NCBI GenBank assembly: GCA_949285665.1
Contig: CASDYC010000001.1
Span: forward strand, 5,376 to 69,375
Length of the DNA: 64,000 nt
Direction of reading: 5' to 3'
Source: an uncultured bacterium
GTDB taxonomy: Bacteria > Bacillota_I > Bacilli_A > RFN20 > CAG-826
The notes under the pieces were generated by a model, which saw only the letters and a program-made list of their open reading frames with translations, made no database searches and was not told the origin of the DNA. This document shows positions 1 through 64,000 of the stretch, piece by piece. Position numbers and translations under genes: made by a program. The stretch's first letter is position 1. Each line of letters begins with the position of its first letter.

Positions 1-14
1 ATGGCGACACGGCT

Positions 15-1949
15 ATGGGTACAATGTTAAAGTATGGTTCTGAATCAGCTAAAGCATTTTATGTAAATCAAGTTATTAATCCTAAATTTGCTCAAGCTCA
101 TATTAATGGTGATATTCATATCCATGATATGGATTTTTACACTTTAACAATGACTTGTTGTCAAATTGATTTATTAAAATTATTTGATGGTGGATTTTCA
201 ACTGGTAATGGTTTTATTAGAGAACCAGGAAGTATTAGATCATACGCATCTTTAGCTTGCATTGCTATTCAAGCAAACCAAAATGATCAACATGGTGGTC
301 AATCAATTCCTAATTTTGATTATTTTATGGCACCAGGTGTAAGAAAATCATATAGAAAAAATGTCATTTCTTATCTTTTAACTTTATTAAACTTTTTAGA
401 TGAAAACTTAAAAAGAGAAGATTGTAAACAAATCGTTCAAGATATTGAAGATAGTGGCGTTAAATGTCAAATGAATAGTGAGGAATTTAAAACTGCTCTT
501 GAAAAATATTTAGCTAAAAAATATACAGATATTAATATTAATAAAGTTGTAAGTAATGTTTTAACTGATGCTTATAATCAAACTCGGGATGATACTTATC
601 AAGCGATGGAAGCATTAATTCATAATTTAAATACAATGCATTCTAGAGCTGGTGCTCAAGTTCCATTTTCTTCTTTAAATTATGGTACTGATACAAGTGA
701 TGAAGGAAGAATGGTAATGGATTGTTTACTAGATGCAACTGAAGCTGGTTTAGGAAATGGTGAAACTCCAATTTTCCCAATTCAAATCTTTAAGCTAAAA
801 GAAGGTGTATCTTATAATAAAGAAGATAGAAACTACGATTTATTTAGAAAAGCTTGTAAAGTTAGTGGTAAAAGATTATTCCCTAACTTCTCATTTATAG
901 ATGCTCCATTTAATTTACAATACTATAAAAAAGGTGACTATCGTACAGAAGTTGCTTACATGGGTTGTAGAACAAGAGTTATTTCAAATGTTATAAAAGA
1001 TAAAGAAATTACAACTGGTAGAGGTAACCTATCATTTACATCAATTAATTTGCCAAGATTAGGTTTACTTGCAAATCATGATATTGATAAATTTTTCAAG
1101 ATGTTAGACGAAAAAATTGAATTAGTAAAAGATCAATTACTTGAAAGATATGAAATTCAAGGACATAGAAGAGTTTATAATTTCCCATTCTTAATGGGAC
1201 AACATGTCTGGCTTGATAGCGAAAAATTAAAAAGAGATGATGAAGTAAAACCAGTTTTAGTACATGGTACATTAACAGTTGGTTTTATTGGATTGGCTGA
1301 ATGTTTAAAGGCTTTAATTGGAAAACATCACGGTGAAAGTGAAGAAGCTCAAAAATTAGGTTTAAAAATTATCGGTCATATGAGAGATAAAACTGATGAA
1401 TACACTAAAAAATATAATCTTAATTTTTCATTAATTGCAACTCCAGCAGAAGGATTAAGTGGAAGATTTACAAAACTTGATAAAGAAAAATTTGGAATTA
1501 TTGAAGGAATTACAGATCGTGCATTTTATACAAATTCATTCCACATTCCAGTTTATTATAATATAAGTATTTTTGACAAAATTAGATTAGAAGCTCCATA
1601 TAATGCTTTAACAAATGGCGGACATATCACTTATGTTGAAGTTGATGGTGATGTTGCAAAAAATGTCGACGCTTTTGAAAGAATAATTCGTTGTATGCAT
1701 GACGAAGGTATTGGATATGGTAGTGTAAACCATCCAGTAGATAGAGATCCAGTTTGTGGATATAATGGAATTATTGATAATGTCTGTCCAAAATGTGGTA
1801 GACATGAAGAAGATGTTAAATTTGAAAGAATTAGAAGAATCACTGGTTATTTAGTTGGTACTCTTGATAGATTTAATGATGGAAAAAGAGCCGAAGAAGC
1901 CGCAAGAGTAAAACATTCTTATAAAGTAGAAGATGGAAAACAAGATTAG
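15..1949 (+). CDS. nrdD: anaerobic ribonucleoside-triphosphate reductase (class III RNR); ORF open to the window start, so the N-terminus may be incomplete
   Basis: 644-aa ORF. C-terminal zinc ribbon CGYNGIIDNVCPKCG and glycyl-radical motif RRITGYLVG. Immediately followed by a radical-SAM activase gene that overlaps it. Confidence 0.85.
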   Translation: MGTMLKYGSESAKAFYVNQVINPKFAQAHINGDIHIHDMDFYTLTMTCCQIDLLKLFDGGFSTGNGFIREPGSIRSYASLACIAIQANQNDQHGGQSIPNFDYFMAPGVRKSYRKNVISYLLTLLNFLDENLKREDCKQIVQDIEDSGVKCQMNSEEFKTALEKYLAKKYTDININKVVSNVLTDAYNQTRDDTYQAMEALIHNLNTMHSRAGAQVPFSSLNYGTDTSDEGRMVMDCLLDATEAGLGNGETPIFPIQIFKLKEGVSYNKEDRNYDLFRKACKVSGKRLFPNFSFIDAPFNLQYYKKGDYRTEVAYMGCRTRVISNVIKDKEITTGRGNLSFTSINLPRLGLLANHDIDKFFKMLDEKIELVKDQLLERYEIQGHRRVYNFPFLMGQHVWLDSEKLKRDDEVKPVLVHGTLTVGFIGLAECLKALIGKHHGESEEAQKLGLKIIGHMRDKTDEYTKKYNLNFSLIATPAEGLSGRFTKLDKEKFGIIEGITDRAFYTNSFHIPVYYNISIFDKIRLEAPYNALTNGGHITYVEVDGDVAKNVDAFERIIRCMHDEGIGYGSVNHPVDRDPVCGYNGIIDNVCPKCGRHEEDVKFERIRRITGYLVGTLDRFNDGKRAEEAARVKHSYKVEDGKQD

Positions 1950-2451
1950 AATTGCCGGATATATTGATGATTCTATTGTTGATGGTCCAGGAATAAGATT
2001 TACAATTTTTACTCAAGGCTGTTTACATCATTGTTTTAAATGTCATAATCCTGAAACTTGGCCAATGGATAAAGGATCTTTAGTTGATATTGATACATTA
2101 ATTGAAAAAATTAAAAAAAATCCATTATTACAAGGAGTTACTTTATCAGGCGGGGATCCGTTATATCAAATTAAACCATGTCTTGAATTAGTAAAAAAAA
2201 TAAAAGAATTTGAAAATAATTTAAACATAATTATTTATACTGGATTTGTTTTTGAAGACTTAGAAAAAAGATTTTCAAATGAATCAGAGCTTTTAGAACT
2301 TTTAAAGTTATCTGATTATTTAATTGACGGTCCATACATTGATTCTTTAAGAGATTTAACTCTTCTTTTTAGAGGATCAAAAAATCAAAGAATTATTGAT
2401 TTAAAAAAGACTTTTATTGAAAATAAAGTTATCGAAGCGGATTTTGAATAA
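1933..2451 (+). CDS. nrdG: anaerobic RNR activating enzyme (radical SAM)
   Basis: 172 aa. CX3CX2C radical-SAM cluster motif (CLHHCFKC) near the N-terminus. Overlaps the nrdD stop codon. Confidence 0.8.
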   Translation: MENKIRIAGYIDDSIVDGPGIRFTIFTQGCLHHCFKCHNPETWPMDKGSLVDIDTLIEKIKKNPLLQGVTLSGGDPLYQIKPCLELVKKIKEFENNLNIIIYTGFVFEDLEKRFSNESELLELLKLSDYLIDGPYIDSLRDLTLLFRGSKNQRIIDLKKTFIENKVIEADFE

Positions 2452-2519
2452 AAATTAGAAGTGTTGATTATTAAAGTTTTATGTTATAATTTTTCTAGTT
2501 TATTTAAAGGAGTTTTTTA

Positions 2520-3584
2520 ATGGGACCGAGTTTTCTTACTGATGCTACGGGGACAAGTTCAAATGCTGATCCCTATGGGTTGATTAATCTATGGTGGATT
2601 TTAATTCTTGTTCTAACAATTTTAACTGCATTCTTTAGTGGCGCTGAAACTGCTATTGAATCTTGTAATCAATTTAAGTTTAAAGTTAAAGCTGGCGAGG
2701 GAAGTCGTACTGCTAAATTGGTAATAAAGATAATTAATAAATTTGATGAACAGATTATTTCTGTTTTAGTTGGTTATAATATTGTTACAACTATAATTTC
2801 TACAGTTGCAACAATTGTTTTTTCAGCATATTTAAAAGCTGAATGGATTGTTAACTTAGTTTCAACTATTGTAATTACAATATTAATTTATATTTTTGGT
2901 GATACTTTACCAAAAATTGTTGCAAAACGTGCTCCAGATACATATTTAACATTATTTGCTTATCCATTAATGTTCTTTTATTATGTGTTTTACATAGTAA
3001 ATAAATTATTTTATTATTTATCTTTAGGCGTAAAAAAATTATTCAAAATTAAAAAAGACGTCACTTTAACAGAAGAAGATTTTTCAAATTTCGTTGATGA
3101 AGTTGAAGAAGATGGAAAATTAGATGAAGATGAAACTGATATTATTTTAAATTCACTAGATTTTCTTGAAACAGATGTCAAACAATGTTTTACACCTGCA
3201 AATAAAATGGAAATGATAGATATTGATAACATTACAAATGAAATGTTAAACGAAAAGCTTTTAAATTCAAACTTTTCAAGAATACCGGTGTATAAAAAAC
3301 ATAAAAATAATATTATTGGAATTTTAACAGTTAAAAAGTATTTTAATGAATACATGAAAGATAAACATGTTAGTATTTCTTCAATTTTATCTAAACCTTA
3401 TTTTGTTGATCCAAACACAAAATTAGATGATTTATTTGAAGGTTTTAATAAATTTCATACTCATATTGCAATTGTGAAAAATAAAAATATTGTCGTTGGT
3501 ATGGTCACAATGGATGATTTATTAGAAGAACTTGTTGGTCAAAATGAAAATGTTTCAAATGTTGAAAATAAGGAGGCTATTTAA
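2520..3584 (+). CDS. CNNM/CorC-HlyC family membrane protein (DUF21 TM domain plus CBS pair)
   Basis: N-terminal DUF21-like hydrophobic region with the FSGAETA motif, followed by CBS-like repeats. Tandem paralog of the next gene. Confidence 0.65.
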   Translation: MGPSFLTDATGTSSNADPYGLINLWWILILVLTILTAFFSGAETAIESCNQFKFKVKAGEGSRTAKLVIKIINKFDEQIISVLVGYNIVTTIISTVATIVFSAYLKAEWIVNLVSTIVITILIYIFGDTLPKIVAKRAPDTYLTLFAYPLMFFYYVFYIVNKLFYYLSLGVKKLFKIKKDVTLTEEDFSNFVDEVEEDGKLDEDETDIILNSLDFLETDVKQCFTPANKMEMIDIDNITNEMLNEKLLNSNFSRIPVYKKHKNNIIGILTVKKYFNEYMKDKHVSISSILSKPYFVDPNTKLDDLFEGFNKFHTHIAIVKNKNIVVGMVTMDDLLEELVGQNENVSNVENKEAI

Positions 3585-3586
3585 TT

Positions 3587-4885
3587 ATGCCTTATTACAT
3601 ATCGCTTCCAATAATCGCTGTTTTAATTGTATTATCAACAATGTTTTCAATGTCAGATATGGCTCTTTCAAGTGTCAATATTTTAAGAATTAAAAAAGAT
3701 GCCGAAAATAATAAAAGAAGTGCTAAAATTGCTTATAAATTAATTACTAATTATGAAGATACAATTTCTACAATTTTATTTTGTAACAATTTAACAAATA
3801 TTGGTATATCTTCAATAATGGTTTTTGTTGTTCAAAATTTAGCTGGTACAAACGAGACAATTGAAAATGTAATTTCAATTTTAATTTCTACATTTATTTT
3901 ACTTTTATGTGGAGAAGTTATTCCAAAGCAAATTGCAAAAATTTACAATTATAGACTTAGTTTATTCTTTTCTTATTTTGTTGTAACTTGTAAATACATT
4001 TTTTATCCATTTACATTTATATTTACAAAAATTGCTTATTTCTTTTCAAAATTATTCCTTAAAGGTACTAAAAAAGTTGAAGAAAATATTCAAACAGAAG
4101 TTGGTGATGAACTTCAAGAGATGGTTCAAACAATTGAAGATGAAGGAATTATAAATGAAGATAAAGCTGATTTAATTAGAAGCGCTATTGAATTTAACTC
4201 AACGGAAGCTTATGAAATAATGACTCCAAGAGTGGATGTTTTAATGTTTGATATTAATGATGATATTGAAAATTTAATTAATGATAGTGAATATTTTAGA
4301 TATTCAAGAATCCCAATTTATGAAGAAGATAAGGATAATATTGTTGGAATTTTACCAATAAAATTATTACAAAGAAAAATATTAACCAATTCTGACATTA
4401 ATTTAAAAGAATTAATTTATAAACCAACATTTGTCCCAAGAAGTATTAAAATAACAGATATTTTATCTTTATTTAAAAAGAACGGTCACCATATGGTTGT
4501 TGTTTTGGATGAATATGGTGGAGTAGAAGGTATTGTAACAATTGAAGATATTATAGAAGAATTAGTTGGTCCAATTTTTGATGAAACAGATAAAATTGAA
4601 AAAGAATATTCTGAAACAAAAGATGGTTATATTGTTTCTGGTAGCATGAATATTGATGATTTCTTTGAACTTGTTGAAATTGAACCAGAATTTGATGATC
4701 CAAGTTTTAATACTGTTTCTGGTTGGGTTATTGATAATCTTGAAAGATTCGCCAAAGAAAATGATGAATTTGATTTTGATAATTTACATATTAAAGTTTT
4801 AAGTGTTGATGAATACACTGTTGAGCGTATTCAAGTTACAATTAATAAAAAACAAGACGAAGAAGAAAATAAAAGTGAAGATTAG
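3587..4885 (+). CDS. CNNM/CorC-HlyC family membrane protein (DUF21, CBS pair and C-terminal CorC_HlyC domain)
   Basis: Same architecture as the upstream paralog, with an extra C-terminal CorC_HlyC-like transporter-associated domain (motif VVLDEYGG). Confidence 0.7.
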   Translation: MPYYISLPIIAVLIVLSTMFSMSDMALSSVNILRIKKDAENNKRSAKIAYKLITNYEDTISTILFCNNLTNIGISSIMVFVVQNLAGTNETIENVISILISTFILLLCGEVIPKQIAKIYNYRLSLFFSYFVVTCKYIFYPFTFIFTKIAYFFSKLFLKGTKKVEENIQTEVGDELQEMVQTIEDEGIINEDKADLIRSAIEFNSTEAYEIMTPRVDVLMFDINDDIENLINDSEYFRYSRIPIYEEDKDNIVGILPIKLLQRKILTNSDINLKELIYKPTFVPRSIKITDILSLFKKNGHHMVVVLDEYGGVEGIVTIEDIIEELVGPIFDETDKIEKEYSETKDGYIVSGSMNIDDFFELVEIEPEFDDPSFNTVSGWVIDNLERFAKENDEFDFDNLHIKVLSVDEYTVERIQVTINKKQDEEENKSED

Positions 4886-5418
4886 AACTTCACTTTACTA
4901 GAATATTTATAATAAATTTCTTGTGCCATCTCGGTAATTGTTTTGTTGTCGCCGTCAATAACAAAGTCAGTTTTACCAATATTTTTATATGCAAAATCTT
5001 TTTTATCGTTTTGAATTCTTTTTTCTATTTCTTCTTTAGAATCTCCGCGTTGTTCCATTCTTTTTCTTCTATTTTCTTCACTTCCAGTTATATAAAAAGT
5101 AATAATAGAAGGATTTTTTAATTTTTTAAAAATTTTTAGACCTTTTGGATCAACGATTAAAACTTTATTTACATCTATTTCATTTAATGGAGTCCCATAA
5201 TAATTACCATTGTATAAAGTTGTTTCTAAAAAGAAATTTTCTTCTTTTAATTTTAAGAATTTATTTTCGGTAATGAAGTGATAATCAATATTGTTGACTT
5301 CATTTTCACGTTTTTTTCTTGTTGTATAAGTTACAACTTTAACAAAACCGTAATTTTTTATTAATTTTTTAGCGACTTCAGTTTTTCCTGAAGCAGACGC
5401 CCCAACCAAAATAATCAT
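4882..5418 (-). CDS. gmk: guanylate kinase
   Basis: P-loop GASASGKT. TTRKKRENEVNNIDYHF and YNGNYYGT match the Gmk signatures TTRxPRxGExxGxxYxF and GNYYGT. Confidence 0.75.
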   Translation of the reverse strand: MIILVGASASGKTEVAKKLIKNYGFVKVVTYTTRKKRENEVNNIDYHFITENKFLKLKEENFFLETTLYNGNYYGTPLNEIDVNKVLIVDPKGLKIFKKLKNPSIITFYITGSEENRRKRMEQRGDSKEEIEKRIQNDKKDFAYKNIGKTDFVIDGDNKTITEMAQEIYYKYSSKVKF

Positions 5419-5524
5419 GTAAAATATTATATCACAATAATTAATAAAAAAATTTTCAAAAAATTTTAAAAATTTTGGAAAAAATTATTTTTTACTACGA
5501 CTTATTAAGTAGGGAGGTAAAAAA

Positions 5525-5830
5525 GTGGAAAAACAAAAATTAAAAGAAATTGAAAATTTAAAAAACGAATACCTAATATGCCAATACAAAATAATAAAAA
5601 GAATTGATACACAACAAGATCATAGAAAAATTATTAAATTTGAATTGGCATTAAATAAATTAAATACTGAAGAGAAAAAATTATTTAATAATATTTATTT
5701 TACTTTAGATAATACTTGGTGGAAAAAATATTATACAAACAAACAATATGGCAATTTTAAAAATATTACATTAAATAAATTTTATTATTTTTATTTAATA
5801 GGGAGTAAACATGAAAGTATCAAAGGGTAG
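5525..5830 (+). CDS. hypothetical protein
   Basis: 101-aa ORF with a GGAGG-like RBS (agggaggtaaaaaaGTG). No recognisable motif. Confidence 0.3.
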   Translation: MEKQKLKEIENLKNEYLICQYKIIKRIDTQQDHRKIIKFELALNKLNTEEKKLFNNIYFTLDNTWWKKYYTNKQYGNFKNITLNKFYYFYLIGSKHESIKG

Positions 5831-7022
5831 TTTAGTTTTATTTTCAGTTTTATCATTTTCATTTTTAACAAGTGCTGGTATAAATAATAATAAAATAGAA
5901 GATGGAACCTATATCTATCAAGATGAATACAAAATAGAAGATTTTGTAATGGAATATGATAGAACTGAAATTGTTTATCATGAGCATGGACAACCAAGTA
6001 GAGATCAGCCTCATTATTATTATAAAATAAAATTTAATTATACACCTTTAGTTAAAAATGCTATTAAAGCATCTTTTGAAGTTGAAACAAAAGGTGGAGT
6101 TTTTAAAGTTGATTTACCTTCAAGAATGTCTTCTATAAGTCGAAAATATCAAGCAACTTGCGAATTTTATTTTGATAAAAGTGAAGATTTCATTGATTTT
6201 AGATTTAATTATGGTGTTAATGATACATTTATAAGTTTATATAATTCTGAATTTAAAGCCTCAACAACAACACTAAATATTAATCAAGATGATTTATTAA
6301 CACAAAAAATATTTGAATTCGAACAAGGAGTCCCGGTAATTTTAAATGGAAGATTTACAAATTTAATTCAAGTATATGATTTTTCAACATTAAGGTATAA
6401 TGACATACATGATTTATATTATGGTAAAGTTGATTATAGTTGTTATAAGTATAGATACACAGACAACGATCCTGAAAATCCTATACTAGATTCAAATCTT
6501 AATTCAAAACGTGTGAGATGCTCACATTATAGAGATGTTAATACATCTTTAAAAATGTGCCTAAATATTAAATTTAACGAAGATACAATTAGTTGTCATT
6601 TTACTGGTTATGATGCTCAATGCGGTAGCACTGATAGAGGCGGACATTACGATTATAGCTATATTTATAAAGATGGATACATGGTTTTAGAAGATGTAGT
6701 CACTGATGGTAAAGTAAAAATGCATTATAGCGACAACCCATCTTATATGGTTAATGTATTAGAAAAAGATGTAAATAGATATTTAAAAACTGGATATAAA
6801 ATGTCAGATGCAATATATTTTGCAAATAATTTAGATTCTTACAAAGGGTTTAGATCGATGTATTGTAGACCAACTTTTTCTTTAGACAAACTTTATATAT
6901 CTTGCTCAAATGAAAAAATTGGTTTTAGAAAAGAATTATATTTTAATCACCAAAATGATTATTATCTAAATGGACAATTTAATACTGGTGATAATAAGTA
7001 TAATGAGGTGTTTATTGTTTAA
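5811..7022 (+). CDS. secreted hypothetical protein (signal peptide)
   Basis: N-terminal hydrophobic signal MKVSKGSLVLFSVLSFSFLTSAG. First gene of a pilus/secretion-like cluster. Confidence 0.4.
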   Translation: MKVSKGSLVLFSVLSFSFLTSAGINNNKIEDGTYIYQDEYKIEDFVMEYDRTEIVYHEHGQPSRDQPHYYYKIKFNYTPLVKNAIKASFEVETKGGVFKVDLPSRMSSISRKYQATCEFYFDKSEDFIDFRFNYGVNDTFISLYNSEFKASTTTLNINQDDLLTQKIFEFEQGVPVILNGRFTNLIQVYDFSTLRYNDIHDLYYGKVDYSCYKYRYTDNDPENPILDSNLNSKRVRCSHYRDVNTSLKMCLNIKFNEDTISCHFTGYDAQCGSTDRGGHYDYSYIYKDGYMVLEDVVTDGKVKMHYSDNPSYMVNVLEKDVNRYLKTGYKMSDAIYFANNLDSYKGFRSMYCRPTFSLDKLYISCSNEKIGFRKELYFNHQNDYYLNGQFNTGDNKYNEVFIV

Positions 7023-7024
7023 TT

Positions 7025-7399
7025 ATGTGGGGCGTTTTACTTGGTGGTTTATCATTAATTCTTGGAATTAATTTTTCAATTACTTCTGTATCTTTTGCAT
7101 CGTTAAATAATGCATTTAATGAAATAACAAGCAATTTTATTACTAATTCTTGTCATTATTCAATGAATGATGTTTATATTGATAAAGATTTATTAAAAGA
7201 AAATTTAAAAAATCATTTTCAAAGTAATGTTAATAATCTTGTTAAAACAATTAAGATATATTTAGAATATTACAACGAAAATAAAATAATGACATTTGAT
7301 GATAAGCCAAAAGGAGTAACAATTGTTGTTACATCAGATTTTGTTTATGGAAAATTTAAGAAAGGAATAACTTATTTTATAGAAGATGGAAATGATTGA
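7025..7399 (+). CDS. small N-terminally membrane-anchored protein, possibly a pseudopilin-like component
   Basis: Single N-terminal TM segment (GVLLGGLSLILGINFSI). Adjacent to the secretion ATPase gene. Confidence 0.3.
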   Translation: MWGVLLGGLSLILGINFSITSVSFASLNNAFNEITSNFITNSCHYSMNDVYIDKDLLKENLKNHFQSNVNNLVKTIKIYLEYYNENKIMTFDDKPKGVTIVVTSDFVYGKFKKGITYFIEDGND

Positions 7400-8396
7400 A
7401 AAAGTAATTGATCGATTAAATAATAGTTGTTTTGCAGAGCTTTTAAATGTTGATTCAATAACTGATATATCTTATAATGGCGAAAAAATTTATTATTTAG
7501 ATAACTTTAAAGGCAGACAATTATATGATAAAAAGATCGAATACGATGAAATAAGAAATTTAATTAAAGATATAACAAATTTTTTAGATATTAATTTTTC
7601 AATTTCAAATCCAATAGTTGATGTTTCCTTTTTAAATATTAGATTAAACGTTGTTCATGAATCAATTTCTAAAAAATATGGAAATAAAAGATTAATTTTC
7701 TCAATCCGTAAATTTTCAAAAAAAATTAGAATTACCAATAATAATGACTTTTTTGATGAAAAATTGTTTGAATTTTTTAAATTTATTTTAAAAAATAAAC
7801 TTTCAATTATTATTTATGGAGAGCCTTCAAGTGGAAAAACTGAATTTCAAAAATATTTATTAAAAATGTTTGAAAATAATGAGAGACTTGTGATTATTGA
7901 TACTATTAATGAACTTGATCTTGATTATAAGAATTCTGATATATCAATAATGATTCCAGAAAAATCACGATTTTGTAATGTTAATAACTTAATTAAAACA
8001 AGCTTAAGACTTAATCCAGATTATCTAATTTTAGCAGAAGCAAGAGGTGATGAATTTTTAGATGTTTATAATTCTCTTTTAACGGGTATTTCTACAATAA
8101 CTACCATGCATGCAAAAACTGGTTTAAGTTTAATATCAAGAATCAAATTTTTACTTCAAAAAAATGATATTAACATGAATATTTTTGAACAAGATATTTA
8201 CGAAAATATAAATGTTTTAATTGGTGTAAAAAAAGAATTTACAAATGGTAGAGTTAAAAGATATATAAATGAAATTTTAATATCAGATGGAAAAGATTAT
8301 AAAAAAATATACAAAGAAGAAAAAGGTGTAAGAAAATTTTTTAAACTTCCAGAGGCATATTCTGCGTTTAAAGGATTTCAATTACAGGTTAATTAG
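7386..8396 (+). CDS. type II/IV secretion-system ATPase (GspE/VirB11/TadA-CpaF superfamily)
   Basis: Walker A GEPSSGKTE. Aspartate-box/Walker B region DYLILAEARGDE (compare GEVRGxE of CpaF/VirB11). His-box TTMHA. Confidence 0.6.
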   Translation: MEMIEKVIDRLNNSCFAELLNVDSITDISYNGEKIYYLDNFKGRQLYDKKIEYDEIRNLIKDITNFLDINFSISNPIVDVSFLNIRLNVVHESISKKYGNKRLIFSIRKFSKKIRITNNNDFFDEKLFEFFKFILKNKLSIIIYGEPSSGKTEFQKYLLKMFENNERLVIIDTINELDLDYKNSDISIMIPEKSRFCNVNNLIKTSLRLNPDYLILAEARGDEFLDVYNSLLTGISTITTMHAKTGLSLISRIKFLLQKNDINMNIFEQDIYENINVLIGVKKEFTNGRVKRYINEILISDGKDYKKIYKEEKGVRKFFKLPEAYSAFKGFQLQVN

Positions 8397-8404
8397 GAGT
8401 TAAT

Positions 8405-9103
8405 ATGAGTAAAAATTTTATACTAAATTTAATGTCAATTTTAATATCGACATTAATTATGTGTTATATAATTCCAGATCTTATTTTTGTTATCTTGTTT
8501 TGTGTAATTAGTTTATCCTATCTAATATTTATTTACTTTATTGATAAAAAATACACATATAAAATAAGTAGATTTTCTGAATGCTGTAATTTTATTGAGA
8601 ATACAATAATTAGCTTTAATTTTGTTGATTCAACAACAGCAGCATTAGATAATGCAAAGAAAAAACTAAATAAAAAGACATTAGAAAATTTTGATGAAAA
8701 TAATAAAAATAGTGAAGATCTGCTGTACTTTTTAGATAAGCATTACACTTTTAATATATTTAATATTTTTAAACAATGCTTAAAAATATTTGAAGATGTT
8801 GGTGGAAATTTCTTAAATATTTCAAAAAATTTATTAAATGAAACAAAAAGACTTTCATATTTAAATATAAAAACTGAAAAAGAATCTGTGAGTTATTTAT
8901 TTTCGTTTATATCAATGTGGTTATTTGCGTTTTTAATTTTACTGGTTGCTAAATTATCATTAGGTAATTTTACAAGTGAGATTATTGAAAGCTTGTATTT
9001 TAAAATAGTTAGTTTTTGTGGATTTTTATTCTATATTGTCAGTTTGTATTTATATATGAAAAGACTTTATAAAACAGATTATATATTGGAGTATAAATTA
9101 TAA
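8405..9103 (+). CDS. polytopic membrane protein, TadB/GspF-like platform candidate
   Basis: Multiple TM segments at both ends, with a cytoplasmic middle domain. Lies directly after the secretion ATPase gene. Confidence 0.4.
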   Translation: MSKNFILNLMSILISTLIMCYIIPDLIFVILFCVISLSYLIFIYFIDKKYTYKISRFSECCNFIENTIISFNFVDSTTAALDNAKKKLNKKTLENFDENNKNSEDLLYFLDKHYTFNIFNIFKQCLKIFEDVGGNFLNISKNLLNETKRLSYLNIKTEKESVSYLFSFISMWLFAFLILLVAKLSLGNFTSEIIESLYFKIVSFCGFLFYIVSLYLYMKRLYKTDYILEYKL

Positions 9104-9771
9104 TGGAAAAAATTAAAGATTATTTTGAAGTGATAGGAAAAAATTATAAAAAAGAAATCATAAAAATATTACTTATTGAATTAATTCTTCTAATACCTGG
9201 AGTAGGATTATCTTTTCTATATAAAAAAATAATATATATAATTGTCAGTTTGGTTTTATTATTAATTACTCCAGTTATAATGTATTTTTTATATGAATCA
9301 TCTAAAAAAGCAAAAGAGAATCGATTATTTAATGATTTTATCAATTCTTTGATATATTTTAGAATTTATTTAGAAGCAGGATTTAATATATATCAAGCTT
9401 TTAATGAAATATTGAAATATTCTTCAAATGAATTATCTGAAAAAATAAAAATAATGTTATCACAAATTGATAATGATAAATCAGTTGTCCCATATTTAAA
9501 TTTTGCAAAAAATTTTAATAGAGAAATAATTGATCAATTAATGTTATCGATTTATGAAATGAATGATTCATTATCAGATACAAAACATATTAATTCTTTT
9601 ATCTATTTATTTGACAAAATTTTAGAAAACTCTCAAAAAGAGCAAGAAGAAAGAAAAAAACAAAATCTTTTATCAAAGGCAAATTATTCTTTAGTTGGCG
9701 GAGCTATTTTTATATTAGCAATTATAGTTGGTGTTATTAATTTAATGGGGAGTGTTATAAGTGGGTTCTAA
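9103..9771 (+). CDS. polytopic membrane protein, TadC/GspF-like platform candidate
   Basis: T2SSF-like cytoplasmic domain flanked by TM segments. Translationally coupled to its neighbours. Confidence 0.4.
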   Translation: MEKIKDYFEVIGKNYKKEIIKILLIELILLIPGVGLSFLYKKIIYIIVSLVLLLITPVIMYFLYESSKKAKENRLFNDFINSLIYFRIYLEAGFNIYQAFNEILKYSSNELSEKIKIMLSQIDNDKSVVPYLNFAKNFNREIIDQLMLSIYEMNDSLSDTKHINSFIYLFDKILENSQKEQEERKKQNLLSKANYSLVGGAIFILAIIVGVINLMGSVISGF

Positions 9772-10120
9772 ATTAGGTAGTTTACTTTCATTATTTATTT
9801 TCTTTATTTGTGCATTATTTTTTATAGATTTAATTGTTATACAAGCCGACTATGTTAATTTAGATGCAATTTCGTCAACAATTTGTAATATATTTTCAAT
9901 GAGAGGAGGGACAAGAGCGCTAGATGAAGTAAATCAATACATTGAAAAACAAAGTTCATTAATTCATATAAATATAATTAATGATACATCAATCGTAGGA
10001 GAAAAACTTGAGTTCGAATTGGTTAGTGAAATTAAACCATTATTTTTCTTAAATAATTTGAACTCACTGTCAATAAAAAGATCAGTAATTGTAGGTCTTT
10101 ATAATGGAGAATTTAAATAA
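9761..10120 (+). CDS. small TM protein (TadE/minor-pilin-like candidate)
   Basis: N-terminal TM helix LLSLFIFFICALFFIDLIVI. Sits between the platform genes and the pilin-like gene. Confidence 0.3.
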   Translation: MGSKLGSLLSLFIFFICALFFIDLIVIQADYVNLDAISSTICNIFSMRGGTRALDEVNQYIEKQSSLIHINIINDTSIVGEKLEFELVSEIKPLFFLNNLNSLSIKRSVIVGLYNGEFK

Positions 10121-10133
10121 AAAGGAGAAAAAA

Positions 10134-10322
10134 ATGTCAGAAATTAAAGGTCAAATTTTAGGAGTTTTATTAGTATTAGCTATTTTTGGTTCAGTTGCAG
10201 GTGTTATGATATCGATGTTTAATAACACAACAAATGAAATTGAAAATAAATTAAGTGAAGAAATTAGTAGTTTCAATGAAAGCACTACTCAAGCACTAGG
10301 TTTTGGTGAATTAGTATTTTAA
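10134..10322 (+). CDS. pilin-like small protein (class III/prepilin-like leader)
   Basis: AAAGGAG RBS 6 nt upstream of the ATG at 10134. MSEIKG-QILGVLLVLAIFGSVAGV: a short charged leader ending in G, followed by a hydrophobic helix. Last gene of the cluster. Confidence 0.35.
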   Translation: MSEIKGQILGVLLVLAIFGSVAGVMISMFNNTTNEIENKLSEEISSFNESTTQALGFGELVF

Positions 10323-10328
10323 TAAAAA

Positions 10329-10349
10329 AAGTGCGTAATTAACGCACTT
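10329..10349. terminator. bidirectional intrinsic terminator hairpin
   Basis: gtgcgtaattaacgcac is a perfect 6-bp stem, preceded by an A-run and followed by ttattaag. It separates convergent transcription units. Confidence 0.5.
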
Positions 10350-10365
10350 ATTAAGACAAAATCAA

Positions 10366-10439
10366 TGGCGGGGAATATAGGAATCGAACCCATATCAACG
10401 GTTTTGGAGACCGCTGCTCTACCATTAAACTAATTCCCC
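10366..10439 (-). tRNA. tRNA-Trp (anticodon CCA)
   Basis: 74-nt cloverleaf on the minus strand: GGGGAAT acceptor stem, anticodon loop CTCCAAA, T-arm ATGGG-TTCGATT-CCTAT, 3' GCCA. The CCA anticodon reads only UGG, consistent with the standard code. Confidence 0.85.
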
Positions 10440-10495
10440 AAAGAAAACAAGCCTAATAATTATACTACAATATTAGGCTTTTTTAATTAAAAAAA

Positions 10496-10921
10496 TTATT
10501 TTTTGATTAATTCAGAAACTTTTTTCATATCGACTCTTCCAGCATAATGAATTTTGAGATATTTCATCACAGAAGGTAGCGATTTATCTTCTAAAGAATC
10601 AATAATTTTTAAAATTTCACCATCTGTTAACATTTTTGGTAAAAAAGTTGAAATAATATTAATTTGATATTGAATGTCATCAACTTTTTGAGTGTTGTTA
10701 ACAGATAAATAACCTTGTTTTTCTTCTTCTAATTCTTTAATTGTTTTTTGAATTATTGATATAACTTCATTATCAGTAGGTTTATTTTCTACATGATTTT
10801 TATCAGAGGATAAAATCATGTATTTGTTTATGATAATACTCATTATACCTTTTTTTACATGATCTCTTTGTTTTATAGCATTTACATTTTCTCTTTTAAT
10901 TTCATCGATTAGCATAATCAA
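10496..10921 (-). CDS. GatB/YqeY domain protein
   Basis: 141 aa with an overall GatB_Yqey-like helical pattern. This call is from memory and has low specificity. Confidence 0.5.
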   Translation of the reverse strand: MIMLIDEIKRENVNAIKQRDHVKKGIMSIIINKYMILSSDKNHVENKPTDNEVISIIQKTIKELEEEKQGYLSVNNTQKVDDIQYQINIISTFLPKMLTDGEILKIIDSLEDKSLPSVMKYLKIHYAGRVDMKKVSELIKK

Positions 10922-10963
10922 TCCTCCGAAATAGTAAAGTTTTTTAATTTAATTTTTTAGTTA

Positions 10964-11317
10964 TTATAAAACTGTTTTCCAAAGTCCATGTAAATTACAA
11001 TATTCATAGACTTCAATAGCAACTTCACTTTCTGAAAGTTCAAAAACAGCTTTTGGTTCATCACCTGGATTTAATTCTTTTATATGAATTTCTTTATTTG
11101 TTTTTAATAAAATAAATTCAATATAGTGATTATCTAACATTGGATGTAATACTTCTCCAACATCAACAAGAATCTTATTTCCTTCTTTTTTAACAAATGG
11201 AACATGTTTTTCTAAAGCACCATCTGTTGTGTTTGCTGTGATTTCTTTTAAACAATCTAAATTTTGTTCGACAGAACTTAATACAATTTTATTGTCTTTT
11301 GTTTTATAAAATTTCAT
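10964..11317 (-). CDS. superoxide reductase (desulfoferrodoxin/neelaredoxin family, class III-like without an N-terminal Cys4 site)
   Basis: Centre-II ligand motifs EKHVP, HPM and NHYIE, and the highly diagnostic C-terminal CNLHGLW. Confidence 0.75.
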   Translation of the reverse strand: MKFYKTKDNKIVLSSVEQNLDCLKEITANTTDGALEKHVPFVKKEGNKILVDVGEVLHPMLDNHYIEFILLKTNKEIHIKELNPGDEPKAVFELSESEVAIEVYEYCNLHGLWKTVL

Positions 11318-11376
11318 AAATAACCTCCCATTACATTTATTATTACATAATTATTTTTTATTATTCAATAATATGC

Positions 11377-13293
11377 TTATTTATTTAATGATTTTAACAT
11401 TAATTCAGTTAATAATTTAGAAAAATTCTCTGGATCTTTAATTTGGAAACCTTGAATTAACATTGCTTGATCATATAACAAATTAGAATAGAAACTAATA
11501 TCTTCATCGTTCAATAATGTTGATAAATTTTTAAATAATTCATGATTTGGATTAATTTCTAATACTTTAATAGCTTTATGTTTTTCATCACTTCCAGGCA
11601 TGTTATTTAAAGTGTTTTCCATTTCAAGAGTTAAACCTTCTTTATTAGAAAGGCAAACAGGAGCAGTTGTTAATTTTGAAGAAATAACAACGTCATCGAC
11701 TTTATCTTTTAAAGAATTTTTAATTTTATCTAATAATTGTTTGTTTTGATTGTTTAAATCTTCGATTTTCTTTTTTTCTTCATCATTTAAAATGTCAATT
11801 TCTTCATTTGTAATAGATTTAAATTCTTTTCCATTATAATCTTTCATCATCATGAAACAGAATTCATCTACTGGTTGAGTTAAGAATAAAACATCATAAC
11901 CTTTTTTCTTAAATATATCGATCTGTGGCATTAAATTTATTGCTTCGTTTGTTGAGCCAGCAGCATAGTATATATATTTTTGATCCTTTTGCATTTTATC
12001 GATATATTCTTTTAAAGATATTGATTTTTCTTGATTATTTAATGATTTATAAATTAACAAATCTTGTAATTCATCTTTCTTAGAGCCATAACTTGTATAA
12101 ATACCGTATTTTAAGTGACTTCCATAAAGATCGAAGAATTTATTATATTTATCAAAGTTATTATCCTTTAATTTTTTCAATTCAGTAATAACTTTTGATT
12201 CAATACTATCTTTAATTCTTCTTAATTGAGCAGTTTGTTGTAAAATTTCTCTCGAGATATTTAAAGAAAGATCATCTGAATCTACTAAACCTTTAATAAA
12301 TTTTAAATAATCAGGAACCAATTCTTTAACTTTATCTTTAATAAATACACCTTTGACATATAAAGTTAATCCTTTTTCATAATTTTCGCTGTATAAATCA
12401 TAAGGAGCATGTGATGGAATAAAAATTAAAGATTTATAAGACATCATGCCTTCAACATTTATATTTAGTGATAAAAGAGGATCTTCAAAATCATAAAATT
12501 TATTCTTATAAAATTCATTTAATTCTTGTTCAGTGACTTCTTTTTTGTTTTTCTTCCAAAGAGGTATCATTGAATTTAATGTCTTGATTTCTTTTTCATC
12601 ATGATATTTATTTTCGATTGGTTTTCCATCTTTATCTAAATCTTGTTTGGATACAGTGACTTCCATTTTAATTGGATATCTGATGTAATCAGAGTATTTT
12701 TTAACTAAATCCTCAAGTTCGTATTGTTCTAAATATTGTGAATAATTTTCTTCTTTTGTATCATCTTTTAAATAAATGTTTACTTTAGTTCCAAAATTTT
12801 CTGTTTCAAATTCATCAATAGTGTATGAATCTTCGCCATCAGACTCAAAAGTATAACCTTTCTCATCTTTATATGATCTAGTTATAACTTGAATCTTTTT
12901 AGCAACCATAAAAGCACTATAAAAACCAACACCAAATTGACCAATAATATCAATATTATTTGAATCTTTCAATTGAGCTAATTTTTCTAAAAATTCCTTA
13001 GAACCAGATTTAGCAATAGTACCTAAATTTTCAATTAATTCATTTTTAGTCATACCAATTCCATTATCAGAAATTGTTAAGACTCTATTCTTTTTATCAA
13101 CTGAAATATCGATTTCATAATTTCTATCTTTAAGTTTTGAATTACTCATTAAGACATCATAGTGATATTTATCTATTGCATCGGATGCATTAGAGATAAT
13201 TTCTCTTAGAAATATATCTTTATTACTATAAATTGAGTTTATCATTAAATTTAATAATTGTTTTGATTCTGCTTGAAATTTCATTTTTTCCAT
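11377..13293 (-). CDS. htpG: molecular chaperone HtpG (Hsp90)
   Basis: 638 aa. GHKL ATPase N-terminus with NKDIFLREIISNASDAIDK and the IGQFGVGFYSAFMVA glycine-rich box. CIRCE element upstream. Confidence 0.9.
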   Translation of the reverse strand: MEKMKFQAESKQLLNLMINSIYSNKDIFLREIISNASDAIDKYHYDVLMSNSKLKDRNYEIDISVDKKNRVLTISDNGIGMTKNELIENLGTIAKSGSKEFLEKLAQLKDSNNIDIIGQFGVGFYSAFMVAKKIQVITRSYKDEKGYTFESDGEDSYTIDEFETENFGTKVNIYLKDDTKEENYSQYLEQYELEDLVKKYSDYIRYPIKMEVTVSKQDLDKDGKPIENKYHDEKEIKTLNSMIPLWKKNKKEVTEQELNEFYKNKFYDFEDPLLSLNINVEGMMSYKSLIFIPSHAPYDLYSENYEKGLTLYVKGVFIKDKVKELVPDYLKFIKGLVDSDDLSLNISREILQQTAQLRRIKDSIESKVITELKKLKDNNFDKYNKFFDLYGSHLKYGIYTSYGSKKDELQDLLIYKSLNNQEKSISLKEYIDKMQKDQKYIYYAAGSTNEAINLMPQIDIFKKKGYDVLFLTQPVDEFCFMMMKDYNGKEFKSITNEEIDILNDEEKKKIEDLNNQNKQLLDKIKNSLKDKVDDVVISSKLTTAPVCLSNKEGLTLEMENTLNNMPGSDEKHKAIKVLEINPNHELFKNLSTLLNDEDISFYSNLLYDQAMLIQGFQIKDPENFSKLLTELMLKSLNK

Positions 13294-13338
13294 AAAAATT
13301 TCCTCCTAAATAAATAACATAATTATTATAGTCCCTTT

Positions 13339-13365
13339 TTAGCACTTGTCAATAAAGAGTGCTAA
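13339..13365. promoter_or_regulatory. CIRCE (HrcA operator) upstream of htpG
   Basis: TTAGCACTT-N9-GAGTGCTAA matches the CIRCE consensus TTAGCACTC-N9-GAGTGCTAA. It lies about 45 bp upstream of the htpG start. Confidence 0.8.
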
Positions 13366-13453
13366 AAATAAAACTTTTTATTTCTTATTAAAAAAATGTT
13401 AATATATTTAAGATTAAATTTATGCGTTTAATTTGTTTTTAGGGAGAAAATTT

Positions 13454-13684
13454 ATGGAAAAAATTGATCAAATAGTTAATGAAATGAAAGAAAAATTTGA
13501 AATTAAAGATTTAAATTTAAATGCATCTTTAACTGATTTACAAATTGATTCATTAGATGTTGTAGAATTTTTATTAGGATTAGAAGAAAAATATAATATT
13601 AATTTAGATCTTTCTTCTGAAGAAATGAACAATCTCAAAACGGCAGGAGATTTAATTAATTTAATTAAAGAAAAAATCAAATAA
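13454..13684 (+). CDS. acyl carrier protein
   Basis: 76 aa. AGGGAGA RBS 7 nt before the ATG at 13454. Phosphopantetheine attachment motif QIDSLDVVEF. Confidence 0.7.
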   Translation: MEKIDQIVNEMKEKFEIKDLNLNASLTDLQIDSLDVVEFLLGLEEKYNINLDLSSEEMNNLKTAGDLINLIKEKIK

Positions 13685-13687
13685 TTC

Positions 13688-13716
13688 TTGCAATTAATGT
13701 GCTTGTAAAATATAAT
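13688..13716 (+). promoter_or_regulatory. sigma70-type promoter for the tRNA cluster
   Basis: TTGCAA, a 17-nt spacer, then TATAAT. It ends about 20 nt upstream of tRNA-Asn. Confidence 0.55.
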
Positions 13717-13734
13717 AATTAAGCACGTTTGGAT

Positions 13735-13810
13735 GCCTACTTAGCTCAGTCGGTAGAGCAATCGGCTGTTAACCGATCGGTCGTGGGTTCGAGTCCCTCA
13801 GTAGGCGCCA
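13735..13810 (+). tRNA. tRNA-Asn (anticodon GTT)
   Basis: 76 nt. Acceptor GCCTACT/AGTAGGC, anticodon stem ATCGG/CCGAT, loop CTGTTAA, T-loop TTCGAGT, 3' GCCA. Confidence 0.85.
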
Positions 13811-13818
13811 TTCTTTGC

Positions 13819-13895
13819 GGCCCGTTGGAGAAGTGACTTAACTCACATGCCTTTCACGCATGCATTCATGGGTTTGAATCCCGTACGGGTCACCA
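13819..13895 (+). tRNA. tRNA-Glu (anticodon TTC)
   Basis: 77 nt. Acceptor GGCCCGT/ACGGGTC and the T-arm/3' end (GGGTTTGAATCCCGTACGGGTCACCA) closely resemble Bacillus-type tRNA-Glu. Anticodon stem CATGC/GCATG, loop CTTTCAC. 3-bp D-stem with an A13-A22 mismatch. Confidence 0.75.
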
Positions 13896-13960
13896 ATTTA
13901 AAAATTACAACGCCATTATTGCAAAATAATGGCGTTTTATATTTATTAATGTAATAAAAT

Positions 13961-14036
13961 GCCTACTTAGCTCAGCTGGTAGAGCAACTCATTCGTAATG
14001 AGTAGGTCAATGGTTCGAAACCGTTAGTAGGCACCA
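13961..14036 (+). tRNA. tRNA-Thr (anticodon CGT)
   Basis: 76 nt. The same acceptor and D arm as the tRNA-Asn copy. Anticodon stem ACTCA/TGAGT, loop TTCGTAA, T-loop TTCGAAA, 3' ACCA. Confidence 0.8.
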
Positions 14037-14047
14037 TAAAATATATC

Positions 14048-14075
14048 AATATCGGTTTTAAATCGATATTTTTTA
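14048..14075 (+). terminator. intrinsic terminator after the tRNA cluster
   Basis: AATATCG / CGATATT 7-bp stem with a 9-nt loop, followed by a T-run. Confidence 0.6.
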
Positions 14076-14119
14076 ATTTAAAATATTCTATGTGAAAAAC
14101 TTAAGAAAGAAGAAGTAAT

Positions 14120-14878
14120 ATGGCGCGTTTAGATATTTGTTTTTATAGTTGTATTTTAAAAAGAGATGTTAATTTTATTCTTATTTATCCAAGTCTTGCA
14201 TGTGGTAATGCCGGTGATTATAGAGAAAATTTTTATCAAGACAATAAAGAAAATAAATTTCCTTTATTGTTATTATTTCATGGATATGGTGGCAATTATA
14301 TGGCATATGAAAGATTTAGTAAAATAGATATGTACGCCGAAGAAAATAATATTGCTGTATGTATGATATCTGGAGAAAATAAATCATATTTAAATAAAGG
14401 AAGTAGTGATAACTTTTATGATTTTATTGAAACAGAATTAAAAGATTATTTATATGGTAACTTTAATATATCACCAAAGAAAGAAGATAATTTTATTGCT
14501 GGTTTATCAATGGGAGGATTCGGAGCATTATATCATGGCCTTTCAAATCCAGATGCGTATGCAGAAATTGGTGCTTTTTCTCCAGGAATTACTATGAGAA
14601 GAATAAATAAAAATAAAGAATCTACTTTAAAATCTTTAGTAATTAAAAATAAAAACAACTTACCTAGAATTTATATTTCTTGTGGAGAAAAAGATAATAT
14701 TGTAAAAGATGAAGTAGAAGATTTTATTTTATTTTTAAAAAAGAAGTATATTCATTTTGATTATAAGTGGTATAAAAATTATGATCATGAATGGAGATTA
14801 TGGGATAAAGAAATCGAAAATTTCATTAAAAAAATAAAAAGAACCGATTATTATAAAAATTCAAAAAAGAATGTTTAA
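14120..14878 (+). CDS. alpha/beta-hydrolase esterase
   Basis: LLLLFHGYGG oxyanion-region motif and the nucleophile elbow GLSMGGFGA (GxSxG). Confidence 0.6.
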   Translation: MARLDICFYSCILKRDVNFILIYPSLACGNAGDYRENFYQDNKENKFPLLLLFHGYGGNYMAYERFSKIDMYAEENNIAVCMISGENKSYLNKGSSDNFYDFIETELKDYLYGNFNISPKKEDNFIAGLSMGGFGALYHGLSNPDAYAEIGAFSPGITMRRINKNKESTLKSLVIKNKNNLPRIYISCGEKDNIVKDEVEDFILFLKKKYIHFDYKWYKNYDHEWRLWDKEIENFIKKIKRTDYYKNSKKNV

Positions 14879-14901
14879 TTTAAAAAATATTGAGGTTTTG
14901 C

Positions 14902-15534
14902 TTAGTTTTTTGAACTTAAACTCACAATTTTATTATTAAAAATAATTAAATAAACTAAATTATAAATTATAAAAACTAAGTTTAAACACATTAAAACGAG
15001 TGTTAATAATTTATAATTGATTAATGAAAATAAACTAATTAATACAATATTTGAAATTAATAATAATGGTAATAGTATAAATGAGGTAATATTAAACTTT
15101 TTATTTGAAACCTTTTTTAAATCAAGAAATTTTCCACATACTAATATAATATTAAATAAGAAACATAATATTGGAACTTGATACAATAAATCATTATTAT
15201 TAAATGCATAAGTAGCTATTAAAGAATAAATAGATAATATAAAAATGAGTAACAAATATGATATGTTATAAAATTTTAAAAAATTATAAGATAATATAAC
15301 TAACAAACATGAAACAATAAATAAACACATACTTACTTTTACAAAATTATCTAAATAAATTGTGCCAATAGCTACACCTAGTAAAATTATAATTACAAAC
15401 ATTAAAATAAGAGAACCATTAGGGTGAACTTTATTTGCAAAACGTTGCTTCCTTGTTAATTCAATTCTATCATCAATTTCTTTATCGCTATTTTCAGTTT
15501 CTTTTAAAATTTTATCTTTATTATTTTCTTCCAT
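14902..15534 (-). CDS. polytopic membrane protein, hypothetical
   Basis: 210 aa. Acidic N-terminus followed by 5-6 hydrophobic helices. Confidence 0.4.
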   Translation of the reverse strand: MEENNKDKILKETENSDKEIDDRIELTRKQRFANKVHPNGSLILMFVIIILLGVAIGTIYLDNFVKVSMCLFIVSCLLVILSYNFLKFYNISYLLLIFILSIYSLIATYAFNNNDLLYQVPILCFLFNIILVCGKFLDLKKVSNKKFNITSFILLPLLLISNIVLISLFSLINYKLLTLVLMCLNLVFIIYNLVYLIIFNNKIVSLSSKN

Positions 15535-15614
15535 ATGTAAAATTATAGTTTAAAATTGTTATCTTATAAATAAAAACTTTTATGAATTAAAGTTATATAG
15601 TAAAATAGTTTCGT

Positions 15615-15688
15615 GCATCATTAGTTCAATGGTAGAACCTTGGCTTCCCAAGCCAATGATACGAGTTCGATTCTCGCATGGTGCTCCA
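15615..15688 (+). tRNA. tRNA-Gly (anticodon CCC), the prophage integration target
   Basis: 74 nt. Acceptor GCATCAT/ATGGTGC (one G-U pair), D-stem GTTC/GAAC, anticodon stem TTGGC/GCCAA, loop TTCCCAA, T-loop TTCGATT with an A49-C65 mismatch, discriminator U, CCA. The 3' 18 nt are duplicated at attR. Confidence 0.75.
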
Positions 15689-15780
15689 AATGATATAAAA
15701 TGCCGATTTTATCGGCTTTTTTTGTTGCTTGGGGGTTATTTGGGGGTTATTTTGGGGGTTATTTGTTTTTTACGTTGACA
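15671..15780. repeat. attL: 110-bp direct repeat (tRNA-Gly 3' end, terminator, 3x GGGGGTTATTT and ACGTTGACA)
   Basis: Near-identical (about 95%) to 61226-61334. The differences are one 5-6-nt block (gttgct versus attct) and one T indel. Confidence 0.85.
15698..15723 (+). terminator. intrinsic terminator after tRNA-Gly (inside the att repeat)
   Basis: GCCGAT ttt ATCGGC stem-loop followed by T7. A copy lies in attR at 61253-61278. Confidence 0.6.
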
Positions 15781-15810
15781 GTAGTGTCAACATTTAAAAT
15801 AATTTAAAAT

Positions 15811-16113
15811 ATGTCAACTTTAATTTATAATTATTACATGAATAATTATTTAACACTTGAAGAATTTGAAAAAGAATTGCTAAAAGATGATGATTTTAAA
15901 GTTGTTTATAAATCAAGTCAAATGGTCGCTAAAATAATTTATTCTTTATCAAATTTTAGAAAAAGTAATGGAATAAGCCAAGAACAATTATCTTCTAAAA
16001 TAGGCATTTCACAAAAAGTAATTAGTAATATCGAACGTTTAAAAGTATCTCCTAATCTTGATACATTATGCAAAATGAAGATTGGTTTAGAAATATTGGT
16101 AAAAGAAAAATAA
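15811..16113 (+). CDS. XRE-family HTH protein (prophage left-end cargo)
   Basis: C-terminal HTH_XRE-like region (ISQEQLSSKIGISQKVISNIERLKVSPNLDTL). Confidence 0.45.
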   Translation: MSTLIYNYYMNNYLTLEEFEKELLKDDDFKVVYKSSQMVAKIIYSLSNFRKSNGISQEQLSSKIGISQKVISNIERLKVSPNLDTLCKMKIGLEILVKEK

Positions 16114-16131
16114 TTATATTAAAATATTTAC

Positions 16132-17130
16132 ATGAAAAATGTGAATAAAACCATTAATTTAATGATTAATAAATCCAAAGCTAATTTTCTTTACGCTATC
16201 GAAACTTTTAATAAACCTAAATTAGAGACTAAATTAGAAATATTTTTATTTTTAATTTGTAATGCTTGGGAGCTGTTATTAAAATCAAAATTATTAAAAG
16301 AAAATAAAAGTATATTTTATAAAGATAAAAAACATAAAAGCAGAACCATTTCATTAAAAGAAGCGCTTTGTAAAGTAATTCCAGATGAAAGAGACAAAAT
16401 TAGAATAAATTTAGAAACAATAATTGGTTTTAGAAATTCTGCACAACATTTCATTATTCCAGAATATGCAAATTTTTTAAATGATATAATTATAGCCAAT
16501 GTTCTAAATTTTATTGATAAGTTTAAAGATTTTAATGGTGATAATTTAGTCGATTATTTTGACAATAATTTTATTAATATCTTTGTTCCTCATGAATATT
16601 CTAAAATTGAAATAGTTTCTAAATACGGGAAAGATGTTTACGACAATTTTATTAAAAAAGAAAAATATATAAATAACTTATTAGATAAAAGTTTAGATGT
16701 GGAAAATAACGTAGATAAAAGAATAGCTATTACTTACAATTTTAAAGCACAATTAGTTAAGCGAAATGCCGATTTAACAATTTCAAATAAATATGCAAAA
16801 GGGAAGAGCCTTTTCAATGCCGTTATGATTTCTAATGAAAACTATAAATCGGTATACCCTTATACTTGTAGTAAAATAATAAAATTGGTGAATGAACGAT
16901 GCCAAGAAGAAAATATTAGTTTTACTCCAGTGAGTGATAAAGCATCTAAAAATTTTAATAAACATACACTCCAAATTTATTTAAAAAAATATAACATTAA
17001 AAATAATAGAGAATTCAGTTTTGAATTATCGACTAATGATAAAAATAAAAGTTATTTATATTCAGTAAATCTTTTAGAGAAAATAATTTCTGATTTAAAA
17101 AGCGATCCAGATATTTTTATCAAAAAGTAG
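16132..17130 (+). CDS. hypothetical cargo protein (DUF3644-like N-terminal region; possible Abi/defence-type)
   Basis: 332 aa. N-terminal FLYAIETFNKPK...NAWELLLKSKLL...IIGFRNSAQH pattern, recalled as DUF3644-like. The gene sits between attL and int, the classic accessory-gene location. Confidence 0.35.
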   Translation: MKNVNKTINLMINKSKANFLYAIETFNKPKLETKLEIFLFLICNAWELLLKSKLLKENKSIFYKDKKHKSRTISLKEALCKVIPDERDKIRINLETIIGFRNSAQHFIIPEYANFLNDIIIANVLNFIDKFKDFNGDNLVDYFDNNFINIFVPHEYSKIEIVSKYGKDVYDNFIKKEKYINNLLDKSLDVENNVDKRIAITYNFKAQLVKRNADLTISNKYAKGKSLFNAVMISNENYKSVYPYTCSKIIKLVNERCQEENISFTPVSDKASKNFNKHTLQIYLKKYNIKNNREFSFELSTNDKNKSYLYSVNLLEKIISDLKSDPDIFIKK

Positions 17131-17253
17131 TTGAATAATCACAAATATATAGTATTATAATAATAGATTAACTTGTTGAAAGAGAATGCTGAAGTTGGCG
17201 GTGCCAGTAGTCGCAAGATTAGAATTCTTCTCGCACTTGGGGTTAATCTTTTT

Positions 17254-18360
17254 TTATACTAACTTATCAATTATGTCTTTATTTATATTTGGAAATAAAT
17301 GAGAATAAGTATCAAGAGTTTGTTGAGTTGAAGCATGTCTTAAGTGCTTTGATACAACTAAAATATTAACACCCTGGTTAATCATACGTGATGCCATTGA
17401 ATGCCGTAAACCGTGTTTTGTAATATGAGGAACTCCGGCAAGTTCAATATGAGCATCCATAACTCTTTTAATTGAAGTTCTTGAAGTGTGCTTAATAAAG
17501 AAAATATAATCATCTGGATTAGGGCAATTTTCTTCCTCATATATTTTTAACTCATCCATTAAGAAAGTTGGAAGTGTGACAGAGTTTGAAGAAGATGAGT
17601 TTTTAGTAGTTGCATCATGCCCATGCTTATCTAATTGGCGTTTAATAGAGATAGTTTTGTTTGCATAGTTTATATCTTTAAATTTAAGACCTAAAAGCTC
17701 TCCAATTCTTAAAGCGCCCCAGTAAGTAACTTCAAAAAGTAGTTTCCATTTTTTCTCATCTTCAGCAAAACTATTAATAAATTTGTTATATTCTTCCACA
17801 GTCCAAAATTGTAATTCTTTTTTAGGCTTTTTAGCTTCTTTAATTGGTTTTAAAAGAAGTTTGATTTTTCCACCCATTTCAAAAGAAAACATATCAAGAC
17901 TACAAGCATAGTCAATTACTGCTCTTAAAATAGCATAACCAAAATTAATCATTTTAGGGCATAAATCAACGCCTTGCATACTGACTTTATATTTATTTAC
18001 ACTTATTATAGATATCGCTTTATCAATAGGCTGTTTGATTTTAAAGTTAGGTTTTATATATTTGTTTATGAATAACTTTTGACTATATGCTGTTCCTTCT
18101 TTATTTGTTAGGTATTTTTCTTTAATATAGTCATTTAAGACATTATCAAGAGAATTTGCAACTCGACCATGGTAGTTTATTATTCTTTTCTTTTTATCTT
18201 CTTCAACAATTTCATCTTCAAGAAGTTTAAGTCTTTTTTTGCCAAACTCCGTAGTCCAGTTTTTATTTCTTATTTTAACTTTGGTAGTAGAACCATCGTA
18301 ATTATTAATATAGTATTGAATATAATATTGTTTTCTTTTTTTATCTAATATAATTGCCAT
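17254..18360 (-). CDS. int: tyrosine integrase (phage integrase family)
   Basis: 368 aa. C-terminal catalytic region HGLRHSMASRM...LRHASTQQTLDTYSHL with the R...HxxR...Y signature, plus ALRIGELLGL. Adjacent to attL. Confidence 0.85.
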   Translation of the reverse strand: MAIILDKKRKQYYIQYYINNYDGSTTKVKIRNKNWTTEFGKKRLKLLEDEIVEEDKKKRIINYHGRVANSLDNVLNDYIKEKYLTNKEGTAYSQKLFINKYIKPNFKIKQPIDKAISIISVNKYKVSMQGVDLCPKMINFGYAILRAVIDYACSLDMFSFEMGGKIKLLLKPIKEAKKPKKELQFWTVEEYNKFINSFAEDEKKWKLLFEVTYWGALRIGELLGLKFKDINYANKTISIKRQLDKHGHDATTKNSSSSNSVTLPTFLMDELKIYEEENCPNPDDYIFFIKHTSRTSIKRVMDAHIELAGVPHITKHGLRHSMASRMINQGVNILVVSKHLRHASTQQTLDTYSHLFPNINKDIIDKLV

Positions 18361-18508
18361 ATACCTTTTCTCCTAAAAATTTGATATAATGACAATGGAC
18401 ATTTAATTTCCATTGTCTTGTTGTGTATGAATTAAATTGTCTAATCCGCTTACTTGTTCAGGGTGTGGCGGATTTTTTATTTTTTAAATATATTTTGTTT
18501 TACCTCCT

Positions 18509-18853
18509 TTAACTATCATTAATTATAAAATCATTAATGAATTTACTAATTTTATTCAGTTCTTTTAAATCATCGATTTTTTCAATTAATTTATTAATTT
18601 CTTGTCTTTTTAAAATAACTTCTGAATCAATAATTCGTTCTCTTGTCTTAATACCTAAAATTGTTTCAATAGGCAAATGTAATGCTTGCGACAATAAGTA
18701 TATTGAGCCTCTTTTTATATTATCAATTTCTCCTGTTTCCCATCGTGAAACTGTGCTCTCACTTACATAACACATTTGAGCAACTTCTTTCATTGTTAAT
18801 TTTAATGAAATTCTTCGTTCTCTTAATATTTTTCCAACTTCGTTATTTTTCAT
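18509..18853 (-). CDS. CI-like repressor (HTH_XRE)
   Basis: 114 aa. N-terminal HTH (LTMKEVAQMCYVSESTVSRWETG). Divergent from a Cro-like gene, with operator repeats in between. Confidence 0.7.
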   Translation of the reverse strand: MKNNEVGKILRERRISLKLTMKEVAQMCYVSESTVSRWETGEIDNIKRGSIYLLSQALHLPIETILGIKTRERIIDSEVILKRQEINKLIEKIDDLKELNKISKFINDFIINDS

Positions 18854-18929
18854 TTTGCTTTTCCTTCATTTATATATTACTTAAATATTTGCGATTATGC
18901 AAGATATTTATATAAACTTTTTAAAAAAA

Positions 18930-18998
18930 CTTGCATTTTGATATTTACAACTAAAATTTAAAATGCTTTAATATTAGTAAGAACTTGCAAAATGCAAG
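18930..18998. promoter_or_regulatory. CI/Cro switch region: a half-site plus a full TTGCA-N3-TGCAA operator
   Basis: CTTGCATTTTG at 18930-18940 and the palindromic 15-mer CTTGCAAAATGCAAG at 18984-18998, in the divergent intergenic region. Confidence 0.55.
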
Positions 18999-19013
18999 AG
19001 TTGGGAGGTTAAA

Positions 19014-19235
19014 ATGAACTTTAACAAACAAAAATTTAATGCAACTTTAGCTGAAAATGGAATGACAAAAAAAGATTTATGTAAAATTTTAAATTTAAAT
19101 CAAGCAACTATTTATAGAAAAATAAATAGAAATGGTGATTTTAATAGAAAAGAAATTAATAAACTTGTAGAAATTTTTGGTTTAGAGAAAACAGAATCCT
19201 TTTTATTTGATGAAAACTTGCAAAATGCAAGATAA
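19014..19235 (+). CDS. Cro-like small HTH regulator
   Basis: 73 aa. HTH MTKKDLCKILNLNQATIYRKI. GGGAGG RBS. Confidence 0.55.
   Translation: MNFNKQKFNATLAENGMTKKDLCKILNLNQATIYRKINRNGDFNRKEINKLVEIFGLEKTESFLFDENLQNAR
19217..19231. promoter_or_regulatory. third operator copy (identical 15-mer) at the 3' end of the cro-like gene
   Basis: CTTGCAAAATGCAAG is identical to 18984-18998 and lies 233 bp downstream of it. Confidence 0.45.
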
Positions 19236-19240
19236 AACTT

Positions 19241-19516
19241 ATGACCATACACACACGCATAGAATTACTTCTTAAAAAATCTTATGAAACAAAAGACATC
19301 ATGATTTTAGAAGATTGCTCTTATTCAACAGCTAATCGTATTAAAAAAGTATGTAGGAAGTGTTTTGATGGATTAATTAAAGGTGAAGTAAATAGAAACA
19401 GAATTAAAGCAGAGAGTTATTGGAAGTATTTAGGAACAAGCTCTGAAGAAGAACTTATGAAAATTAAAAAGTTATTAAAGGAGAAAGATTATGAGGACTT
19501 ACTTGAAAGAAAATGA
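19241..19516 (+). CDS. hypothetical early protein
   Basis: 91-aa ORF in the co-directional early operon. Confidence 0.35.
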   Translation: MTIHTRIELLLKKSYETKDIMILEDCSYSTANRIKKVCRKCFDGLIKGEVNRNRIKAESYWKYLGTSSEEELMKIKKLLKEKDYEDLLERK

Positions 19517-19766
19517 AAAGGAGTTAATTGAAAGAGAATTATCAAATGAATGGGCTGAATTAGTTTGTAAAATAGTAGTTTTTTATAAAGAAAAACTTGA
19601 AAAAACAGATAAACGATTAAGCACTGATATGCTTGATGGTTGTCAGACTTTAATCGATATAGCGACTCTTTTATTAAGTAAGGAAAACTTAGAATACGTA
19701 TTTTCTTTGTATTCTAAAGAAAGGAAAACAATAAGATTTAGCCGAGCAAAATTGCCACCATTATAG
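19491..19766 (+). CDS. hypothetical early protein
   Basis: 91-aa ORF overlapping its neighbours. Confidence 0.35.
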   Translation: MRTYLKENEKELIERELSNEWAELVCKIVVFYKEKLEKTDKRLSTDMLDGCQTLIDIATLLLSKENLEYVFSLYSKERKTIRFSRAKLPPL

Positions 19767-19777
19767 AAAGGAGCATC

Positions 19778-20452
19778 ATGAAAAAACTTTATAAAAAAGA
19801 AACTTTCAATTCTAAAACTGAATGGCTTAATGCAAGAGGTATAGGCGGAAGTTCAGCATCTGTAATTCTGGGTTTAAATCCATATAAAAATAAACTTCAA
19901 CTCTATAACGAAATTAATTATCAAGGTGAATTCAAAGAGATAGAGCCAAACGAAAGTATGGAGTATGGAGTCAAGCTAGAGCCGTTAATTAGAAAAGAGT
20001 TTAAGTTAGATTTTCTAAACGATTATAAGGTTCATACACCTAAAAATAATGAGATGTATAGGCGAATTGATAAACCTTATCTAACTGCAACTTTGGATGG
20101 AATACTTACAAGAATTGAAGATAAGAAAAAAGGAGTTTTAGAAATTAAGACTCACGATATTAGAAATTATAAAGATGAAGAACTTTGGAAGAACGGACTT
20201 CCATATAACTACTATATTCAAGTTTGCCATTATTTATCAGTTATGAACGATTTTGAATTTGCAGTAGTAGTTGGGAGATTAAGATATATCAATTTTAAGA
20301 CTAATCAAGTTGAAAAAGTTGAATATGTATTTCACAAAATTTCAAGAAAGGAGCGTGAGAAAGATATAGAAACAGTAGAAAAATTAATTACAAATTTCTA
20401 TGAAAATAACATAGAAAAACACATCATTCCTAAAGTAGAAATTAAGTTTTAA
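19778..20452 (+). CDS. YqaJ-like viral recombinase exonuclease (PD-(D/E)XK)
   Basis: N-terminal WLNARGIGGSSASVILGLNPYKNKLQLYNE matches the YqaJ signature. Followed by RecT. Confidence 0.75.
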   Translation: MKKLYKKETFNSKTEWLNARGIGGSSASVILGLNPYKNKLQLYNEINYQGEFKEIEPNESMEYGVKLEPLIRKEFKLDFLNDYKVHTPKNNEMYRRIDKPYLTATLDGILTRIEDKKKGVLEIKTHDIRNYKDEELWKNGLPYNYYIQVCHYLSVMNDFEFAVVVGRLRYINFKTNQVEKVEYVFHKISRKEREKDIETVEKLITNFYENNIEKHIIPKVEIKF

Positions 20453-20471
20453 AGAAAGGAGAAAAATAAAA

Positions 20472-20888
20472 ATGATAGAAACTTATGATGTAGTTAATGG
20501 ACAATACAGTGTTCAAAAATTTGATGAACAATTAGAGCTTGCTAGAAACTTTATTAAAGAAAACGCAAAAACTAATTTAGTAATTCAGAGTGAAGATGAT
20601 TTAAAAAGCGTTAAGAAATCAAGAACAGTTATTAATGCAAAACTTAAAGAGATAGAAGATAAAAGAAAAGCATTAAATGAAGCTGTTATGGGTAGATATA
20701 ACGATGAATCTAAGATTATTGAAAAACTATTCAAAGAAACATCAGAAAATCTAACTAACAAAATTAACGAATATGAAGAGAAGCTAGGAAAACCAAAAAT
20801 ACTTACTCTAATTATTAAAAGCTATGACCTAAAAGTCATAGACAAAATTAGAAAGTATGCAAGCGGACTAGACTGTGAAATTAAATAA
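20472..20888 (+). CDS. hypothetical protein (possibly Gp157-like)
   Basis: 138 aa, helical. Positioned between the exonuclease and RecT as in siphovirus recombination modules. Confidence 0.3.
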   Translation: MIETYDVVNGQYSVQKFDEQLELARNFIKENAKTNLVIQSEDDLKSVKKSRTVINAKLKEIEDKRKALNEAVMGRYNDESKIIEKLFKETSENLTNKINEYEEKLGKPKILTLIIKSYDLKVIDKIRKYASGLDCEIK

Positions 20889-20897
20889 AACAAGACA

Positions 20898-21239
20898 ATG
20901 GAATACGAAGAAGTAAAACAAGAATACATTAAGTATTTAAACCAAAGAAATGCGTTCTCTGACAAAAGAAAAATAAATATCATCAACGAACTTGAGCCAT
21001 CGTGTGTAAATATCAATTTTGAAAAGGATGCAACTGGATTTGGAGCAGGGATGTTATTTGAAAGAAAGATTGATTTTAAAACATACAAAGCGTGGTGGAG
21101 CATGTGTCAAGGTTGGTTTTGTCAAAGAGCAACAAAAGAAGATAAAGAATTTATAAATCAAAATAGAGTTAAACATGGATTAAAACCATTAAAAATTAAA
21201 AATGAAAAGGAGAAAGAAGATGAACGAAACAACAATTAA
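20898..21239 (+). CDS. hypothetical protein
   Basis: 113-aa ORF with a Cys/Trp-rich middle region. Confidence 0.3.
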   Translation: MEYEEVKQEYIKYLNQRNAFSDKRKINIINELEPSCVNINFEKDATGFGAGMLFERKIDFKTYKAWWSMCQGWFCQRATKEDKEFINQNRVKHGLKPLKIKNEKEKEDERNNN

Positions 21240-22032
21240 AAACGAAGTAGCAACAGCAATTAGTAATTCAACAATTGCAGATAAGATTTTAGATAACTTT
21301 AATAAGTTAGTTTTGCAAAATCAAATTAAATTCCCAGAGAATTACAACGTTGGGAATCAATTAAAATTGGCCTATTTAAACATCATCCAAAAGCCAGATT
21401 TAAAATTATGCACTGCAAACTCAATTGGTCAAGCATTAACTGAAATGGCACTTCAAGGTTTAGAAATTGACCATAACCAATGCTATTTTATCAAGTTTGG
21501 AAATGAGCTTAAACTATTTAGATCATATTTTGGAGATATGGCTGTTGCTTTAAGAACTGGACTTGTAAAAGATATTAAAGCAGTCGTAATTCATAAAGAT
21601 GATGAGTTTGAAATGGATGTAATTAATGATGAAGAAGTCGTTACAAAACATAAAACCAGATTTGAAAATAAAGATAAAGAAATCATAGGTGCATATGCAG
21701 TAGCAACTCTTCCAGATGGAAACAAAAGATATTGCATTATGACAAAGGCAGAAATCAATAAAAACTGGTCTAAATCTAAAATGAAAGAAAATAGCGTTCA
21801 AGCAGATTTCCCTCAAGAAATGGCTAAAAGAACAGTTATTAGAAGGCTTGTAAAAACTTTATTCAATTCTGCAAATACAAAAGACAATTATGTATCAAGT
21901 GTTATCTCATCATATAACAGAACAACCGAAGATGAATACGATAATTCAATAGTTGAAAATACCGAAGAGACAACAGTTTCTAATTCCTTGGATGAAGTTT
22001 TAGAAGAAGAAAATACCAAGGAATTGCAGTAG
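21220..22032 (+). CDS. recT: RecT-family single-strand annealing protein
   Basis: AAAAGGAG RBS 7 nt before the ATG at 21220. RecT-like core (QALTEMALQGLEID...CYFIKFGNELKLFRSYFGDMAVALRTG). Confidence 0.75.
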   Translation: MNETTIKNEVATAISNSTIADKILDNFNKLVLQNQIKFPENYNVGNQLKLAYLNIIQKPDLKLCTANSIGQALTEMALQGLEIDHNQCYFIKFGNELKLFRSYFGDMAVALRTGLVKDIKAVVIHKDDEFEMDVINDEEVVTKHKTRFENKDKEIIGAYAVATLPDGNKRYCIMTKAEINKNWSKSKMKENSVQADFPQEMAKRTVIRRLVKTLFNSANTKDNYVSSVISSYNRTTEDEYDNSIVENTEETTVSNSLDEVLEEENTKELQ

Positions 22033-22317
22033 TTTTTTTAAAAAATATTAAGGTTTTGCAACATTAAAAATATTGAGGTTCTGATATGGTTTTAGGGAAA
22101 AAAGAAAGAAAGAAAAAGTTATTAGAGATAAAGGGATTTTCTTTTATTATTAATTTTCTTTTGGTATCAGAGTTAATTAAAAGAAAGTTAGTTAAAAGAG
22201 ACTATATTACTTTCTTGGATTACGGAAGATAAATCTTCCTTGAGCTATATTTAGAACTATAAATATCTAGCTCTCATGAGCTGATTATATTATCAAAGTA
22301 ACTAGGAGACATAAATA

Positions 22318-22755
22318 ATGCAAGAGTTGGATTTACTAGCAGAGATTGAAGAATTGCTAGAAACTTACACCAAAGAAAGCGTTAGAGCATTCTTAAAAGA
22401 ATACACAACAAAAGCCTATCGAGTTACTCAAAAGTCATTTACTACTTTTCTAAAAAATACAAGGCTGTTAGTAAAAACTGCCATTAACAATAAAAATTCT
22501 TCCTTAAACCTAGCAGTCTTGTATGAAGAAATAGTTCCTCAAATGGAAGTTAAAGGAGACAATCAAAAAATAAATCTACTAAATGTCTGGTTTAGGAAAA
22601 AAATTAGTGAAAATTTAACAAAAGAGGAAATTTTAAAAAAAGTAAAAGAAGCAAATAAAGACTTTAATAGGCTTATAAAAAACGATTTCGCACAAGATGA
22701 AATCAAAAAAATAAACGAAGATTATTTAAAATTTCAAAAGGAGATAAACGGATGA
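22318..22755 (+). CDS. hypothetical protein
   Basis: 145-aa ORF after a structured intergenic region. Confidence 0.35.
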   Translation: MQELDLLAEIEELLETYTKESVRAFLKEYTTKAYRVTQKSFTTFLKNTRLLVKTAINNKNSSLNLAVLYEEIVPQMEVKGDNQKINLLNVWFRKKISENLTKEEILKKVKEANKDFNRLIKNDFAQDEIKKINEDYLKFQKEING

Positions 22756-23162
22756 CAACAAGACAATGGAAATTATACAACTTACTAAAATCTGATCCAG
22801 ATAAATGGTTCAGTCAAAAAGAAATAGCAGATGCAATTGATGGCTATGAATACAAAGAAAGAGCTAATGACAGATGTTCAGCAATTCGAGAAGATAAAAA
22901 CGAAATCAATGCATCTTTAGAAGTCGATAAAATCATCGTTATGAAAAATTACAAGTTTAAAATTGGCACTAAAGAAGAGTATTTAGAAGAACGTAGAAAG
23001 CATGTATCAAGATTGAAAAAACAAGTCAAAATTATTCAAGATTTTGATTATAAAGTTAATCGAGATGGTTATGGGAAACTACTTTCAAACCAAGGAGAAG
23101 TAATCGATGAAAAATCAAAAGCAAGACGATTCTTTGAGACCTTCCTATCTTCAGAGTATTAA
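22752..23162 (+). CDS. hypothetical protein
   Basis: 136-aa ORF. Confidence 0.35.
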   Translation: MTTRQWKLYNLLKSDPDKWFSQKEIADAIDGYEYKERANDRCSAIREDKNEINASLEVDKIIVMKNYKFKIGTKEEYLEERRKHVSRLKKQVKIIQDFDYKVNRDGYGKLLSNQGEVIDEKSKARRFFETFLSSEY

Positions 23163-23475
23163 TTTAGTCGTAGTCACTGGAAAAGTTGTTCCAGTTGTAG
23201 ATTTTAAAAATATCGGCAAAAGGTTAATTCTAATAAGCAAAATCGAATTGCTAAACGCTAAAGGCAAATTTGCTTTAAAAGTCATAGCTTATGATGAAAT
23301 AGCAAAACAAGTAAATCTAGTTTGGAAAGATGGGAATTACGTTTACTTAATAGGCAAATTACTGCTTATAGACTATGAAATTCGCTTAATGATTACAAAA
23401 GTTGAATTATTAAGGGTGAGTAAAAAACAACAAGATTTAGGAATAGTTGGTGAATTAAATCCAGATAATTACTGA
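23107..23475 (+). CDS. hypothetical protein
   Basis: 122-aa ORF that overlaps the previous ORF out of frame. The start is uncertain. Confidence 0.25.
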   Translation: MKNQKQDDSLRPSYLQSINLVVVTGKVVPVVDFKNIGKRLILISKIELLNAKGKFALKVIAYDEIAKQVNLVWKDGNYVYLIGKLLLIDYEIRLMITKVELLRVSKKQQDLGIVGELNPDNY

Positions 23476-23488
23476 AAGGAGAATTTAT

Positions 23489-23803
23489 ATGGGAGTTTTT
23501 AATTTAAGAGGTAAAGTTATTCAAGATCCAAGATTAGTTAATTTTCAAAACGGATCTACTGCAACAATTGTAAGAATTGAGGAAGCAGTAAATACAAAAA
23601 ATCCAAGTTACATCGATGTTTATTTTAACGGTGATGCTCAAAATTGTATTCCAAAAGATATTGCGCTTTTTAAAAAGGATGTTGCAATTTCTGGGTATTT
23701 CTATGGAAGACTTAGTGAAAATGACAGTTGGAAAATGCCAATTGCAACTTTTAGAGGTTTTTCTCTTGTTATAACCGGGGGTTTAGATAATTACGATGAC
23801 TAA
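23489..23803 (+). CDS. SSB-like OB-fold protein (short, no acidic tail)
   Basis: MGVFNLRGKVIQDPRLVNFQNGSTATIVRIEEAVN...YIDVYFNG follows the SSB N-terminal pattern (N.V.L.G.L..DPEL....G.A...). Confidence 0.4.
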   Translation: MGVFNLRGKVIQDPRLVNFQNGSTATIVRIEEAVNTKNPSYIDVYFNGDAQNCIPKDIALFKKDVAISGYFYGRLSENDSWKMPIATFRGFSLVITGGLDNYDD

Positions 23804-24188
23804 TGCAAAAGAAACACTACTACTTCTTGATAGCGAGATTGCTTCTGCAAATGCAAAATATGAGTTTTATAAATCTAAGTTTGAATTATTATCAGCTCAA
23901 GATTCTAAGGCGATGCAAAGAAGAGCCTTAATGGCAAAAATCAAAATGGAAGAATATTTAAGTTATGTTGGTAATTTAATGGCAGTTAAAGGAGCGTTTA
24001 GAAAAAGAATTAATACTATACTTTCAAATTATAGCATTAAAGAACAAACAACGATTTTTGGTTATTACTTCCAAAATAAAACAATTAAAGAACTCTCAAA
24101 AGAATTAAACATCCCAGAGAATTTAATTTATCAAAGAATTAAGGAGTTAGAAGAGAATAATTTATGGCAAAAGAAAAATCACAAATAA
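23796..24188 (+). CDS. sigma-70 region-4-like/ArpU-like phage transcriptional regulator
   Basis: C-terminal HTH FGYYFQNKTIKELSKELNIPENLIYQRIKELEE. Confidence 0.4.
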   Translation: MTNAKETLLLLDSEIASANAKYEFYKSKFELLSAQDSKAMQRRALMAKIKMEEYLSYVGNLMAVKGAFRKRINTILSNYSIKEQTTIFGYYFQNKTIKELSKELNIPENLIYQRIKELEENNLWQKKNHK

Positions 24189-24466
24189 CAAGAAAGATAT
24201 TTAAAATCCAAGATAAAATCGCTTGGTTAAATCGTGAACTTAACATAATTGAGCGAGAAAAAACTGAATTTGTTAATAAGCTTAAAAAACAGCATGACCT
24301 TGATGATGTAAACATATGCAGAGTTTATAGATATGGAAGTCAAGAAGAATTAAAAAAATACAAATTTTTGATTAAAGAAGAAGATAACTTACTTAAAAAA
24401 ATCACAAAGCAAAACAAGAAAAAGAGATTATTGGAGGAGAAATATGGAAATAACTCAAAAAATTAA
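24164..24466 (+). CDS. hypothetical coiled-coil protein
   Basis: 100-aa ORF. Confidence 0.3.
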   Translation: MAKEKSQITRKIFKIQDKIAWLNRELNIIEREKTEFVNKLKKQHDLDDVNICRVYRYGSQEELKKYKFLIKEEDNLLKKITKQNKKKRLLEEKYGNNSKN

Positions 24467-24947
24467 TGAGCTTGGTTATGAATTTTTTCAAAAAGATATT
24501 TTTGTTAAAAAGATGTTTGATTTTATAAGAATTGAACTTTACTTAAACATACTAAACAAAGTCGCATTTGGAAATATTACAGTTTTTGGAAATATAGCTG
24601 ATGAATCAAGAATTAGTGAGATACAAACTGCATTTAACACATTAAAAAGCGATGTAAAGGAGATTAAAGATTTTATGAAAGTTAGCGCTTTATTAATAAC
24701 AACAGATAACAAAATAAAACAAATTGCACCTGAGAGTAAATATTTTACACTTGAAGAATTACAAGCGTGCGTAGACGGGTATATTGAAGAAGTTGAAAGT
24801 GAAATATATCAAAACTCACTTGAAATTGTAAATGAAGAAGGACTGATTAAAGGTTTGAAATTTAATAAACTTGCTAAACGATTACTTGGTCGAGATTATG
24901 TAGGTAATGTTCTTATCTGCCCAAAAGAATTATTGGAGTGTGAATAA
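24444..24947 (+). CDS. hypothetical protein
   Basis: 167-aa ORF. Confidence 0.3.
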   Translation: MEITQKINELGYEFFQKDIFVKKMFDFIRIELYLNILNKVAFGNITVFGNIADESRISEIQTAFNTLKSDVKEIKDFMKVSALLITTDNKIKQIAPESKYFTLEELQACVDGYIEEVESEIYQNSLEIVNEEGLIKGLKFNKLAKRLLGRDYVGNVLICPKELLECE

Positions 24948-24949
24948 TT

Positions 24950-25333
24950 ATGACTGCATTTTATTGTTCTAATTGCGGGTGCGTGTTTGATAATGACACC
25001 TTTGATTATTCAAAATCAGAGTTTAAAGATGATGGTGGATGTCCAATTTGTGGAGCAGATGAAATAAACGAAGTAAGTTTAATCTCTGACTTATATGAAT
25101 TATGTAATCTGTCAGATGAAGAATTTATACACGCATTATGGGAAATCTTAAACAAAAATAATAAAAAAGTAGAAGTCACATATCTTGGATGGATTGATAC
25201 AAGAAATCAAAAAGATTTAACAGTTGAAGGTAGATTAATTAAAGAAACCAAAAATGAGATTAAAGTTAAAGAAAATACTGGCGAAGTAATAACTATTAAC
25301 AAAAAGAAAATTAAAAAAATAAGGGAGTTTTAA
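24950..25333 (+). CDS. zinc-ribbon protein
   Basis: CSNCGC...GGCPICG, that is CxxC...CxxC. Confidence 0.4.
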   Translation: MTAFYCSNCGCVFDNDTFDYSKSEFKDDGGCPICGADEINEVSLISDLYELCNLSDEEFIHALWEILNKNNKKVEVTYLGWIDTRNQKDLTVEGRLIKETKNEIKVKENTGEVITINKKKIKKIREF

Positions 25334-25335
25334 AT

Positions 25336-25617
25336 ATGGAAGTTAGATTAAAAGACTTTAAGCCAAAATATAACATGATAGAACCAGTTCTTACCGATGT
25401 TAAATGTTCTCATATGTTACCTATTTGGAAAACACGATTTAGTGACTTAATTAAAAAATATGGTGAGTGTTATGTTTATTCTGTAAGAGATTATAAAGAT
25501 ACAAAAACAACAAGTATCTGTTTTGGAAAAGATAAACCAGAAAAAGATATGCCTTATTTAAGCCATACAGAACCATTTAAGGACGGAAGTGGTTATTCAA
25601 TAGTGAGTGATAATTAG
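25336..25617 (+). CDS. hypothetical protein
   Basis: 93-aa ORF. Confidence 0.3.
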   Translation: MEVRLKDFKPKYNMIEPVLTDVKCSHMLPIWKTRFSDLIKKYGECYVYSVRDYKDTKTTSICFGKDKPEKDMPYLSHTEPFKDGSGYSIVSDN

Positions 25618-25709
25618 ATATGAAAATACATGATTTAAAGATTAAATATGAGTATTTTATTGATATCTTATCGGGTAGAAAAAGTTAAATTATTTTAGAG
25701 GAAAAGTTA

Positions 25710-26414
25710 ATGGACAAAAGATTTAATTTTATTCATTCAAACGCTAGAAAGATTTGGTATATAAATGGCCAAAAATTTGAAAGTGATAAAGGAAGTAATA
25801 ATGGCAAACAAAAAGCCATTACATACGCACGTGAGCATTTACTGGATGAAAAAGACATTAAGAAATTTGATAGTCTTATGGAATTTAATCGTTATTTATT
25901 TTTAAAATCCAGGGAAGAAAAGGGAGAGATTAGTTATTTTAAAGATCATTTTGTTTTTCCGCTTTTAAAAGCATTTAAAAACGCAGATGGAATAGAGCAT
26001 GATGAATTACTTTATGAAGCTGATTTTTACTATTATGACAAAGTTTTAAAGAAGTTTATCGTAGAAGATGTTAAAGGTAATTTAGAGGATGTTTTTAGAG
26101 TTAAATGGAAGATATTTGATTTAATATACCTAAAAAGAAATTTAGCAATTAAATGCGTGCGCATGCGTGCACGTAAAGATCCATTAGATTCTGATAGTTG
26201 GTATTATTTTAATGAATTTGAAAAGCCTCAAAAAAATGTGGAAAAGTTAAGAGAAAAAAATAAGAAGTTAGAAAGTGAATTAAAGAAACTTGAAGCAGAG
26301 AAAAAGAAAGAAATGCGTGAGCGTGCACGCATGAAGGAACTTAAAAACAAAGAAAAACTAACAAGCTCTGAAAAGAAAAGATTAGAGGAATTAAAAAAGA
26401 AATATGAAAGTTAA
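25710..26414 (+). CDS. hypothetical protein with a C-terminal K/E-rich coiled coil
   Basis: 234-aa ORF. Contains the first alternating GC-rich tracts (KCVRMRARK, MRERARMKE). Confidence 0.35.
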   Translation: MDKRFNFIHSNARKIWYINGQKFESDKGSNNGKQKAITYAREHLLDEKDIKKFDSLMEFNRYLFLKSREEKGEISYFKDHFVFPLLKAFKNADGIEHDELLYEADFYYYDKVLKKFIVEDVKGNLEDVFRVKWKIFDLIYLKRNLAIKCVRMRARKDPLDSDSWYYFNEFEKPQKNVEKLREKNKKLESELKKLEAEKKKEMRERARMKELKNKEKLTSSEKKRLEELKKKYES

Positions 26415-27198
26415 AGAATATGTTGAAAAAAATAAACTAACAACTTTGTATTTAATTGAGGATGATTATTTAGATATATTATCATCAAAGGACATTTATG
26501 ATGCATATAAAGAGAGAGAAATTACACGTTTTAGGACATATGGAGATTGTGGAATTGCAATAAGTTGTTTAAAAACTTATGATAAAATTACTAATATGTC
26601 ATATGTTTTAATGTATAAAAATAAAGATGGAATTGTTGCAGTTGGAGATAAAGCAGTAGCTAGAGTATTAAATTATGAACCTTATAAATACGAAGTTTTA
26701 AATTTAGATGCTGTTAAAGTGATGAATAATAAAAAGTTTGTAATAGGAATACTAGGAACTGGTGTAATTGATTATAAAAATAAATGCGCCTATATATCAG
26801 AGTTAGTAAATAAATTAATTAAAAAATGTAAAAGTGTTAAGTTATTTATTAAATCTTTTAATGCAATTTATAAAAAAGCATGTCTTCCAAAATGTGTTGA
26901 AAGTGTGGAATATCGTTTTTTTATAGCAGATAAAAACTTGATGTATGATGTTAGATTTAAAGATTTAAAATGCACGATCTATACAAAAGAAGAAGGGCTT
27001 TTATGTAATGTTCCAAGTTGTTATCAAGATGTAGATGTTTTTGAATTTGATCCTCTTTATATTATTTCAAGAAAATTTCAATATGCAATCGCACGCACGC
27101 ATGAGAAACAAAAATTAGAATTTGATAATACATTTTGTGTTAGTAAAGAAAGTGACTGCATTATTTTGAGGTTTGAAGGTGAAAAGTATGAAAGTTAA
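26404..27198 (+). CDS. hypothetical protein, paralog A (internal HslV/Ntn-hydrolase-like segment)
   Basis: Shares MSY(V/I)L...KDGIVAVGDK, FV(I/V)G(I/F)(L/V)GT and ...THE(K/N)QK...NTF(C/S)VSKESD blocks with the next ORF. Confidence 0.4.
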   Translation: MKVKEYVEKNKLTTLYLIEDDYLDILSSKDIYDAYKEREITRFRTYGDCGIAISCLKTYDKITNMSYVLMYKNKDGIVAVGDKAVARVLNYEPYKYEVLNLDAVKVMNNKKFVIGILGTGVIDYKNKCAYISELVNKLIKKCKSVKLFIKSFNAIYKKACLPKCVESVEYRFFIADKNLMYDVRFKDLKCTIYTKEEGLLCNVPSCYQDVDVFEFDPLYIISRKFQYAIARTHEKQKLEFDNTFCVSKESDCIILRFEGEKYES

Positions 27199-28006
27199 AG
27201 AAATAGTTGAAGAATGTAAATCAATGAAGGCTGAAGTATTTTTAATAGAAGGCAATATTGACGTTTTAAAAAATAAAAAATTGTATGAAAGAATAAAAAA
27301 TAAAGAAATTTTATATATAGATGCCGATATTCTTTATGATAATAAATTTTACATAAGCATTTCTTATGACTATGGTAAAATGTATAAAATGTCTTATATT
27401 TTAATTAAAAGAACGAAAGATGGTATTGTTGCAGTTGGTGATAAGGTGATGTCTTGTGTATCAAGTTTTTACCCGTTAAGAAGATATAAAACACTTTCAT
27501 TAGATGCTACTAAGGTTTTTAAAAATGAATATTTTGTAGTTGGTTTTGTAGGAACTGCTTTTGTTGATATTGACAACAAAGATATAAGTATTGAAGACGT
27601 CATTAAAAAATTATTAAAAGAGATAATAACAATTAAAGATTTTGTTGAAGAATTTAAAAAAATTTATAACAATATGAAGAGGTTTATCTATTTCAAAAAT
27701 GTTGAATATTCATTTTATTTAGTTGACAAAAATAGTGCGTGTGTATATGAGTTTAAACAACAAAAAAGCGATGAAAACACAAAGGCTATTGAAGATGGTT
27801 TTTTATTTAATACACCACTTTATCGTGAAGAACCAAAAATTAATGATACTGACAATTTAGAAGAAGTTGCTGAAAAGTTTAAAAACGCAATCTCACATAC
27901 ACATGAAAACCAAAAAAGAGAATTAGGGAATACTTTTAGTGTAAGTAAAGAATCTGATGTTGTAATTTTAAAGTTTAAAGGAGAAAAAAATGATAAAACA
28001 AATTAA
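27173..28006 (+). CDS. hypothetical protein, paralog B (internal HslV/Ntn-hydrolase-like segment)
   Basis: Tandem paralog of 26404-27198 (MSYILIKRTKDGIVAVGDK, KVFKNEYFVVGFVGTAFVD). Confidence 0.4.
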   Translation: MKVKSMKVKEIVEECKSMKAEVFLIEGNIDVLKNKKLYERIKNKEILYIDADILYDNKFYISISYDYGKMYKMSYILIKRTKDGIVAVGDKVMSCVSSFYPLRRYKTLSLDATKVFKNEYFVVGFVGTAFVDIDNKDISIEDVIKKLLKEIITIKDFVEEFKKIYNNMKRFIYFKNVEYSFYLVDKNSACVYEFKQQKSDENTKAIEDGFLFNTPLYREEPKINDTDNLEEVAEKFKNAISHTHENQKRELGNTFSVSKESDVVILKFKGEKNDKTN

Positions 28007-28763
28007 AGATTTAAGTTTTAATGAAGATGAAGTTAAGGTCAATGATTATATTAACTTGATTTTAGATGGCGAAAATAAGGGCATTTATGAGCTTAAAAAC
28101 CTAATGAGAGAACGCCCTGGGTTATATGTCAAAGAAATAATAAATTATTACAATGAACTAACTAAATGTTATGTTTCAAGTCTCATACATGCGTGCGTAA
28201 GCACATGTGAGTTTAACGGTGTTAAAAAAGAAGTAATTGTTAAAGAAATTTATAAACAAGTTAAGGATTTAACAAAAGATGATGTTAGATCTGATTCAAT
28301 TTATGTTGTGGTTTTTGATAATTTAAAAAATAGACAAATAAAAGACTTGTATATGTTTAAAAGTATTGATGAATTAAAAGAGATTAACAAATTGTATGTT
28401 TATAGCATTATGAATTATCAATACGATGAAGAAAAAGTTATTTCTTCTAGTATTGTTGCTAGTATTGATAAAACGCCATATCATGAAATATCAAAAGAGG
28501 AAGCTTTTGTTTTAGAAGTTAAAGAGTTATTAAAAAAAGCTATTGGACAAGGCTATAAAGAAATAATTAAACCAGAGTATTCATATTACTTTAACGATTT
28601 AGGAATGTATTTTATAATATCTGACATGTTAAACTCAATTGTTGGTGGTATTAAAGATACCGATAGAAAACTTATTTTAAACGATTTTAAAAGTAAAGAG
28701 TTTTATGAAATTAGAACGTTTATAAATCAAGTTGTTGATGAAATATTCTCGCTTTATGCGTGA
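27990..28763 (+). CDS. hypothetical protein
   Basis: 257-aa ORF. Confidence 0.3.
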   Translation: MIKQIKDLSFNEDEVKVNDYINLILDGENKGIYELKNLMRERPGLYVKEIINYYNELTKCYVSSLIHACVSTCEFNGVKKEVIVKEIYKQVKDLTKDDVRSDSIYVVVFDNLKNRQIKDLYMFKSIDELKEINKLYVYSIMNYQYDEEKVISSSIVASIDKTPYHEISKEEAFVLEVKELLKKAIGQGYKEIIKPEYSYYFNDLGMYFIISDMLNSIVGGIKDTDRKLILNDFKSKEFYEIRTFINQVVDEIFSLYA

Positions 28764-28783
28764 GTAGGTAGGCACACACGTAT

Positions 28784-29053
28784 ATGCGTATGCACGTATG
28801 TAAGACTGTTAGTCTTGTTGTATTGTTAATAGTTGGCATTGTTGGTTTAGTATTAACTTTTGTCATACCTTACAAAGACTTAATTTATTTAACTTTTTCA
28901 TGTTCGTTTTTTGGATTTATAGTTTATCTTTCTACTTTAACTGATAAATTAAAATACAATGAAAAATTAATCGTTAGTTTATTTATATGCCACATAATTT
29001 TTGTAATTTTGTCTATTGTGTTAATCTTACTTTTAGAAAATGGCGTTATTTAA
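28784..29053 (+). CDS. small membrane protein
   Basis: 89 aa, 3 TM helices. The start lies within a 31-nt perfectly alternating Pu/Py tract. Confidence 0.35.
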   Translation: MRMHVCKTVSLVVLLIVGIVGLVLTFVIPYKDLIYLTFSCSFFGFIVYLSTLTDKLKYNEKLIVSLFICHIIFVILSIVLILLLENGVI

Positions 29054-29159
29054 AACAGAAACAGGCTAAAATTAAACAAAATAAAAAAAGTAGTATGATT
29101 TATCTACTTTTCTAAAACGCTTGAAATTACCCCGTTTATTTAATTATTTTCAATGTATT

Positions 29160-29190
29160 AAAAAAGCACTCAACTAAGAGTGCTTTTTCT
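29160..29190. terminator. bidirectional intrinsic terminator between convergent operons
   Basis: A-run, then GCACTC aactaa GAGTGC, then T5. A second hairpin lies at about 29090-29115. Confidence 0.6.
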
Positions 29191-29322
29191 AATTATTGTT
29201 TTTCATAATGCATTACTTGATTATTTATAATTACATATATTTCTTTTTGTTTTATAAATATTTTAAGTAAATACAAAGTATAAGTAATTGAATATTTATG
29301 ATGTAATAATTTTTTAAGTAAT

Positions 29323-29994
29323 TTATAAGTTGTCATATGCTTGATCCATTTCTTTAAAGTTAAATAATTTAGTATTTAACATAACTGGTTGTTGTAAGTA
29401 ATTTAAGTTTGAATAATAGCAACCGCCAACTTTATAAAACTTGTTAATTAGTGATACGTAACCATCTTTTGTCATAATTGCTAACTTGTTATATTCGCCA
29501 ATTAAGTTTTTTATTAGTTGCATTTTGTTATATCGTTTATCAAAGTATAAATCATTACCGATAATCAAAGACAAGTAATCTTTAATAAAAGTCATTGTAT
29601 CGTTATAATTTACTTTTTGATTATAGCTACTTGTTAAATGAATGATTCCATTATGAGCTATTCCAATATTAGCCGTTGTTTTTAACTCACGCATACGTGC
29701 GTAATCGCTACAAAGTGGGTATGGATGGCACAACTCTTTTTTTGTTCCGCCCTGGGTTGATATTCTAAAGTGTAAGACAAGTGGTATTTCTTTAATTTTT
29801 AAGTTGTTATCACTTAATAACTTTTTAATATCTTTAAGTAAATCATCTAGCTTATCAAATCCCTTGTGGATGATTACTTGATTATTTACTGGGGCCATAT
29901 AGCCGGCCCCATCCCCGTTTCTTTCAATACATTTTTTTAATGTTTCAATACTTGGTAAATCTTGGTTTACTGGTTTATAGATAATTACACACAT
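29323..29994 (-). CDS. class-II glutamine amidotransferase-like Ntn hydrolase (YafJ/GATase_4-like)
   Basis: Starts MCVIIY, the Cys2 N-terminal nucleophile typical of GAT-II. 223 aa. Translationally coupled to the upstream amidoligase-like gene (ATG/TAA overlap at 29994). Confidence 0.55.
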   Translation of the reverse strand: MCVIIYKPVNQDLPSIETLKKCIERNGDGAGYMAPVNNQVIIHKGFDKLDDLLKDIKKLLSDNNLKIKEIPLVLHFRISTQGGTKKELCHPYPLCSDYARMRELKTTANIGIAHNGIIHLTSSYNQKVNYNDTMTFIKDYLSLIIGNDLYFDKRYNKMQLIKNLIGEYNKLAIMTKDGYVSLINKFYKVGGCYYSNLNYLQQPVMLNTKLFNFKEMDQAYDNL

Positions 29995-31244
29995 TATAAT
30001 TGTTCCCCTTCCTTTTCGCTTGCGTATGTGCGCATGAATAAGCCTTGTTTTCTAAAATAATTAATTACTTTTAAATCTACATTTTTAAGCATTTTTGATA
30101 AGCAATAAATCTTGTTAAATGGCACATTTTTAAGATTTTCAGCAATACCAGCGAATAAAAGAAAGCAGTTTTTCATCCATTGAGCATCTGCAACGCTTCT
30201 AAATATTCTTATTTCAAAAGTTGCTTTTGAGTTAATTAAACAACGATTGTGGTCTGAGTTTAAATAATCGGTTGCATTACAAGATAAATCAAGTCTTTTT
30301 ATTGCTTCGTGGTAGTCTTTAATTTCATCGTATGTATAAAACTTACAATAACGCATTGAGTTTTCATCTCTTTTTGAAAGTTTTATAAAGTCTTCCTTGT
30401 ATATAGTCATAAAGTAAGCAAGTTTTAAAAAGTTTATCGCTTGTTCTTTTGAGTTATCACCAAAGACAAGTTTTGATATGTGTAAATGAATACCAGCGCT
30501 TTTAACGTTGTCATCATGACCGGTTTTTTTCATAAAATCAGCGATGATATTAAAATCTAATTGCTCTAAATATTTTCTTGAAAATACTTGACTAATCATC
30601 TCAAAGCCATAAGTTAAAGAGCCATCCATTTCAAATTTAAAATGTGTTTTTCTAGTTTTTCCATTTAAGTTATAAAAATCATCGGTTACTCTTGCATAAT
30701 AGCGGTTGTCTTTTCTAACTCTTAAACGGCTATTGTTAAAATTATCGATTTCAATTTCAAAGCCGTAGCCCTTAAAGTTGCTTTCATCCATTGTCTCGTT
30801 GTCTAGTTTAAAATATCTAACCTTGCTATCTCTTGCATCATTGCCCCAACCGTTATAATCAGAGTGATAACCGTTAATTACATACAAGTTTTTATATTCT
30901 TGTTCAAAGCAAGTATTGCAATATCTTGTGTCATTGCCCATGTAATGAGATTGAGTTTGTAAGTCTTGTGGTGCAATCCATTTTCCGCATTTATCACATT
31001 TTCTAAAACCAATATCACGCATTGCACGCTCAAGCGTGTCTATATTATCGCTTGCGTATATAAGCGTTTCAGTCTCTAATGTAAGTCTTTCATGTTGGTT
31101 TGTGTAAGTAGTAGTATCTAAATCAATAACTATTGTGTTGCTATTAACAAATAAGCTTATTAATGCTTCTTGGTCGCTTGTTACTAATTGAGCAACGTAT
31201 GATGCGTAAGTTTTTTTAATAGTAATAACATTGTATTTTTTCAT
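29994..31244 (-). CDS. amidoligase-like protein (PF12224-like GS-fold) with an N-terminal Cys4 zinc ribbon
   Basis: Motifs GYGFEIEI (E.E strand), DGSLTYGFE (DGS) and SAGIHLHIS (GxHxH), recalled from the putative-amidoligase family. CDKCGKW...CNTCF zinc ribbon. AAGGGGA RBS. Confidence 0.45.
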   Translation of the reverse strand: MKKYNVITIKKTYASYVAQLVTSDQEALISLFVNSNTIVIDLDTTTYTNQHERLTLETETLIYASDNIDTLERAMRDIGFRKCDKCGKWIAPQDLQTQSHYMGNDTRYCNTCFEQEYKNLYVINGYHSDYNGWGNDARDSKVRYFKLDNETMDESNFKGYGFEIEIDNFNNSRLRVRKDNRYYARVTDDFYNLNGKTRKTHFKFEMDGSLTYGFEMISQVFSRKYLEQLDFNIIADFMKKTGHDDNVKSAGIHLHISKLVFGDNSKEQAINFLKLAYFMTIYKEDFIKLSKRDENSMRYCKFYTYDEIKDYHEAIKRLDLSCNATDYLNSDHNRCLINSKATFEIRIFRSVADAQWMKNCFLLFAGIAENLKNVPFNKIYCLSKMLKNVDLKVINYFRKQGLFMRTYASEKEGEQL

Positions 31245-31371
31245 AGTATTTTATTTTCCCCTTAATTTTCTGCTCATTTTGCTTTATAATTAAGAGTGCA
31301 AAAGGGCTTAAAAACTCTTGTGTAATCGCTTGTTTTTTCTAGTTTGCCGACTTGTTAAACGGGCGATTTTT

Positions 31372-31554
31372 TTATTGCTTATTGACGTCACCTTCGATTA
31401 ATTTAGCCAAATAAGCACTTTTTGATGGTTGACTTTCAATTTTATCTATTAAGTGTTGTTGTGTATCTTTTCTAAGCATTAATCGATAATATTTATAAGT
31501 CTTTTTCTTGTATTTATAATTGCTTTTATTATCTTTTCTTGGCGTTGTTTTCAC
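31372..31554 (-). CDS. small basic ribbon-helix-helix-like protein (paralog 1 of 3), GTG start
   Basis: KTYKYYRLMLRKD (beta strand), TQQHLIDKIES (helix) and SKSAYLAKLIEGD (helix) follow the Arc/MetJ/CopG pattern. Preceded by GGAAGGGGG. Directly upstream of the amidoligase gene. Confidence 0.4.
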   Translation of the reverse strand: MKTTPRKDNKSNYKYKKKTYKYYRLMLRKDTQQHLIDKIESQPSKSAYLAKLIEGDVNKQ

Positions 31555-31584
31555 CCCCTTCCTTAAGTTGTAGGGCTTCCGCCC

Positions 31585-31680
31585 TTGACTTATACGTTTT
31601 AGTTTCTTATAATAATTGTGAACTTGGTAATCCAGAGATTAATTGTGATTCTAAACTCATAATTAACTCTGGTTTTTTTA
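31585..31680 (+). promoter_or_regulatory. promoter-like site plus intrinsic terminator mini transcription unit (unit 1), antisense to the minus-strand operon
   Basis: TTGACT, a 17-nt spacer and TATAAT at 31585-31613. CCAGAG...CTCTGG hairpin at 31632-31672 followed by T7. Confidence 0.4.
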
Positions 31681-31776
31681 TTTTTCTTTACCTTAAGTCT
31701 CACATTTATAATTAAACGCTTTCGTCAAGGGTTGCCCTATTAGTAAGTAAGTCATATTTAACAACCCCTTACACGT

Positions 31777-31822
31777 ATGTATGCAAGCGTGTTTCCTTGC
31801 TTGCAATAATAATTTAACATAG
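31777..31822. repeat. conserved hairpin block (copy 1): TGCAAGC gtgtttcctt GCTTGCA plus AATAATAATTTAACAT
   Basis: 33 nt identical to 32278-32310. A diverged third copy lies at about 32793-32835. Confidence 0.5.
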
Positions 31823-31856
31823 GCGTTCACCTAATGCAACATATATTTTTATTTTT

Positions 31857-32035
31857 TTATTGTTGCATGTCTTTTTTGATTAAGTTTACTAGATAATCAT
31901 TTTTGCTTTTTTGTTTTTCTATTTTCTCTATTAAGTCTTTTTGATTATCGATTCTTAATCTTAGAGTGTAAGATTTATAAGTCTTTTTGTTGTATCGATT
32001 TTGTCTTATCGTTGATTTTTTGGCGATATTTTCAC
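31857..32035 (-). pseudogene. RHH-like paralog 2; apparent frameshift at an A6 tract near the 5' end
   Basis: The GTG frame gives VKISPKNQR-stop. The +1 frame continues KKSTIRQNRYNKKTYKSYTLRLRIDNQKDLIEKIEKQKSKNDYLVNLIKKDMQQ, which is homologous to paralog 1. One extra A would restore the frame. Confidence 0.3.
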
Positions 32036-32045
32036 CCCCTTCCTA

Positions 32046-32119
32046 TTGATTTTTAAAACTCTCACTGCTATAATGATGCTGAGATATTTGAGATGACTAA
32101 TGTTTAGTCATCTTTTTTT
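32046..32119 (+). promoter_or_regulatory. promoter-like site plus intrinsic terminator mini transcription unit (unit 2)
   Basis: TTGATT, a 17-nt spacer and TATAAT at 32046-32074. 9-bp hairpin AGATGACTA/TAGTCATCT at 32091-32113 followed by T7. Confidence 0.4.
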
Positions 32120-32277
32120 ATCTCATGGATTAATAAAATTAACAAGATTAATGTAATAATTAAATCCATATAATTTATTAACCTTTCTACTATTAAGCAT
32201 TAAACCGGTGTAAGTTTTTTAAGTATGTTTAATAGCAGTGAGAGAAACTTTACACTTTATTAATGTAATAGTCTCAT

Positions 32278-32323
32278 GCGTATGCAAGCGTGTTTCCTTG
32301 CTTGCAATAATAGTTTAGCATAA
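32278..32323. repeat. conserved hairpin block (copy 2)
   Basis: GTATGCAAGCGTGTTTCCTTGCTTGCAATAATA is identical to copy 1. Confidence 0.5.
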
Positions 32324-32396
32324 TGAAACATTATTGCAATACCTTTTTTAAAAATATTTTAATTTTTATTTTTTATTACTGAAGTAATAAGATTTT

Positions 32397-32567
32397 TTAT
32401 TTTTTTAAATCGTTTTGAATTAGCGATAAAATATAAGCGTTTTTTGATTTAACACTTTCTAATTTTTCTATTATATCGCTCTGGGTATCTTTTCTAACTT
32501 GTAATAAATAACGCTTGTATGTCTTTTTTTTATATTTATTACTTGCGATTGTTTGCCTTGTTCCCAT
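32397..32567 (-). CDS. small basic RHH-like protein (paralog 3), ATG start with AAGGGGGA RBS
   Basis: 56 aa: MGTRQTIASNKYKKKTYKRYLLQVRKDTQSDIIEKLESVKSKNAYILSLIQNDLKK. Below the 60-aa cutoff of the ORF track. Same beta-alpha-alpha pattern as the other two. Confidence 0.4.
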   Translation of the reverse strand: MGTRQTIASNKYKKKTYKRYLLQVRKDTQSDIIEKLESVKSKNAYILSLIQNDLKK

Positions 32568-32583
32568 GATTTTATATTCCCCC

Positions 32584-32662
32584 TTGACAAAATAAAAACC
32601 CGTGCCATATAATATTAATGAAAGATTTAGATATTAGAGTTTAGTCATCTAATATCTTTTTT
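32584..32662 (+). promoter_or_regulatory. promoter-like site plus intrinsic terminator mini transcription unit (unit 3)
   Basis: TTGACA, an 18-nt spacer and TATAAT at 32584-32613. GATATTAG/CTAATATC hairpin at 32630-32656 followed by T6. The loop shares GTTTAGTCATCT with unit 2. Confidence 0.4.
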
Positions 32663-32935
32663 ATTTCAATTAATATCTTACGTATTAGAATTAAAAGTAA
32701 AATCTTTTTCATTCTAACGCATCCCCCTTTCTAGTTTTAATCCTAGCTCAAGATTACTAACTAGCGGTTGCCTTATGATGCTATGACACGGGTGCAAGTA
32801 AGCTTTTTCCTTACATGCATTAATAGTATGACATAAGTATATACACATTACAATATATTTTTAATTATTTTTTTATTTTTTTATGCGTGTTTGCGTATGC
32901 TTTCGCGTGCGTGTGTGCGTATGCGTGATTATGTA

Positions 32936-33020
32936 TATATTCTTTTAGATTTATATTATTCTTTCAGATTTATATTATTCTTTGAGATTTATATATATTC
33001 TTTCATATTTATATTTTTAT
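32936..33020. repeat. four tandem ~20-bp iterons (tattctttNagatttata-like)
   Basis: attcttttagatttat / attctttcagatttat / attctttgagatttat / attctttcatatttat in a non-coding stretch. Confidence 0.5.
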
Positions 33021-33316
33021 ATTGTATTTTCTATATCTATTTTTCTTTTTATTTATATGGCAATTTCAAAAATCTTAATTTTTAAAGATGAAAAAGATTA
33101 GAATAAAAAAAGATAATTTGATTAGATTATAAAAGAGGCGATTATTAATTTTTCTATATCATATATCACAATCAAGGTGTTTGATTTTCTTATTTCTTTT
33201 CATCCATCCAGAGCGTTAAAAATTGGCTTAAAATCTTATATTTTTATGTGGTGTCTTTTTCTTGTATTGCTCACATATCTATAAAACACCGATAAAACCG
33301 ATATTTTATAAAGTTT

Positions 33317-33340
33317 GGGGGTTAATTTGGGGGTTAATTT
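33317..33340. repeat. 2x GGGGGTTAATTT, related to the att-site GGGGGTTATTT triplets
   Basis: gggggttaatttgggggttaattt. The same G5TTA(A)TTT motif occurs 3 times in attL, 3 times in attR and once at 61089-61100. Confidence 0.5.
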
Positions 33341-33416
33341 TAGATGATTTATTGGATGTTGCTTCCTCTGGAAGCAAAACAACAACAAAAAAATTTTTAA
33401 ATTTTCTATATATTGG

Positions 33417-33453
33417 AACCCCCACCCGGAAGGCAAATTCACCCCGGGGCGGC
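33417..33453. other. GC-rich palindromic island upstream of the terminase genes (candidate cos/pac region)
   Basis: aacccccacccggaaggcaaattcaccccggggcggc in otherwise about 20%-GC DNA, including the CCCCGGGG palindrome. Preceded by the GCTTCC tct GGAAGC hairpin at 33361-33375. Confidence 0.3.
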
Positions 33454-33658
33454 TAAAATGCAATTATTGTTCTTTTTAAAATTTTCCTTATTTTTTCCTA
33501 TTTTTTTAAATTTTATTATTTTTTTTATATTTTTTTAATGTAAACTTTTCTTGCATTTTTGTCAATAAATGTTGATATTTGTAAACTTTTATGTTTAAAA
33601 TGCAACATTTTATTTACTTTTTGCAAGTCATAATAAAAACTTGCTATTTTTAGTATAC

Positions 33659-33688
33659 TTGACATTAAGTTAGTTAATGATTATATTG
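33659..33688 (+). promoter_or_regulatory. late-operon promoter candidate
   Basis: TTGACA, an 18-nt spacer, then TATATT. The -10 element overlaps the first ATG of the ORF at 33677, so the transcript may be leaderless or start at the ATG at 33695. Confidence 0.35.
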
Positions 33689-33694
33689 TATTTA

Positions 33695-34039
33695 ATGAAA
33701 GATATTGGCGTAGTTATTTTATCAACTTACGAAAAAAACATCCTTAATAAAAAACAAAATTCTAAGGCTGATTTAATTGTCCGTGATGAGAAGACTTTAA
33801 CTGTTCTTCAAAATATGCTTAATCAAAAAGTAACTCAAAAATTAGAAGATGGCACAAGTCTTAATGCAACTGCCAAAGAGTTAATTATCGCTTCAGCAAT
33901 TCGAGATGCGATAAACAAAGGAAGTTTTGAAAAGTTAAAAGTTTTATTAGAAATAACCGGTGAGTTTAAAAAAGAAGAAACCCATAATCTTAATATTTCA
34001 CTTGTTGACCAATCTTTAAGAGAAAGGGCCCTAGATTAA
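33695..34039 (+). CDS. small terminase subunit candidate (by position)
   Basis: About 115 aa, immediately upstream of TerL. The ORF track starts it at 33677. Confidence 0.3.
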   Translation: MKDIGVVILSTYEKNILNKKQNSKADLIVRDEKTLTVLQNMLNQKVTQKLEDGTSLNATAKELIIASAIRDAINKGSFEKLKVLLEITGEFKKEETHNLNISLVDQSLRERALD

Positions 34040-34040
34040 T

Positions 34041-35843
34041 ATGTCGCTTGCAGATGAAAGACTTAAAGAATACGATAATGTCTTAACAGTTAATTTTCTA
34101 GGCAAAAAATACCCAGTTTATGTTTTAATGGAACATCTTTTAAAAGTGACTGATAAGGATGCTAGATGTGTTAAGTTTGTTTTATGGGATGAACAAATCG
34201 AACTATATAAAGAGATATGTAAGCAAAGACTAGAACATAAACCAGTTAGAATAAATATTTTAAAAGCTCGACAAATTGGCTATTCGACTTTTATTGCTGG
34301 TCTTTTATTTATTATTACTCTTTTCACTCCAAATATAAGAACTGGTGTTATTGCCGATACTGAAGCCCATGCTAAGAATTTATTTTCAAAGTATGAATAT
34401 TTTTATAGACACCTAGATGATAATAACCCAAATATTCAAAATAAGGACATTCCAGAAAACGACTTACTTACATATAAGCCAAAACTTGATTATGCAAGAA
34501 ATCAAACTTATATGAAAACAAAATATTCAAACTCTGAAATAGAAGTCTTAACAGCCGGAGATAATGCTGGTAGATCTAATAACTTCCATCTTCTTCATTG
34601 TAGTGAATGTGCATTTTATCAAAATCTAAAACTAACACTTAATTCACTTTTAGAGACAGTTTCAAATAACAATCTAAATTCTATGATATTTTTAGAAACT
34701 ACGGGCAATGGTTTTAACGAATATAAAGAGCGTTGGGACAAGGATTTAAGTGGTAAGACTTCATATAAGGCGTTCTTTTCTCCTTGGTGGAAGCATAAAG
34801 AATATAAAACAAAAGGACAACTTCCAAGATTAGAAGAATGGCTTTATCAAAAACAAAGCGAGTTAAATTTATCTGATGAACAGATGAATTGGATTTGGAA
34901 TAAATATTTAGATAAGGGTGATAAAGCACTCACTTTACAAGAATACCCATTTACTCCAGTTGATGCGTTCTTATCTACTGGTAATTGTCTATTTAATGCA
35001 GAAATAGTAGCAAAAAGAAAAGAAGAAATAATTAAAGAGATAGAAAATGTTAAAACTGGACAATTTATATATGAACCACATTATTCTCAAAACGGAGATA
35101 GAATTGAACTTTTAAATACAGAATTTGTAGAAAGTAGAAATGGACTTATTAAGATTTATAAAGAACCAATAGATGATCATCCTTATGTTGGAGTATGCGA
35201 TCCAAATGACGAAGGAAGTGATTATAACGCAGTTGTAATTATTGATAACTTTACCGGAGAACAAGTAGCAAGTTTTATAACTCGTGAATTAACTCATGAT
35301 AAAATTGCTTATCAGTTTTATTTACTTGGAAAAAAATATAACGATGCACTTTTATCTAATGAAATGAATAGAGGTGGTGCGATTATGGATTATTTAATTA
35401 AACTCGGCTACCCAAGACTTTATGTTAGACAAGACCAAAGTTATGAAAATTATAAACAATCCGTTAAATCAGAATTTGGTCATAAAATCACAAAGACAAA
35501 TAGAAATCCAGCAATTGAAAGTTTTAAAATCGCATTTAAAGAAAATCCAAAAATGATAAATGACTTTGATACGATTTGTCAAATGGAAACTTTTTCAAAT
35601 GTAGAACACGTTTCAAAAGATGGCCGTGTTACTTATAAAATTGAAGCAAGTGGCGGAAATCACGATGACTTAGTTATGGCTATGGCTGGTTATTACATTG
35701 TAAGAAATCAACAAAGTTTCTTGCCAAAAAGAGACGCAAGTAGAATTAAAGAAGCTTCAAAATTAGCGATGTTTGAAGATAACAAACATAAAAAAAGTCA
35801 AAAGAATATTTTATTTACAACATTTTCAGGGATTAGGTTTTAA
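34041..35843 (+). CDS. terL: terminase large subunit
   Basis: 600 aa. N-terminal ATPase with KARQIGYSTFIAG (Walker A-like) and a C-terminal nuclease region. Followed by the portal gene. Confidence 0.75.
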   Translation: MSLADERLKEYDNVLTVNFLGKKYPVYVLMEHLLKVTDKDARCVKFVLWDEQIELYKEICKQRLEHKPVRINILKARQIGYSTFIAGLLFIITLFTPNIRTGVIADTEAHAKNLFSKYEYFYRHLDDNNPNIQNKDIPENDLLTYKPKLDYARNQTYMKTKYSNSEIEVLTAGDNAGRSNNFHLLHCSECAFYQNLKLTLNSLLETVSNNNLNSMIFLETTGNGFNEYKERWDKDLSGKTSYKAFFSPWWKHKEYKTKGQLPRLEEWLYQKQSELNLSDEQMNWIWNKYLDKGDKALTLQEYPFTPVDAFLSTGNCLFNAEIVAKRKEEIIKEIENVKTGQFIYEPHYSQNGDRIELLNTEFVESRNGLIKIYKEPIDDHPYVGVCDPNDEGSDYNAVVIIDNFTGEQVASFITRELTHDKIAYQFYLLGKKYNDALLSNEMNRGGAIMDYLIKLGYPRLYVRQDQSYENYKQSVKSEFGHKITKTNRNPAIESFKIAFKENPKMINDFDTICQMETFSNVEHVSKDGRVTYKIEASGGNHDDLVMAMAGYYIVRNQQSFLPKRDASRIKEASKLAMFEDNKHKKSQKNILFTTFSGIRF

Positions 35844-35845
35844 AT

Positions 35846-36199
35846 ATGGTTAAAGAAATTGCAAGTTTATCACGAAGAAAACAAAAATTAGCACTAGATA
35901 TAGTAAATGTTTTAACTTATGCAAATATCGAAATGGATGTTTTAGAAATTATATCAAAAATTAATCCTAAAACACTTAAAACTCTTTGTGATTTTATCTC
36001 TTCAAAATCTAGTAAAGAGATTGAAGAGTTAATTATTAACTTAAATCACTTATCAAAATTAATTGATGTAGTTAATGCTCATAGTCAAGATCTAATTGAT
36101 ATCAAAACAAAAATAAGTGAAGCACCTTATAAAGAAGATAGCGCAGAAAAAATGATTAAAAGTTTAAGTAAAGGAGTTGAAACTCTAAATGTCAGATAA
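35846..36199 (+). CDS. hypothetical protein
   Basis: 117-aa ORF between terL and the portal gene. Confidence 0.3.
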   Translation: MVKEIASLSRRKQKLALDIVNVLTYANIEMDVLEIISKINPKTLKTLCDFISSKSSKEIEELIINLNHLSKLIDVVNAHSQDLIDIKTKISEAPYKEDSAEKMIKSLSKGVETLNVR

Positions 36200-38288
36200 G
36201 AAAACTACAAAAAGTTATGAAGCATATCGCTTTTATAGAGATAATTATTTTCTAAATTCAAACCTAGAAAATGTTTTAAAACAAGCACGAGATTTTTATT
36301 TAGGAAAACACTATGAAGGTAATGAAGAAGTAATTAACATGCCAAAACCAGTCTTTAATCTTTGTAGAGAAGCGGCTGAAAAAGTAACAAGTAAGTTATT
36401 ATCTAGCAATCCTTATTTCGCTTTTGTTGCAGATACCACAGAAGAAAATTGTAATTCAATAAGTCACTACTATGATTATTTACTTTCAAAAATGGGCAAT
36501 AAGAAAATAAGAGCTCAAATAGTAAGAAGAGCCTTAATAGATGGAGTTGGCGTATCAGTAACAAGTTTTGATAGTGATGAAATTGGAAGAGCAAAATTAA
36601 AAGGTTTCTTAAAAAGAAAAGTAATTTTAATTGAAGACTGTTTCTTTGCAAATCCATACTGTGAAGATATACAAGAGCAAGAATATGTTGGTTTTGTTGT
36701 TCCAATGCAAATTAAAGCCGCAAAAGAAATATTAGAAGAAACTAATAAGAAAAAAAGAAAAGAGAAATTAGATCTCATAGTTCCAGAAGATTATTTTGAA
36801 AATGAAAGTGCATATAAAGACTACGATGCAAATAAAATTAATGCTCAAACTATTAATGTTTATTTTAGATTTATGAGATTTAATGGTGATGTATTTTATG
36901 ATATTGAAACAAAATATGTAAGTCTTTTAAATAATCCACATTCGCTACAACCTTATGTAAATGAAGAAATTGCAAAATCTAAACTAAAAGATTTAGAAGA
37001 ACGTGAAAAAGATAATGACACTCTTAATAAACAATTTATCGATTATGATATGGACACTCAATCTTATTTAGTTCCAAGTAAAATCAAACAAGAAGAAGTT
37101 GATAAAGATTTTAATACTAAGAAAAAGAAGTTCAATTTATACCCAATTTCAATGTTTAAACCATTTCCAATTGAAGGAAGTATTTTAGGTCAAAGTTATG
37201 TATCTTTACTTGTTGCGAATAATAAAATAATTGACTATACAGCCTTATTAGTAATCTTAATCATGCAAAGTTCTGCATCTCCAAAATTAGTTGTTAAACC
37301 AGATGCTTTAAGAGGACAAATTATTACTAATGAACCAGGGCAAGTATTAATCGATTATACACTTGCTGGAAATGGTATTCAAAGAATGGAAGGAAGTGCA
37401 ATTAATAATTCTGTCTTCCAAGTTTTAAATTCTTTTATTGCTTTAACAAAAGATAATTATGGTTTTGCAAATATTGAAAATAATAGTGGTGCTAAATCAG
37501 GTTATGCTTATGAACAAGAAGTAAAACAAGGGAATTTAATGTGGGAACAACCACTTCAAGCACTTTATGAATATGACAAAGATGTTGCTTATATTGATTT
37601 ACTTTATATGCAATTCTATATCGATAATGCTTACTATATTGAGACTCATACGAGCGGTGAACTTCAAATGAACGAAGCATATAGACTTCAATATCAAGAT
37701 ATGGTTGATAGTGGAAATGCAAGTTTACCACAAGGGACAATACTTCCAAAAATGCATAAATCCGAAAGAAAAGAAGTTGATAAAGAAGTTTTCACTTTTG
37801 ATTATGACATTGTAATTGAAGTTGAAAATGGAATTAACGATAGTCAAGTCAGCGAAGCACAATATTTTGGTGAAGTATTTAGTCAAATTATGAGTGGTAA
37901 TATGGCAGCCGATAAAATTAGAGCTTTTGTTGATAATGATCCTAGATTTTCAAATAAGTTAAGACAAAGTATTAGCGATAGCTTAAAAGCTCTTGAAGTT
38001 AGCCAATTATCTTATAAAGATAAACAAATTCAAGCACTTCAAGCACAACTTCAAAATATCGTATCTCAAAGTTCTCAAGCAATGGAAGTTTATAAGAAAA
38101 CAAATCAACTTATGAAAGATAGATATGATGCTTTAACTAAATCTTATCAAGAAAACGTAAAGATGAATGAAGCAATTGCAAAATCTGCTCAAAATTCAAA
38201 GAATGCGGGACAAAAATTATCAGAAAGTGAAGTTAAAAGCATGAATGCAAAAGGGATTAGCGGTTATTCATTTGATACGACTACTTAA
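36189..38288 (+). CDS. portal protein candidate with a C-terminal coiled coil
   Basis: 699 aa. Lies between TerL and the scaffold/capsid genes. Confidence 0.5.
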   Translation: MSDKKTTKSYEAYRFYRDNYFLNSNLENVLKQARDFYLGKHYEGNEEVINMPKPVFNLCREAAEKVTSKLLSSNPYFAFVADTTEENCNSISHYYDYLLSKMGNKKIRAQIVRRALIDGVGVSVTSFDSDEIGRAKLKGFLKRKVILIEDCFFANPYCEDIQEQEYVGFVVPMQIKAAKEILEETNKKKRKEKLDLIVPEDYFENESAYKDYDANKINAQTINVYFRFMRFNGDVFYDIETKYVSLLNNPHSLQPYVNEEIAKSKLKDLEEREKDNDTLNKQFIDYDMDTQSYLVPSKIKQEEVDKDFNTKKKKFNLYPISMFKPFPIEGSILGQSYVSLLVANNKIIDYTALLVILIMQSSASPKLVVKPDALRGQIITNEPGQVLIDYTLAGNGIQRMEGSAINNSVFQVLNSFIALTKDNYGFANIENNSGAKSGYAYEQEVKQGNLMWEQPLQALYEYDKDVAYIDLLYMQFYIDNAYYIETHTSGELQMNEAYRLQYQDMVDSGNASLPQGTILPKMHKSERKEVDKEVFTFDYDIVIEVENGINDSQVSEAQYFGEVFSQIMSGNMAADKIRAFVDNDPRFSNKLRQSISDSLKALEVSQLSYKDKQIQALQAQLQNIVSQSSQAMEVYKKTNQLMKDRYDALTKSYQENVKMNEAIAKSAQNSKNAGQKLSESEVKSMNAKGISGYSFDTTT

Positions 38289-38390
38289 TTAGTTCAATTA
38301 TCTCATTTGAGATTTTGATATATATTCGCATGTAAATAGCGTAAAAATTACAATTCGGGTAATTCTAGACCTGTGCAAAGGAGCAAAAAC

Positions 38391-39098
38391 ATGGATGAAG
38401 AAAATAAATTAAACGAGCAACAAGAAGAAACTTCTCAAGAAAATGAAGTTCAAAATAAAGAACAACAAACTCGAGAAGAAAACAAAAAATTCGCTGCTCT
38501 TCGCCGACAACACGAAGAGGATGTGAAAAAAGTTAAATATGAGACTTTAACAAAAGCAACTGATGAAAATGTATTCAAAGAATTAGGTATTGATAGTATT
38601 TCTGATGAATATAGCGAAAAGTTAGTTAACTTTTATAAAGAAGGTCAAAAAAAGGAAGTGGAAAATCCACAAACTTATGCTTATAAGAAAGCAAACGAAT
38701 GGAAAAAAGAAGAAGAAAATAAGCAAAAAAGTTTAAAAGAAGAAGAAGCTAAAGACAAAGAGAAAATTGCTGAAGAAGTTAAAAGTGTTAAATCTAAATA
38801 TAAAAAAGATTTAGAAACAATCTTAAAAGAAGAACCTTTATATGAAAAATACTTCGGTAATTTTGTAGATAGTAAAAAGCATAATCTTTTAAATACACTT
38901 GATACTTATTACTCGCTTAAAGATGCCATAATTGCTGAATATAAAGCAAAATTGGAACAAGATAAGCAAAAAGAAATGGCTAAAAAACAAGGCGATTTCT
39001 TAAAAGGCGAACCAAGTAAGTTTGAAGATAAACCATATACCTCTTTAAGTAAAGAAGAAAGAATCTCATATTTAAGAAGTAAAGGACTTATAGATTAA
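38391..39098 (+). CDS. scaffold protein candidate (K/E-rich)
   Basis: AAAGGAG RBS before the ATG at 38391. The ORF track starts at a GTG at 38373. Highly charged and helical. Immediately upstream of the capsid gene. Confidence 0.45.
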   Translation: MDEENKLNEQQEETSQENEVQNKEQQTREENKKFAALRRQHEEDVKKVKYETLTKATDENVFKELGIDSISDEYSEKLVNFYKEGQKKEVENPQTYAYKKANEWKKEEENKQKSLKEEEAKDKEKIAEEVKSVKSKYKKDLETILKEEPLYEKYFGNFVDSKKHNLLNTLDTYYSLKDAIIAEYKAKLEQDKQKEMAKKQGDFLKGEPSKFEDKPYTSLSKEERISYLRSKGLID

Positions 39099-39118
39099 AT
39101 AAAAAGGAGATTTTAAAA

Positions 39119-40384
39119 ATGGCTGATACATTACTTTCAAATTTAGTTAAATTAGGCGATATGCCTGTCGAACAACAAGCAGAATTCTGGGATGCAATCT
39201 TATATTCTGCTGAACATCAAAGTGAAATGAATAATTTCGTTAATAAAAAAGCAATTGACGCAAATAAAACTTCGATTACTTATTTTAGAACAATTTTACC
39301 TGTTATTGATAAATCAAGTGATAGATATAAAAACGGTTTAATTGAAGGTGTTACACCAGCACCAGAGAAAATGGAAATCATGGAATTAACTGCTGATTTA
39401 ATTCAAAATGGTTGGTTCTATGGATTTACTGATAAAGCGTTGCAACATTCTTATCATGATTTAACAAAAGTTGCAAAAGATTCATTAGCAAACACAATGA
39501 GAAGTTATAACGATGAAAAAATCGCTGATACTTACTTCTCAAGTTTAAATGTCGCTGATGGTATCGATATTACAACTTATGAAGGACTTTTAAAATTAAA
39601 AGGCTATTTATTCACTGCAAGAGCCCAAACAATTAATGGAAATTATATCTTAATGGCACCTCTTGAAGTATTAGATTTATTACTTGCTAAATATAGTGAT
39701 AGATTAACTCATACTACTGAAAAGAACGCTTTAATTCAAGGTGAATTAGGTGAACTTGCTGGATTTAGATTAGTTCCTTCAAGACTTCAAGCATTCCATA
39801 CTTCTGATAATAAATTAAGATATTTAGCATTTGGTAAAAATACAAGAGGAGAATACCCAGTAACTATTGCTGCTTATAAACTTAATGAAAATGGTCAAAT
39901 TATCGTTAAAGGTTTAGGTGAATTAGGCAATGGTGATGCTTTAAATCAACGTGGTTCTATCGGTTTAAAAATCGATGGTGAAGCATTCATTATGTCCGAT
40001 GATAGTTGTGCAATTCACGGTGTCATTGATGCTGCTAGAGTTTATAACGAATATGATTATGACAATAAGACAAGCAATAAAGTAAGAACTAGTGTAAGCG
40101 GTGTTGGTTTTACTGCTAATGCTTCATATATTGAACTTGAAGTTGGCAAAACATTTACACTTGCTGTAACAAGTGCTGATGGCACAGATATTACTACAAC
40201 CGCAACAATTGCTGTTGATAATACTGCAATTGCAACATATGCAACAAAAGTTGTAACTGCTGTTAAAGCTGGTATGACAATGTTGACAATTAAGAGTGGT
40301 GATGTAACAACTTACATTCCTGTAAAAGTTACTCCAAAAACTCCAACTGCTGTAACACCAGCAACTGAAACTATTGGTTCATAA
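39119..40384 (+). CDS. major capsid protein candidate with a C-terminal Ig-like (Big_2-type) domain
   Basis: 421 aa. C-terminal TLAVTSADGTDITTTATIAVDNTAIATYATKVVTAVKAGMTMLTIKSG. AAAGGAG RBS. Confidence 0.5.
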   Translation: MADTLLSNLVKLGDMPVEQQAEFWDAILYSAEHQSEMNNFVNKKAIDANKTSITYFRTILPVIDKSSDRYKNGLIEGVTPAPEKMEIMELTADLIQNGWFYGFTDKALQHSYHDLTKVAKDSLANTMRSYNDEKIADTYFSSLNVADGIDITTYEGLLKLKGYLFTARAQTINGNYILMAPLEVLDLLLAKYSDRLTHTTEKNALIQGELGELAGFRLVPSRLQAFHTSDNKLRYLAFGKNTRGEYPVTIAAYKLNENGQIIVKGLGELGNGDALNQRGSIGLKIDGEAFIMSDDSCAIHGVIDAARVYNEYDYDNKTSNKVRTSVSGVGFTANASYIELEVGKTFTLAVTSADGTDITTTATIAVDNTAIATYATKVVTAVKAGMTMLTIKSGDVTTYIPVKVTPKTPTAVTPATETIGS

Positions 40385-40468
40385 TTTGATGATTCTGATA
40401 GTGGTAAATAATTAGTTTTAAAAAATGACTAGGAGCCTAAAAACTCCTAGTCGGAAGGAGAAAAGAGA

Positions 40469-40678
40469 ATGATACAAGATGAAAAAGTTAGAAATCCAAA
40501 AGCCTATTTAGATAAACAAAAAAAGGTTGAAATTAAGATTTTAAAAGTTGGTGAAGCTAAAAAATTAAATACAGTTGGTGTAACTTATAATGGCTATACA
40601 ATTCAAATTCCAGTTGGCGATACTGTAAAAGTTCCAGAACCAATTGCTGAAATTTTAAGAAATAGAGGATTAATTTAG
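40469..40678 (+). CDS. small structural-module protein
   Basis: 69-aa ORF. Confidence 0.3.
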   Translation: MIQDEKVRNPKAYLDKQKKVEIKILKVGEAKKLNTVGVTYNGYTIQIPVGDTVKVPEPIAEILRNRGLI

Positions 40679-40683
40679 TTTGT

Positions 40684-41421
40684 ATGAAATTGAGTGAAGT
40701 TAAGTTAATTAGTTTAAAGAATTTTGCTAATTTTGATGATAATTATTCATTAACGCAAGACCAAGTAAGACAATCAAGAAGTGATAAAGTATTAGATAGC
40801 AAATACAATATCGCTGATAGTAACTTTTGGACTGCTTTTAATACATTTATCTCTCAAATATCATCAAGAGACAAACTTCACCCAATTCTTGCATACTTTA
40901 TCGTAAGTGAGGTTTCCTCCAATAAATATGATATGCATTTCTTCACTTATGATAGAGAATATAAAAAAGGTATTCAAGTTGGGCGTATATATACAGTTTT
41001 TATTAAACGAGATAATAAAACATTGTTCCCTTCTTTTAGACAAGTTAGTAATGAAAAGTTTGTTTTATATAATTTTCAAGTTAAAGTTGGCGATATTATA
41101 TACGTTCAATTTAGACCTATTTTACCATTATTTAATCAAGAAGATATTTTGCTTGTTAAAAATGATATGACTGATGATAGTTCAAATCTTGTAGATAATG
41201 ACATTGATTTATATTTAGATTATGGAATTGATGACAATATTTTAGATATTGGAATTAACTACTATATACCAGCTCTTTTAAATAAAGATACTGATAGAGA
41301 TAGATATACAAATGACTTATCTATTGCTCAATCTTTAATCAATAATTTAGAAGCATATAGTGGTGATGCTTTAATTAAAGAAAACAAAATTGAAAGAAGT
41401 AATTTAGGTTTCAGGTGGTAA
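40684..41421 (+). CDS. structural-module protein, hypothetical
   Basis: 245-aa ORF. Confidence 0.35.
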   Translation: MKLSEVKLISLKNFANFDDNYSLTQDQVRQSRSDKVLDSKYNIADSNFWTAFNTFISQISSRDKLHPILAYFIVSEVSSNKYDMHFFTYDREYKKGIQVGRIYTVFIKRDNKTLFPSFRQVSNEKFVLYNFQVKVGDIIYVQFRPILPLFNQEDILLVKNDMTDDSSNLVDNDIDLYLDYGIDDNILDIGINYYIPALLNKDTDRDRYTNDLSIAQSLINNLEAYSGDALIKENKIERSNLGFRW

Positions 41422-43121
41422 AAATGGGATTTATTAATAGAAATTATCAACCTCCATTATTAAGTAATGAAGAAGAAAAAAGATTAAAAGTTAATCAATT
41501 TAAAGGTGTTGATTATACAACATCTCCTTTAGATATGTCTGATAATCGTTCTATTGATATGCTAAATTATGTAAGAAAAAATAACGTATTAGAAAAAAGA
41601 AACGGTATAAATGGTATCTTGAATTTTGAAAACCCAATATACGATCTATGGCGTTTTTTAGATTGTTTAATAATTCATACTGGAAGTGATATATACGTTT
41701 ATAAATTGGAAACTTTTGAGTTTTTAAAGTCATTTAAAGATTGCGTATTACCTAAAAAAATAATGGCTTTTGTAAGTGGTGAAAGACTTTATATATTAGG
41801 TGGTGTTAATTATTTAGTTTTACAAAAGAAAAAAAATAAAATAAGTTTAATTGGTCAAGATAGTGAGTTTGAATTATTAAAAGCATCTGATATTGCTTAT
41901 ATTCCAACTACAACTATTGGAATTAATCAAGAAAATTATGAAGGAATAACTTCAAGAACCACATTAGATGACCAAAATTTATTAGTTGATAGAGTTGTTA
42001 ACGAATTAATCGGTGGAAGTAGTATTAAAACTTACTATTTAAAAGATAACACTCCAAGTCAAGAAGTAGTAGAAGATAGCGATAAATTTGAAACACCAAA
42101 TATCATAACTACTTATAAACTTGATAGAACAATTGAAATTAATGATGAAACCTTGTCTTATAAACAACTTCCAAAAATTAATATTCGTTATAACTGGGAA
42201 GATATTATTAAAATTATGCTCAAATATAACGGAAGTGATAAAGATTTATATGAATTTGAAGAAGGTGCTACAATTTACCCAGTTACTACAATTTCTTTTG
42301 CAATTATATGTTATTTTGTAAATAACTATAAAAATTATAATCCAGAGCAAATTAAATTAATTGTTAATAAAAATGGAGTTAGTAATACATATACGCCTTT
42401 TATTAATTCAATGAATTATATAGTTCCAATTGACTTATTAACTGAATTAGGAACAGATAGAAAAAAGACATTAAGTTATACATTTAAAGCACGATATTTA
42501 AAAGAAGATGCAACTGCCGGTGATGAACCATTATCTGAAAGTAATACAATTACAAAAGATATAACACTAAGAAAATATAAACAAAGATATTATTTGAATT
42601 ATGGGGACACAGTGTTTTATTACCCAAGTAATGAATCTTTATTTTTAAATGGTTCCATTATTTTTTTAAATCTTGCTACGTCAAAATATAATGATTTTGA
42701 ATTAAAAAATATTGAGATTTATTACAAAGGAAAACAAATAAAGAATATTTCAGAAACTGGTTTAAATGCTAATGATTTTATATGGTCCAATGGAATTAAA
42801 AATGACGACCTTGAAAATGAAAGACATTTCCCATCAAATAATGTTTTTTGGATTTTTAATAAAAAAGAAAACTACGATATTGGTTATAAAAAAACTACGA
42901 TATTGCTCAAAATTTTTATTTCTTTTGCTGAAAACGATCCAAGACCTTACACAAATTTTTTTGACCAGTCAAATCCAAATACTTATATAAAAGTTAATGG
43001 TAAAAGAATTACATTTAAAACAAACTATCTTGGGAAAGATTTTGAGGAAAATTTAGATAATAAAAACTTTGAATGGTTAGTAAACGCCAATAAAGGCATA
43101 GGAGTTGAATACGATGACTAG
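41415..43121 (+). CDS. structural-module protein, hypothetical
   Basis: 568-aa ORF. Confidence 0.4.
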   Translation: MVKMGFINRNYQPPLLSNEEEKRLKVNQFKGVDYTTSPLDMSDNRSIDMLNYVRKNNVLEKRNGINGILNFENPIYDLWRFLDCLIIHTGSDIYVYKLETFEFLKSFKDCVLPKKIMAFVSGERLYILGGVNYLVLQKKKNKISLIGQDSEFELLKASDIAYIPTTTIGINQENYEGITSRTTLDDQNLLVDRVVNELIGGSSIKTYYLKDNTPSQEVVEDSDKFETPNIITTYKLDRTIEINDETLSYKQLPKINIRYNWEDIIKIMLKYNGSDKDLYEFEEGATIYPVTTISFAIICYFVNNYKNYNPEQIKLIVNKNGVSNTYTPFINSMNYIVPIDLLTELGTDRKKTLSYTFKARYLKEDATAGDEPLSESNTITKDITLRKYKQRYYLNYGDTVFYYPSNESLFLNGSIIFLNLATSKYNDFELKNIEIYYKGKQIKNISETGLNANDFIWSNGIKNDDLENERHFPSNNVFWIFNKKENYDIGYKKTTILLKIFISFAENDPRPYTNFFDQSNPNTYIKVNGKRITFKTNYLGKDFEENLDNKNFEWLVNANKGIGVEYDD

Positions 43122-45276
43122 TTTAAATTTAGATCTTGTTGGTATTCGACTTGATAGTCTTGATATTTCAATAATTTCTAATGGAATTAAACTTTTTAAT
43201 GTATTTGTTTTTATTAAAAAAGAAGATGCAATTAAAATAACTGGTGATAGTGAAAATTTACAAATAAAAACTCATGAATTAACTAGTAGTAATTTAATTT
43301 TAAAGAAAAAAACAACTAGTGAAATTGATAATATCTTTAATGATGTAAGAGATTTATATAACACATACGATTATTTTTATATTGAAGAAATGATAAGACC
43401 TATAAATTCAAGTTCATCCGTTAAAGGAACCGATATTGATGTTTATGGCTATATAATTAATGGAACTAATCAACTTGTTTTATTTAATGATTATAGAAGT
43501 GATGATATAAGTGATAAAGGAAATATAGAAATAGAATTTCCATTTATTCAATATGATGAAAATAACAACAAATTAGATAATCAAGGAAGAATTAATAATT
43601 GTTATTTTGGTGCATTATACGGCATTAGTAATTTAAAAAATAGACTATTTATTGGTGGAGATAATAATATTATTTATCACACAGATACAATAAATATGAG
43701 TGCATTAAGCGATAATAAAACAAACCTTAACGAAGATGATTTATTATATTTCCCAGCACTTTCATATCAATATGTTGGAAGAAATGAAAATAAGATTGTT
43801 GGTTTTGATGTATCAAGCAACAATAAATTAATAGTCTTTAAAGATAAATCATTCCAAGAAAGCACTATTTACTATATAGAAGGTCAATTAAGCGAAATTG
43901 ATGATTTAGGTGTTTCAAGAGAAGTTTATACAATTAAACAAGGAAATAATGGTTTAACTGCTTATAATCATTCAAATATAGTTAATTACAATGGTTATAC
44001 ATTGTTCTTATCAACGAATAAAACAATTCAAAGATTACTAAACCAAGAAAATTTAATTGGTGATACAAAATATTCAACCGAAATATCTTATTATATTGAT
44101 AATTATTTACTTAATTTAGAAAACGAAAATTATAAAAATGGAAGACTTATTATAACTAGTAAATATTTATTTACTTGTTTTGATGATGTTTGTTTTGTTT
44201 CATCAATTGAAGAAGTAAATAATGGTAATTTTGAATATTACCCTCTTAATATTAAGGGTGTTAATGACATTATTGAAATTGATAATGATAATTATTTACT
44301 TGGATTAAGCGATGGAAAATTAGTCTCATATAGTTCTAGAAATGAATATCAAGATGTTTATTTTGATTTAATTAACGATACTACAATTGAAGATGATTAC
44401 AACATTGTTTTAAGTGAAAGTGACATATCTAATTATAAAGTTGGACAAGAAGTTATTTTAGATGGAGTTGGTTATATTTCTTTTGGAACATTTGATAATT
44501 TAGTAGGAACAAGTCAAGGAAGTATAAAGAGTGAATATGAGTTTTTAATTAGTGAAAATAGAACAATTTATACATATATGACAAGAATTAGCACTGAGAC
44601 TAAAAAAGAAGAAATTGTCATAAGCGAATATAAATTAGAAAGAATTGATGATGTTGTTTATCTTAAAGGTAAAGTGTTAGGAAATGAAACAAACGAAATT
44701 TTAGGAAGTGATACAAACATAACTTCAAAAATATACATTAAATACTACAACGATAATTTAACAATCAATTCAATTGATAATGAAAATTCAACAATTACTT
44801 TATCATTTAAAGGCGTTAATATTTTAGATTATGAAGGAATTAATTTAGGTGATATAAATATAGATCTTTCAATTAGAAAATATACTAATACACCGGTTAA
44901 TGCGTTTTTCATTACAAAACCATTTTCAATGGGAACAACAACATATTACAAAAATATAATTTCTTTTACAGTGTCAAATCCTACTTTAAAAAATAGTAAT
45001 TTAAACGTTGGTATGATTGGAAATAAAACAACAAGTAGAGAGAGTAAATATGTATCAAGTGTTTCAACTTCTAGACTTGGTTTAGATTTAGCAAAGATTT
45101 ATTTTGGCGCTGTTGATTTCGAAGAAACTAATATTCCATTAAGGGTTTATACAAAGTTTCAACCATTCTTAAATCAAGTATTTACTAATTTTATTTTATA
45201 TAGTGAAACAAATGAAAATAGTATTTTAAACGATTTAGAAGTCGTTTATCGTATAGGACAAAAAGTAAGGGGGTAA
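43114..45276 (+). CDS. structural-module protein, hypothetical
   Basis: About 720 aa. AGGAG RBS before the ATG at 43114. The ORF track starts at a TTG at 43105. Confidence 0.4.
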   Translation: MTSLNLDLVGIRLDSLDISIISNGIKLFNVFVFIKKEDAIKITGDSENLQIKTHELTSSNLILKKKTTSEIDNIFNDVRDLYNTYDYFYIEEMIRPINSSSSVKGTDIDVYGYIINGTNQLVLFNDYRSDDISDKGNIEIEFPFIQYDENNNKLDNQGRINNCYFGALYGISNLKNRLFIGGDNNIIYHTDTINMSALSDNKTNLNEDDLLYFPALSYQYVGRNENKIVGFDVSSNNKLIVFKDKSFQESTIYYIEGQLSEIDDLGVSREVYTIKQGNNGLTAYNHSNIVNYNGYTLFLSTNKTIQRLLNQENLIGDTKYSTEISYYIDNYLLNLENENYKNGRLIITSKYLFTCFDDVCFVSSIEEVNNGNFEYYPLNIKGVNDIIEIDNDNYLLGLSDGKLVSYSSRNEYQDVYFDLINDTTIEDDYNIVLSESDISNYKVGQEVILDGVGYISFGTFDNLVGTSQGSIKSEYEFLISENRTIYTYMTRISTETKKEEIVISEYKLERIDDVVYLKGKVLGNETNEILGSDTNITSKIYIKYYNDNLTINSIDNENSTITLSFKGVNILDYEGINLGDINIDLSIRKYTNTPVNAFFITKPFSMGTTTYYKNIISFTVSNPTLKNSNLNVGMIGNKTTSRESKYVSSVSTSRLGLDLAKIYFGAVDFEETNIPLRVYTKFQPFLNQVFTNFILYSETNENSILNDLEVVYRIGQKVRG

Positions 45277-45279
45277 TTT

Positions 45280-45894
45280 ATGAAGATTAAAAAGTTATTA
45301 TTTGTTCCAATTCTAGCAAGTTCAATTTTGTTTTGTTCTAGTTTTAATTATGCCGACAATCAAGTCTTAAAAGCAGAAGAAACTACAACAAGTCAAGAAG
45401 TAGTTTATGAAGATAAAAACAACAATGGACTACCAGATGAATGGGAAGACTATTGGAGTGAAAATATATCAAAATCTTTCACGCTTGGAATGGTTATTAC
45501 TCTTGCTGTTAATATTTTATATGTTGCAGTTTCAAGTGCTTTAATGTTTTCAAAAACTAATAAATTCTCAAAAGGAACTAAATTATTTTCAAGCGAAACT
45601 CAAAAATTGCAAGATATAGCAAATAGTCAAAAAGAAGTAATTGAAAGTCAAAAATTACTCATTGAAAAACAATTAGAAACTATTAAAACATCACAAGAAA
45701 AATATGAAAAGCAATTAAAAAGTCAAACCGCCGAAAATGAAAGACTTAATCAACGTTTACAAATGATTACAAGTCAACTTAATTCTTATTCGACAACGAT
45801 GAAATCAATTGAAAAAATCGCTGAAAACCAACAAATAATCGCTAATAATTTGCCTTCTATGATTAGAAATGGAAGTTCCAAGGAGATTAAATAA
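45280..45894 (+). CDS. secreted/membrane-anchored coiled-coil protein
   Basis: Signal peptide, one TM segment and a Q/E-rich coiled coil. Confidence 0.35.
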   Translation: MKIKKLLFVPILASSILFCSSFNYADNQVLKAEETTTSQEVVYEDKNNNGLPDEWEDYWSENISKSFTLGMVITLAVNILYVAVSSALMFSKTNKFSKGTKLFSSETQKLQDIANSQKEVIESQKLLIEKQLETIKTSQEKYEKQLKSQTAENERLNQRLQMITSQLNSYSTTMKSIEKIAENQQIIANNLPSMIRNGSSKEIK

Positions 45895-46418
45895 TGACGA
45901 AAGAAGAAAAGAAAGAATATAAAAAGACTAATGAATATAAATTTAAACGTTCAAAAGTAATGAAGATTCTTTCAATATGCGAAGAATGGATTTCCATTTT
46001 ATCTCCATTTTGTGTAATGCTTGGCATCAATTGGAATAATTGGATTAAGACAAATGAAGATAAATATTCAATTGCGTTAGGTTTAGTATTAGCTCTTATT
46101 ATGACTGCTTTTGCAATTTATAAGAAGTTCAAATCCGAAATGAAACTTGGTTATTTATTTTGGATTGTTGGTTGGTGGGTTGCAACTTTATGTTTGTTAT
46201 TTTTGAACAAATTAATTCAAGATTTAGTTTATATCATGATTTACACGGGAATTGGCTTATTAGTTAGTTTAATTGGTAAATATGGAGAAAATTATTACAC
46301 GGCGTTAATGAAGCAATACGCACCAGAGGCTAAAAACAAAAATACAAATTCAAAATTAAGAAGTGAAGCATTTAAAGACTTATTAAGAAAGAAAGGAAAA
46401 GATGATGAAGAAATTTAA
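45894..46418 (+). CDS. polytopic membrane protein
   Basis: 174 aa with 3-4 TM helices. Confidence 0.35.
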   Translation: MTKEEKKEYKKTNEYKFKRSKVMKILSICEEWISILSPFCVMLGINWNNWIKTNEDKYSIALGLVLALIMTAFAIYKKFKSEMKLGYLFWIVGWWVATLCLLFLNKLIQDLVYIMIYTGIGLLVSLIGKYGENYYTALMKQYAPEAKNKNTNSKLRSEAFKDLLRKKGKDDEEI

Positions 46419-46620
46419 TAAAAAAGGACTAGCAATAGGAATTGGAACAATTTTATTTATCATAGTTGCTTTGATTTCTTTTGTAGTTGGAAGTTATTTA
46501 GTTGGCTGGGACATATTTTCTTGGTTTATTTCTCCAACTGCATATTTTGTGTATGGATTATTAGCAATAATCTTAATTGTTCTTATATATTTTTATGTAA
46601 TTAAAAGGAATAACGAATAA
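46402..46620 (+). CDS. holin-like small 2-TM protein
   Basis: 72 aa. Two hydrophobic helices and a charged C-terminus. Confidence 0.3.
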   Translation: MMKKFNKKGLAIGIGTILFIIVALISFVVGSYLVGWDIFSWFISPTAYFVYGLLAIILIVLIYFYVIKRNNE

Positions 46621-47717
46621 TGGCATTTAGTAAGTTAAAACAGTGGTTATTTAAACTAAATCTTAAAGTAGTCATAAATATGGCTGTCTTTGGTTTTGTC
46701 GTTATTTTAATTGTTATTTGCACGATTATTCAAGTAGGTTTAGACTTCACTAAAATCAATTGGGCTACTTGGGCTGCTAATTCACTTTTATTAATTGGAA
46801 TTACGATGATTGGACAAATTTCTTTTGAAGGAATTTTTACAAGTTATTTATATCAAAAAGATGGTTGGAAATATCAAAGGGCTAAAGATAAATATAAAGA
46901 AGTATTAGAAAGAGTAGGGGATTTTAGAATTTATTTATGGCAATATTTAGAATATTTTCAAAAACAAGAATTAAGAAAAGCAAGAATTGATATTTTATCT
47001 CGTTGTGGAATCGATAATCCTACTTTATTTGTTGATAATTTCAAACTTAATGAAATTAAAGAATTAGCAGAACATCCTATTTATAAAAAAGAAATAGATT
47101 ATACTTGGGACAAATTAACTGACTATCAAAAAGAAAGAGTTTATTATGCTTATTCAATTGAAACCGAAACAAAGAAAATAACTCACAGAGAAATGGGATT
47201 AATTATTGATAACCCAGGTGCTGATTATTATTTAAGTTTAGACAGTGAAATTGTAATGACTTCAATATTAAATGAACCAAAAATATTAAATAAAAAGATT
47301 AAATCAAATCAATTTTTTGGAAGAACTTTGAAAATTATAAGTTATGTAATTGTTTCAATTATCTGGTCTAGTTTTACAATCAGTGAAATAGCAAGTGGGA
47401 ATGATCCTGTTGTCTATATGAACTTATTTGCTCGTTTATTTGCCTTATTTGGGGGAGCATTAGGGGGAATTATGACTTCAATGGGGACTGTTAGTATTAT
47501 TGCAAGAAAGATTAATTCCAAAACTGAAGTTCTTAAAAACTTCCTTACTGCAATGGACTTAGAAGAATTCACACCTCAAAGTCAAAGTGATATAGCAAAA
47601 AGGCACTATGAAGATTATGTTAAAAAACAAAAAGAAGCAGTTGATAGCGTTGTTGATATAAAAGAAGAAGATAAACATAAATATTTAGAAGGAGGTGTAA
47701 TTAATGGCAGAAATTAA
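46620..47717 (+). CDS. polytopic membrane protein
   Basis: 365 aa with several TM helices. Confidence 0.35.
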   Translation: MAFSKLKQWLFKLNLKVVINMAVFGFVVILIVICTIIQVGLDFTKINWATWAANSLLLIGITMIGQISFEGIFTSYLYQKDGWKYQRAKDKYKEVLERVGDFRIYLWQYLEYFQKQELRKARIDILSRCGIDNPTLFVDNFKLNEIKELAEHPIYKKEIDYTWDKLTDYQKERVYYAYSIETETKKITHREMGLIIDNPGADYYLSLDSEIVMTSILNEPKILNKKIKSNQFFGRTLKIISYVIVSIIWSSFTISEIASGNDPVVYMNLFARLFALFGGALGGIMTSMGTVSIIARKINSKTEVLKNFLTAMDLEEFTPQSQSDIAKRHYEDYVKKQKEAVDSVVDIKEEDKHKYLEGGVINGRN

Positions 47718-48429
47718 CGAATTAATCCAAGAAATTAAAGGTTATTTTACTGGTGGAACTCAAAGAGAAACATTTGTTAATAATACATTTCTTGGATTGA
47801 GCGATAGACCTAGTGCTGAAGGTATTTCGCCTAGACAAATTAAGTTATATGGTTCTCAAACTCAAATTCAGTTATATGATTGGATGAATAAATATAACTT
47901 ATCACTCGCTGCTTTATTAGATTTAATAAAACAACAAATTGATTTTGTAGTAAGTGGTGCTGTTTATAGACTATATATCGCATTTAACTTTACTTTTAAT
48001 AGAGATGAATATGGAAGCACGACATTAAATGGAAATGCTACTCCATCACAATTAAGTCAAATTGAAAAATTTATTAATTATCAAAATCCAAAATTACTCT
48101 ATGTAATGATTAATGGAGATAACTATTTAGCAAACGATATTCAATATCTTGAAGATACAAACGAATATTTAATCTCTTGTCTTGGAATTACAAGCAATGC
48201 AAGAGTTCAAAGTGCAAGTATAAGAATTGATGCTGACATTAATTCAAGCACTTATTCATTAATTACTGGTTATCATTTCAAAGAAATATATAAAAGTCAA
48301 ATTGTAGCAATAAAAAGCGAAATTGACACTATAAACGAAAGAATTGATAACGAATGTCTTAAATATTATGACGTTAAAGAAAACAACAGCCAAGGAATTG
48401 TAACAATTACATTGAAAGGAGAAAAATAA
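47704..48429 (+). CDS. tail-module protein, hypothetical
   Basis: 241-aa ORF. Confidence 0.35.
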   Translation: MAEINELIQEIKGYFTGGTQRETFVNNTFLGLSDRPSAEGISPRQIKLYGSQTQIQLYDWMNKYNLSLAALLDLIKQQIDFVVSGAVYRLYIAFNFTFNRDEYGSTTLNGNATPSQLSQIEKFINYQNPKLLYVMINGDNYLANDIQYLEDTNEYLISCLGITSNARVQSASIRIDADINSSTYSLITGYHFKEIYKSQIVAIKSEIDTINERIDNECLKYYDVKENNSQGIVTITLKGEK

Positions 48430-49202
48430 TGGCGACAAAAGAAATTCAATTTTATACTGTATCACAAGTTGATACCTTATTAGCAGCAATTAAGGGAAAT
48501 GGAAGTGGAGATACTATCTCTGGTTTAAAGGCTCTTATAACAACAAACACAAACAATATAACAGCAATTAATAATTCAAAAGGAAAAGCAAATGGTATTG
48601 CTACTCTTGATAGTGGCGGCAAAGTCCCATGTTCACAGCTTCCAAGTTATGTTGATGATGTTATAGAATATGACAATAAATCATCATTCCCAGCATCTGG
48701 AGAAAGTGGAAAGATCTATATTGCAAAAGATACAAACTTACAATATAGATGGAGTGGTAGTGATTATGTTGAAATCTCATCATCTCTTGCATTAGGTGAA
48801 ACTTCTTCAACTGCATTTGCTGGGAATAGAGGTAAAGCATTAGAAGATAAAGTCGCAAGTATTGAAGCAACTATTGGTAGTGAAGATGAAAGCGGAGATA
48901 CTTTATTAAATAGAGTTAGCGAATTAGAAGTTGATGTAAATACTCTTAATACTACATTAACAAGTTTACAAAACACTGTGTCTTCTAATAAAACAGAATT
49001 AGATGGAAAAATTAATACAATTACAACGAATTATAATGCTATTCTAACTCGATTAACAAATATTGAAAGTAAAAATACAACACAAGATACAACTCTTGGA
49101 GAACATACTAATTCAATTCAAATGCTAGAAGCAAGAGCAATTGCAATGTCAGTTAATGAGCAAACTGGTGTTGTTACGTTTACTTATGATGATGGTAATT
49201 AA
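48429..49202 (+). CDS. fibre-like protein with a coiled coil
   Basis: 257 aa. T/N/S-rich heptad segment TLNTTLTSLQNTVSSNKTELDGKINTITTNYNAILTRLTNIESKNT. Confidence 0.4.
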   Translation: MATKEIQFYTVSQVDTLLAAIKGNGSGDTISGLKALITTNTNNITAINNSKGKANGIATLDSGGKVPCSQLPSYVDDVIEYDNKSSFPASGESGKIYIAKDTNLQYRWSGSDYVEISSSLALGETSSTAFAGNRGKALEDKVASIEATIGSEDESGDTLLNRVSELEVDVNTLNTTLTSLQNTVSSNKTELDGKINTITTNYNAILTRLTNIESKNTTQDTTLGEHTNSIQMLEARAIAMSVNEQTGVVTFTYDDGN

Positions 49203-49204
49203 TT

Positions 49205-49714
49205 ATGGCAATAAGCGGAGATAAAGTTTTTATGGTCTATCGACCTGCAAATTTAAATATCAATAATGTTACTCTTTCAAATTATAACAACCCAATTGGT
49301 GATAATAAGATTAAATATTCTTATCAAGGAAGTTACATAAATATCGCAATAGGTGATATTTATATTGATGTATCAAAGTATACGCAATTCACTGATGCAA
49401 ATCTTAAGAAAATTAAATTATATGATAGAGGAAGTAATCATATGATTGTTGATAGAGATTCAAGCGATATTGATGTAACTGTAATAAGTAATCCTTTAGA
49501 AGCACCAACTATGAAAGCAGGGACTGTTATAGCAACATTATCGGCTGATGCTCTAGGCTATGATTTAGAACAAAATTATAGAGTTTTAGATTTAGTTTTA
49601 GAGTTTAATTTAGATGATGGAAAAGCACATATTGGTGAACTTCCTAAATATATTCAAGTTTTTAGAGTGAAATTAGGAGCAATGACACTAGATCCTAGTG
49701 TTCCAATTAACTAA
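49205..49714 (+). CDS. tail-module protein, hypothetical
   Basis: 169-aa ORF. Confidence 0.3.
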   Translation: MAISGDKVFMVYRPANLNINNVTLSNYNNPIGDNKIKYSYQGSYINIAIGDIYIDVSKYTQFTDANLKKIKLYDRGSNHMIVDRDSSDIDVTVISNPLEAPTMKAGTVIATLSADALGYDLEQNYRVLDLVLEFNLDDGKAHIGELPKYIQVFRVKLGAMTLDPSVPIN

Positions 49715-49725
49715 AAGGAGAATTT

Positions 49726-50607
49726 ATGGCAACAAAGACAGTGGAAATACCAACTAAATTTAAAACTATAAATAATCAAGAAATTACTGGAGAAGGTAAT
49801 ATTACAATTGAAGCAACTGGCGGAATGACACAAGGTGCATCTTTTTGGGGTGGTAGTTTTTATCAAACAAGTGCTAGTTATAGAATTTATACAATTACTT
49901 GTAGTGAAGAAAAAAGACCTTTAATTAATGATTTAGTGTTAGATCAATCAAGTGGTAATGTTTATAAAATAACTTCCAGTTCCTATTATGCTACTGCTAC
50001 AACTTATGTAAGAGTTAGATGTTCAACAACTTCTTCATTTTCTTTAAAAGGAGCAACTGGAAGCACGCCTACAATTAGTGCAACTGCAACTGTTAGTAAT
50101 ACTACCGGGACTCCAAGTGTTACAGTTACAAAATCAGGGACAACTACAAATCCAAGTTTTAAATTTGCATTTAGCGGATTAAAAGGAGAACCAGGAGAAG
50201 GGGGTAGTTCAGAAGATATAATTACAATTAAGAAAACTAATTTTTCTATATATGGAGGAGAAACAACTTATGTCGCTCTTCCTGATGACTTTTCAGTTTG
50301 TAAGATTTATTCAGACTATAATTTTAACTTAACTTATGAAGGAGAACAATTTCAAGGTTCTGTAAGACTTGCTTCTTCGACTACTAGTGGGACTGTTAGT
50401 AATCTCATTGACTTAAGTGGTGCAATATATTTTGAAATAACGATTATCGAAAATGGTGGTGTAAGACTTACCATTGGTAAAAAAGTAAATAATCAAATAA
50501 GTGTTTATGAAGAAATCATTGCAAATTCAAGAGGTTTTAAATATTTAGAATTTAATTTTACTTTTACATCCAGTAATCAATGTGGAGGTTATATGTTTTA
50601 TGTATAA
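49726..50607 (+). CDS. fibre/receptor-binding-like protein with a short collagen-like GxY stretch
   Basis: S/T-rich, with GLKGEPGEGG. AAAGGAG RBS. Confidence 0.4.
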   Translation: MATKTVEIPTKFKTINNQEITGEGNITIEATGGMTQGASFWGGSFYQTSASYRIYTITCSEEKRPLINDLVLDQSSGNVYKITSSSYYATATTYVRVRCSTTSSFSLKGATGSTPTISATATVSNTTGTPSVTVTKSGTTTNPSFKFAFSGLKGEPGEGGSSEDIITIKKTNFSIYGGETTYVALPDDFSVCKIYSDYNFNLTYEGEQFQGSVRLASSTTSGTVSNLIDLSGAIYFEITIIENGGVRLTIGKKVNNQISVYEEIIANSRGFKYLEFNFTFTSSNQCGGYMFYV

Positions 50608-51127
50608 GTTTTTAGTAGGTTCACAATTATTAGGTTTAACAAATTCAAAAGATATTGATTATTATGTAATTTTAGAAGAAGGCGAAACATTAAATAAAGA
50701 AACCGGGGTTGATTATCACGTTGTTGATTGGGAAAAGAGATTAAAAGTTTTAACTTTTCAAGACACTAATCCTAATTATTGTATTTTTTGTTATCAACAT
50801 GATAAACAAATTAATCCAAGTTTCGCAGAGTTTTTCGAATATAATTTATTAGATTATAAAAAAGAATTAATAGATTTAATTGATAATATTATTAAAAATA
50901 AATTACTTAATTTTAATAATAAAATCACAACAACAAATAACTGTTGTTGCAAGATTATTTATCATATTGCTTACAATATTTTCATTTTAGAAAATAATTC
51001 TCCAATAATTACAGCTGAACAAAAAGAAATAATTCAACAAATTCATGACAGAGTTATGCCAATTGAATATTTAGATACACTTAAAAATAAATTTTATCAA
51101 ATAAAGGAGGCGTATTATGGCAATTGA
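50600..51127 (+). CDS. minimal nucleotidyltransferase-fold protein (pol-beta superfamily motif)
   Basis: VGSQLLGLTNSKDIDYYV matches GS, 10 residues, then DID. The probable start is the ATG at 50600 after GGAGG. The ORF track starts at 50582. Confidence 0.4.
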   Translation: MYKFLVGSQLLGLTNSKDIDYYVILEEGETLNKETGVDYHVVDWEKRLKVLTFQDTNPNYCIFCYQHDKQINPSFAEFFEYNLLDYKKELIDLIDNIIKNKLLNFNNKITTTNNCCCKIIYHIAYNIFILENNSPIITAEQKEIIQQIHDRVMPIEYLDTLKNKFYQIKEAYYGN

Positions 51128-52073
51128 TGAATACAAAAATACTAACAATAAATCAACTTCAAATCCTTATGATGATCAACTTGAAGAATTATTAAAAAAT
51201 AAGGATTATGCTGGTGCTTTAAATCTTGAAAAATATAACTATAGATTGAAGCAAGGTGAAGCAAATAATTTATCTTCTATGAGCGAAGAAAGTCAAATGG
51301 CTTTAAGTGAAAATAAACAAAATTATCAAGATACAACTAATCAAAATTATGTAAATAATGAAATTAGAAATAAATATCTTGGTGATAATTTAAAATACCA
51401 GGGAATTACGCAAGGTGGAGAAGAAGCGTATTTAAAAGCAAATCAAACCAACGCTTATGAAACTGCTCAAAATAATGCTTATTTAGATTATTTAAATAGC
51501 GAAAAAGAAATTAGACAAGGTGAGATAGATGCTCAAAACGAACAATTAACTTCTTTAATTGGCGCTGCAACTTCAATGGATGAAGTTTATAGTTATTTAA
51601 AAAATTATGGTTATGTTGATGAAAATAATAACTATACTGCAAAATGGCTTAATATGAGTGAAGCAGATAAGGCTTATTTTTCAAGTATTGTAACTAATGC
51701 TGAAGCAAGAATTAATAGTGCTGCAACTCCATACGCTGATTTAGTGGATGGCAAACAACAATTTAATTCTGAAGCAGTTGGAAATCTTGGTTATATGCTC
51801 AAAAATGGAAATTATTCAAGCGAATCAATATCTGTAGGTATGGCTTCTGAATATCAAGCAATGGTTAGATATCAAGGTAATTTTAGAAATGGAACTGCTA
51901 TTAAATTATCAAGTGGCGGTGCTAATGCTGGAACTGCTTATTTAATTTATATTGATGGAGCATACTATCAAATAAGTGAAGATGAATATAACCAATTTGG
52001 AGGCGATAGATATAGTTTCTCATATGGTAGTGGTAGCGGAGATACATCTAGTGTAAGAATACAAAAACAATAA
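51117..52073 (+). CDS. N/Q/Y-rich tail-module protein, hypothetical
   Basis: 318-aa ORF. Confidence 0.35.
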   Translation: MAIDEYKNTNNKSTSNPYDDQLEELLKNKDYAGALNLEKYNYRLKQGEANNLSSMSEESQMALSENKQNYQDTTNQNYVNNEIRNKYLGDNLKYQGITQGGEEAYLKANQTNAYETAQNNAYLDYLNSEKEIRQGEIDAQNEQLTSLIGAATSMDEVYSYLKNYGYVDENNNYTAKWLNMSEADKAYFSSIVTNAEARINSAATPYADLVDGKQQFNSEAVGNLGYMLKNGNYSSESISVGMASEYQAMVRYQGNFRNGTAIKLSSGGANAGTAYLIYIDGAYYQISEDEYNQFGGDRYSFSYGSGSGDTSSVRIQKQ

Positions 52074-52093
52074 TAAAAAAAGGAGTTGTTGTA

Positions 52094-55000
52094 ATGGCTG
52101 ATAGAAATACTTATTTAAAAATGATGCTTAATAATGGAAAAACTCAAAATTCGAGCATTCCATATGTTAAGGATTATGTTGCAAATTTGGGCTTAAACGA
52201 TGAAGATATCGCTGATTTTCTTATTAAAAATAATGAAATAAACGCAAAACAAATATTAACTGAAAGTCAACAACAACTCCAAACACAAGATCAATCATTT
52301 AATCAAGAAAAAGAAGAAGATAAAAACTGGTGGCAAAATATCGTTGATGGTATGGCTTCAATTGGTAATTCTGTTATTGATGGCATTATGAACTTTGCAG
52401 ATGATATTGGAGACTTCTTTATATCAGTTGGCGATTGGATGATGGGTGGCAATAATGAATGGGCTGATGAAGCAATAAATTATGATTGGCAAGCACAAGT
52501 GACAAATGCTTTAAATTTTATGCAACCATTACTTCAAGTAGTAGATGTTGTTCAAAACTATAATGATTGGGCACAAAGTATTTGGCAAGGTGGAGATACT
52601 TCAAGAGATTATTTAAATGGTATTGTAGAAGGAACTTGGACAGATAATGATTTTGGTAAATTTTTAAGAGATGCTGCAAATTCAATTGGTTATATGCTTC
52701 CTACAATTGCAGTTGGTGTATTAACTGGTGGATCTAGTGCCGCAGCACTTTCAACTATGGGAGTAGTTGCTGGTATGGGACAAACTTCTGATGCTTATCA
52801 AGAAAATAATAATATGGGACTTGCTTTATTAAGTGGTATTGTAGCAGGTGGAATTGAAGCTGGAACTGAAGCAATAGGTGGCTTTATTCCAGGCAGTAAA
52901 ACAATAACAAAAACAACAATTAAAGCTCTTGGAAAACAAATGTTAGAAGAAGGTGCTGAAGAAGTTGTAAGTGGATTTTTACAACCAGTTGTCGATAGTA
53001 TTGCAAAAGGAAATGCAGAACCTTGGTTTGATGAAAATGGACAATTTGTATATTTTTCTCCAGAATTTTGGTTTACTGGGGAAGATAGCGTTGCGAGACA
53101 AGGAGCGTTAGGTGCTTTTACTGGTGGAGTTTTTGGTGGTGCAAATATTGTTCAAAATAGAATTAAATATGGGAAAGCTGGACAACAATTTGGTCAAGCA
53201 TATCAAGAATTTATCGAAACTAGAAATGAAGCCAGAGAATTAAAAAGTAAAAACAAAAGCACAGAAGCAATAGAACAAAAATTAGGAGAAGCAAGTGTTT
53301 ATTTAGCAGAAAAAGCAAATGAGTTAAAAACAGCAATTGAAAACGGAACTATTAGCAATAGACAAGTTAAAAACCTTGGAGAAATGTTACATAATCCAAC
53401 TTCTAATAGAAATTTATTAGCAGAAAATTTAAACGAAAATATAAATAAATTAAATAATATTACAAATTTAAATGAACATATATTAAGAGATTTAGTAAGT
53501 GATTTTAATATTTCAAATAATTCAAACTTTAAATTAGATGTAGTTGATGATTTAAAAGATGTAAATGGTAATAGTGTAAATGCTCAATTTAATGAAAATA
53601 CAAATACTATAAGTCTTAATTCATCTATTTTAGATAATAATGCATATTCAGTATTAGGTCACGAATTATTAGCTCATGGTGTTTTAGATAATATATTAAC
53701 TAACTCAAATACAAGAAGTATAGTTTTTAATTTGGTTAATAATGACACTGAATGGGTTAATCAAAATAAACAAACAATTTTAAAAGAATATAACACAACT
53801 GAAAACTCTGAAATATATAAAAGTGAATTAGTTGCTAATTATTTACAAGAAAAATTAATTAATAATAATTCTTTAAGTGATTTAGAGCTATTAGCAAGCA
53901 ATAAAGGTGTTTTTAAAGAATTTATAAATTCTGCTAAATTAATTATGGAAAACACTAATTCTAGTAAATTAAAACAACAAATTAGAAAAGCAGTTAGACA
54001 ATTTGGAAAAAGCAATTATAGAGTTAATTCGATTGTTTTAAAAATGCTTAATGATAAAAAATTAAACAACAAAGAACAAGAATATTACGACCAAAATAAA
54101 ACATTATTTGATACATATTTTAGCATTATTAATGGTGGATTACTTCAAGAAACAAATGGTGAACTAAAAATTGCTTATAGTAAAGATTTAAACGATGTAG
54201 TAGATGAATTAATTGAAAATAGCGATAAAATTGAAACACGTATCGAAAGTGATAATCAAGGTGAATATGTTGTTTATCAAAATCTAGATTTAAACAACTT
54301 TAATAGAAACGAAAGAAGAATAATATTAAGAAATTATTTAAAACAAAAATTCACAAGTGATTATATTTTCCATATTTCAAGCGATAATACAGAAGCAACC
54401 TTAACAAGTGATGGTCGAGGTAAAATGTCAGATCATGGTTCAAGTGCAGCTGCAAGCGCTAAAATTGAGTTAGAAAATATTTTAAAAATCGCTAAAAAAA
54501 TAAAAGTAGAAGATAGTTATAAATCTAATGAAGATTATACTTATACAACATATAATTCAAGAATATTAATTGGCGAAACAATGTATTCTTTTGATATTGA
54601 TTTAAAAAATTTAAAAGATGGTAATAGAATATATGATATTAAAAATGAAAAAAGCACTCCTGTCAATGGCAGTCTTACAAATGCAGACCTACACCCATCA
54701 GGCAGTGCTTTTCTTAATGATAGTATCTCACAAGAAAATAATTCTGTCAATAGTATTGATAATTTAAACGAAAGGGGTAATAATAATTTATATGAAAGAA
54801 CAGATGAGTTTAGAAGATTACAAGAAGAAAGTAGAAAATTACTTGAAAAATTCCAAAGTGGAGAACAAACTTATAAACAATTGGATGAAAGTATACGAGA
54901 AAGATATACAAGATGCATTCAACAAGCACTGGAAAGCGGAAGAAATAGCAATTCCTATGATTTTAGGTTATTAAAATCTTCTAAAAATACCAAATTTAAC

Positions 55001-58000
55001 ATAACAAATAATATAAATAATAATTTATTTCATGATGCATTTGAAACTATAAAACCTTATATACAACAAAATGAATTAGTTGATTTACACGATGATTATA
55101 CTAATTGTCAATGTTTTTTAAGTTCCGATGGATTACAAGGTTTTGCTATTGAACCAAATGGAAATTTAATTAGTGTTTTTAATGCTGATACAAATAAGAG
55201 AGGATTTGTTGAAGCAATAAGTAATTATGTAAAAGAACATGGTGCTACACATTTAGATTGTTATGGCTATTTAGCAAATTATTATAATAAAGTTTTAGGT
55301 TTTAAAACTGCATCTATAATGGATTATAACATGGAGTATGACCATCACAATATTGCAAGTAATTATAACAATCCACAAGTTGCATTTATGGTTAATACAA
55401 ATGAAAATGTTGAAACAAAACACTTTAATAAAGACCAATATGATGAAGCAGTAGAGTATCAACAATCATTTATTAATAAAGAAAAAATTAAATATTCTAG
55501 GAAATTGAATAATTCACAATTATCTAATGAAGAAAAAGAAAATTTAGCAAAAAAATCATATAATAATTTAAAGAAATTTTCAGTAAACGAAAAGAGAATA
55601 TTGAATAATAATTATAATACAACGTTGAATTCTTTTGACGAAGTAAAACAATATATTAAAGACGCAATTAATGGGAAAGATATTTCAAGGTATGGATTAT
55701 TAGGCAAAATAAGTAAAAATTTGAGCGATAAAATCTTTGAATATACAAATTTAAATTTAAAAGATTATAATTTAGCATTTAATAAAGATAATTTAAAACA
55801 TATATATAAAAGACATGTCGAAAATTTAGCTAATCAAATAAAAATTAATATAGATGACATATATTTATTACCATACTTATTAGAAAATTCAAATGATATA
55901 ACAATTGAAAAAATGAAAAATGGTGATAAATATATTAAATTTATTACAAATTTTAGTGATGAATATATAATTTTTACTTTAAGTTCTAATAAGAATAAAA
56001 GATTAACATTAAAAACTATTTATATAAGAAAAAAAGGAGCTGGCTTCCCAACGGGCAATGCTGATTACCTTAGTAATCCCCCAGCCCTTACGTCCAAAAC
56101 GGATGATGGGGCTTCGTCTCCTTTTACTACTATTAGTTTTACACAAAAAAGTTTTGGTGTCAATAATTTAGATAAAAATACTGCAGTTCAAAAACACAAT
56201 AATAAGTCAAATAATAATACTAAAAACGAAGTTGACATTAATGTTTTAGAAACCAATAAAGCAAATAAAGTTAAAGAAAATGCTAATAAACAATTATGGC
56301 AAAAAGTTATTAGTTTTAAAGATGCAAAAATTGCTTATAATTCTTTAATTGATTTTATTAATAATTCACTTAACATAGATTTAACAGTTAAAAATAAAGA
56401 AACAAAAATTAGAGCCTTATTTGATAGTTATAATGTAAATGAAATAAATAATACTTTAAACGATTTTTCAAAAGACTTATTAAATTCAAAAGTTTATCAA
56501 GGCGTTGAAACGACTTTAAGAGATGTTTTTGAAGCAAACGATTTTGACACTGTCAAACTTGAAAATGCTATGACTAAATCTCTTAAACATGTTTTAGATA
56601 ATAAAGCAAAAACAAGTGAAACAACAAAAATATTTGATAATTTACAATCTCAATTACTTAAAGCAGTTGATTTAATTAATAGATATAAAAATAGAGCAAG
56701 ACAATTTGCTAGTCTTTATAAAAAAGTTGAAAACATTAAAAAGCAATTAAAAATAGAAAATAATAACACCAAATTAACAGATATTAAACTTGATGAAGTT
56801 AACTTACTTAAATATTTAGTAAGCGGAAGAGTATTTACAAAAGATGGTGGAATATCTGGAACTTGGAGAACTAGATTTAATGATCTAATGAAAGAAGATG
56901 TTAATTATTTTTCATCTTTAAGAAATAGTGTTTTTAATGAAAATGGTGAACTTAATAAAGCAATTGAAACTTTTGAATATTTAGGAAATTCATTTGATTT
57001 AAGAAGAAAACAACAAAGAACTTTAAATATAGAAGAAGCTGATGCTTTAATTCAAGCATTTAATAGTGTTTTAAGTGCAATGAACGACTATAAAAACGGC
57101 TATTATGAAAAAGTAGAAAAATTATCAAATGATTTATATTCAGAGCAAAGCGAAATTATAGAAGCAAATAAAAATAAAAGTTTTACATTGTCAAAAATTA
57201 ATCAAATAATATCAAGAGTATCAAGCCCACTTACTAATTTAGCTCTTTATTTTGGTGGTGAAAACACGCACATGTATAAAGAATTAATTGGTAATATTGA
57301 AAATAATTATGAAAGATATTTATTTGACCAATCCGCTTTAAATACTTCGTTAATTAAGAAATTAGAAGGTATTTCTAAAAAAGGTATATTAACTAATCAA
57401 ACTAAGGTTATAAAGAATTTTAAGGGTTTAAAACGCTTAAATAAATGGCATTTATATTCGATGTGGTTAAACTTAAAGGCTGAAAGTAATTTAGCAAGAG
57501 TTAGCGAAAAAGGATTTACACTAAAAGATAAAGTTGGCCAAGTTCAACATATTAATTATGATACAGATTTATTAAGCGATATTGAAAGTCATTTAGATGG
57601 AGTAGAAATTGAGCAACTTCAAGCTTTACTTGATTTTTATAATGTTGAAATTAAAGACTATATTAAAAAGGCTCAAACTAAAATTGATGGATTTAGTAAT
57701 GTTTTAAGTTCAACATATTACCCACAAATTACAAGTAAGAGTGAACTTAAAGGAAATTTAACTGGTGATGAACCATTATTTTTAAGAGATAATGGACAAT
57801 TTAAAAACTTAAAAGCTAGAACAGGAGTTATTACAAGTTTAGATTTAGTAAATCCTCTTGAGCTAGTGAGAAGTTATATTGATAGTGCATCAAGATATTC
57901 AAATCTTACACAAGCTGAAAGATTACTTAATAGAACATTAAATAAAAATATTATTGTAAATAAAGAAACTACATCACTAAGAAAATTATTTAAAGAAAGA

Positions 58001-59851
58001 TATGGAAATGAATTTGAAAAGCAACTTACTTCTTTCTTTAATAAATTAACTGGGAACTTGAATATAGTCAGTGATTCATTAATTGCAAAAATTGGTGGTA
58101 TGAGTTCTGTTGCAATGCTTGGTTTTAATGTCTCAACTGTCTTTAAACAACTTGGTTCTTTACCAATGGCTGGAAATGTTATTGGTTTTAGAAATTTAAT
58201 AAGTGGTTTAAGAGGCAATTTGAGAATTAAAAAACTTCATAATCAATTATATGAAAGTAATGGTTATTATCGTAATAGAGTTGATGAAAATGGCTACGTT
58301 TTTGCAAATACAATGGCTAGTGATGTTGTTTCAAAAGCATCAAATATTAAGAAAAAAATAATTGATTTTTCACTTAAAGGCATGCAAGTCATGGACCAAT
58401 ATGTTGTTCTTCTTTCATATCAAGGAGCGCAAGATTATGTCTATAGACTTCATAATAAAGATATTAATTATAAGCCTGGTAGTGAACTTAATATTAAAGA
58501 AGCAAGCAAAGTTATGAATAAGATTTTACTACAAACTCAATCTAATGCTTATGCCATTTCAACTTCAATGTTAAGAAGTGGCGAAATGGGAGATTTGATG
58601 CGTTATACTTTTGGTGTTTTTGGAAGTGATAATCAAAATAAAATTAGTGAATTATATCAACAATTTGGAACAATAATTAAACAAAGTAATTATATAAAAG
58701 CATTAAAAAAGAAACTTGCAAGTGAATTATCTCAAAGTGATAAAACGCTTTATGGAGCAAGATTAAAAGAAGCTCAATCTAATTATAGGAATGCTGTTAA
58801 AAGATTAACAATGCATAGTATTCCTAATCTTGCAATAGGTGGAGTTATTACATCACTTGTAGCAGTAGTAATGAAATACTTACTTGGTAGAGATAAAGGC
58901 GAAGAATGGGATGATTATTTAATGGAATTTAGTATGGATGCTTTTGTTGATTGGATTCCATTTGTTGGAACTATTTATAATGCATTCCAATATGATGATG
59001 GTAATTTCTCTCCAATTCCATTTGAGCAATTTATTACTTTATTTGAAGTAATTTCTAATTGTTTAACTAAACTATCAAGTGGTAATTTAACTCAAAGAGA
59101 AATAATAACTCAAATTACAAAACTATTTACAGCATTGAGTATGACAGCTGGTATTCCAACTAAAAATGTAACTAACTTAATAATTGGTATTACTGATAAA
59201 TTTTCTGCTCAAACTGCTTTAAATATGCAAAGTTTATTATATGGGTATTCTCAATCTTATTACACTAGACTTATGAAAGAAAGTTTAGAAAGAAAAGATT
59301 ATACAAATTATGCTATATATTACAAAACTAATGCTGAATTATTCAAAGTTAACAAATTAAGTGACAAAGTTTTAAATAAGATAATTAATTTAAAAAAGAT
59401 TGGCTATGATGTAACCTTAAAAAATGTTCCAGATACATTAAAAGATGAAAATGGTGAAGAATTTGTGCTAACTGACAAACAAATTACTGAATTTAGAGAA
59501 GTATATTCACTTGCAAATCAAAGTGCTGTAAATGTTTTAGAAGGTGTTAGATTTAATAAGTTATCAAGTCAAGACCAAGCAGCAGTTTTAAGAAAAGTTT
59601 TTGATGCATATTATGATTATGCAAAAAGTGTAGTTAGTAAAACGGATCCAACAAGTAGAACAGCAAAAGTAATTGCTATGACTGATGGAAAAATTAATAT
59701 ATCTAAATACATTTCTTATGCTCAGGATTTATTAAATATCGATGGCAAAGACAAAAAAGAACAAATAATGAAAAAAATGAAACAATATTATTTAAGTGAT
59801 TTTGAAAAAGATATTGTCTTATATTTAGTTGGTTATGATGTAGAATTGTAA
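52094..59851 (+). CDS. giant virion-associated multidomain protein (polyvalent-protein or tape-measure-like), 2585 aa
   Basis: AAGGAG RBS. Glycine-zipper hydrophobic segment near residues 200-270. A mid-protein segment NLKHIYKRHVENLANQI...YIIFTLSSNKNKRLTLKTIYIRK resembles PBECR/LPD-type toxin modules. C-terminal TM-like helices. Confidence 0.45.
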   Translation: MADRNTYLKMMLNNGKTQNSSIPYVKDYVANLGLNDEDIADFLIKNNEINAKQILTESQQQLQTQDQSFNQEKEEDKNWWQNIVDGMASIGNSVIDGIMNFADDIGDFFISVGDWMMGGNNEWADEAINYDWQAQVTNALNFMQPLLQVVDVVQNYNDWAQSIWQGGDTSRDYLNGIVEGTWTDNDFGKFLRDAANSIGYMLPTIAVGVLTGGSSAAALSTMGVVAGMGQTSDAYQENNNMGLALLSGIVAGGIEAGTEAIGGFIPGSKTITKTTIKALGKQMLEEGAEEVVSGFLQPVVDSIAKGNAEPWFDENGQFVYFSPEFWFTGEDSVARQGALGAFTGGVFGGANIVQNRIKYGKAGQQFGQAYQEFIETRNEARELKSKNKSTEAIEQKLGEASVYLAEKANELKTAIENGTISNRQVKNLGEMLHNPTSNRNLLAENLNENINKLNNITNLNEHILRDLVSDFNISNNSNFKLDVVDDLKDVNGNSVNAQFNENTNTISLNSSILDNNAYSVLGHELLAHGVLDNILTNSNTRSIVFNLVNNDTEWVNQNKQTILKEYNTTENSEIYKSELVANYLQEKLINNNSLSDLELLASNKGVFKEFINSAKLIMENTNSSKLKQQIRKAVRQFGKSNYRVNSIVLKMLNDKKLNNKEQEYYDQNKTLFDTYFSIINGGLLQETNGELKIAYSKDLNDVVDELIENSDKIETRIESDNQGEYVVYQNLDLNNFNRNERRIILRNYLKQKFTSDYIFHISSDNTEATLTSDGRGKMSDHGSSAAASAKIELENILKIAKKIKVEDSYKSNEDYTYTTYNSRILIGETMYSFDIDLKNLKDGNRIYDIKNEKSTPVNGSLTNADLHPSGSAFLNDSISQENNSVNSIDNLNERGNNNLYERTDEFRRLQEESRKLLEKFQSGEQTYKQLDESIRERYTRCIQQALESGRNSNSYDFRLLKSSKNTKFNITNNINNNLFHDAFETIKPYIQQNELVDLHDDYTNCQCFLSSDGLQGFAIEPNGNLISVFNADTNKRGFVEAISNYVKEHGATHLDCYGYLANYYNKVLGFKTASIMDYNMEYDHHNIASNYNNPQVAFMVNTNENVETKHFNKDQYDEAVEYQQSFINKEKIKYSRKLNNSQLSNEEKENLAKKSYNNLKKFSVNEKRILNNNYNTTLNSFDEVKQYIKDAINGKDISRYGLLGKISKNLSDKIFEYTNLNLKDYNLAFNKDNLKHIYKRHVENLANQIKINIDDIYLLPYLLENSNDITIEKMKNGDKYIKFITNFSDEYIIFTLSSNKNKRLTLKTIYIRKKGAGFPTGNADYLSNPPALTSKTDDGASSPFTTISFTQKSFGVNNLDKNTAVQKHNNKSNNNTKNEVDINVLETNKANKVKENANKQLWQKVISFKDAKIAYNSLIDFINNSLNIDLTVKNKETKIRALFDSYNVNEINNTLNDFSKDLLNSKVYQGVETTLRDVFEANDFDTVKLENAMTKSLKHVLDNKAKTSETTKIFDNLQSQLLKAVDLINRYKNRARQFASLYKKVENIKKQLKIENNNTKLTDIKLDEVNLLKYLVSGRVFTKDGGISGTWRTRFNDLMKEDVNYFSSLRNSVFNENGELNKAIETFEYLGNSFDLRRKQQRTLNIEEADALIQAFNSVLSAMNDYKNGYYEKVEKLSNDLYSEQSEIIEANKNKSFTLSKINQIISRVSSPLTNLALYFGGENTHMYKELIGNIENNYERYLFDQSALNTSLIKKLEGISKKGILTNQTKVIKNFKGLKRLNKWHLYSMWLNLKAESNLARVSEKGFTLKDKVGQVQHINYDTDLLSDIESHLDGVEIEQLQALLDFYNVEIKDYIKKAQTKIDGFSNVLSSTYYPQITSKSELKGNLTGDEPLFLRDNGQFKNLKARTGVITSLDLVNPLELVRSYIDSASRYSNLTQAERLLNRTLNKNIIVNKETTSLRKLFKERYGNEFEKQLTSFFNKLTGNLNIVSDSLIAKIGGMSSVAMLGFNVSTVFKQLGSLPMAGNVIGFRNLISGLRGNLRIKKLHNQLYESNGYYRNRVDENGYVFANTMASDVVSKASNIKKKIIDFSLKGMQVMDQYVVLLSYQGAQDYVYRLHNKDINYKPGSELNIKEASKVMNKILLQTQSNAYAISTSMLRSGEMGDLMRYTFGVFGSDNQNKISELYQQFGTIIKQSNYIKALKKKLASELSQSDKTLYGARLKEAQSNYRNAVKRLTMHSIPNLAIGGVITSLVAVVMKYLLGRDKGEEWDDYLMEFSMDAFVDWIPFVGTIYNAFQYDDGNFSPIPFEQFITLFEVISNCLTKLSSGNLTQREIITQITKLFTALSMTAGIPTKNVTNLIIGITDKFSAQTALNMQSLLYGYSQSYYTRLMKESLERKDYTNYAIYYKTNAELFKVNKLSDKVLNKIINLKKIGYDVTLKNVPDTLKDENGEEFVLTDKQITEFREVYSLANQSAVNVLEGVRFNKLSSQDQAAVLRKVFDAYYDYAKSVVSKTDPTSRTAKVIAMTDGKINISKYISYAQDLLNIDGKDKKEQIMKKMKQYYLSDFEKDIVLYLVGYDVEL
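54647..54716. repeat. 70-nt palindromic element inside the giant ORF, about 92% identical to 61649-61718
   Basis: GAAAAAAGCACTCCTGTCAATGGCAGTCTTACAA is identical in both copies. Terminal inverted repeats AAAAGCACTCCTG / CAGGCAGTGCTTTT. Confidence 0.6.
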
Positions 59852-59920
59852 ATTTTTAGGAAAAATAAATTTTTTGATACGACTTATTTAATGTATGATA
59901 AAATAAAACAGTAGGAGAAA

Positions 59921-60475
59921 ATGATGTTAGATAAAATTACAAGAGATAAAGTCGATTATTTAGTTAGTAACATTTATCAATTATATAATTTAAATATTAA
60001 CGAGCCTTTAAATATCTATTCTTTTGCACAACAACTTGATTTTGTTTTTGCAAATTTAAAAGAAGAGGTATTAAAAGATGTTAAAGGTATTATTTTAATT
60101 GTTCCTGGAGATAAAAAAATAAAAAAAGAATTCGGCTCAGACAAATTAATAGGTTTAAATACTAATTTATCTATGGAAGATAATAACTTAATTATCGCTC
60201 ATGAATTAGGACATTATTTTTTAGATTCAAAAAGAGGGAATGTTTATTTTGCTCATAAATTTACAGATAATAGTGTAGAAGTAAGTAAAAGAAGCGAATT
60301 AGTTGCCAATTACTTTGCTGCCGCATTGTTATTACCTAAAGAAACTTTCATTAATTTATACAATAGTTCAATTGATAAAAAGAATTTTGTTTCCGTTATT
60401 TCAAATAAATATATTGTTCCAAAAAAATGTGTAGAAAGAAGAATTGAAGAATTAATAACAGATGAAACAAAATAA
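59921..60475 (+). CDS. ImmA/IrrE-family zinc metallopeptidase
   Basis: HEXXH motif in IIAHELGHYFLD. 184 aa. At the prophage right end, so it would be adjacent to int/cI in the circular form. Confidence 0.65.
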   Translation: MMLDKITRDKVDYLVSNIYQLYNLNINEPLNIYSFAQQLDFVFANLKEEVLKDVKGIILIVPGDKKIKKEFGSDKLIGLNTNLSMEDNNLIIAHELGHYFLDSKRGNVYFAHKFTDNSVEVSKRSELVANYFAAALLLPKETFINLYNSSIDKKNFVSVISNKYIVPKKCVERRIEELITDETK

Positions 60476-60935
60476 TTTAGATAATTACCTTAATCTTTTT
60501 GTTGAACCAGAAGAAAAAGATTTTGATAAGAAATTGGAAGATTATATAGAGGTCTTTTATAATTATTACAATAAAACATCTAAGTCAAAGATATTTTTCC
60601 AAATGGCTTTTGGTATTTTTATTCCATTATTAATGATATTATTAACGATTTGTTTAATCGTTTTAATGTATTTTCTTTTTGTTAGCGAATTAGATTATGC
60701 TGAAACTATTACAATTTGTATCTCGTCAATTACTGGCTATGTGGTCTCAATAGTTAGTTTATTTAAAATTATTGTTAATTATATTTTTAATAAAAATGAT
60801 TTGAAAGATTCAAATAAAATTTTGAACAATATTATTAAACATAAAGAACGAGATAAAGTGATTGACGATAATATTTCGCAAATCTTAAATTCTATAAATT
60901 TAAAAGATAGCGAAGAAAATAACATTAAAAAATAA
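60462..60935 (+). CDS. small membrane protein, hypothetical
   Basis: 157 aa with 2 TM helices. Confidence 0.3.
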   Translation: MKQNNLDNYLNLFVEPEEKDFDKKLEDYIEVFYNYYNKTSKSKIFFQMAFGIFIPLLMILLTICLIVLMYFLFVSELDYAETITICISSITGYVVSIVSLFKIIVNYIFNKNDLKDSNKILNNIIKHKERDKVIDDNISQILNSINLKDSEENNIKK

Positions 60936-61112
60936 CTTTTTTATTCAATTTTTGCAAAATTTGTGTAAAAAACATAAAAATATGATAAAAACATACCATA
61001 TTTAACAAATTTAAGTTATATAAAAAAGCAAAATAAATTTCTTTTGTTAATGATTTTTTATGAGATTTAAATTTTAGATTAAAAAATTTGGGGGTTATTT
61101 TTTGATAAAACC

Positions 61113-61142
61113 TGACAAAATATGACAAAATATGACAAAAAT
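61113..61142. repeat. 3 tandem TGACAAAATA repeats (candidate integrase/Xis arm-type sites)
   Basis: tgacaaaatatgacaaaatatgacaaaaat lies about 85 bp inside attR. A G5TTATTT copy lies at 61089-61100. Confidence 0.5.
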
Positions 61143-61225
61143 AGTAAAAGTTATGTATTTATAAAAGTGCGTATTTATCGTAGTTTTAGATAAAATTAAA
61201 TATTTTGTGAATATTAAATCGGGGC

Positions 61226-61334
61226 TTCTCGCATGGTGCTCCAAATGATATAAAATGCCGATTTTATCGGCTTTTTTTATTCTTTGGGGGTTATTTGGGG
61301 GTTATTTGGGGGTTATTTGTTTTTTACGTTGACA
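61226..61334. repeat. attR: 109-bp direct repeat containing the 3' 18 nt of tRNA-Gly
   Basis: See attL. ttctcgcatggtgctcca, then the terminator, 3x GGGGGTTATTT and gttttttacgttgaca. Confidence 0.85.
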
Positions 61335-61648
61335 TATGTGTAATATAACTTAGTCGAATAAAACTGTCAATATTAATCATTTTAAGAAAGACAATTTAAG
61401 ATACTCTAATATTAAAGCGTTACCTATAACATATTTAATATTAGGTTATGAACAATTAAATGCATCAAACATAGACTAATTTAATGTATATATAATGTTT
61501 AGGAGCAATTATAAATGCAAAATTAAAATAATTAACTAAGGGTGTTAAATAATAATAGAATTTTTGTAATAAAAAATTAATATCAAATATTGTAATTATA
61601 AAGAGTTAATTAAAATAATTTTATTATTATAATGAGTTAATGAGCATA

Positions 61649-61718
61649 GAAAAAAGCACTCCTGTCAATGGCAGTCTTACAATTGCAAACCCACACCCAT
61701 CAGGTAGTGCTTTTCTTA
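61649..61718. repeat. second copy of the 70-nt palindromic element, in the non-coding region right of attR
   Basis: About 92% identical to 54647-54716. Flanked by an A-run and a T-run, so it could act as a terminator. Confidence 0.6.
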
Positions 61719-62165
61719 GTTTCAGTATTGCATACGTAAATAGTGCCGTCAATATAAAAGATTGAAATATAGATAAAAAAATATAAAAAAACTTATCTTT
61801 AGAAATGATTTTATATAAATTATTATTATCAAAAAAATATAAAATGATAAAAAATTAGTTTTGAATATGTTTAAAACATAAGAATTGTTAAATAAAAATT
61901 TTGGATAAATTTAATAAATAGTAACGTTTACACAAAATTATAATTTATTATAAATTTTTTATATTTTATTCCCTAAATTTTTAAAAAATGAATTAATGAT
62001 TGATTTTAAAAAAGTAAAGAAAGAAAAAAATATAGTTAAAAATCTCATTGTTTTTAGATTAATTGTTATTTTTTTGTAAGCGTTTACATTTTTTTCTTTA
62101 CTTAATTTTTAAAAAAATATAAACTATTAATGAAAGTTATGACAACGTTATCATAAGGAGGACTT

Positions 62166-64000
62166 ATGTTTAAAAAATATTTAAAAAAATTATTTATCCT
62201 TATTGTTGGATTTTTGACGTTAACATCTTGTAATGGAGTTCAAGAAGGTTATGAAGGATATTTAACAAATAGTGGCAAAAATGCAGATAAAGTACTAAGA
62301 ACCTTTGGTTCTTGGACAAGAACTGGGATTGGAACACATTATCATGCAGGTCCGGATGCTGGTCCATTAGTTATTTTTGGACTTGAAGGATTAGCACAAT
62401 ACGTTAGAACAACAGATGAAATTGTAATGCTTTTAGCAGAAAAGTTTGAACATAATGGAAATAAAACAACTGTTACTTTAAGAGAAGATGCATATTGGCA
62501 AGATGGTTATCCTGTTATTTCCATGGACTTTTTATCATATTATTATTTAAATCATAACGAAACTGCTGGTTACATGGAAAAAATTGAAGAAATAGATGAT
62601 AAGCATTTTGTTATTACATGGAAAGATTTTTTAACTCCAAGTGATGAAGCAAAAACTTTATTATTAGCACAAGACACAAAAAGTGCATCTGTTCCTTATC
62701 ATATTTTTAAAGATTTTGCAGACCAAGCTATTGAATTAACTAATTCATTAGAAGAATGTCCTGTTACCAATCCATCAAGGAATGCAATGTATTTTAATAA
62801 AAATTGGAACGGAGAAGCTTCTGATAAATATGGGCAAATTTATACTGCATTTAGAGCATATGAGGTTGATGGAACATATCCTTGTACAGGACCATATAAA
62901 TTAGAAGATTATAATGAAACAGTAATGACTTTAGTTAAAAATGAAGATTATTATTTTGCTGATACAATTGGCTTTGATAAGATTGAAGTAACAATGAATC
63001 CAACAGAATCTGTAACACTACAAATGCTCTCAAGTGGTCAAATAGATTATATGGATGGTACACCAATGAAAAGCAAACTAGAAACTGTTTTAGCTCAAAA
63101 TGGTTCTATGGTACATTATAAAATTTTAGATCAAGGAACAATTGGTTTATTATTCAATTTAGAAAAAGAAGTTTGGGAAGATGATAAAGTTAGAGAAGCA
63201 TTCCAATATATTTTTGATAGAGATATGATTAAAAATGTAGCTAATCCTTATGCAGAAACTTCATTTTATTCTATGAGTGGAATGGCTGATTATGAAGCAG
63301 AAAAATACTTAAATCCTGATGATTTTAATAAAATGACCCTTTATGAATATAATCAAAATACTGCTTCAACATTATTACAAGATGCTGGATGGGAAAAGAA
63401 ATCAGACGGATGGTATGATTCAAATAATGAAAAAGTTTCATTAACCTTAGGTTATATTGGTGGTGATCCACATATCGCAATTGCAACAACAGTTCAAGCT
63501 CAATTACAAGATTTTGGAATTGAATTAACGTTAAAATCAACAGAATCTCCAACATCATTACTTGCAAACGCAAGAGTTACTGATAGTGAATATGATTTTA
63601 TGATTTATTTTACTGCATTAAATCCTTGGGGATCTCATCCAGGAGGTGCTATGAAACACTTATGGGCACAAATGGATGCTGCAATGATGCATATTCCAAC
63701 AAATCAAGACACTGGAAGATATCAATTAATATTAGATAAAGCAAATGGTGAAGGGACAATTAACGCTTTTGATACTTATGAAATTATTTATACATTAGAA
63801 GGTAATGAATTAAGAGAAGCAACAGCTGACTTAATTGTTGGATTTTCAAAGAAGAATTATGGAATTAATTTTTATAATAACGTAACAGGTTCATTCTTTA
63901 ATTTAGATACTGTTGGTAACTTACCATTAGTTGATATGTTTAGCGAAAATAGAAATATTACCAAAATATTCTATTATGATGATGCAGAATTTAATTCATT
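62166..64000 (+). CDS. lipoprotein, ABC-transporter substrate-binding-protein-like (OppA/family-5-like); 3' end beyond the window
   Basis: AAGGAGG RBS. Signal peptide with lipobox LTLTSC. The reading frame stays open to the window end in a manual translation. Not in the ORF track because it has no stop codon inside the window. Confidence 0.5.
   Translation, partial: MFKKYLKKLFILIVGFLTLTSCNGVQEGYEGYLTNSGKNADKVLRTFGSWTRTGIGTHYHAGPDAGPLVIFGLEGLAQYVRTTDEIVMLLAEKFEHNGNKTTVTLREDAYWQDGYPVISMDFLSYYYLNHNETAGYMEKIEEIDDKHFVITWKDFLTPSDEAKTLLLAQDTKSASVPYHIFKDFADQAIELTNSLEECPVTNPSRNAMYFNKNWNGEASDKYGQIYTAFRAYEVDGTYPCTGPYKLEDYNETVMTLVKNEDYYFADTIGFDKIEVTMNPTESVTLQMLSSGQIDYMDGTPMKSKLETVLAQNGSMVHYKILDQGTIGLLFNLEKEVWEDDKVREAFQYIFDRDMIKNVANPYAETSFYSMSGMADYEAEKYLNPDDFNKMTLYEYNQNTASTLLQDAGWEKKSDGWYDSNNEKVSLTLGYIGGDPHIAIATTVQAQLQDFGIELTLKSTESPTSLLANARVTDSEYDFMIYFTALNPWGSHPGGAMKHLWAQMDAAMMHIPTNQDTGRYQLILDKANGEGTINAFDTYEIIYTLEGNELREATADLIVGFSKKNYGINFYNNVTGSFFNLDTVGNLPLVDMFSENRNITKIFYYDDAEFNS

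Follow-up and report, generated by a model that had tools for sequence, protein, structure and literature searches.

A predicted antisense RNA unit in the domain linkers of a giant prophage gene, with a stand-alone copy beside a tRNA-Gly attachment site

Introduction

Short cis-encoded countertranscripts such as lambda OOP RNA (77 nt, antisense to the 3' end of cII), IS10 RNA-OUT (a hairpin of ~69 nt), pMV158 RNAII, R1 CopA and hok/Sok consist of little beyond a promoter and a terminator hairpin. The type I antisense RNAs of Firmicute prophages and plasmids, including RatA/txpA, SR4/bsrG and par RNA II/fst, overlap the 3' end of the toxin gene or share a bidirectional terminator with it. The polyvalent proteins of phages and conjugative elements have been described by Iyer et al. 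2017 (PMC5512222), a paper which covers proteins only and which documents extensive domain mosaicism for LPD3/PBECR proteins while giving no known activity for LPD3. In a term search of its text, linkers and promoters did not appear and "hairpin" occurred only in the sense of protein folds.

The locus described here shares several features with the countertranscripts: a promoter of constitutive type is predicted within, and antisense to, a coding region, the predicted transcript measures ~70-95 nt, a long bulged stem-loop doubles as an intrinsic terminator, and the target mRNA would be able to form the mirror-image hairpin. Unlike these systems, the unit lies in frame in a linker between domains, midway along a late gene of 7.7 kb, rather than at a 5' UTR, a ribosome-binding site or a gene end. 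It also differs in that several units are present per gene, with many unrelated RNA bodies behind one conserved promoter module, in that the unit moves with a protein-domain cassette, and in being predicted from sequence. With respect to type I toxin-antitoxin systems, the likeness lies in predicted convergent transcription over a bidirectional-terminator-like hairpin, in the prophage setting and in a putative toxin-type domain (PBECR3). In contrast to those systems, no small hydrophobic toxin ORF lies under the antisense RNA; the sense partner is the linker of a 2585-aa polyprotein, LPD3 is without known toxicity, and the Rfam match to the Sib antitoxin RNA, at 16.5 bits, stayed far below its threshold of 56.

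Results

The giant gene and its prophage

The window, that is the whole stretch of 64 kb which was analyzed, contains a prophage with terminase, portal and head genes. Its sole integrase is of the phage type (17254-18360). The features that define the setting are as follows.

15671-15770, plus strand: attL, overlapping the 3' end of tRNA-Gly(ccc) at 15615-15688
61226-61325, plus strand: attR, with the orphan unit 324 nt to its right
52094-59851, plus strand: giant ORF of 2585 aa, encoding a phage protein of polyvalent type whose central domain cassettes are swappable (ORF list and translation)
54326-54634, plus strand: LPD3 domain (PF18798), Pfam E 3.9e-8, profile positions 10-114 of 114
55706-56035, plus strand: PBECR3 nuclease-like domain (PF18812), residues 1205-1314, Pfam E 1.4e-8, followed by unit 2
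54305-54714, plus strand: swapped cassette (LPD3 and hairpin) relative to a 94.7%-identical gene in L008 (pairwise blastn and alignment)

The giant gene is multidomain, carries both LPD3 and PBECR3 and lies in a phage context, which places it in the polyvalent-protein class of PMC5512222, whose extreme domain mosaicism it shares. Among 50 homologs of the giant protein the central domains varied and included zeta-toxin, ART-PolyVal and LPD3. The LPD3 and PBECR3 segments had no match in GenBank phages by tblastn, and BLASTP between the two domains detected no homology. LPD3 ends ~12 nt before the hairpin of copy A, described below, and homology to L008 resumes at 54715, the 3' edge of that hairpin, so that domain and hairpin were exchanged as one cassette. 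A second cassette breakpoint, between the window and L005, lies ~100 nt from hairpin 2. A search with the flanking gene at 14902-15534 returned only short contigs ending at the att site.

A repeated element that extends beyond its palindrome

The first-pass annotation of this DNA had reported a 70-nt palindromic element in two copies, and both were found at the positions given, copy A at 54647-54716 and copy B at 61649-61718. Since attR ends at 61325, copy B lies 324 nt outside the prophage. The identity, put earlier at about 92% with some 6 differences, was measured as 94% with 4 differences in 70 nt. An exact shared 34-mer, GAAAAAAGCACTCCTGTCAATGGCAGTCTTACAA, the terminal inverted repeats AAAAGCACT-CCTG / CAGG-c-AGTGCTTTT, and the flanking A-run and T-run were all verified, as was the in-frame peptide STPVNGSLTNADLHPSGSAF (residues 854-873 of the 2585-aa ORF 52094-59851). 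The resemblance to a bidirectional terminator was also borne out in shape, with A-run, stem and T-run present. A 31-nt core occurred exactly twice in the 64-kb window when up to 3 mismatches were allowed, compared with 0 expected from shuffled sequence.

Two points had been missed in that reading: the minus strand is the relevant strand, and the 36 nt past the palindrome form a predicted promoter. Similarity between A and B runs rightwards beyond the palindrome to 54752 and 61754, respectively (106 nt, 85%), so the shared segment exceeds the inverted repeats and reaches into the promoter. The right-hand 36 nt of copy B are homologous to the giant-gene codons for SISQENNSVN.

It had been proposed that homologous genes be checked for absence of the segment. 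A hairpin occupied this position in all 11 homologous genes, its sequence unrelated from one cassette to another, so that none of them offers an empty site. A check for additional genomic copies, covering one genome each from 185,579 species, yielded a single further copy, at the orthologous site. No match was obtained with A-type element patterns in IMG/VR and JGI metagenomes, with a stem-based pattern search of genome contigs, or by blastn of the element against GenBank phages. Two exact 19-mer matches in IMG/VR, both within a capsid-like gene rich in GC, were dismissed as chance, only 19-22 nt being alike. At gathering threshold an Rfam scan of the window returned tRNAs only, and in E-value scans of copy A, of unit 2 and of the spacer all scores stayed below threshold (mir-3431, 17.4 vs 100 bits; SIB_RNA, 16.5 vs 56 bits; SpF01, 29.8 vs 55 bits). 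We found neither an Rfam family nor a paper describing such a unit.

A conserved promoter predicted on the minus strand

The predicted promoters of the two copies and the RNA bodies downstream of them are listed here.

54722-54750, minus strand: unit 1 promoter, -35 TTGACA at 54745-54750, 17-nt spacer ending TGTGA, -10 GATACT at 54722-54727 (promoter scan)
61724-61752, minus strand: orphan unit promoter, -35 TTGACG at 61747-61752, 17-nt spacer ending TATGC, -10 AATACT at 61724-61729 (promoter scan)
54647-54716, minus strand: copy A, the unit 1 RNA body, a predicted RNA of ~70 nt forming a 27-pair bulged hairpin, 5' end near 54715, 3' U6 corresponding to the plus-strand A-run 54648-54653
61649-61718, minus strand: copy B, the orphan RNA body, the copy A hairpin with 4 substitutions, predicted 5' end near 61717 and 3' end within 61650-61655

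Read on the minus strand, both copies have the layout TTGAC(A/G), 17 nt ending TRTG(n), nATACT, ~7 nt, a 66-nt bulged hairpin and U6. On the plus strand the unit 1 promoter encodes the SISQENNSVN peptide, and copy A encodes linker residues 852-875. In the 18 units tabulated (17 distinct sequences) the -35 box was conserved with counts of T17 T17 G16 A16 C16 A15, the spacer was 17 nt long in every one with its interior free to vary, and T-R-T-G and nATAnT were near-invariant, A2, A4 and T6 of the -10 box being kept. The first base of the -10 box is often G (GATACT), which is off consensus. The conserved sequence corresponds to a sigma-70/sigma-A promoter with a -16/extended -10 element, its activity being a prediction. 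With respect to specificity, a strict promoter pattern gave 15 matches in 468 kb, both strands included, all 15 of which were such units, and combining promoter, closed structure and T-run gave 4 matches in the whole window, of which 3 were these units. Promoter-like hexamers overall were not enriched in this AT-rich DNA (14 vs 14.3 expected; 54 vs 58.5). Elsewhere, the identical promoter pattern was seen at ordinary intergenic promoters, for example in L069, where a ribosome-binding site and ATG follow.

The coding strand mirrors these constraints. Opposite the promoter TG the codon is TCA, ACA, GCA or CCA (Ser, Thr, Ala or Pro) in all units except the diverged L033 unit, which has ACT at this position; the CA dinucleotide is fixed and the amino acid variable. 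Wherever the VN motif is kept, Val is encoded by GTC, a codon accounting for 8.9% of Val codons in this gene. The spacing, the NCA codon and the GTC codon, together with the stems and the recoding results described below, are evidence for constraint on DNA or RNA rather than on protein.

Predicted RNA structure and termination

Folding of copy A gave -29.2 kcal/mol on the minus strand (z -4.6) and -19.9 on the plus strand. The palindrome is far from chance: no other 80-nt segment of the 64-kb window, on either strand, folded as stably as the minus strand of copy A, and copy B (-27.1) ranked fourth. The substitutions in copy B are all structure-neutral, falling in a bulge, at an unpaired base, at a G-C pair which becomes G·U, and in the loop. 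Synonymous recoding of copy A produced no sequence as stable in 1000, and recoding of unit 2 produced 3 in 1000 in the minus sense.

Strand asymmetry was consistent. The G·U pairs of the stem are valid in the minus sense only, and all 12 of 12 units folded more stably in that sense. In L031, a T-to-C change kept the minus fold (-28.4) and weakened the plus fold from -19.8 to -15.5. Across A-type sequences, 97.5% of the cells for the 27 pairs were paired vs 44-56% when partners were slid; 3 pairs were altered on both sides and 3 G·U pairs were invariant. Covariation on the RNA strand was likewise found for the T5 type and between L018 and L041 (3 compensatory pairs), although the independent lineages number about five and the covariation counts are therefore small. 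The arms of a quasi-palindrome can also co-evolve by template switching without selection.

With respect to termination, the minus-strand closing stem is followed by U4-U7 in all related-prophage units and in both orphans, and intrinsic termination is predicted there. Plus-strand tails are broken after 3-4 U, so that canonical U-tracts occur on the minus strand only. A terminator scan, which accepts loops of 3-8 nt, called neither A nor B, since both hairpins exceed its loop and stem limits. Comparison among units thus supports the predicted anatomy of promoter, closed RNA and intrinsic terminator, with predicted start and end.

Other units and their distribution

A second unit follows the PBECR3 domain of the same gene.

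56030-56163, minus strand: unit 2, -35 TTGACA at 56158-56163, 17-nt spacer (..TGTGT), -10 AAAACT at 56135-56140, predicted 5' end near 56128, U7 corresponding to the plus-strand A-run 56030-56035

Its RNA is of a different type, branched and ~95 nt long, closed by AAAGGAG/CTCCTTT; over 155 nt, unit 2 matches the first-position unit of L037 at 82.6% identity. All 11 of the related giant genes from prophages had the antisense layout, and among them at least 5 unrelated RNA sequences were represented. It was also present in three unrelated contigs of 37-46% GC, namely L018 (with its relative L041), L048 and L093, each of which has at least one unit right after a Pfam-supported LPD3. Overall, at least 8 unrelated RNA types were counted, and units usually lie directly 3' of an LPD3 or PBECR3 domain. 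Some were imperfect: the L033 unit, with TTGCTA, is without the TG, the U-tails of L041 and L048 are poor, and the -35 box of L093 is weak.

When 22 other IMG/VR polyvalent-gene loci were scanned, clear units were found in L018 only; the remaining 21 (L009-L017 and L019-L030) had no convincing unit, and three matches looked spurious. As L018 alone was positive, we do not claim that the feature is universal. A single-sequence LPD3 query for related loci added L041 only. None of the loci retrieved contained an orphan of another RNA type.

The chromosomal orphan

Copy B is a stand-alone copy of exactly this unit, derived from such a gene and placed beside the tRNA-Gly att site; it resembles the giant gene from the U-tract up to the -35 box and no further. 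The first-pass annotation had offered that the outside copy might be a fossil of a related giant gene. Derivation from giant-gene sequence was upheld, but a mere fossil does not account for the sharp ends at the -35 box and the U-tract, with no remnant beyond. No giant-gene remnants were detected around copy B, where blastx connected to residue 918 only through K/N-rich low-complexity matches. No second degenerate att site was found to the right of copy B, and no direct repeat indicative of target-site duplication was seen flanking it.

An orthologous orphan, copy C, is present in L039, a prophage-free genome with an empty tRNA-Gly att site. Between copies B and C the hairpin is 94% identical without indels, whereas the spacer alongside shows 76% identity and 72 gap columns. 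The copy C promoter reads TTTACA-17-(TATGT)-AATACT with a diverged spacer; both non-coding orphans keep the promoter despite diverged spacers. Neither orphan has an adjacent LPD3 gene. Copy B was also considered as a small protein gene and this was rejected, the 41-aa ORF being hydrophilic and without a ribosome-binding site and the orthologous copy carrying an in-frame stop codon. Similarity among the orphans could be maintained, in the absence of any function, through gene conversion from phage copies.

Discussion

Taken together, a compact minus-strand unit, its placement in the phage gene, its stand-alone copy and a countertranscript function make up the reading that we consider the probable one. 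Within it, the phage unit lies antisense and in frame, in the linker after LPD3 or PBECR3, and moves with the domain as a cassette. By analogy with the described systems, its most likely function is that of a cis-antisense countertranscript. A sigma-A/sigma-70 promoter with a -16 TRTG/extended -10 element would start the transcript at the base of the closing stem. The RNA would fold as a closed bulged hairpin, branched in other types, and end in the adjoining U-tract. Its stem-loop would then pair, probably loop to loop, with the mirror-image stem-loop of the giant-gene mRNA. Such pairing would lower giant-gene expression when the late operon should be silent, possibly by duplex cleavage, translation block or premature termination, and the chromosomal copy would supply a near-identical RNA in trans. 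A much wider proposal, to which we give little credence at present, is that these units form an undescribed class of small-RNA genes in polyvalent-gene linkers after LPD3/PBECR, each cassette with its own RNA, and that at least one has been domesticated beside an att site as a trans-antisense immunity silencing the giant genes of incoming or resident phages with the same cassette.

The RNA may be made and yet serve as partner of the neighbouring domain, as an antitoxin or inhibitor of LPD3 or of PBECR3 (a predicted RNase) in the manner of type III systems, or as a cofactor or decoy against host defences. We regard this as unlikely, though it would suit the finding that units follow LPD3/PBECR3 in four lineages and move as cassettes. 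The RNAs are also closed, elaborately folded and specific to their type, features that cis-antisense action by itself would not require, and the closing stem of L041 is kept by the 3 compensatory changes though its U-tail has decayed. LPD3, however, is without known activity (PMC5512222), and the orphans adjoin no LPD3 gene. The layout differs as well, known type III antitoxins being tandem repeats upstream of the toxin and on the same strand.

The countertranscript reading has also to be set against an explanation at the level of DNA, in which the hairpins are cassette boundaries, either recombination hot spots or template-switched quasi-palindromes that aid domain shuffling, the promoter-like motif is a homology linker and copy B a by-product. 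The position of the window/L008 breakpoint exactly at the hairpin 3' edge, the sharp ends of copy B and its orthologue at the unit, where synteny breaks, and the extensive LPD3/PBECR mosaicism (PMC5512222) speak for this explanation. Integron attC sites offer a parallel, being imperfect hairpins with a bulged base at the 3' end of a swappable cassette, variable in sequence and conserved in structure. Unlike attC, the element ends in GAAAAAAGCAC ... GTGCTTTTCTTA and has no RYYYAAC/GTTRRRY core sites, neither an integron integrase nor another dedicated recombinase is nearby, the cassettes are protein domains within one ORF, and the promoter and U-tract point to RNA. Moreover, the positions conserved are those of a promoter (-35, TRTG, A2/A4/T6 and 17-nt spacing) with the spacer interior free, unlike a homology block, and the promoter is kept in the non-coding orphans. 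Canonical U-tracts on the minus strand only and the G·U asymmetry favour one strand as RNA, and the window/L005 breakpoint is ~100 nt off hairpin 2. On this evidence we judge the explanation to be quite improbable.

Equally doubtful is the view that copy B is the decaying relic of a giant gene from a previous prophage at this att site and that the hairpin within the gene is a bidirectional terminator or insulator tolerated in a linker, neither giving a functional RNA. Copy B does contain 36 nt homologous to coding sequence in the orientation of the resident prophage, it lies in phage-like DNA beside an unusually long att identity, and the A-run, stem and T-run have the shape of a bidirectional terminator. 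A relic would not be expected to lack any other flanking gene remnant, to keep its hairpin free of indels between two genomes beside a spacer with many, to confine its substitutions to three structure-preserving changes in the stem region and a fourth in the loop, or to retain promoter elements in both orphans.

Rickettsia palindromic elements and in-frame MITEs resemble the element in being palindromes translated as a tolerated peptide segment, but the present element is neither dispersed nor multicopy, has no empty site, comes with a conserved promoter and keeps a fixed position after a given type of domain. The suggestion of a MITE/REP-like mobile palindrome of this kind, inserted in frame in the gene and again in the spacer, drew on its terminal inverted repeats, its one coding and one non-coding site and its in-frame translation, but is largely refuted and extremely improbable given 2 copies in 64 kb, a single further copy, at the orthologous site, in scans that covered genomes, viruses and metagenomes, the presence of a hairpin here in 11 of 11 homologous genes, no target-site duplication seen, and a shared segment which passes the inverted repeats into the promoter.

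If the predicted transcripts exist, dual coding would here operate at the scale of modules, and the sequence of an interdomain linker would owe more to the RNA gene opposite it than to the protein. The motif [S/N]-I-[S/T/A/P]-x5-V-N after LPD3/PBECR would then be explained as the mirror image of a promoter, and as a caution for annotation, conserved linker peptide motifs can reflect nucleotide-level signals. In the orphan at the att site, the host would have kept a regulatory RNA of phage origin. For the polyvalent proteins, which are key weapons of phage-host conflict, the units would add a layer of RNA, and they would offer a testable handle on how toxin-laden giant genes are silenced or processed.

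The two copies and their prophage setting

The first-pass annotation had described a palindrome present both in a giant gene and in the chromosomal spacer right of attR. Both copies (A, 54647-54716, and B, 61649-61718) were located with the first 34 nt identical; where about 6 differences and 92% identity had been given, they differ at 4 positions in 70 nt (94% identity). The similarity runs on to 54752 and 61754 (106 nt, 85%), and a 31-nt core was found exactly twice in the window versus not at all in shuffled sequence. The att context was as described, with a prophage carrying integrase, terminase, portal and head genes between the two att sites. The distance from attR to copy B, outside the prophage, is 324 nt; the spacer that contains copy B is AT-rich, 840 nt long and located upstream of a solute-binding-protein gene.

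Features of the two copies and the second unit
15671-15770: attL, overlapping the 3' end of tRNA-Gly(ccc)
61226-61325: attR, prophage right boundary
52094-59851: giant ORF, 2585 aa, near the prophage right end
LPD3 domain of the giant ORF: ends about 12 nt before hairpin A (Pfam E 3.9e-8)
PBECR3 domain of the giant ORF: residues 1205-1314 (Pfam E 1.4e-8)
54750..54722, minus: predicted promoter of unit 1 (copy A), TTGACA-17-GATACT with TG, from promoter scan
61752..61724, minus: predicted promoter of the orphan unit (copy B), TTGACG-17-AATACT with TG, from promoter scan
56158-56163 (-35) to 56030-56035 (U7), minus: second unit, after PBECR3, branched RNA of about 95 nt

The att sites are identical over an unusual length (100 nt, weaker to about 150 nt; window 15671-15820 and 61226-61375; 3900-4046 in L039, a prophage-free genome with the same arrangement). 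This stretch includes the 3' end of tRNA-Gly and a terminator hairpin (GCCGATTTTATCGGC-T7), together with TTGACA...TGTCAA inverted repeats and three repeats of GGGGGTTATTT. Just right of attR, a promoter-like site on the minus strand (61342-61370, TTGACA-17-TATATT, 11/12 consensus positions) is directed into the prophage. Within the prophage, a 2.4-kb block without long ORFs (31244-33677) contains three repeats of about 107 nt (31411-31517, 31893-31999 and 32433-32539; 71-72% identity, about 500 nt spacing), 43-nt repeats with an internal palindrome (31779-31821 and 32280-32322; 95%), GGGGGTTAATTT repeats at 33304-33353 similar to those of the att site, and a promoter with a GC-rich closed structure at 33544 on the minus strand. 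This block may serve as an origin, have a regulatory role or encode non-coding RNA.

A predicted promoter module on the minus strand

The similarity of A and B extends 36 nt past the palindrome, and is confined there to certain positions, because the predicted promoter sites lie in this stretch. In 11/11 giant genes and in copy B the same minus-strand layout was observed: a -35 box, a 17-nt spacer ending in TRTG plus one base, a -10 box of the form nATAnT, 6-11 nt, a closed structure whose first base is paired with the last base before the U-tract, and the U-tract itself. TRTG with an extended -10 is a known signature of strong Firmicutes sigma-A promoters. When 18 units were tabulated and their 17 distinct sequences counted, the -35 positions scored T17 T17 G16 A16 C16 A15, the T-R-T-G positions 17, at least 13, 16 and 17, and the -10 positions A17, T15, A17 and T17; the spacer was 17 nt in 18/18 units, its interior freely variable. 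Imperfect units also exist, in which the -35 is weak, the TG missing or the U-tail decayed.

As judged from codon choice and comparison, the constraint on the promoter region acts on DNA and not on protein. Valine opposite the -35 is always encoded by GTC, which makes up 8.9% of the Val codons of this gene, and the codon opposite TG is TCA, ACA, GCA or CCA (Ser, Thr, Ala, Pro), ending in CA except in L033, a diverged unit with an ACT codon and no TG. In L018, a giant gene outside the clade, the spacer residues are DLLDF versus QENNS, and only the residues overlapping the hexamers are in common.

Promoter-like hexamers overall were not enriched in this AT-rich DNA. The strict pattern TTGAC[AG]-N13-15-TGn-nA[TC]A[ACT]T gave 15 matches in 468 kb on both strands, and 15/15 were such units. 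Four sites in the whole window passed a combined test that asked for a good promoter, a T-run, a closed structure beginning no more than 14 nt away and a free energy of -18 kcal/mol or below; three of them are A, B and the second unit.

Strand and conservation of the hairpin

Modelled as RNA, copy A gave -29.2 kcal/mol on the minus strand (z -4.6) versus -19.9 on the plus strand, and copy B -27.1 versus -20.2. In a sliding 80-nt scan of both strands, copy A was the most stable fold in the window, tRNAs included, and copy B the fourth. Of the 4 differences between them, one lies in a bulge, one at an unpaired base and one at a loop base, and one turns a G-C into G·U. In the related prophage L005, the orthologous segment (84% identity to copy A) carries a double compensatory change of the outer stem, GCACT/AGTGC to GCGTT/AACGC, each of its two parts causing an amino-acid change (T to V and S to N). 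With a further T-to-C change in L031 (V to A), the affected pair reads G·U as minus-strand RNA and C·A as plus-strand RNA; the fold is kept at -28.4 on the minus strand, while on the plus strand it falls from -19.8 to -15.5. Across six sequences, the 27-pair structure was 97.5% paired versus 44-56% in slid controls, with 3 pairs changed on both sides and 3 G·U pairs invariant. When the linker was recoded with synonymous codons drawn according to the gene's own usage, 0/1000 sequences reached the observed stability on the minus strand (mean -14.8, sd 3.3) versus 30/1000 on the plus strand. Where the linkers are unrelated, so are the structures at this position, but they are just as strong and are the top local folds of their genes. 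A simple terminator scan did not call these long hairpins.

Elsewhere, a very stable local fold on both strands (29831-29910; -25 / -28 kcal/mol, z -3.3) lies inside a minus-strand ORF (29323-29994) and has a GC-rich stem GGGGCCGG...CCGGCCCC. A sub-threshold Rfam match to the Streptococcus sRNA SpF01 on the plus strand (61618-61723; 29.8 bits versus a gathering score of 55) depends on the AAGCACU/AGUGCUUUU stem of copy B and a AUUUUAUU leader, and is probably a coincidental terminator-like resemblance.

Linker units and domain cassettes

The giant ORF is a polyvalent-type phage protein. Its 50 homologs have the N- and C-terminal thirds in common, with central domains (zeta toxin, ART-PolyVal, LPD3, PBECR3) swapped, and such mosaicism has been described for polyvalent proteins (PMC5512222). 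The palindrome codes for part of the post-LPD3 linker, which is related in homologs with the same LPD3 subtype and unrelated in others; a NISQNExxVN-like motif follows the linker in almost all homologs.

The DNA of ten further giant genes was compared with the window gene. The L008 gene is 94.7% identical except at 54305-54714 (LPD3 and hairpin); from 54715, where the hairpin has its 3' edge, the two genes are homologous again, including the common promoter. With L005 the swapped block is the PBECR3 region, and homology resumes about 100 nt past hairpin 2. The second unit is 82.6% identical over 155 nt to the first-linker unit of L037, and therefore domain and unit move as a block. That the hairpins are instead DNA-level recombination features is a rival reading.

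Among the related prophages, the chromosomal sites differ, as does the cargo directly after the giant gene, for example an M78 peptidase and a membrane protein in the window (59921-60935), L005 and L031, DUF3800 in L008 and L032, and defence-gene-like AAA_21/RloB or AAA_15/SMC_N pairs in L033-L038.

Units were also found outside the clade, with about five independent lineages represented in all. In L018 (46% GC), three units run antisense to an open frame of 2238 aa, one of them directly after LPD3; L041, a relative of L018, has kept the post-LPD3 unit with 3 compensatory pairs and a decayed U-tail. A generic promoter pattern gave 51 loci in JGI metagenomes, for the most part ordinary intergenic promoters; the sole one antisense within a giant ORF, L048 (37% GC), lies directly after LPD3, and downstream of its promoter comes a hairpin closed by an 11-bp stem. 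L093 (44% GC) has TGTGA-TATACT, a closed RNA and U7 directly after LPD3. The other 21 IMG/VR loci showed no convincing unit (3 matches looked spurious), and the feature is therefore not universal.

The orphan units

Copy B resembles the giant gene from the U-tract to the -35 box, and nothing else gene-like was found in its spacer by blastx or tblastx; copy B is therefore one unit only. When one genome per species was scanned by pattern, just one more copy, C, turned up, in the MAG of an uncultured member of the Bacilli (CALVNF010000002.1, L039), at the orthologous site beside tRNA-Gly(ccc) without a prophage.

Identity of the window and L039 around the orphan unit
Left chromosomal flank: 95.7%
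att repeat: 94%
Spacer between att and unit: 76%, 72 gap columns
Hairpin: 94%, no indels
Promoter region: 62%
Right of unit: 53%, near the chance level for AT-rich DNA; not a real similarity

The L039 promoter region retains a -35 (TTTACA), TATG, AATACT and the 17-nt spacing. Synteny breaks exactly at the promoter end of the unit (L039, reverse complement, 4505-5743 versus window 61755-64000), beyond which lie, in the window, a spacer of 410 nt and an SBP_bac_5 gene and, in the MAG, a different 337-aa gene. Copy C carries an in-frame stop, so the orphans are non-coding; the 41-aa ORF over copy B has no ribosome-binding site.

The proposal that the outside copy is a fossil of a giant gene holds as to origin, the orphans deriving from giant-gene sequence, but the remnant coincides exactly with a predicted transcription unit, which has been conserved better than the DNA around it. 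A rival reading sees in copy B just a relic and in the hairpin of the gene a terminator only. Gene conversion from phage copies, instead of selection, is an alternative explanation of the conservation. As direct repeats at a distance of 7 kb, A and B (54647-54680 and 61649-61682) share 34 identical bases. If they recombined, the 3'-terminal 5 kb of the giant gene would be lost together with the two genes downstream of it and attR, and the prophage would be locked in place.

Possible function

The MITE reading of the palindrome is largely refuted. The comparisons support a unit composed of a predicted promoter, closed RNA and terminator on the minus strand. Rfam gave no family at threshold, full-text literature searches returned no report of such units, and a term search of PMC5512222 found linkers and promoters unmentioned and 'hairpin' used for protein folds only. 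Antisense small-RNA genes are already familiar; the literature found describes no modular units that lie in frame in interdomain linkers, travel with domain cassettes and have an orphan in the chromosome at an att site.

Given its position next to LPD3 or PBECR3, the RNA might be a partner or antitoxin of the neighboring domain. Most likely, we infer, it would act as a countertranscript. The layout matches that of known short countertranscripts, among them lambda OOP, IS10 RNA-OUT and pMV158 RNAII, and that of the convergent antisense RNAs at Firmicute type I toxin-antitoxin loci. The predicted RNA would pair with the mirror-image hairpin of the giant-gene mRNA and so lower expression of the giant gene; sense transcription may in addition be attenuated by the plus-sense hairpin, whose U-tail is weaker. 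An almost identical RNA would be provided in trans by the orphan.
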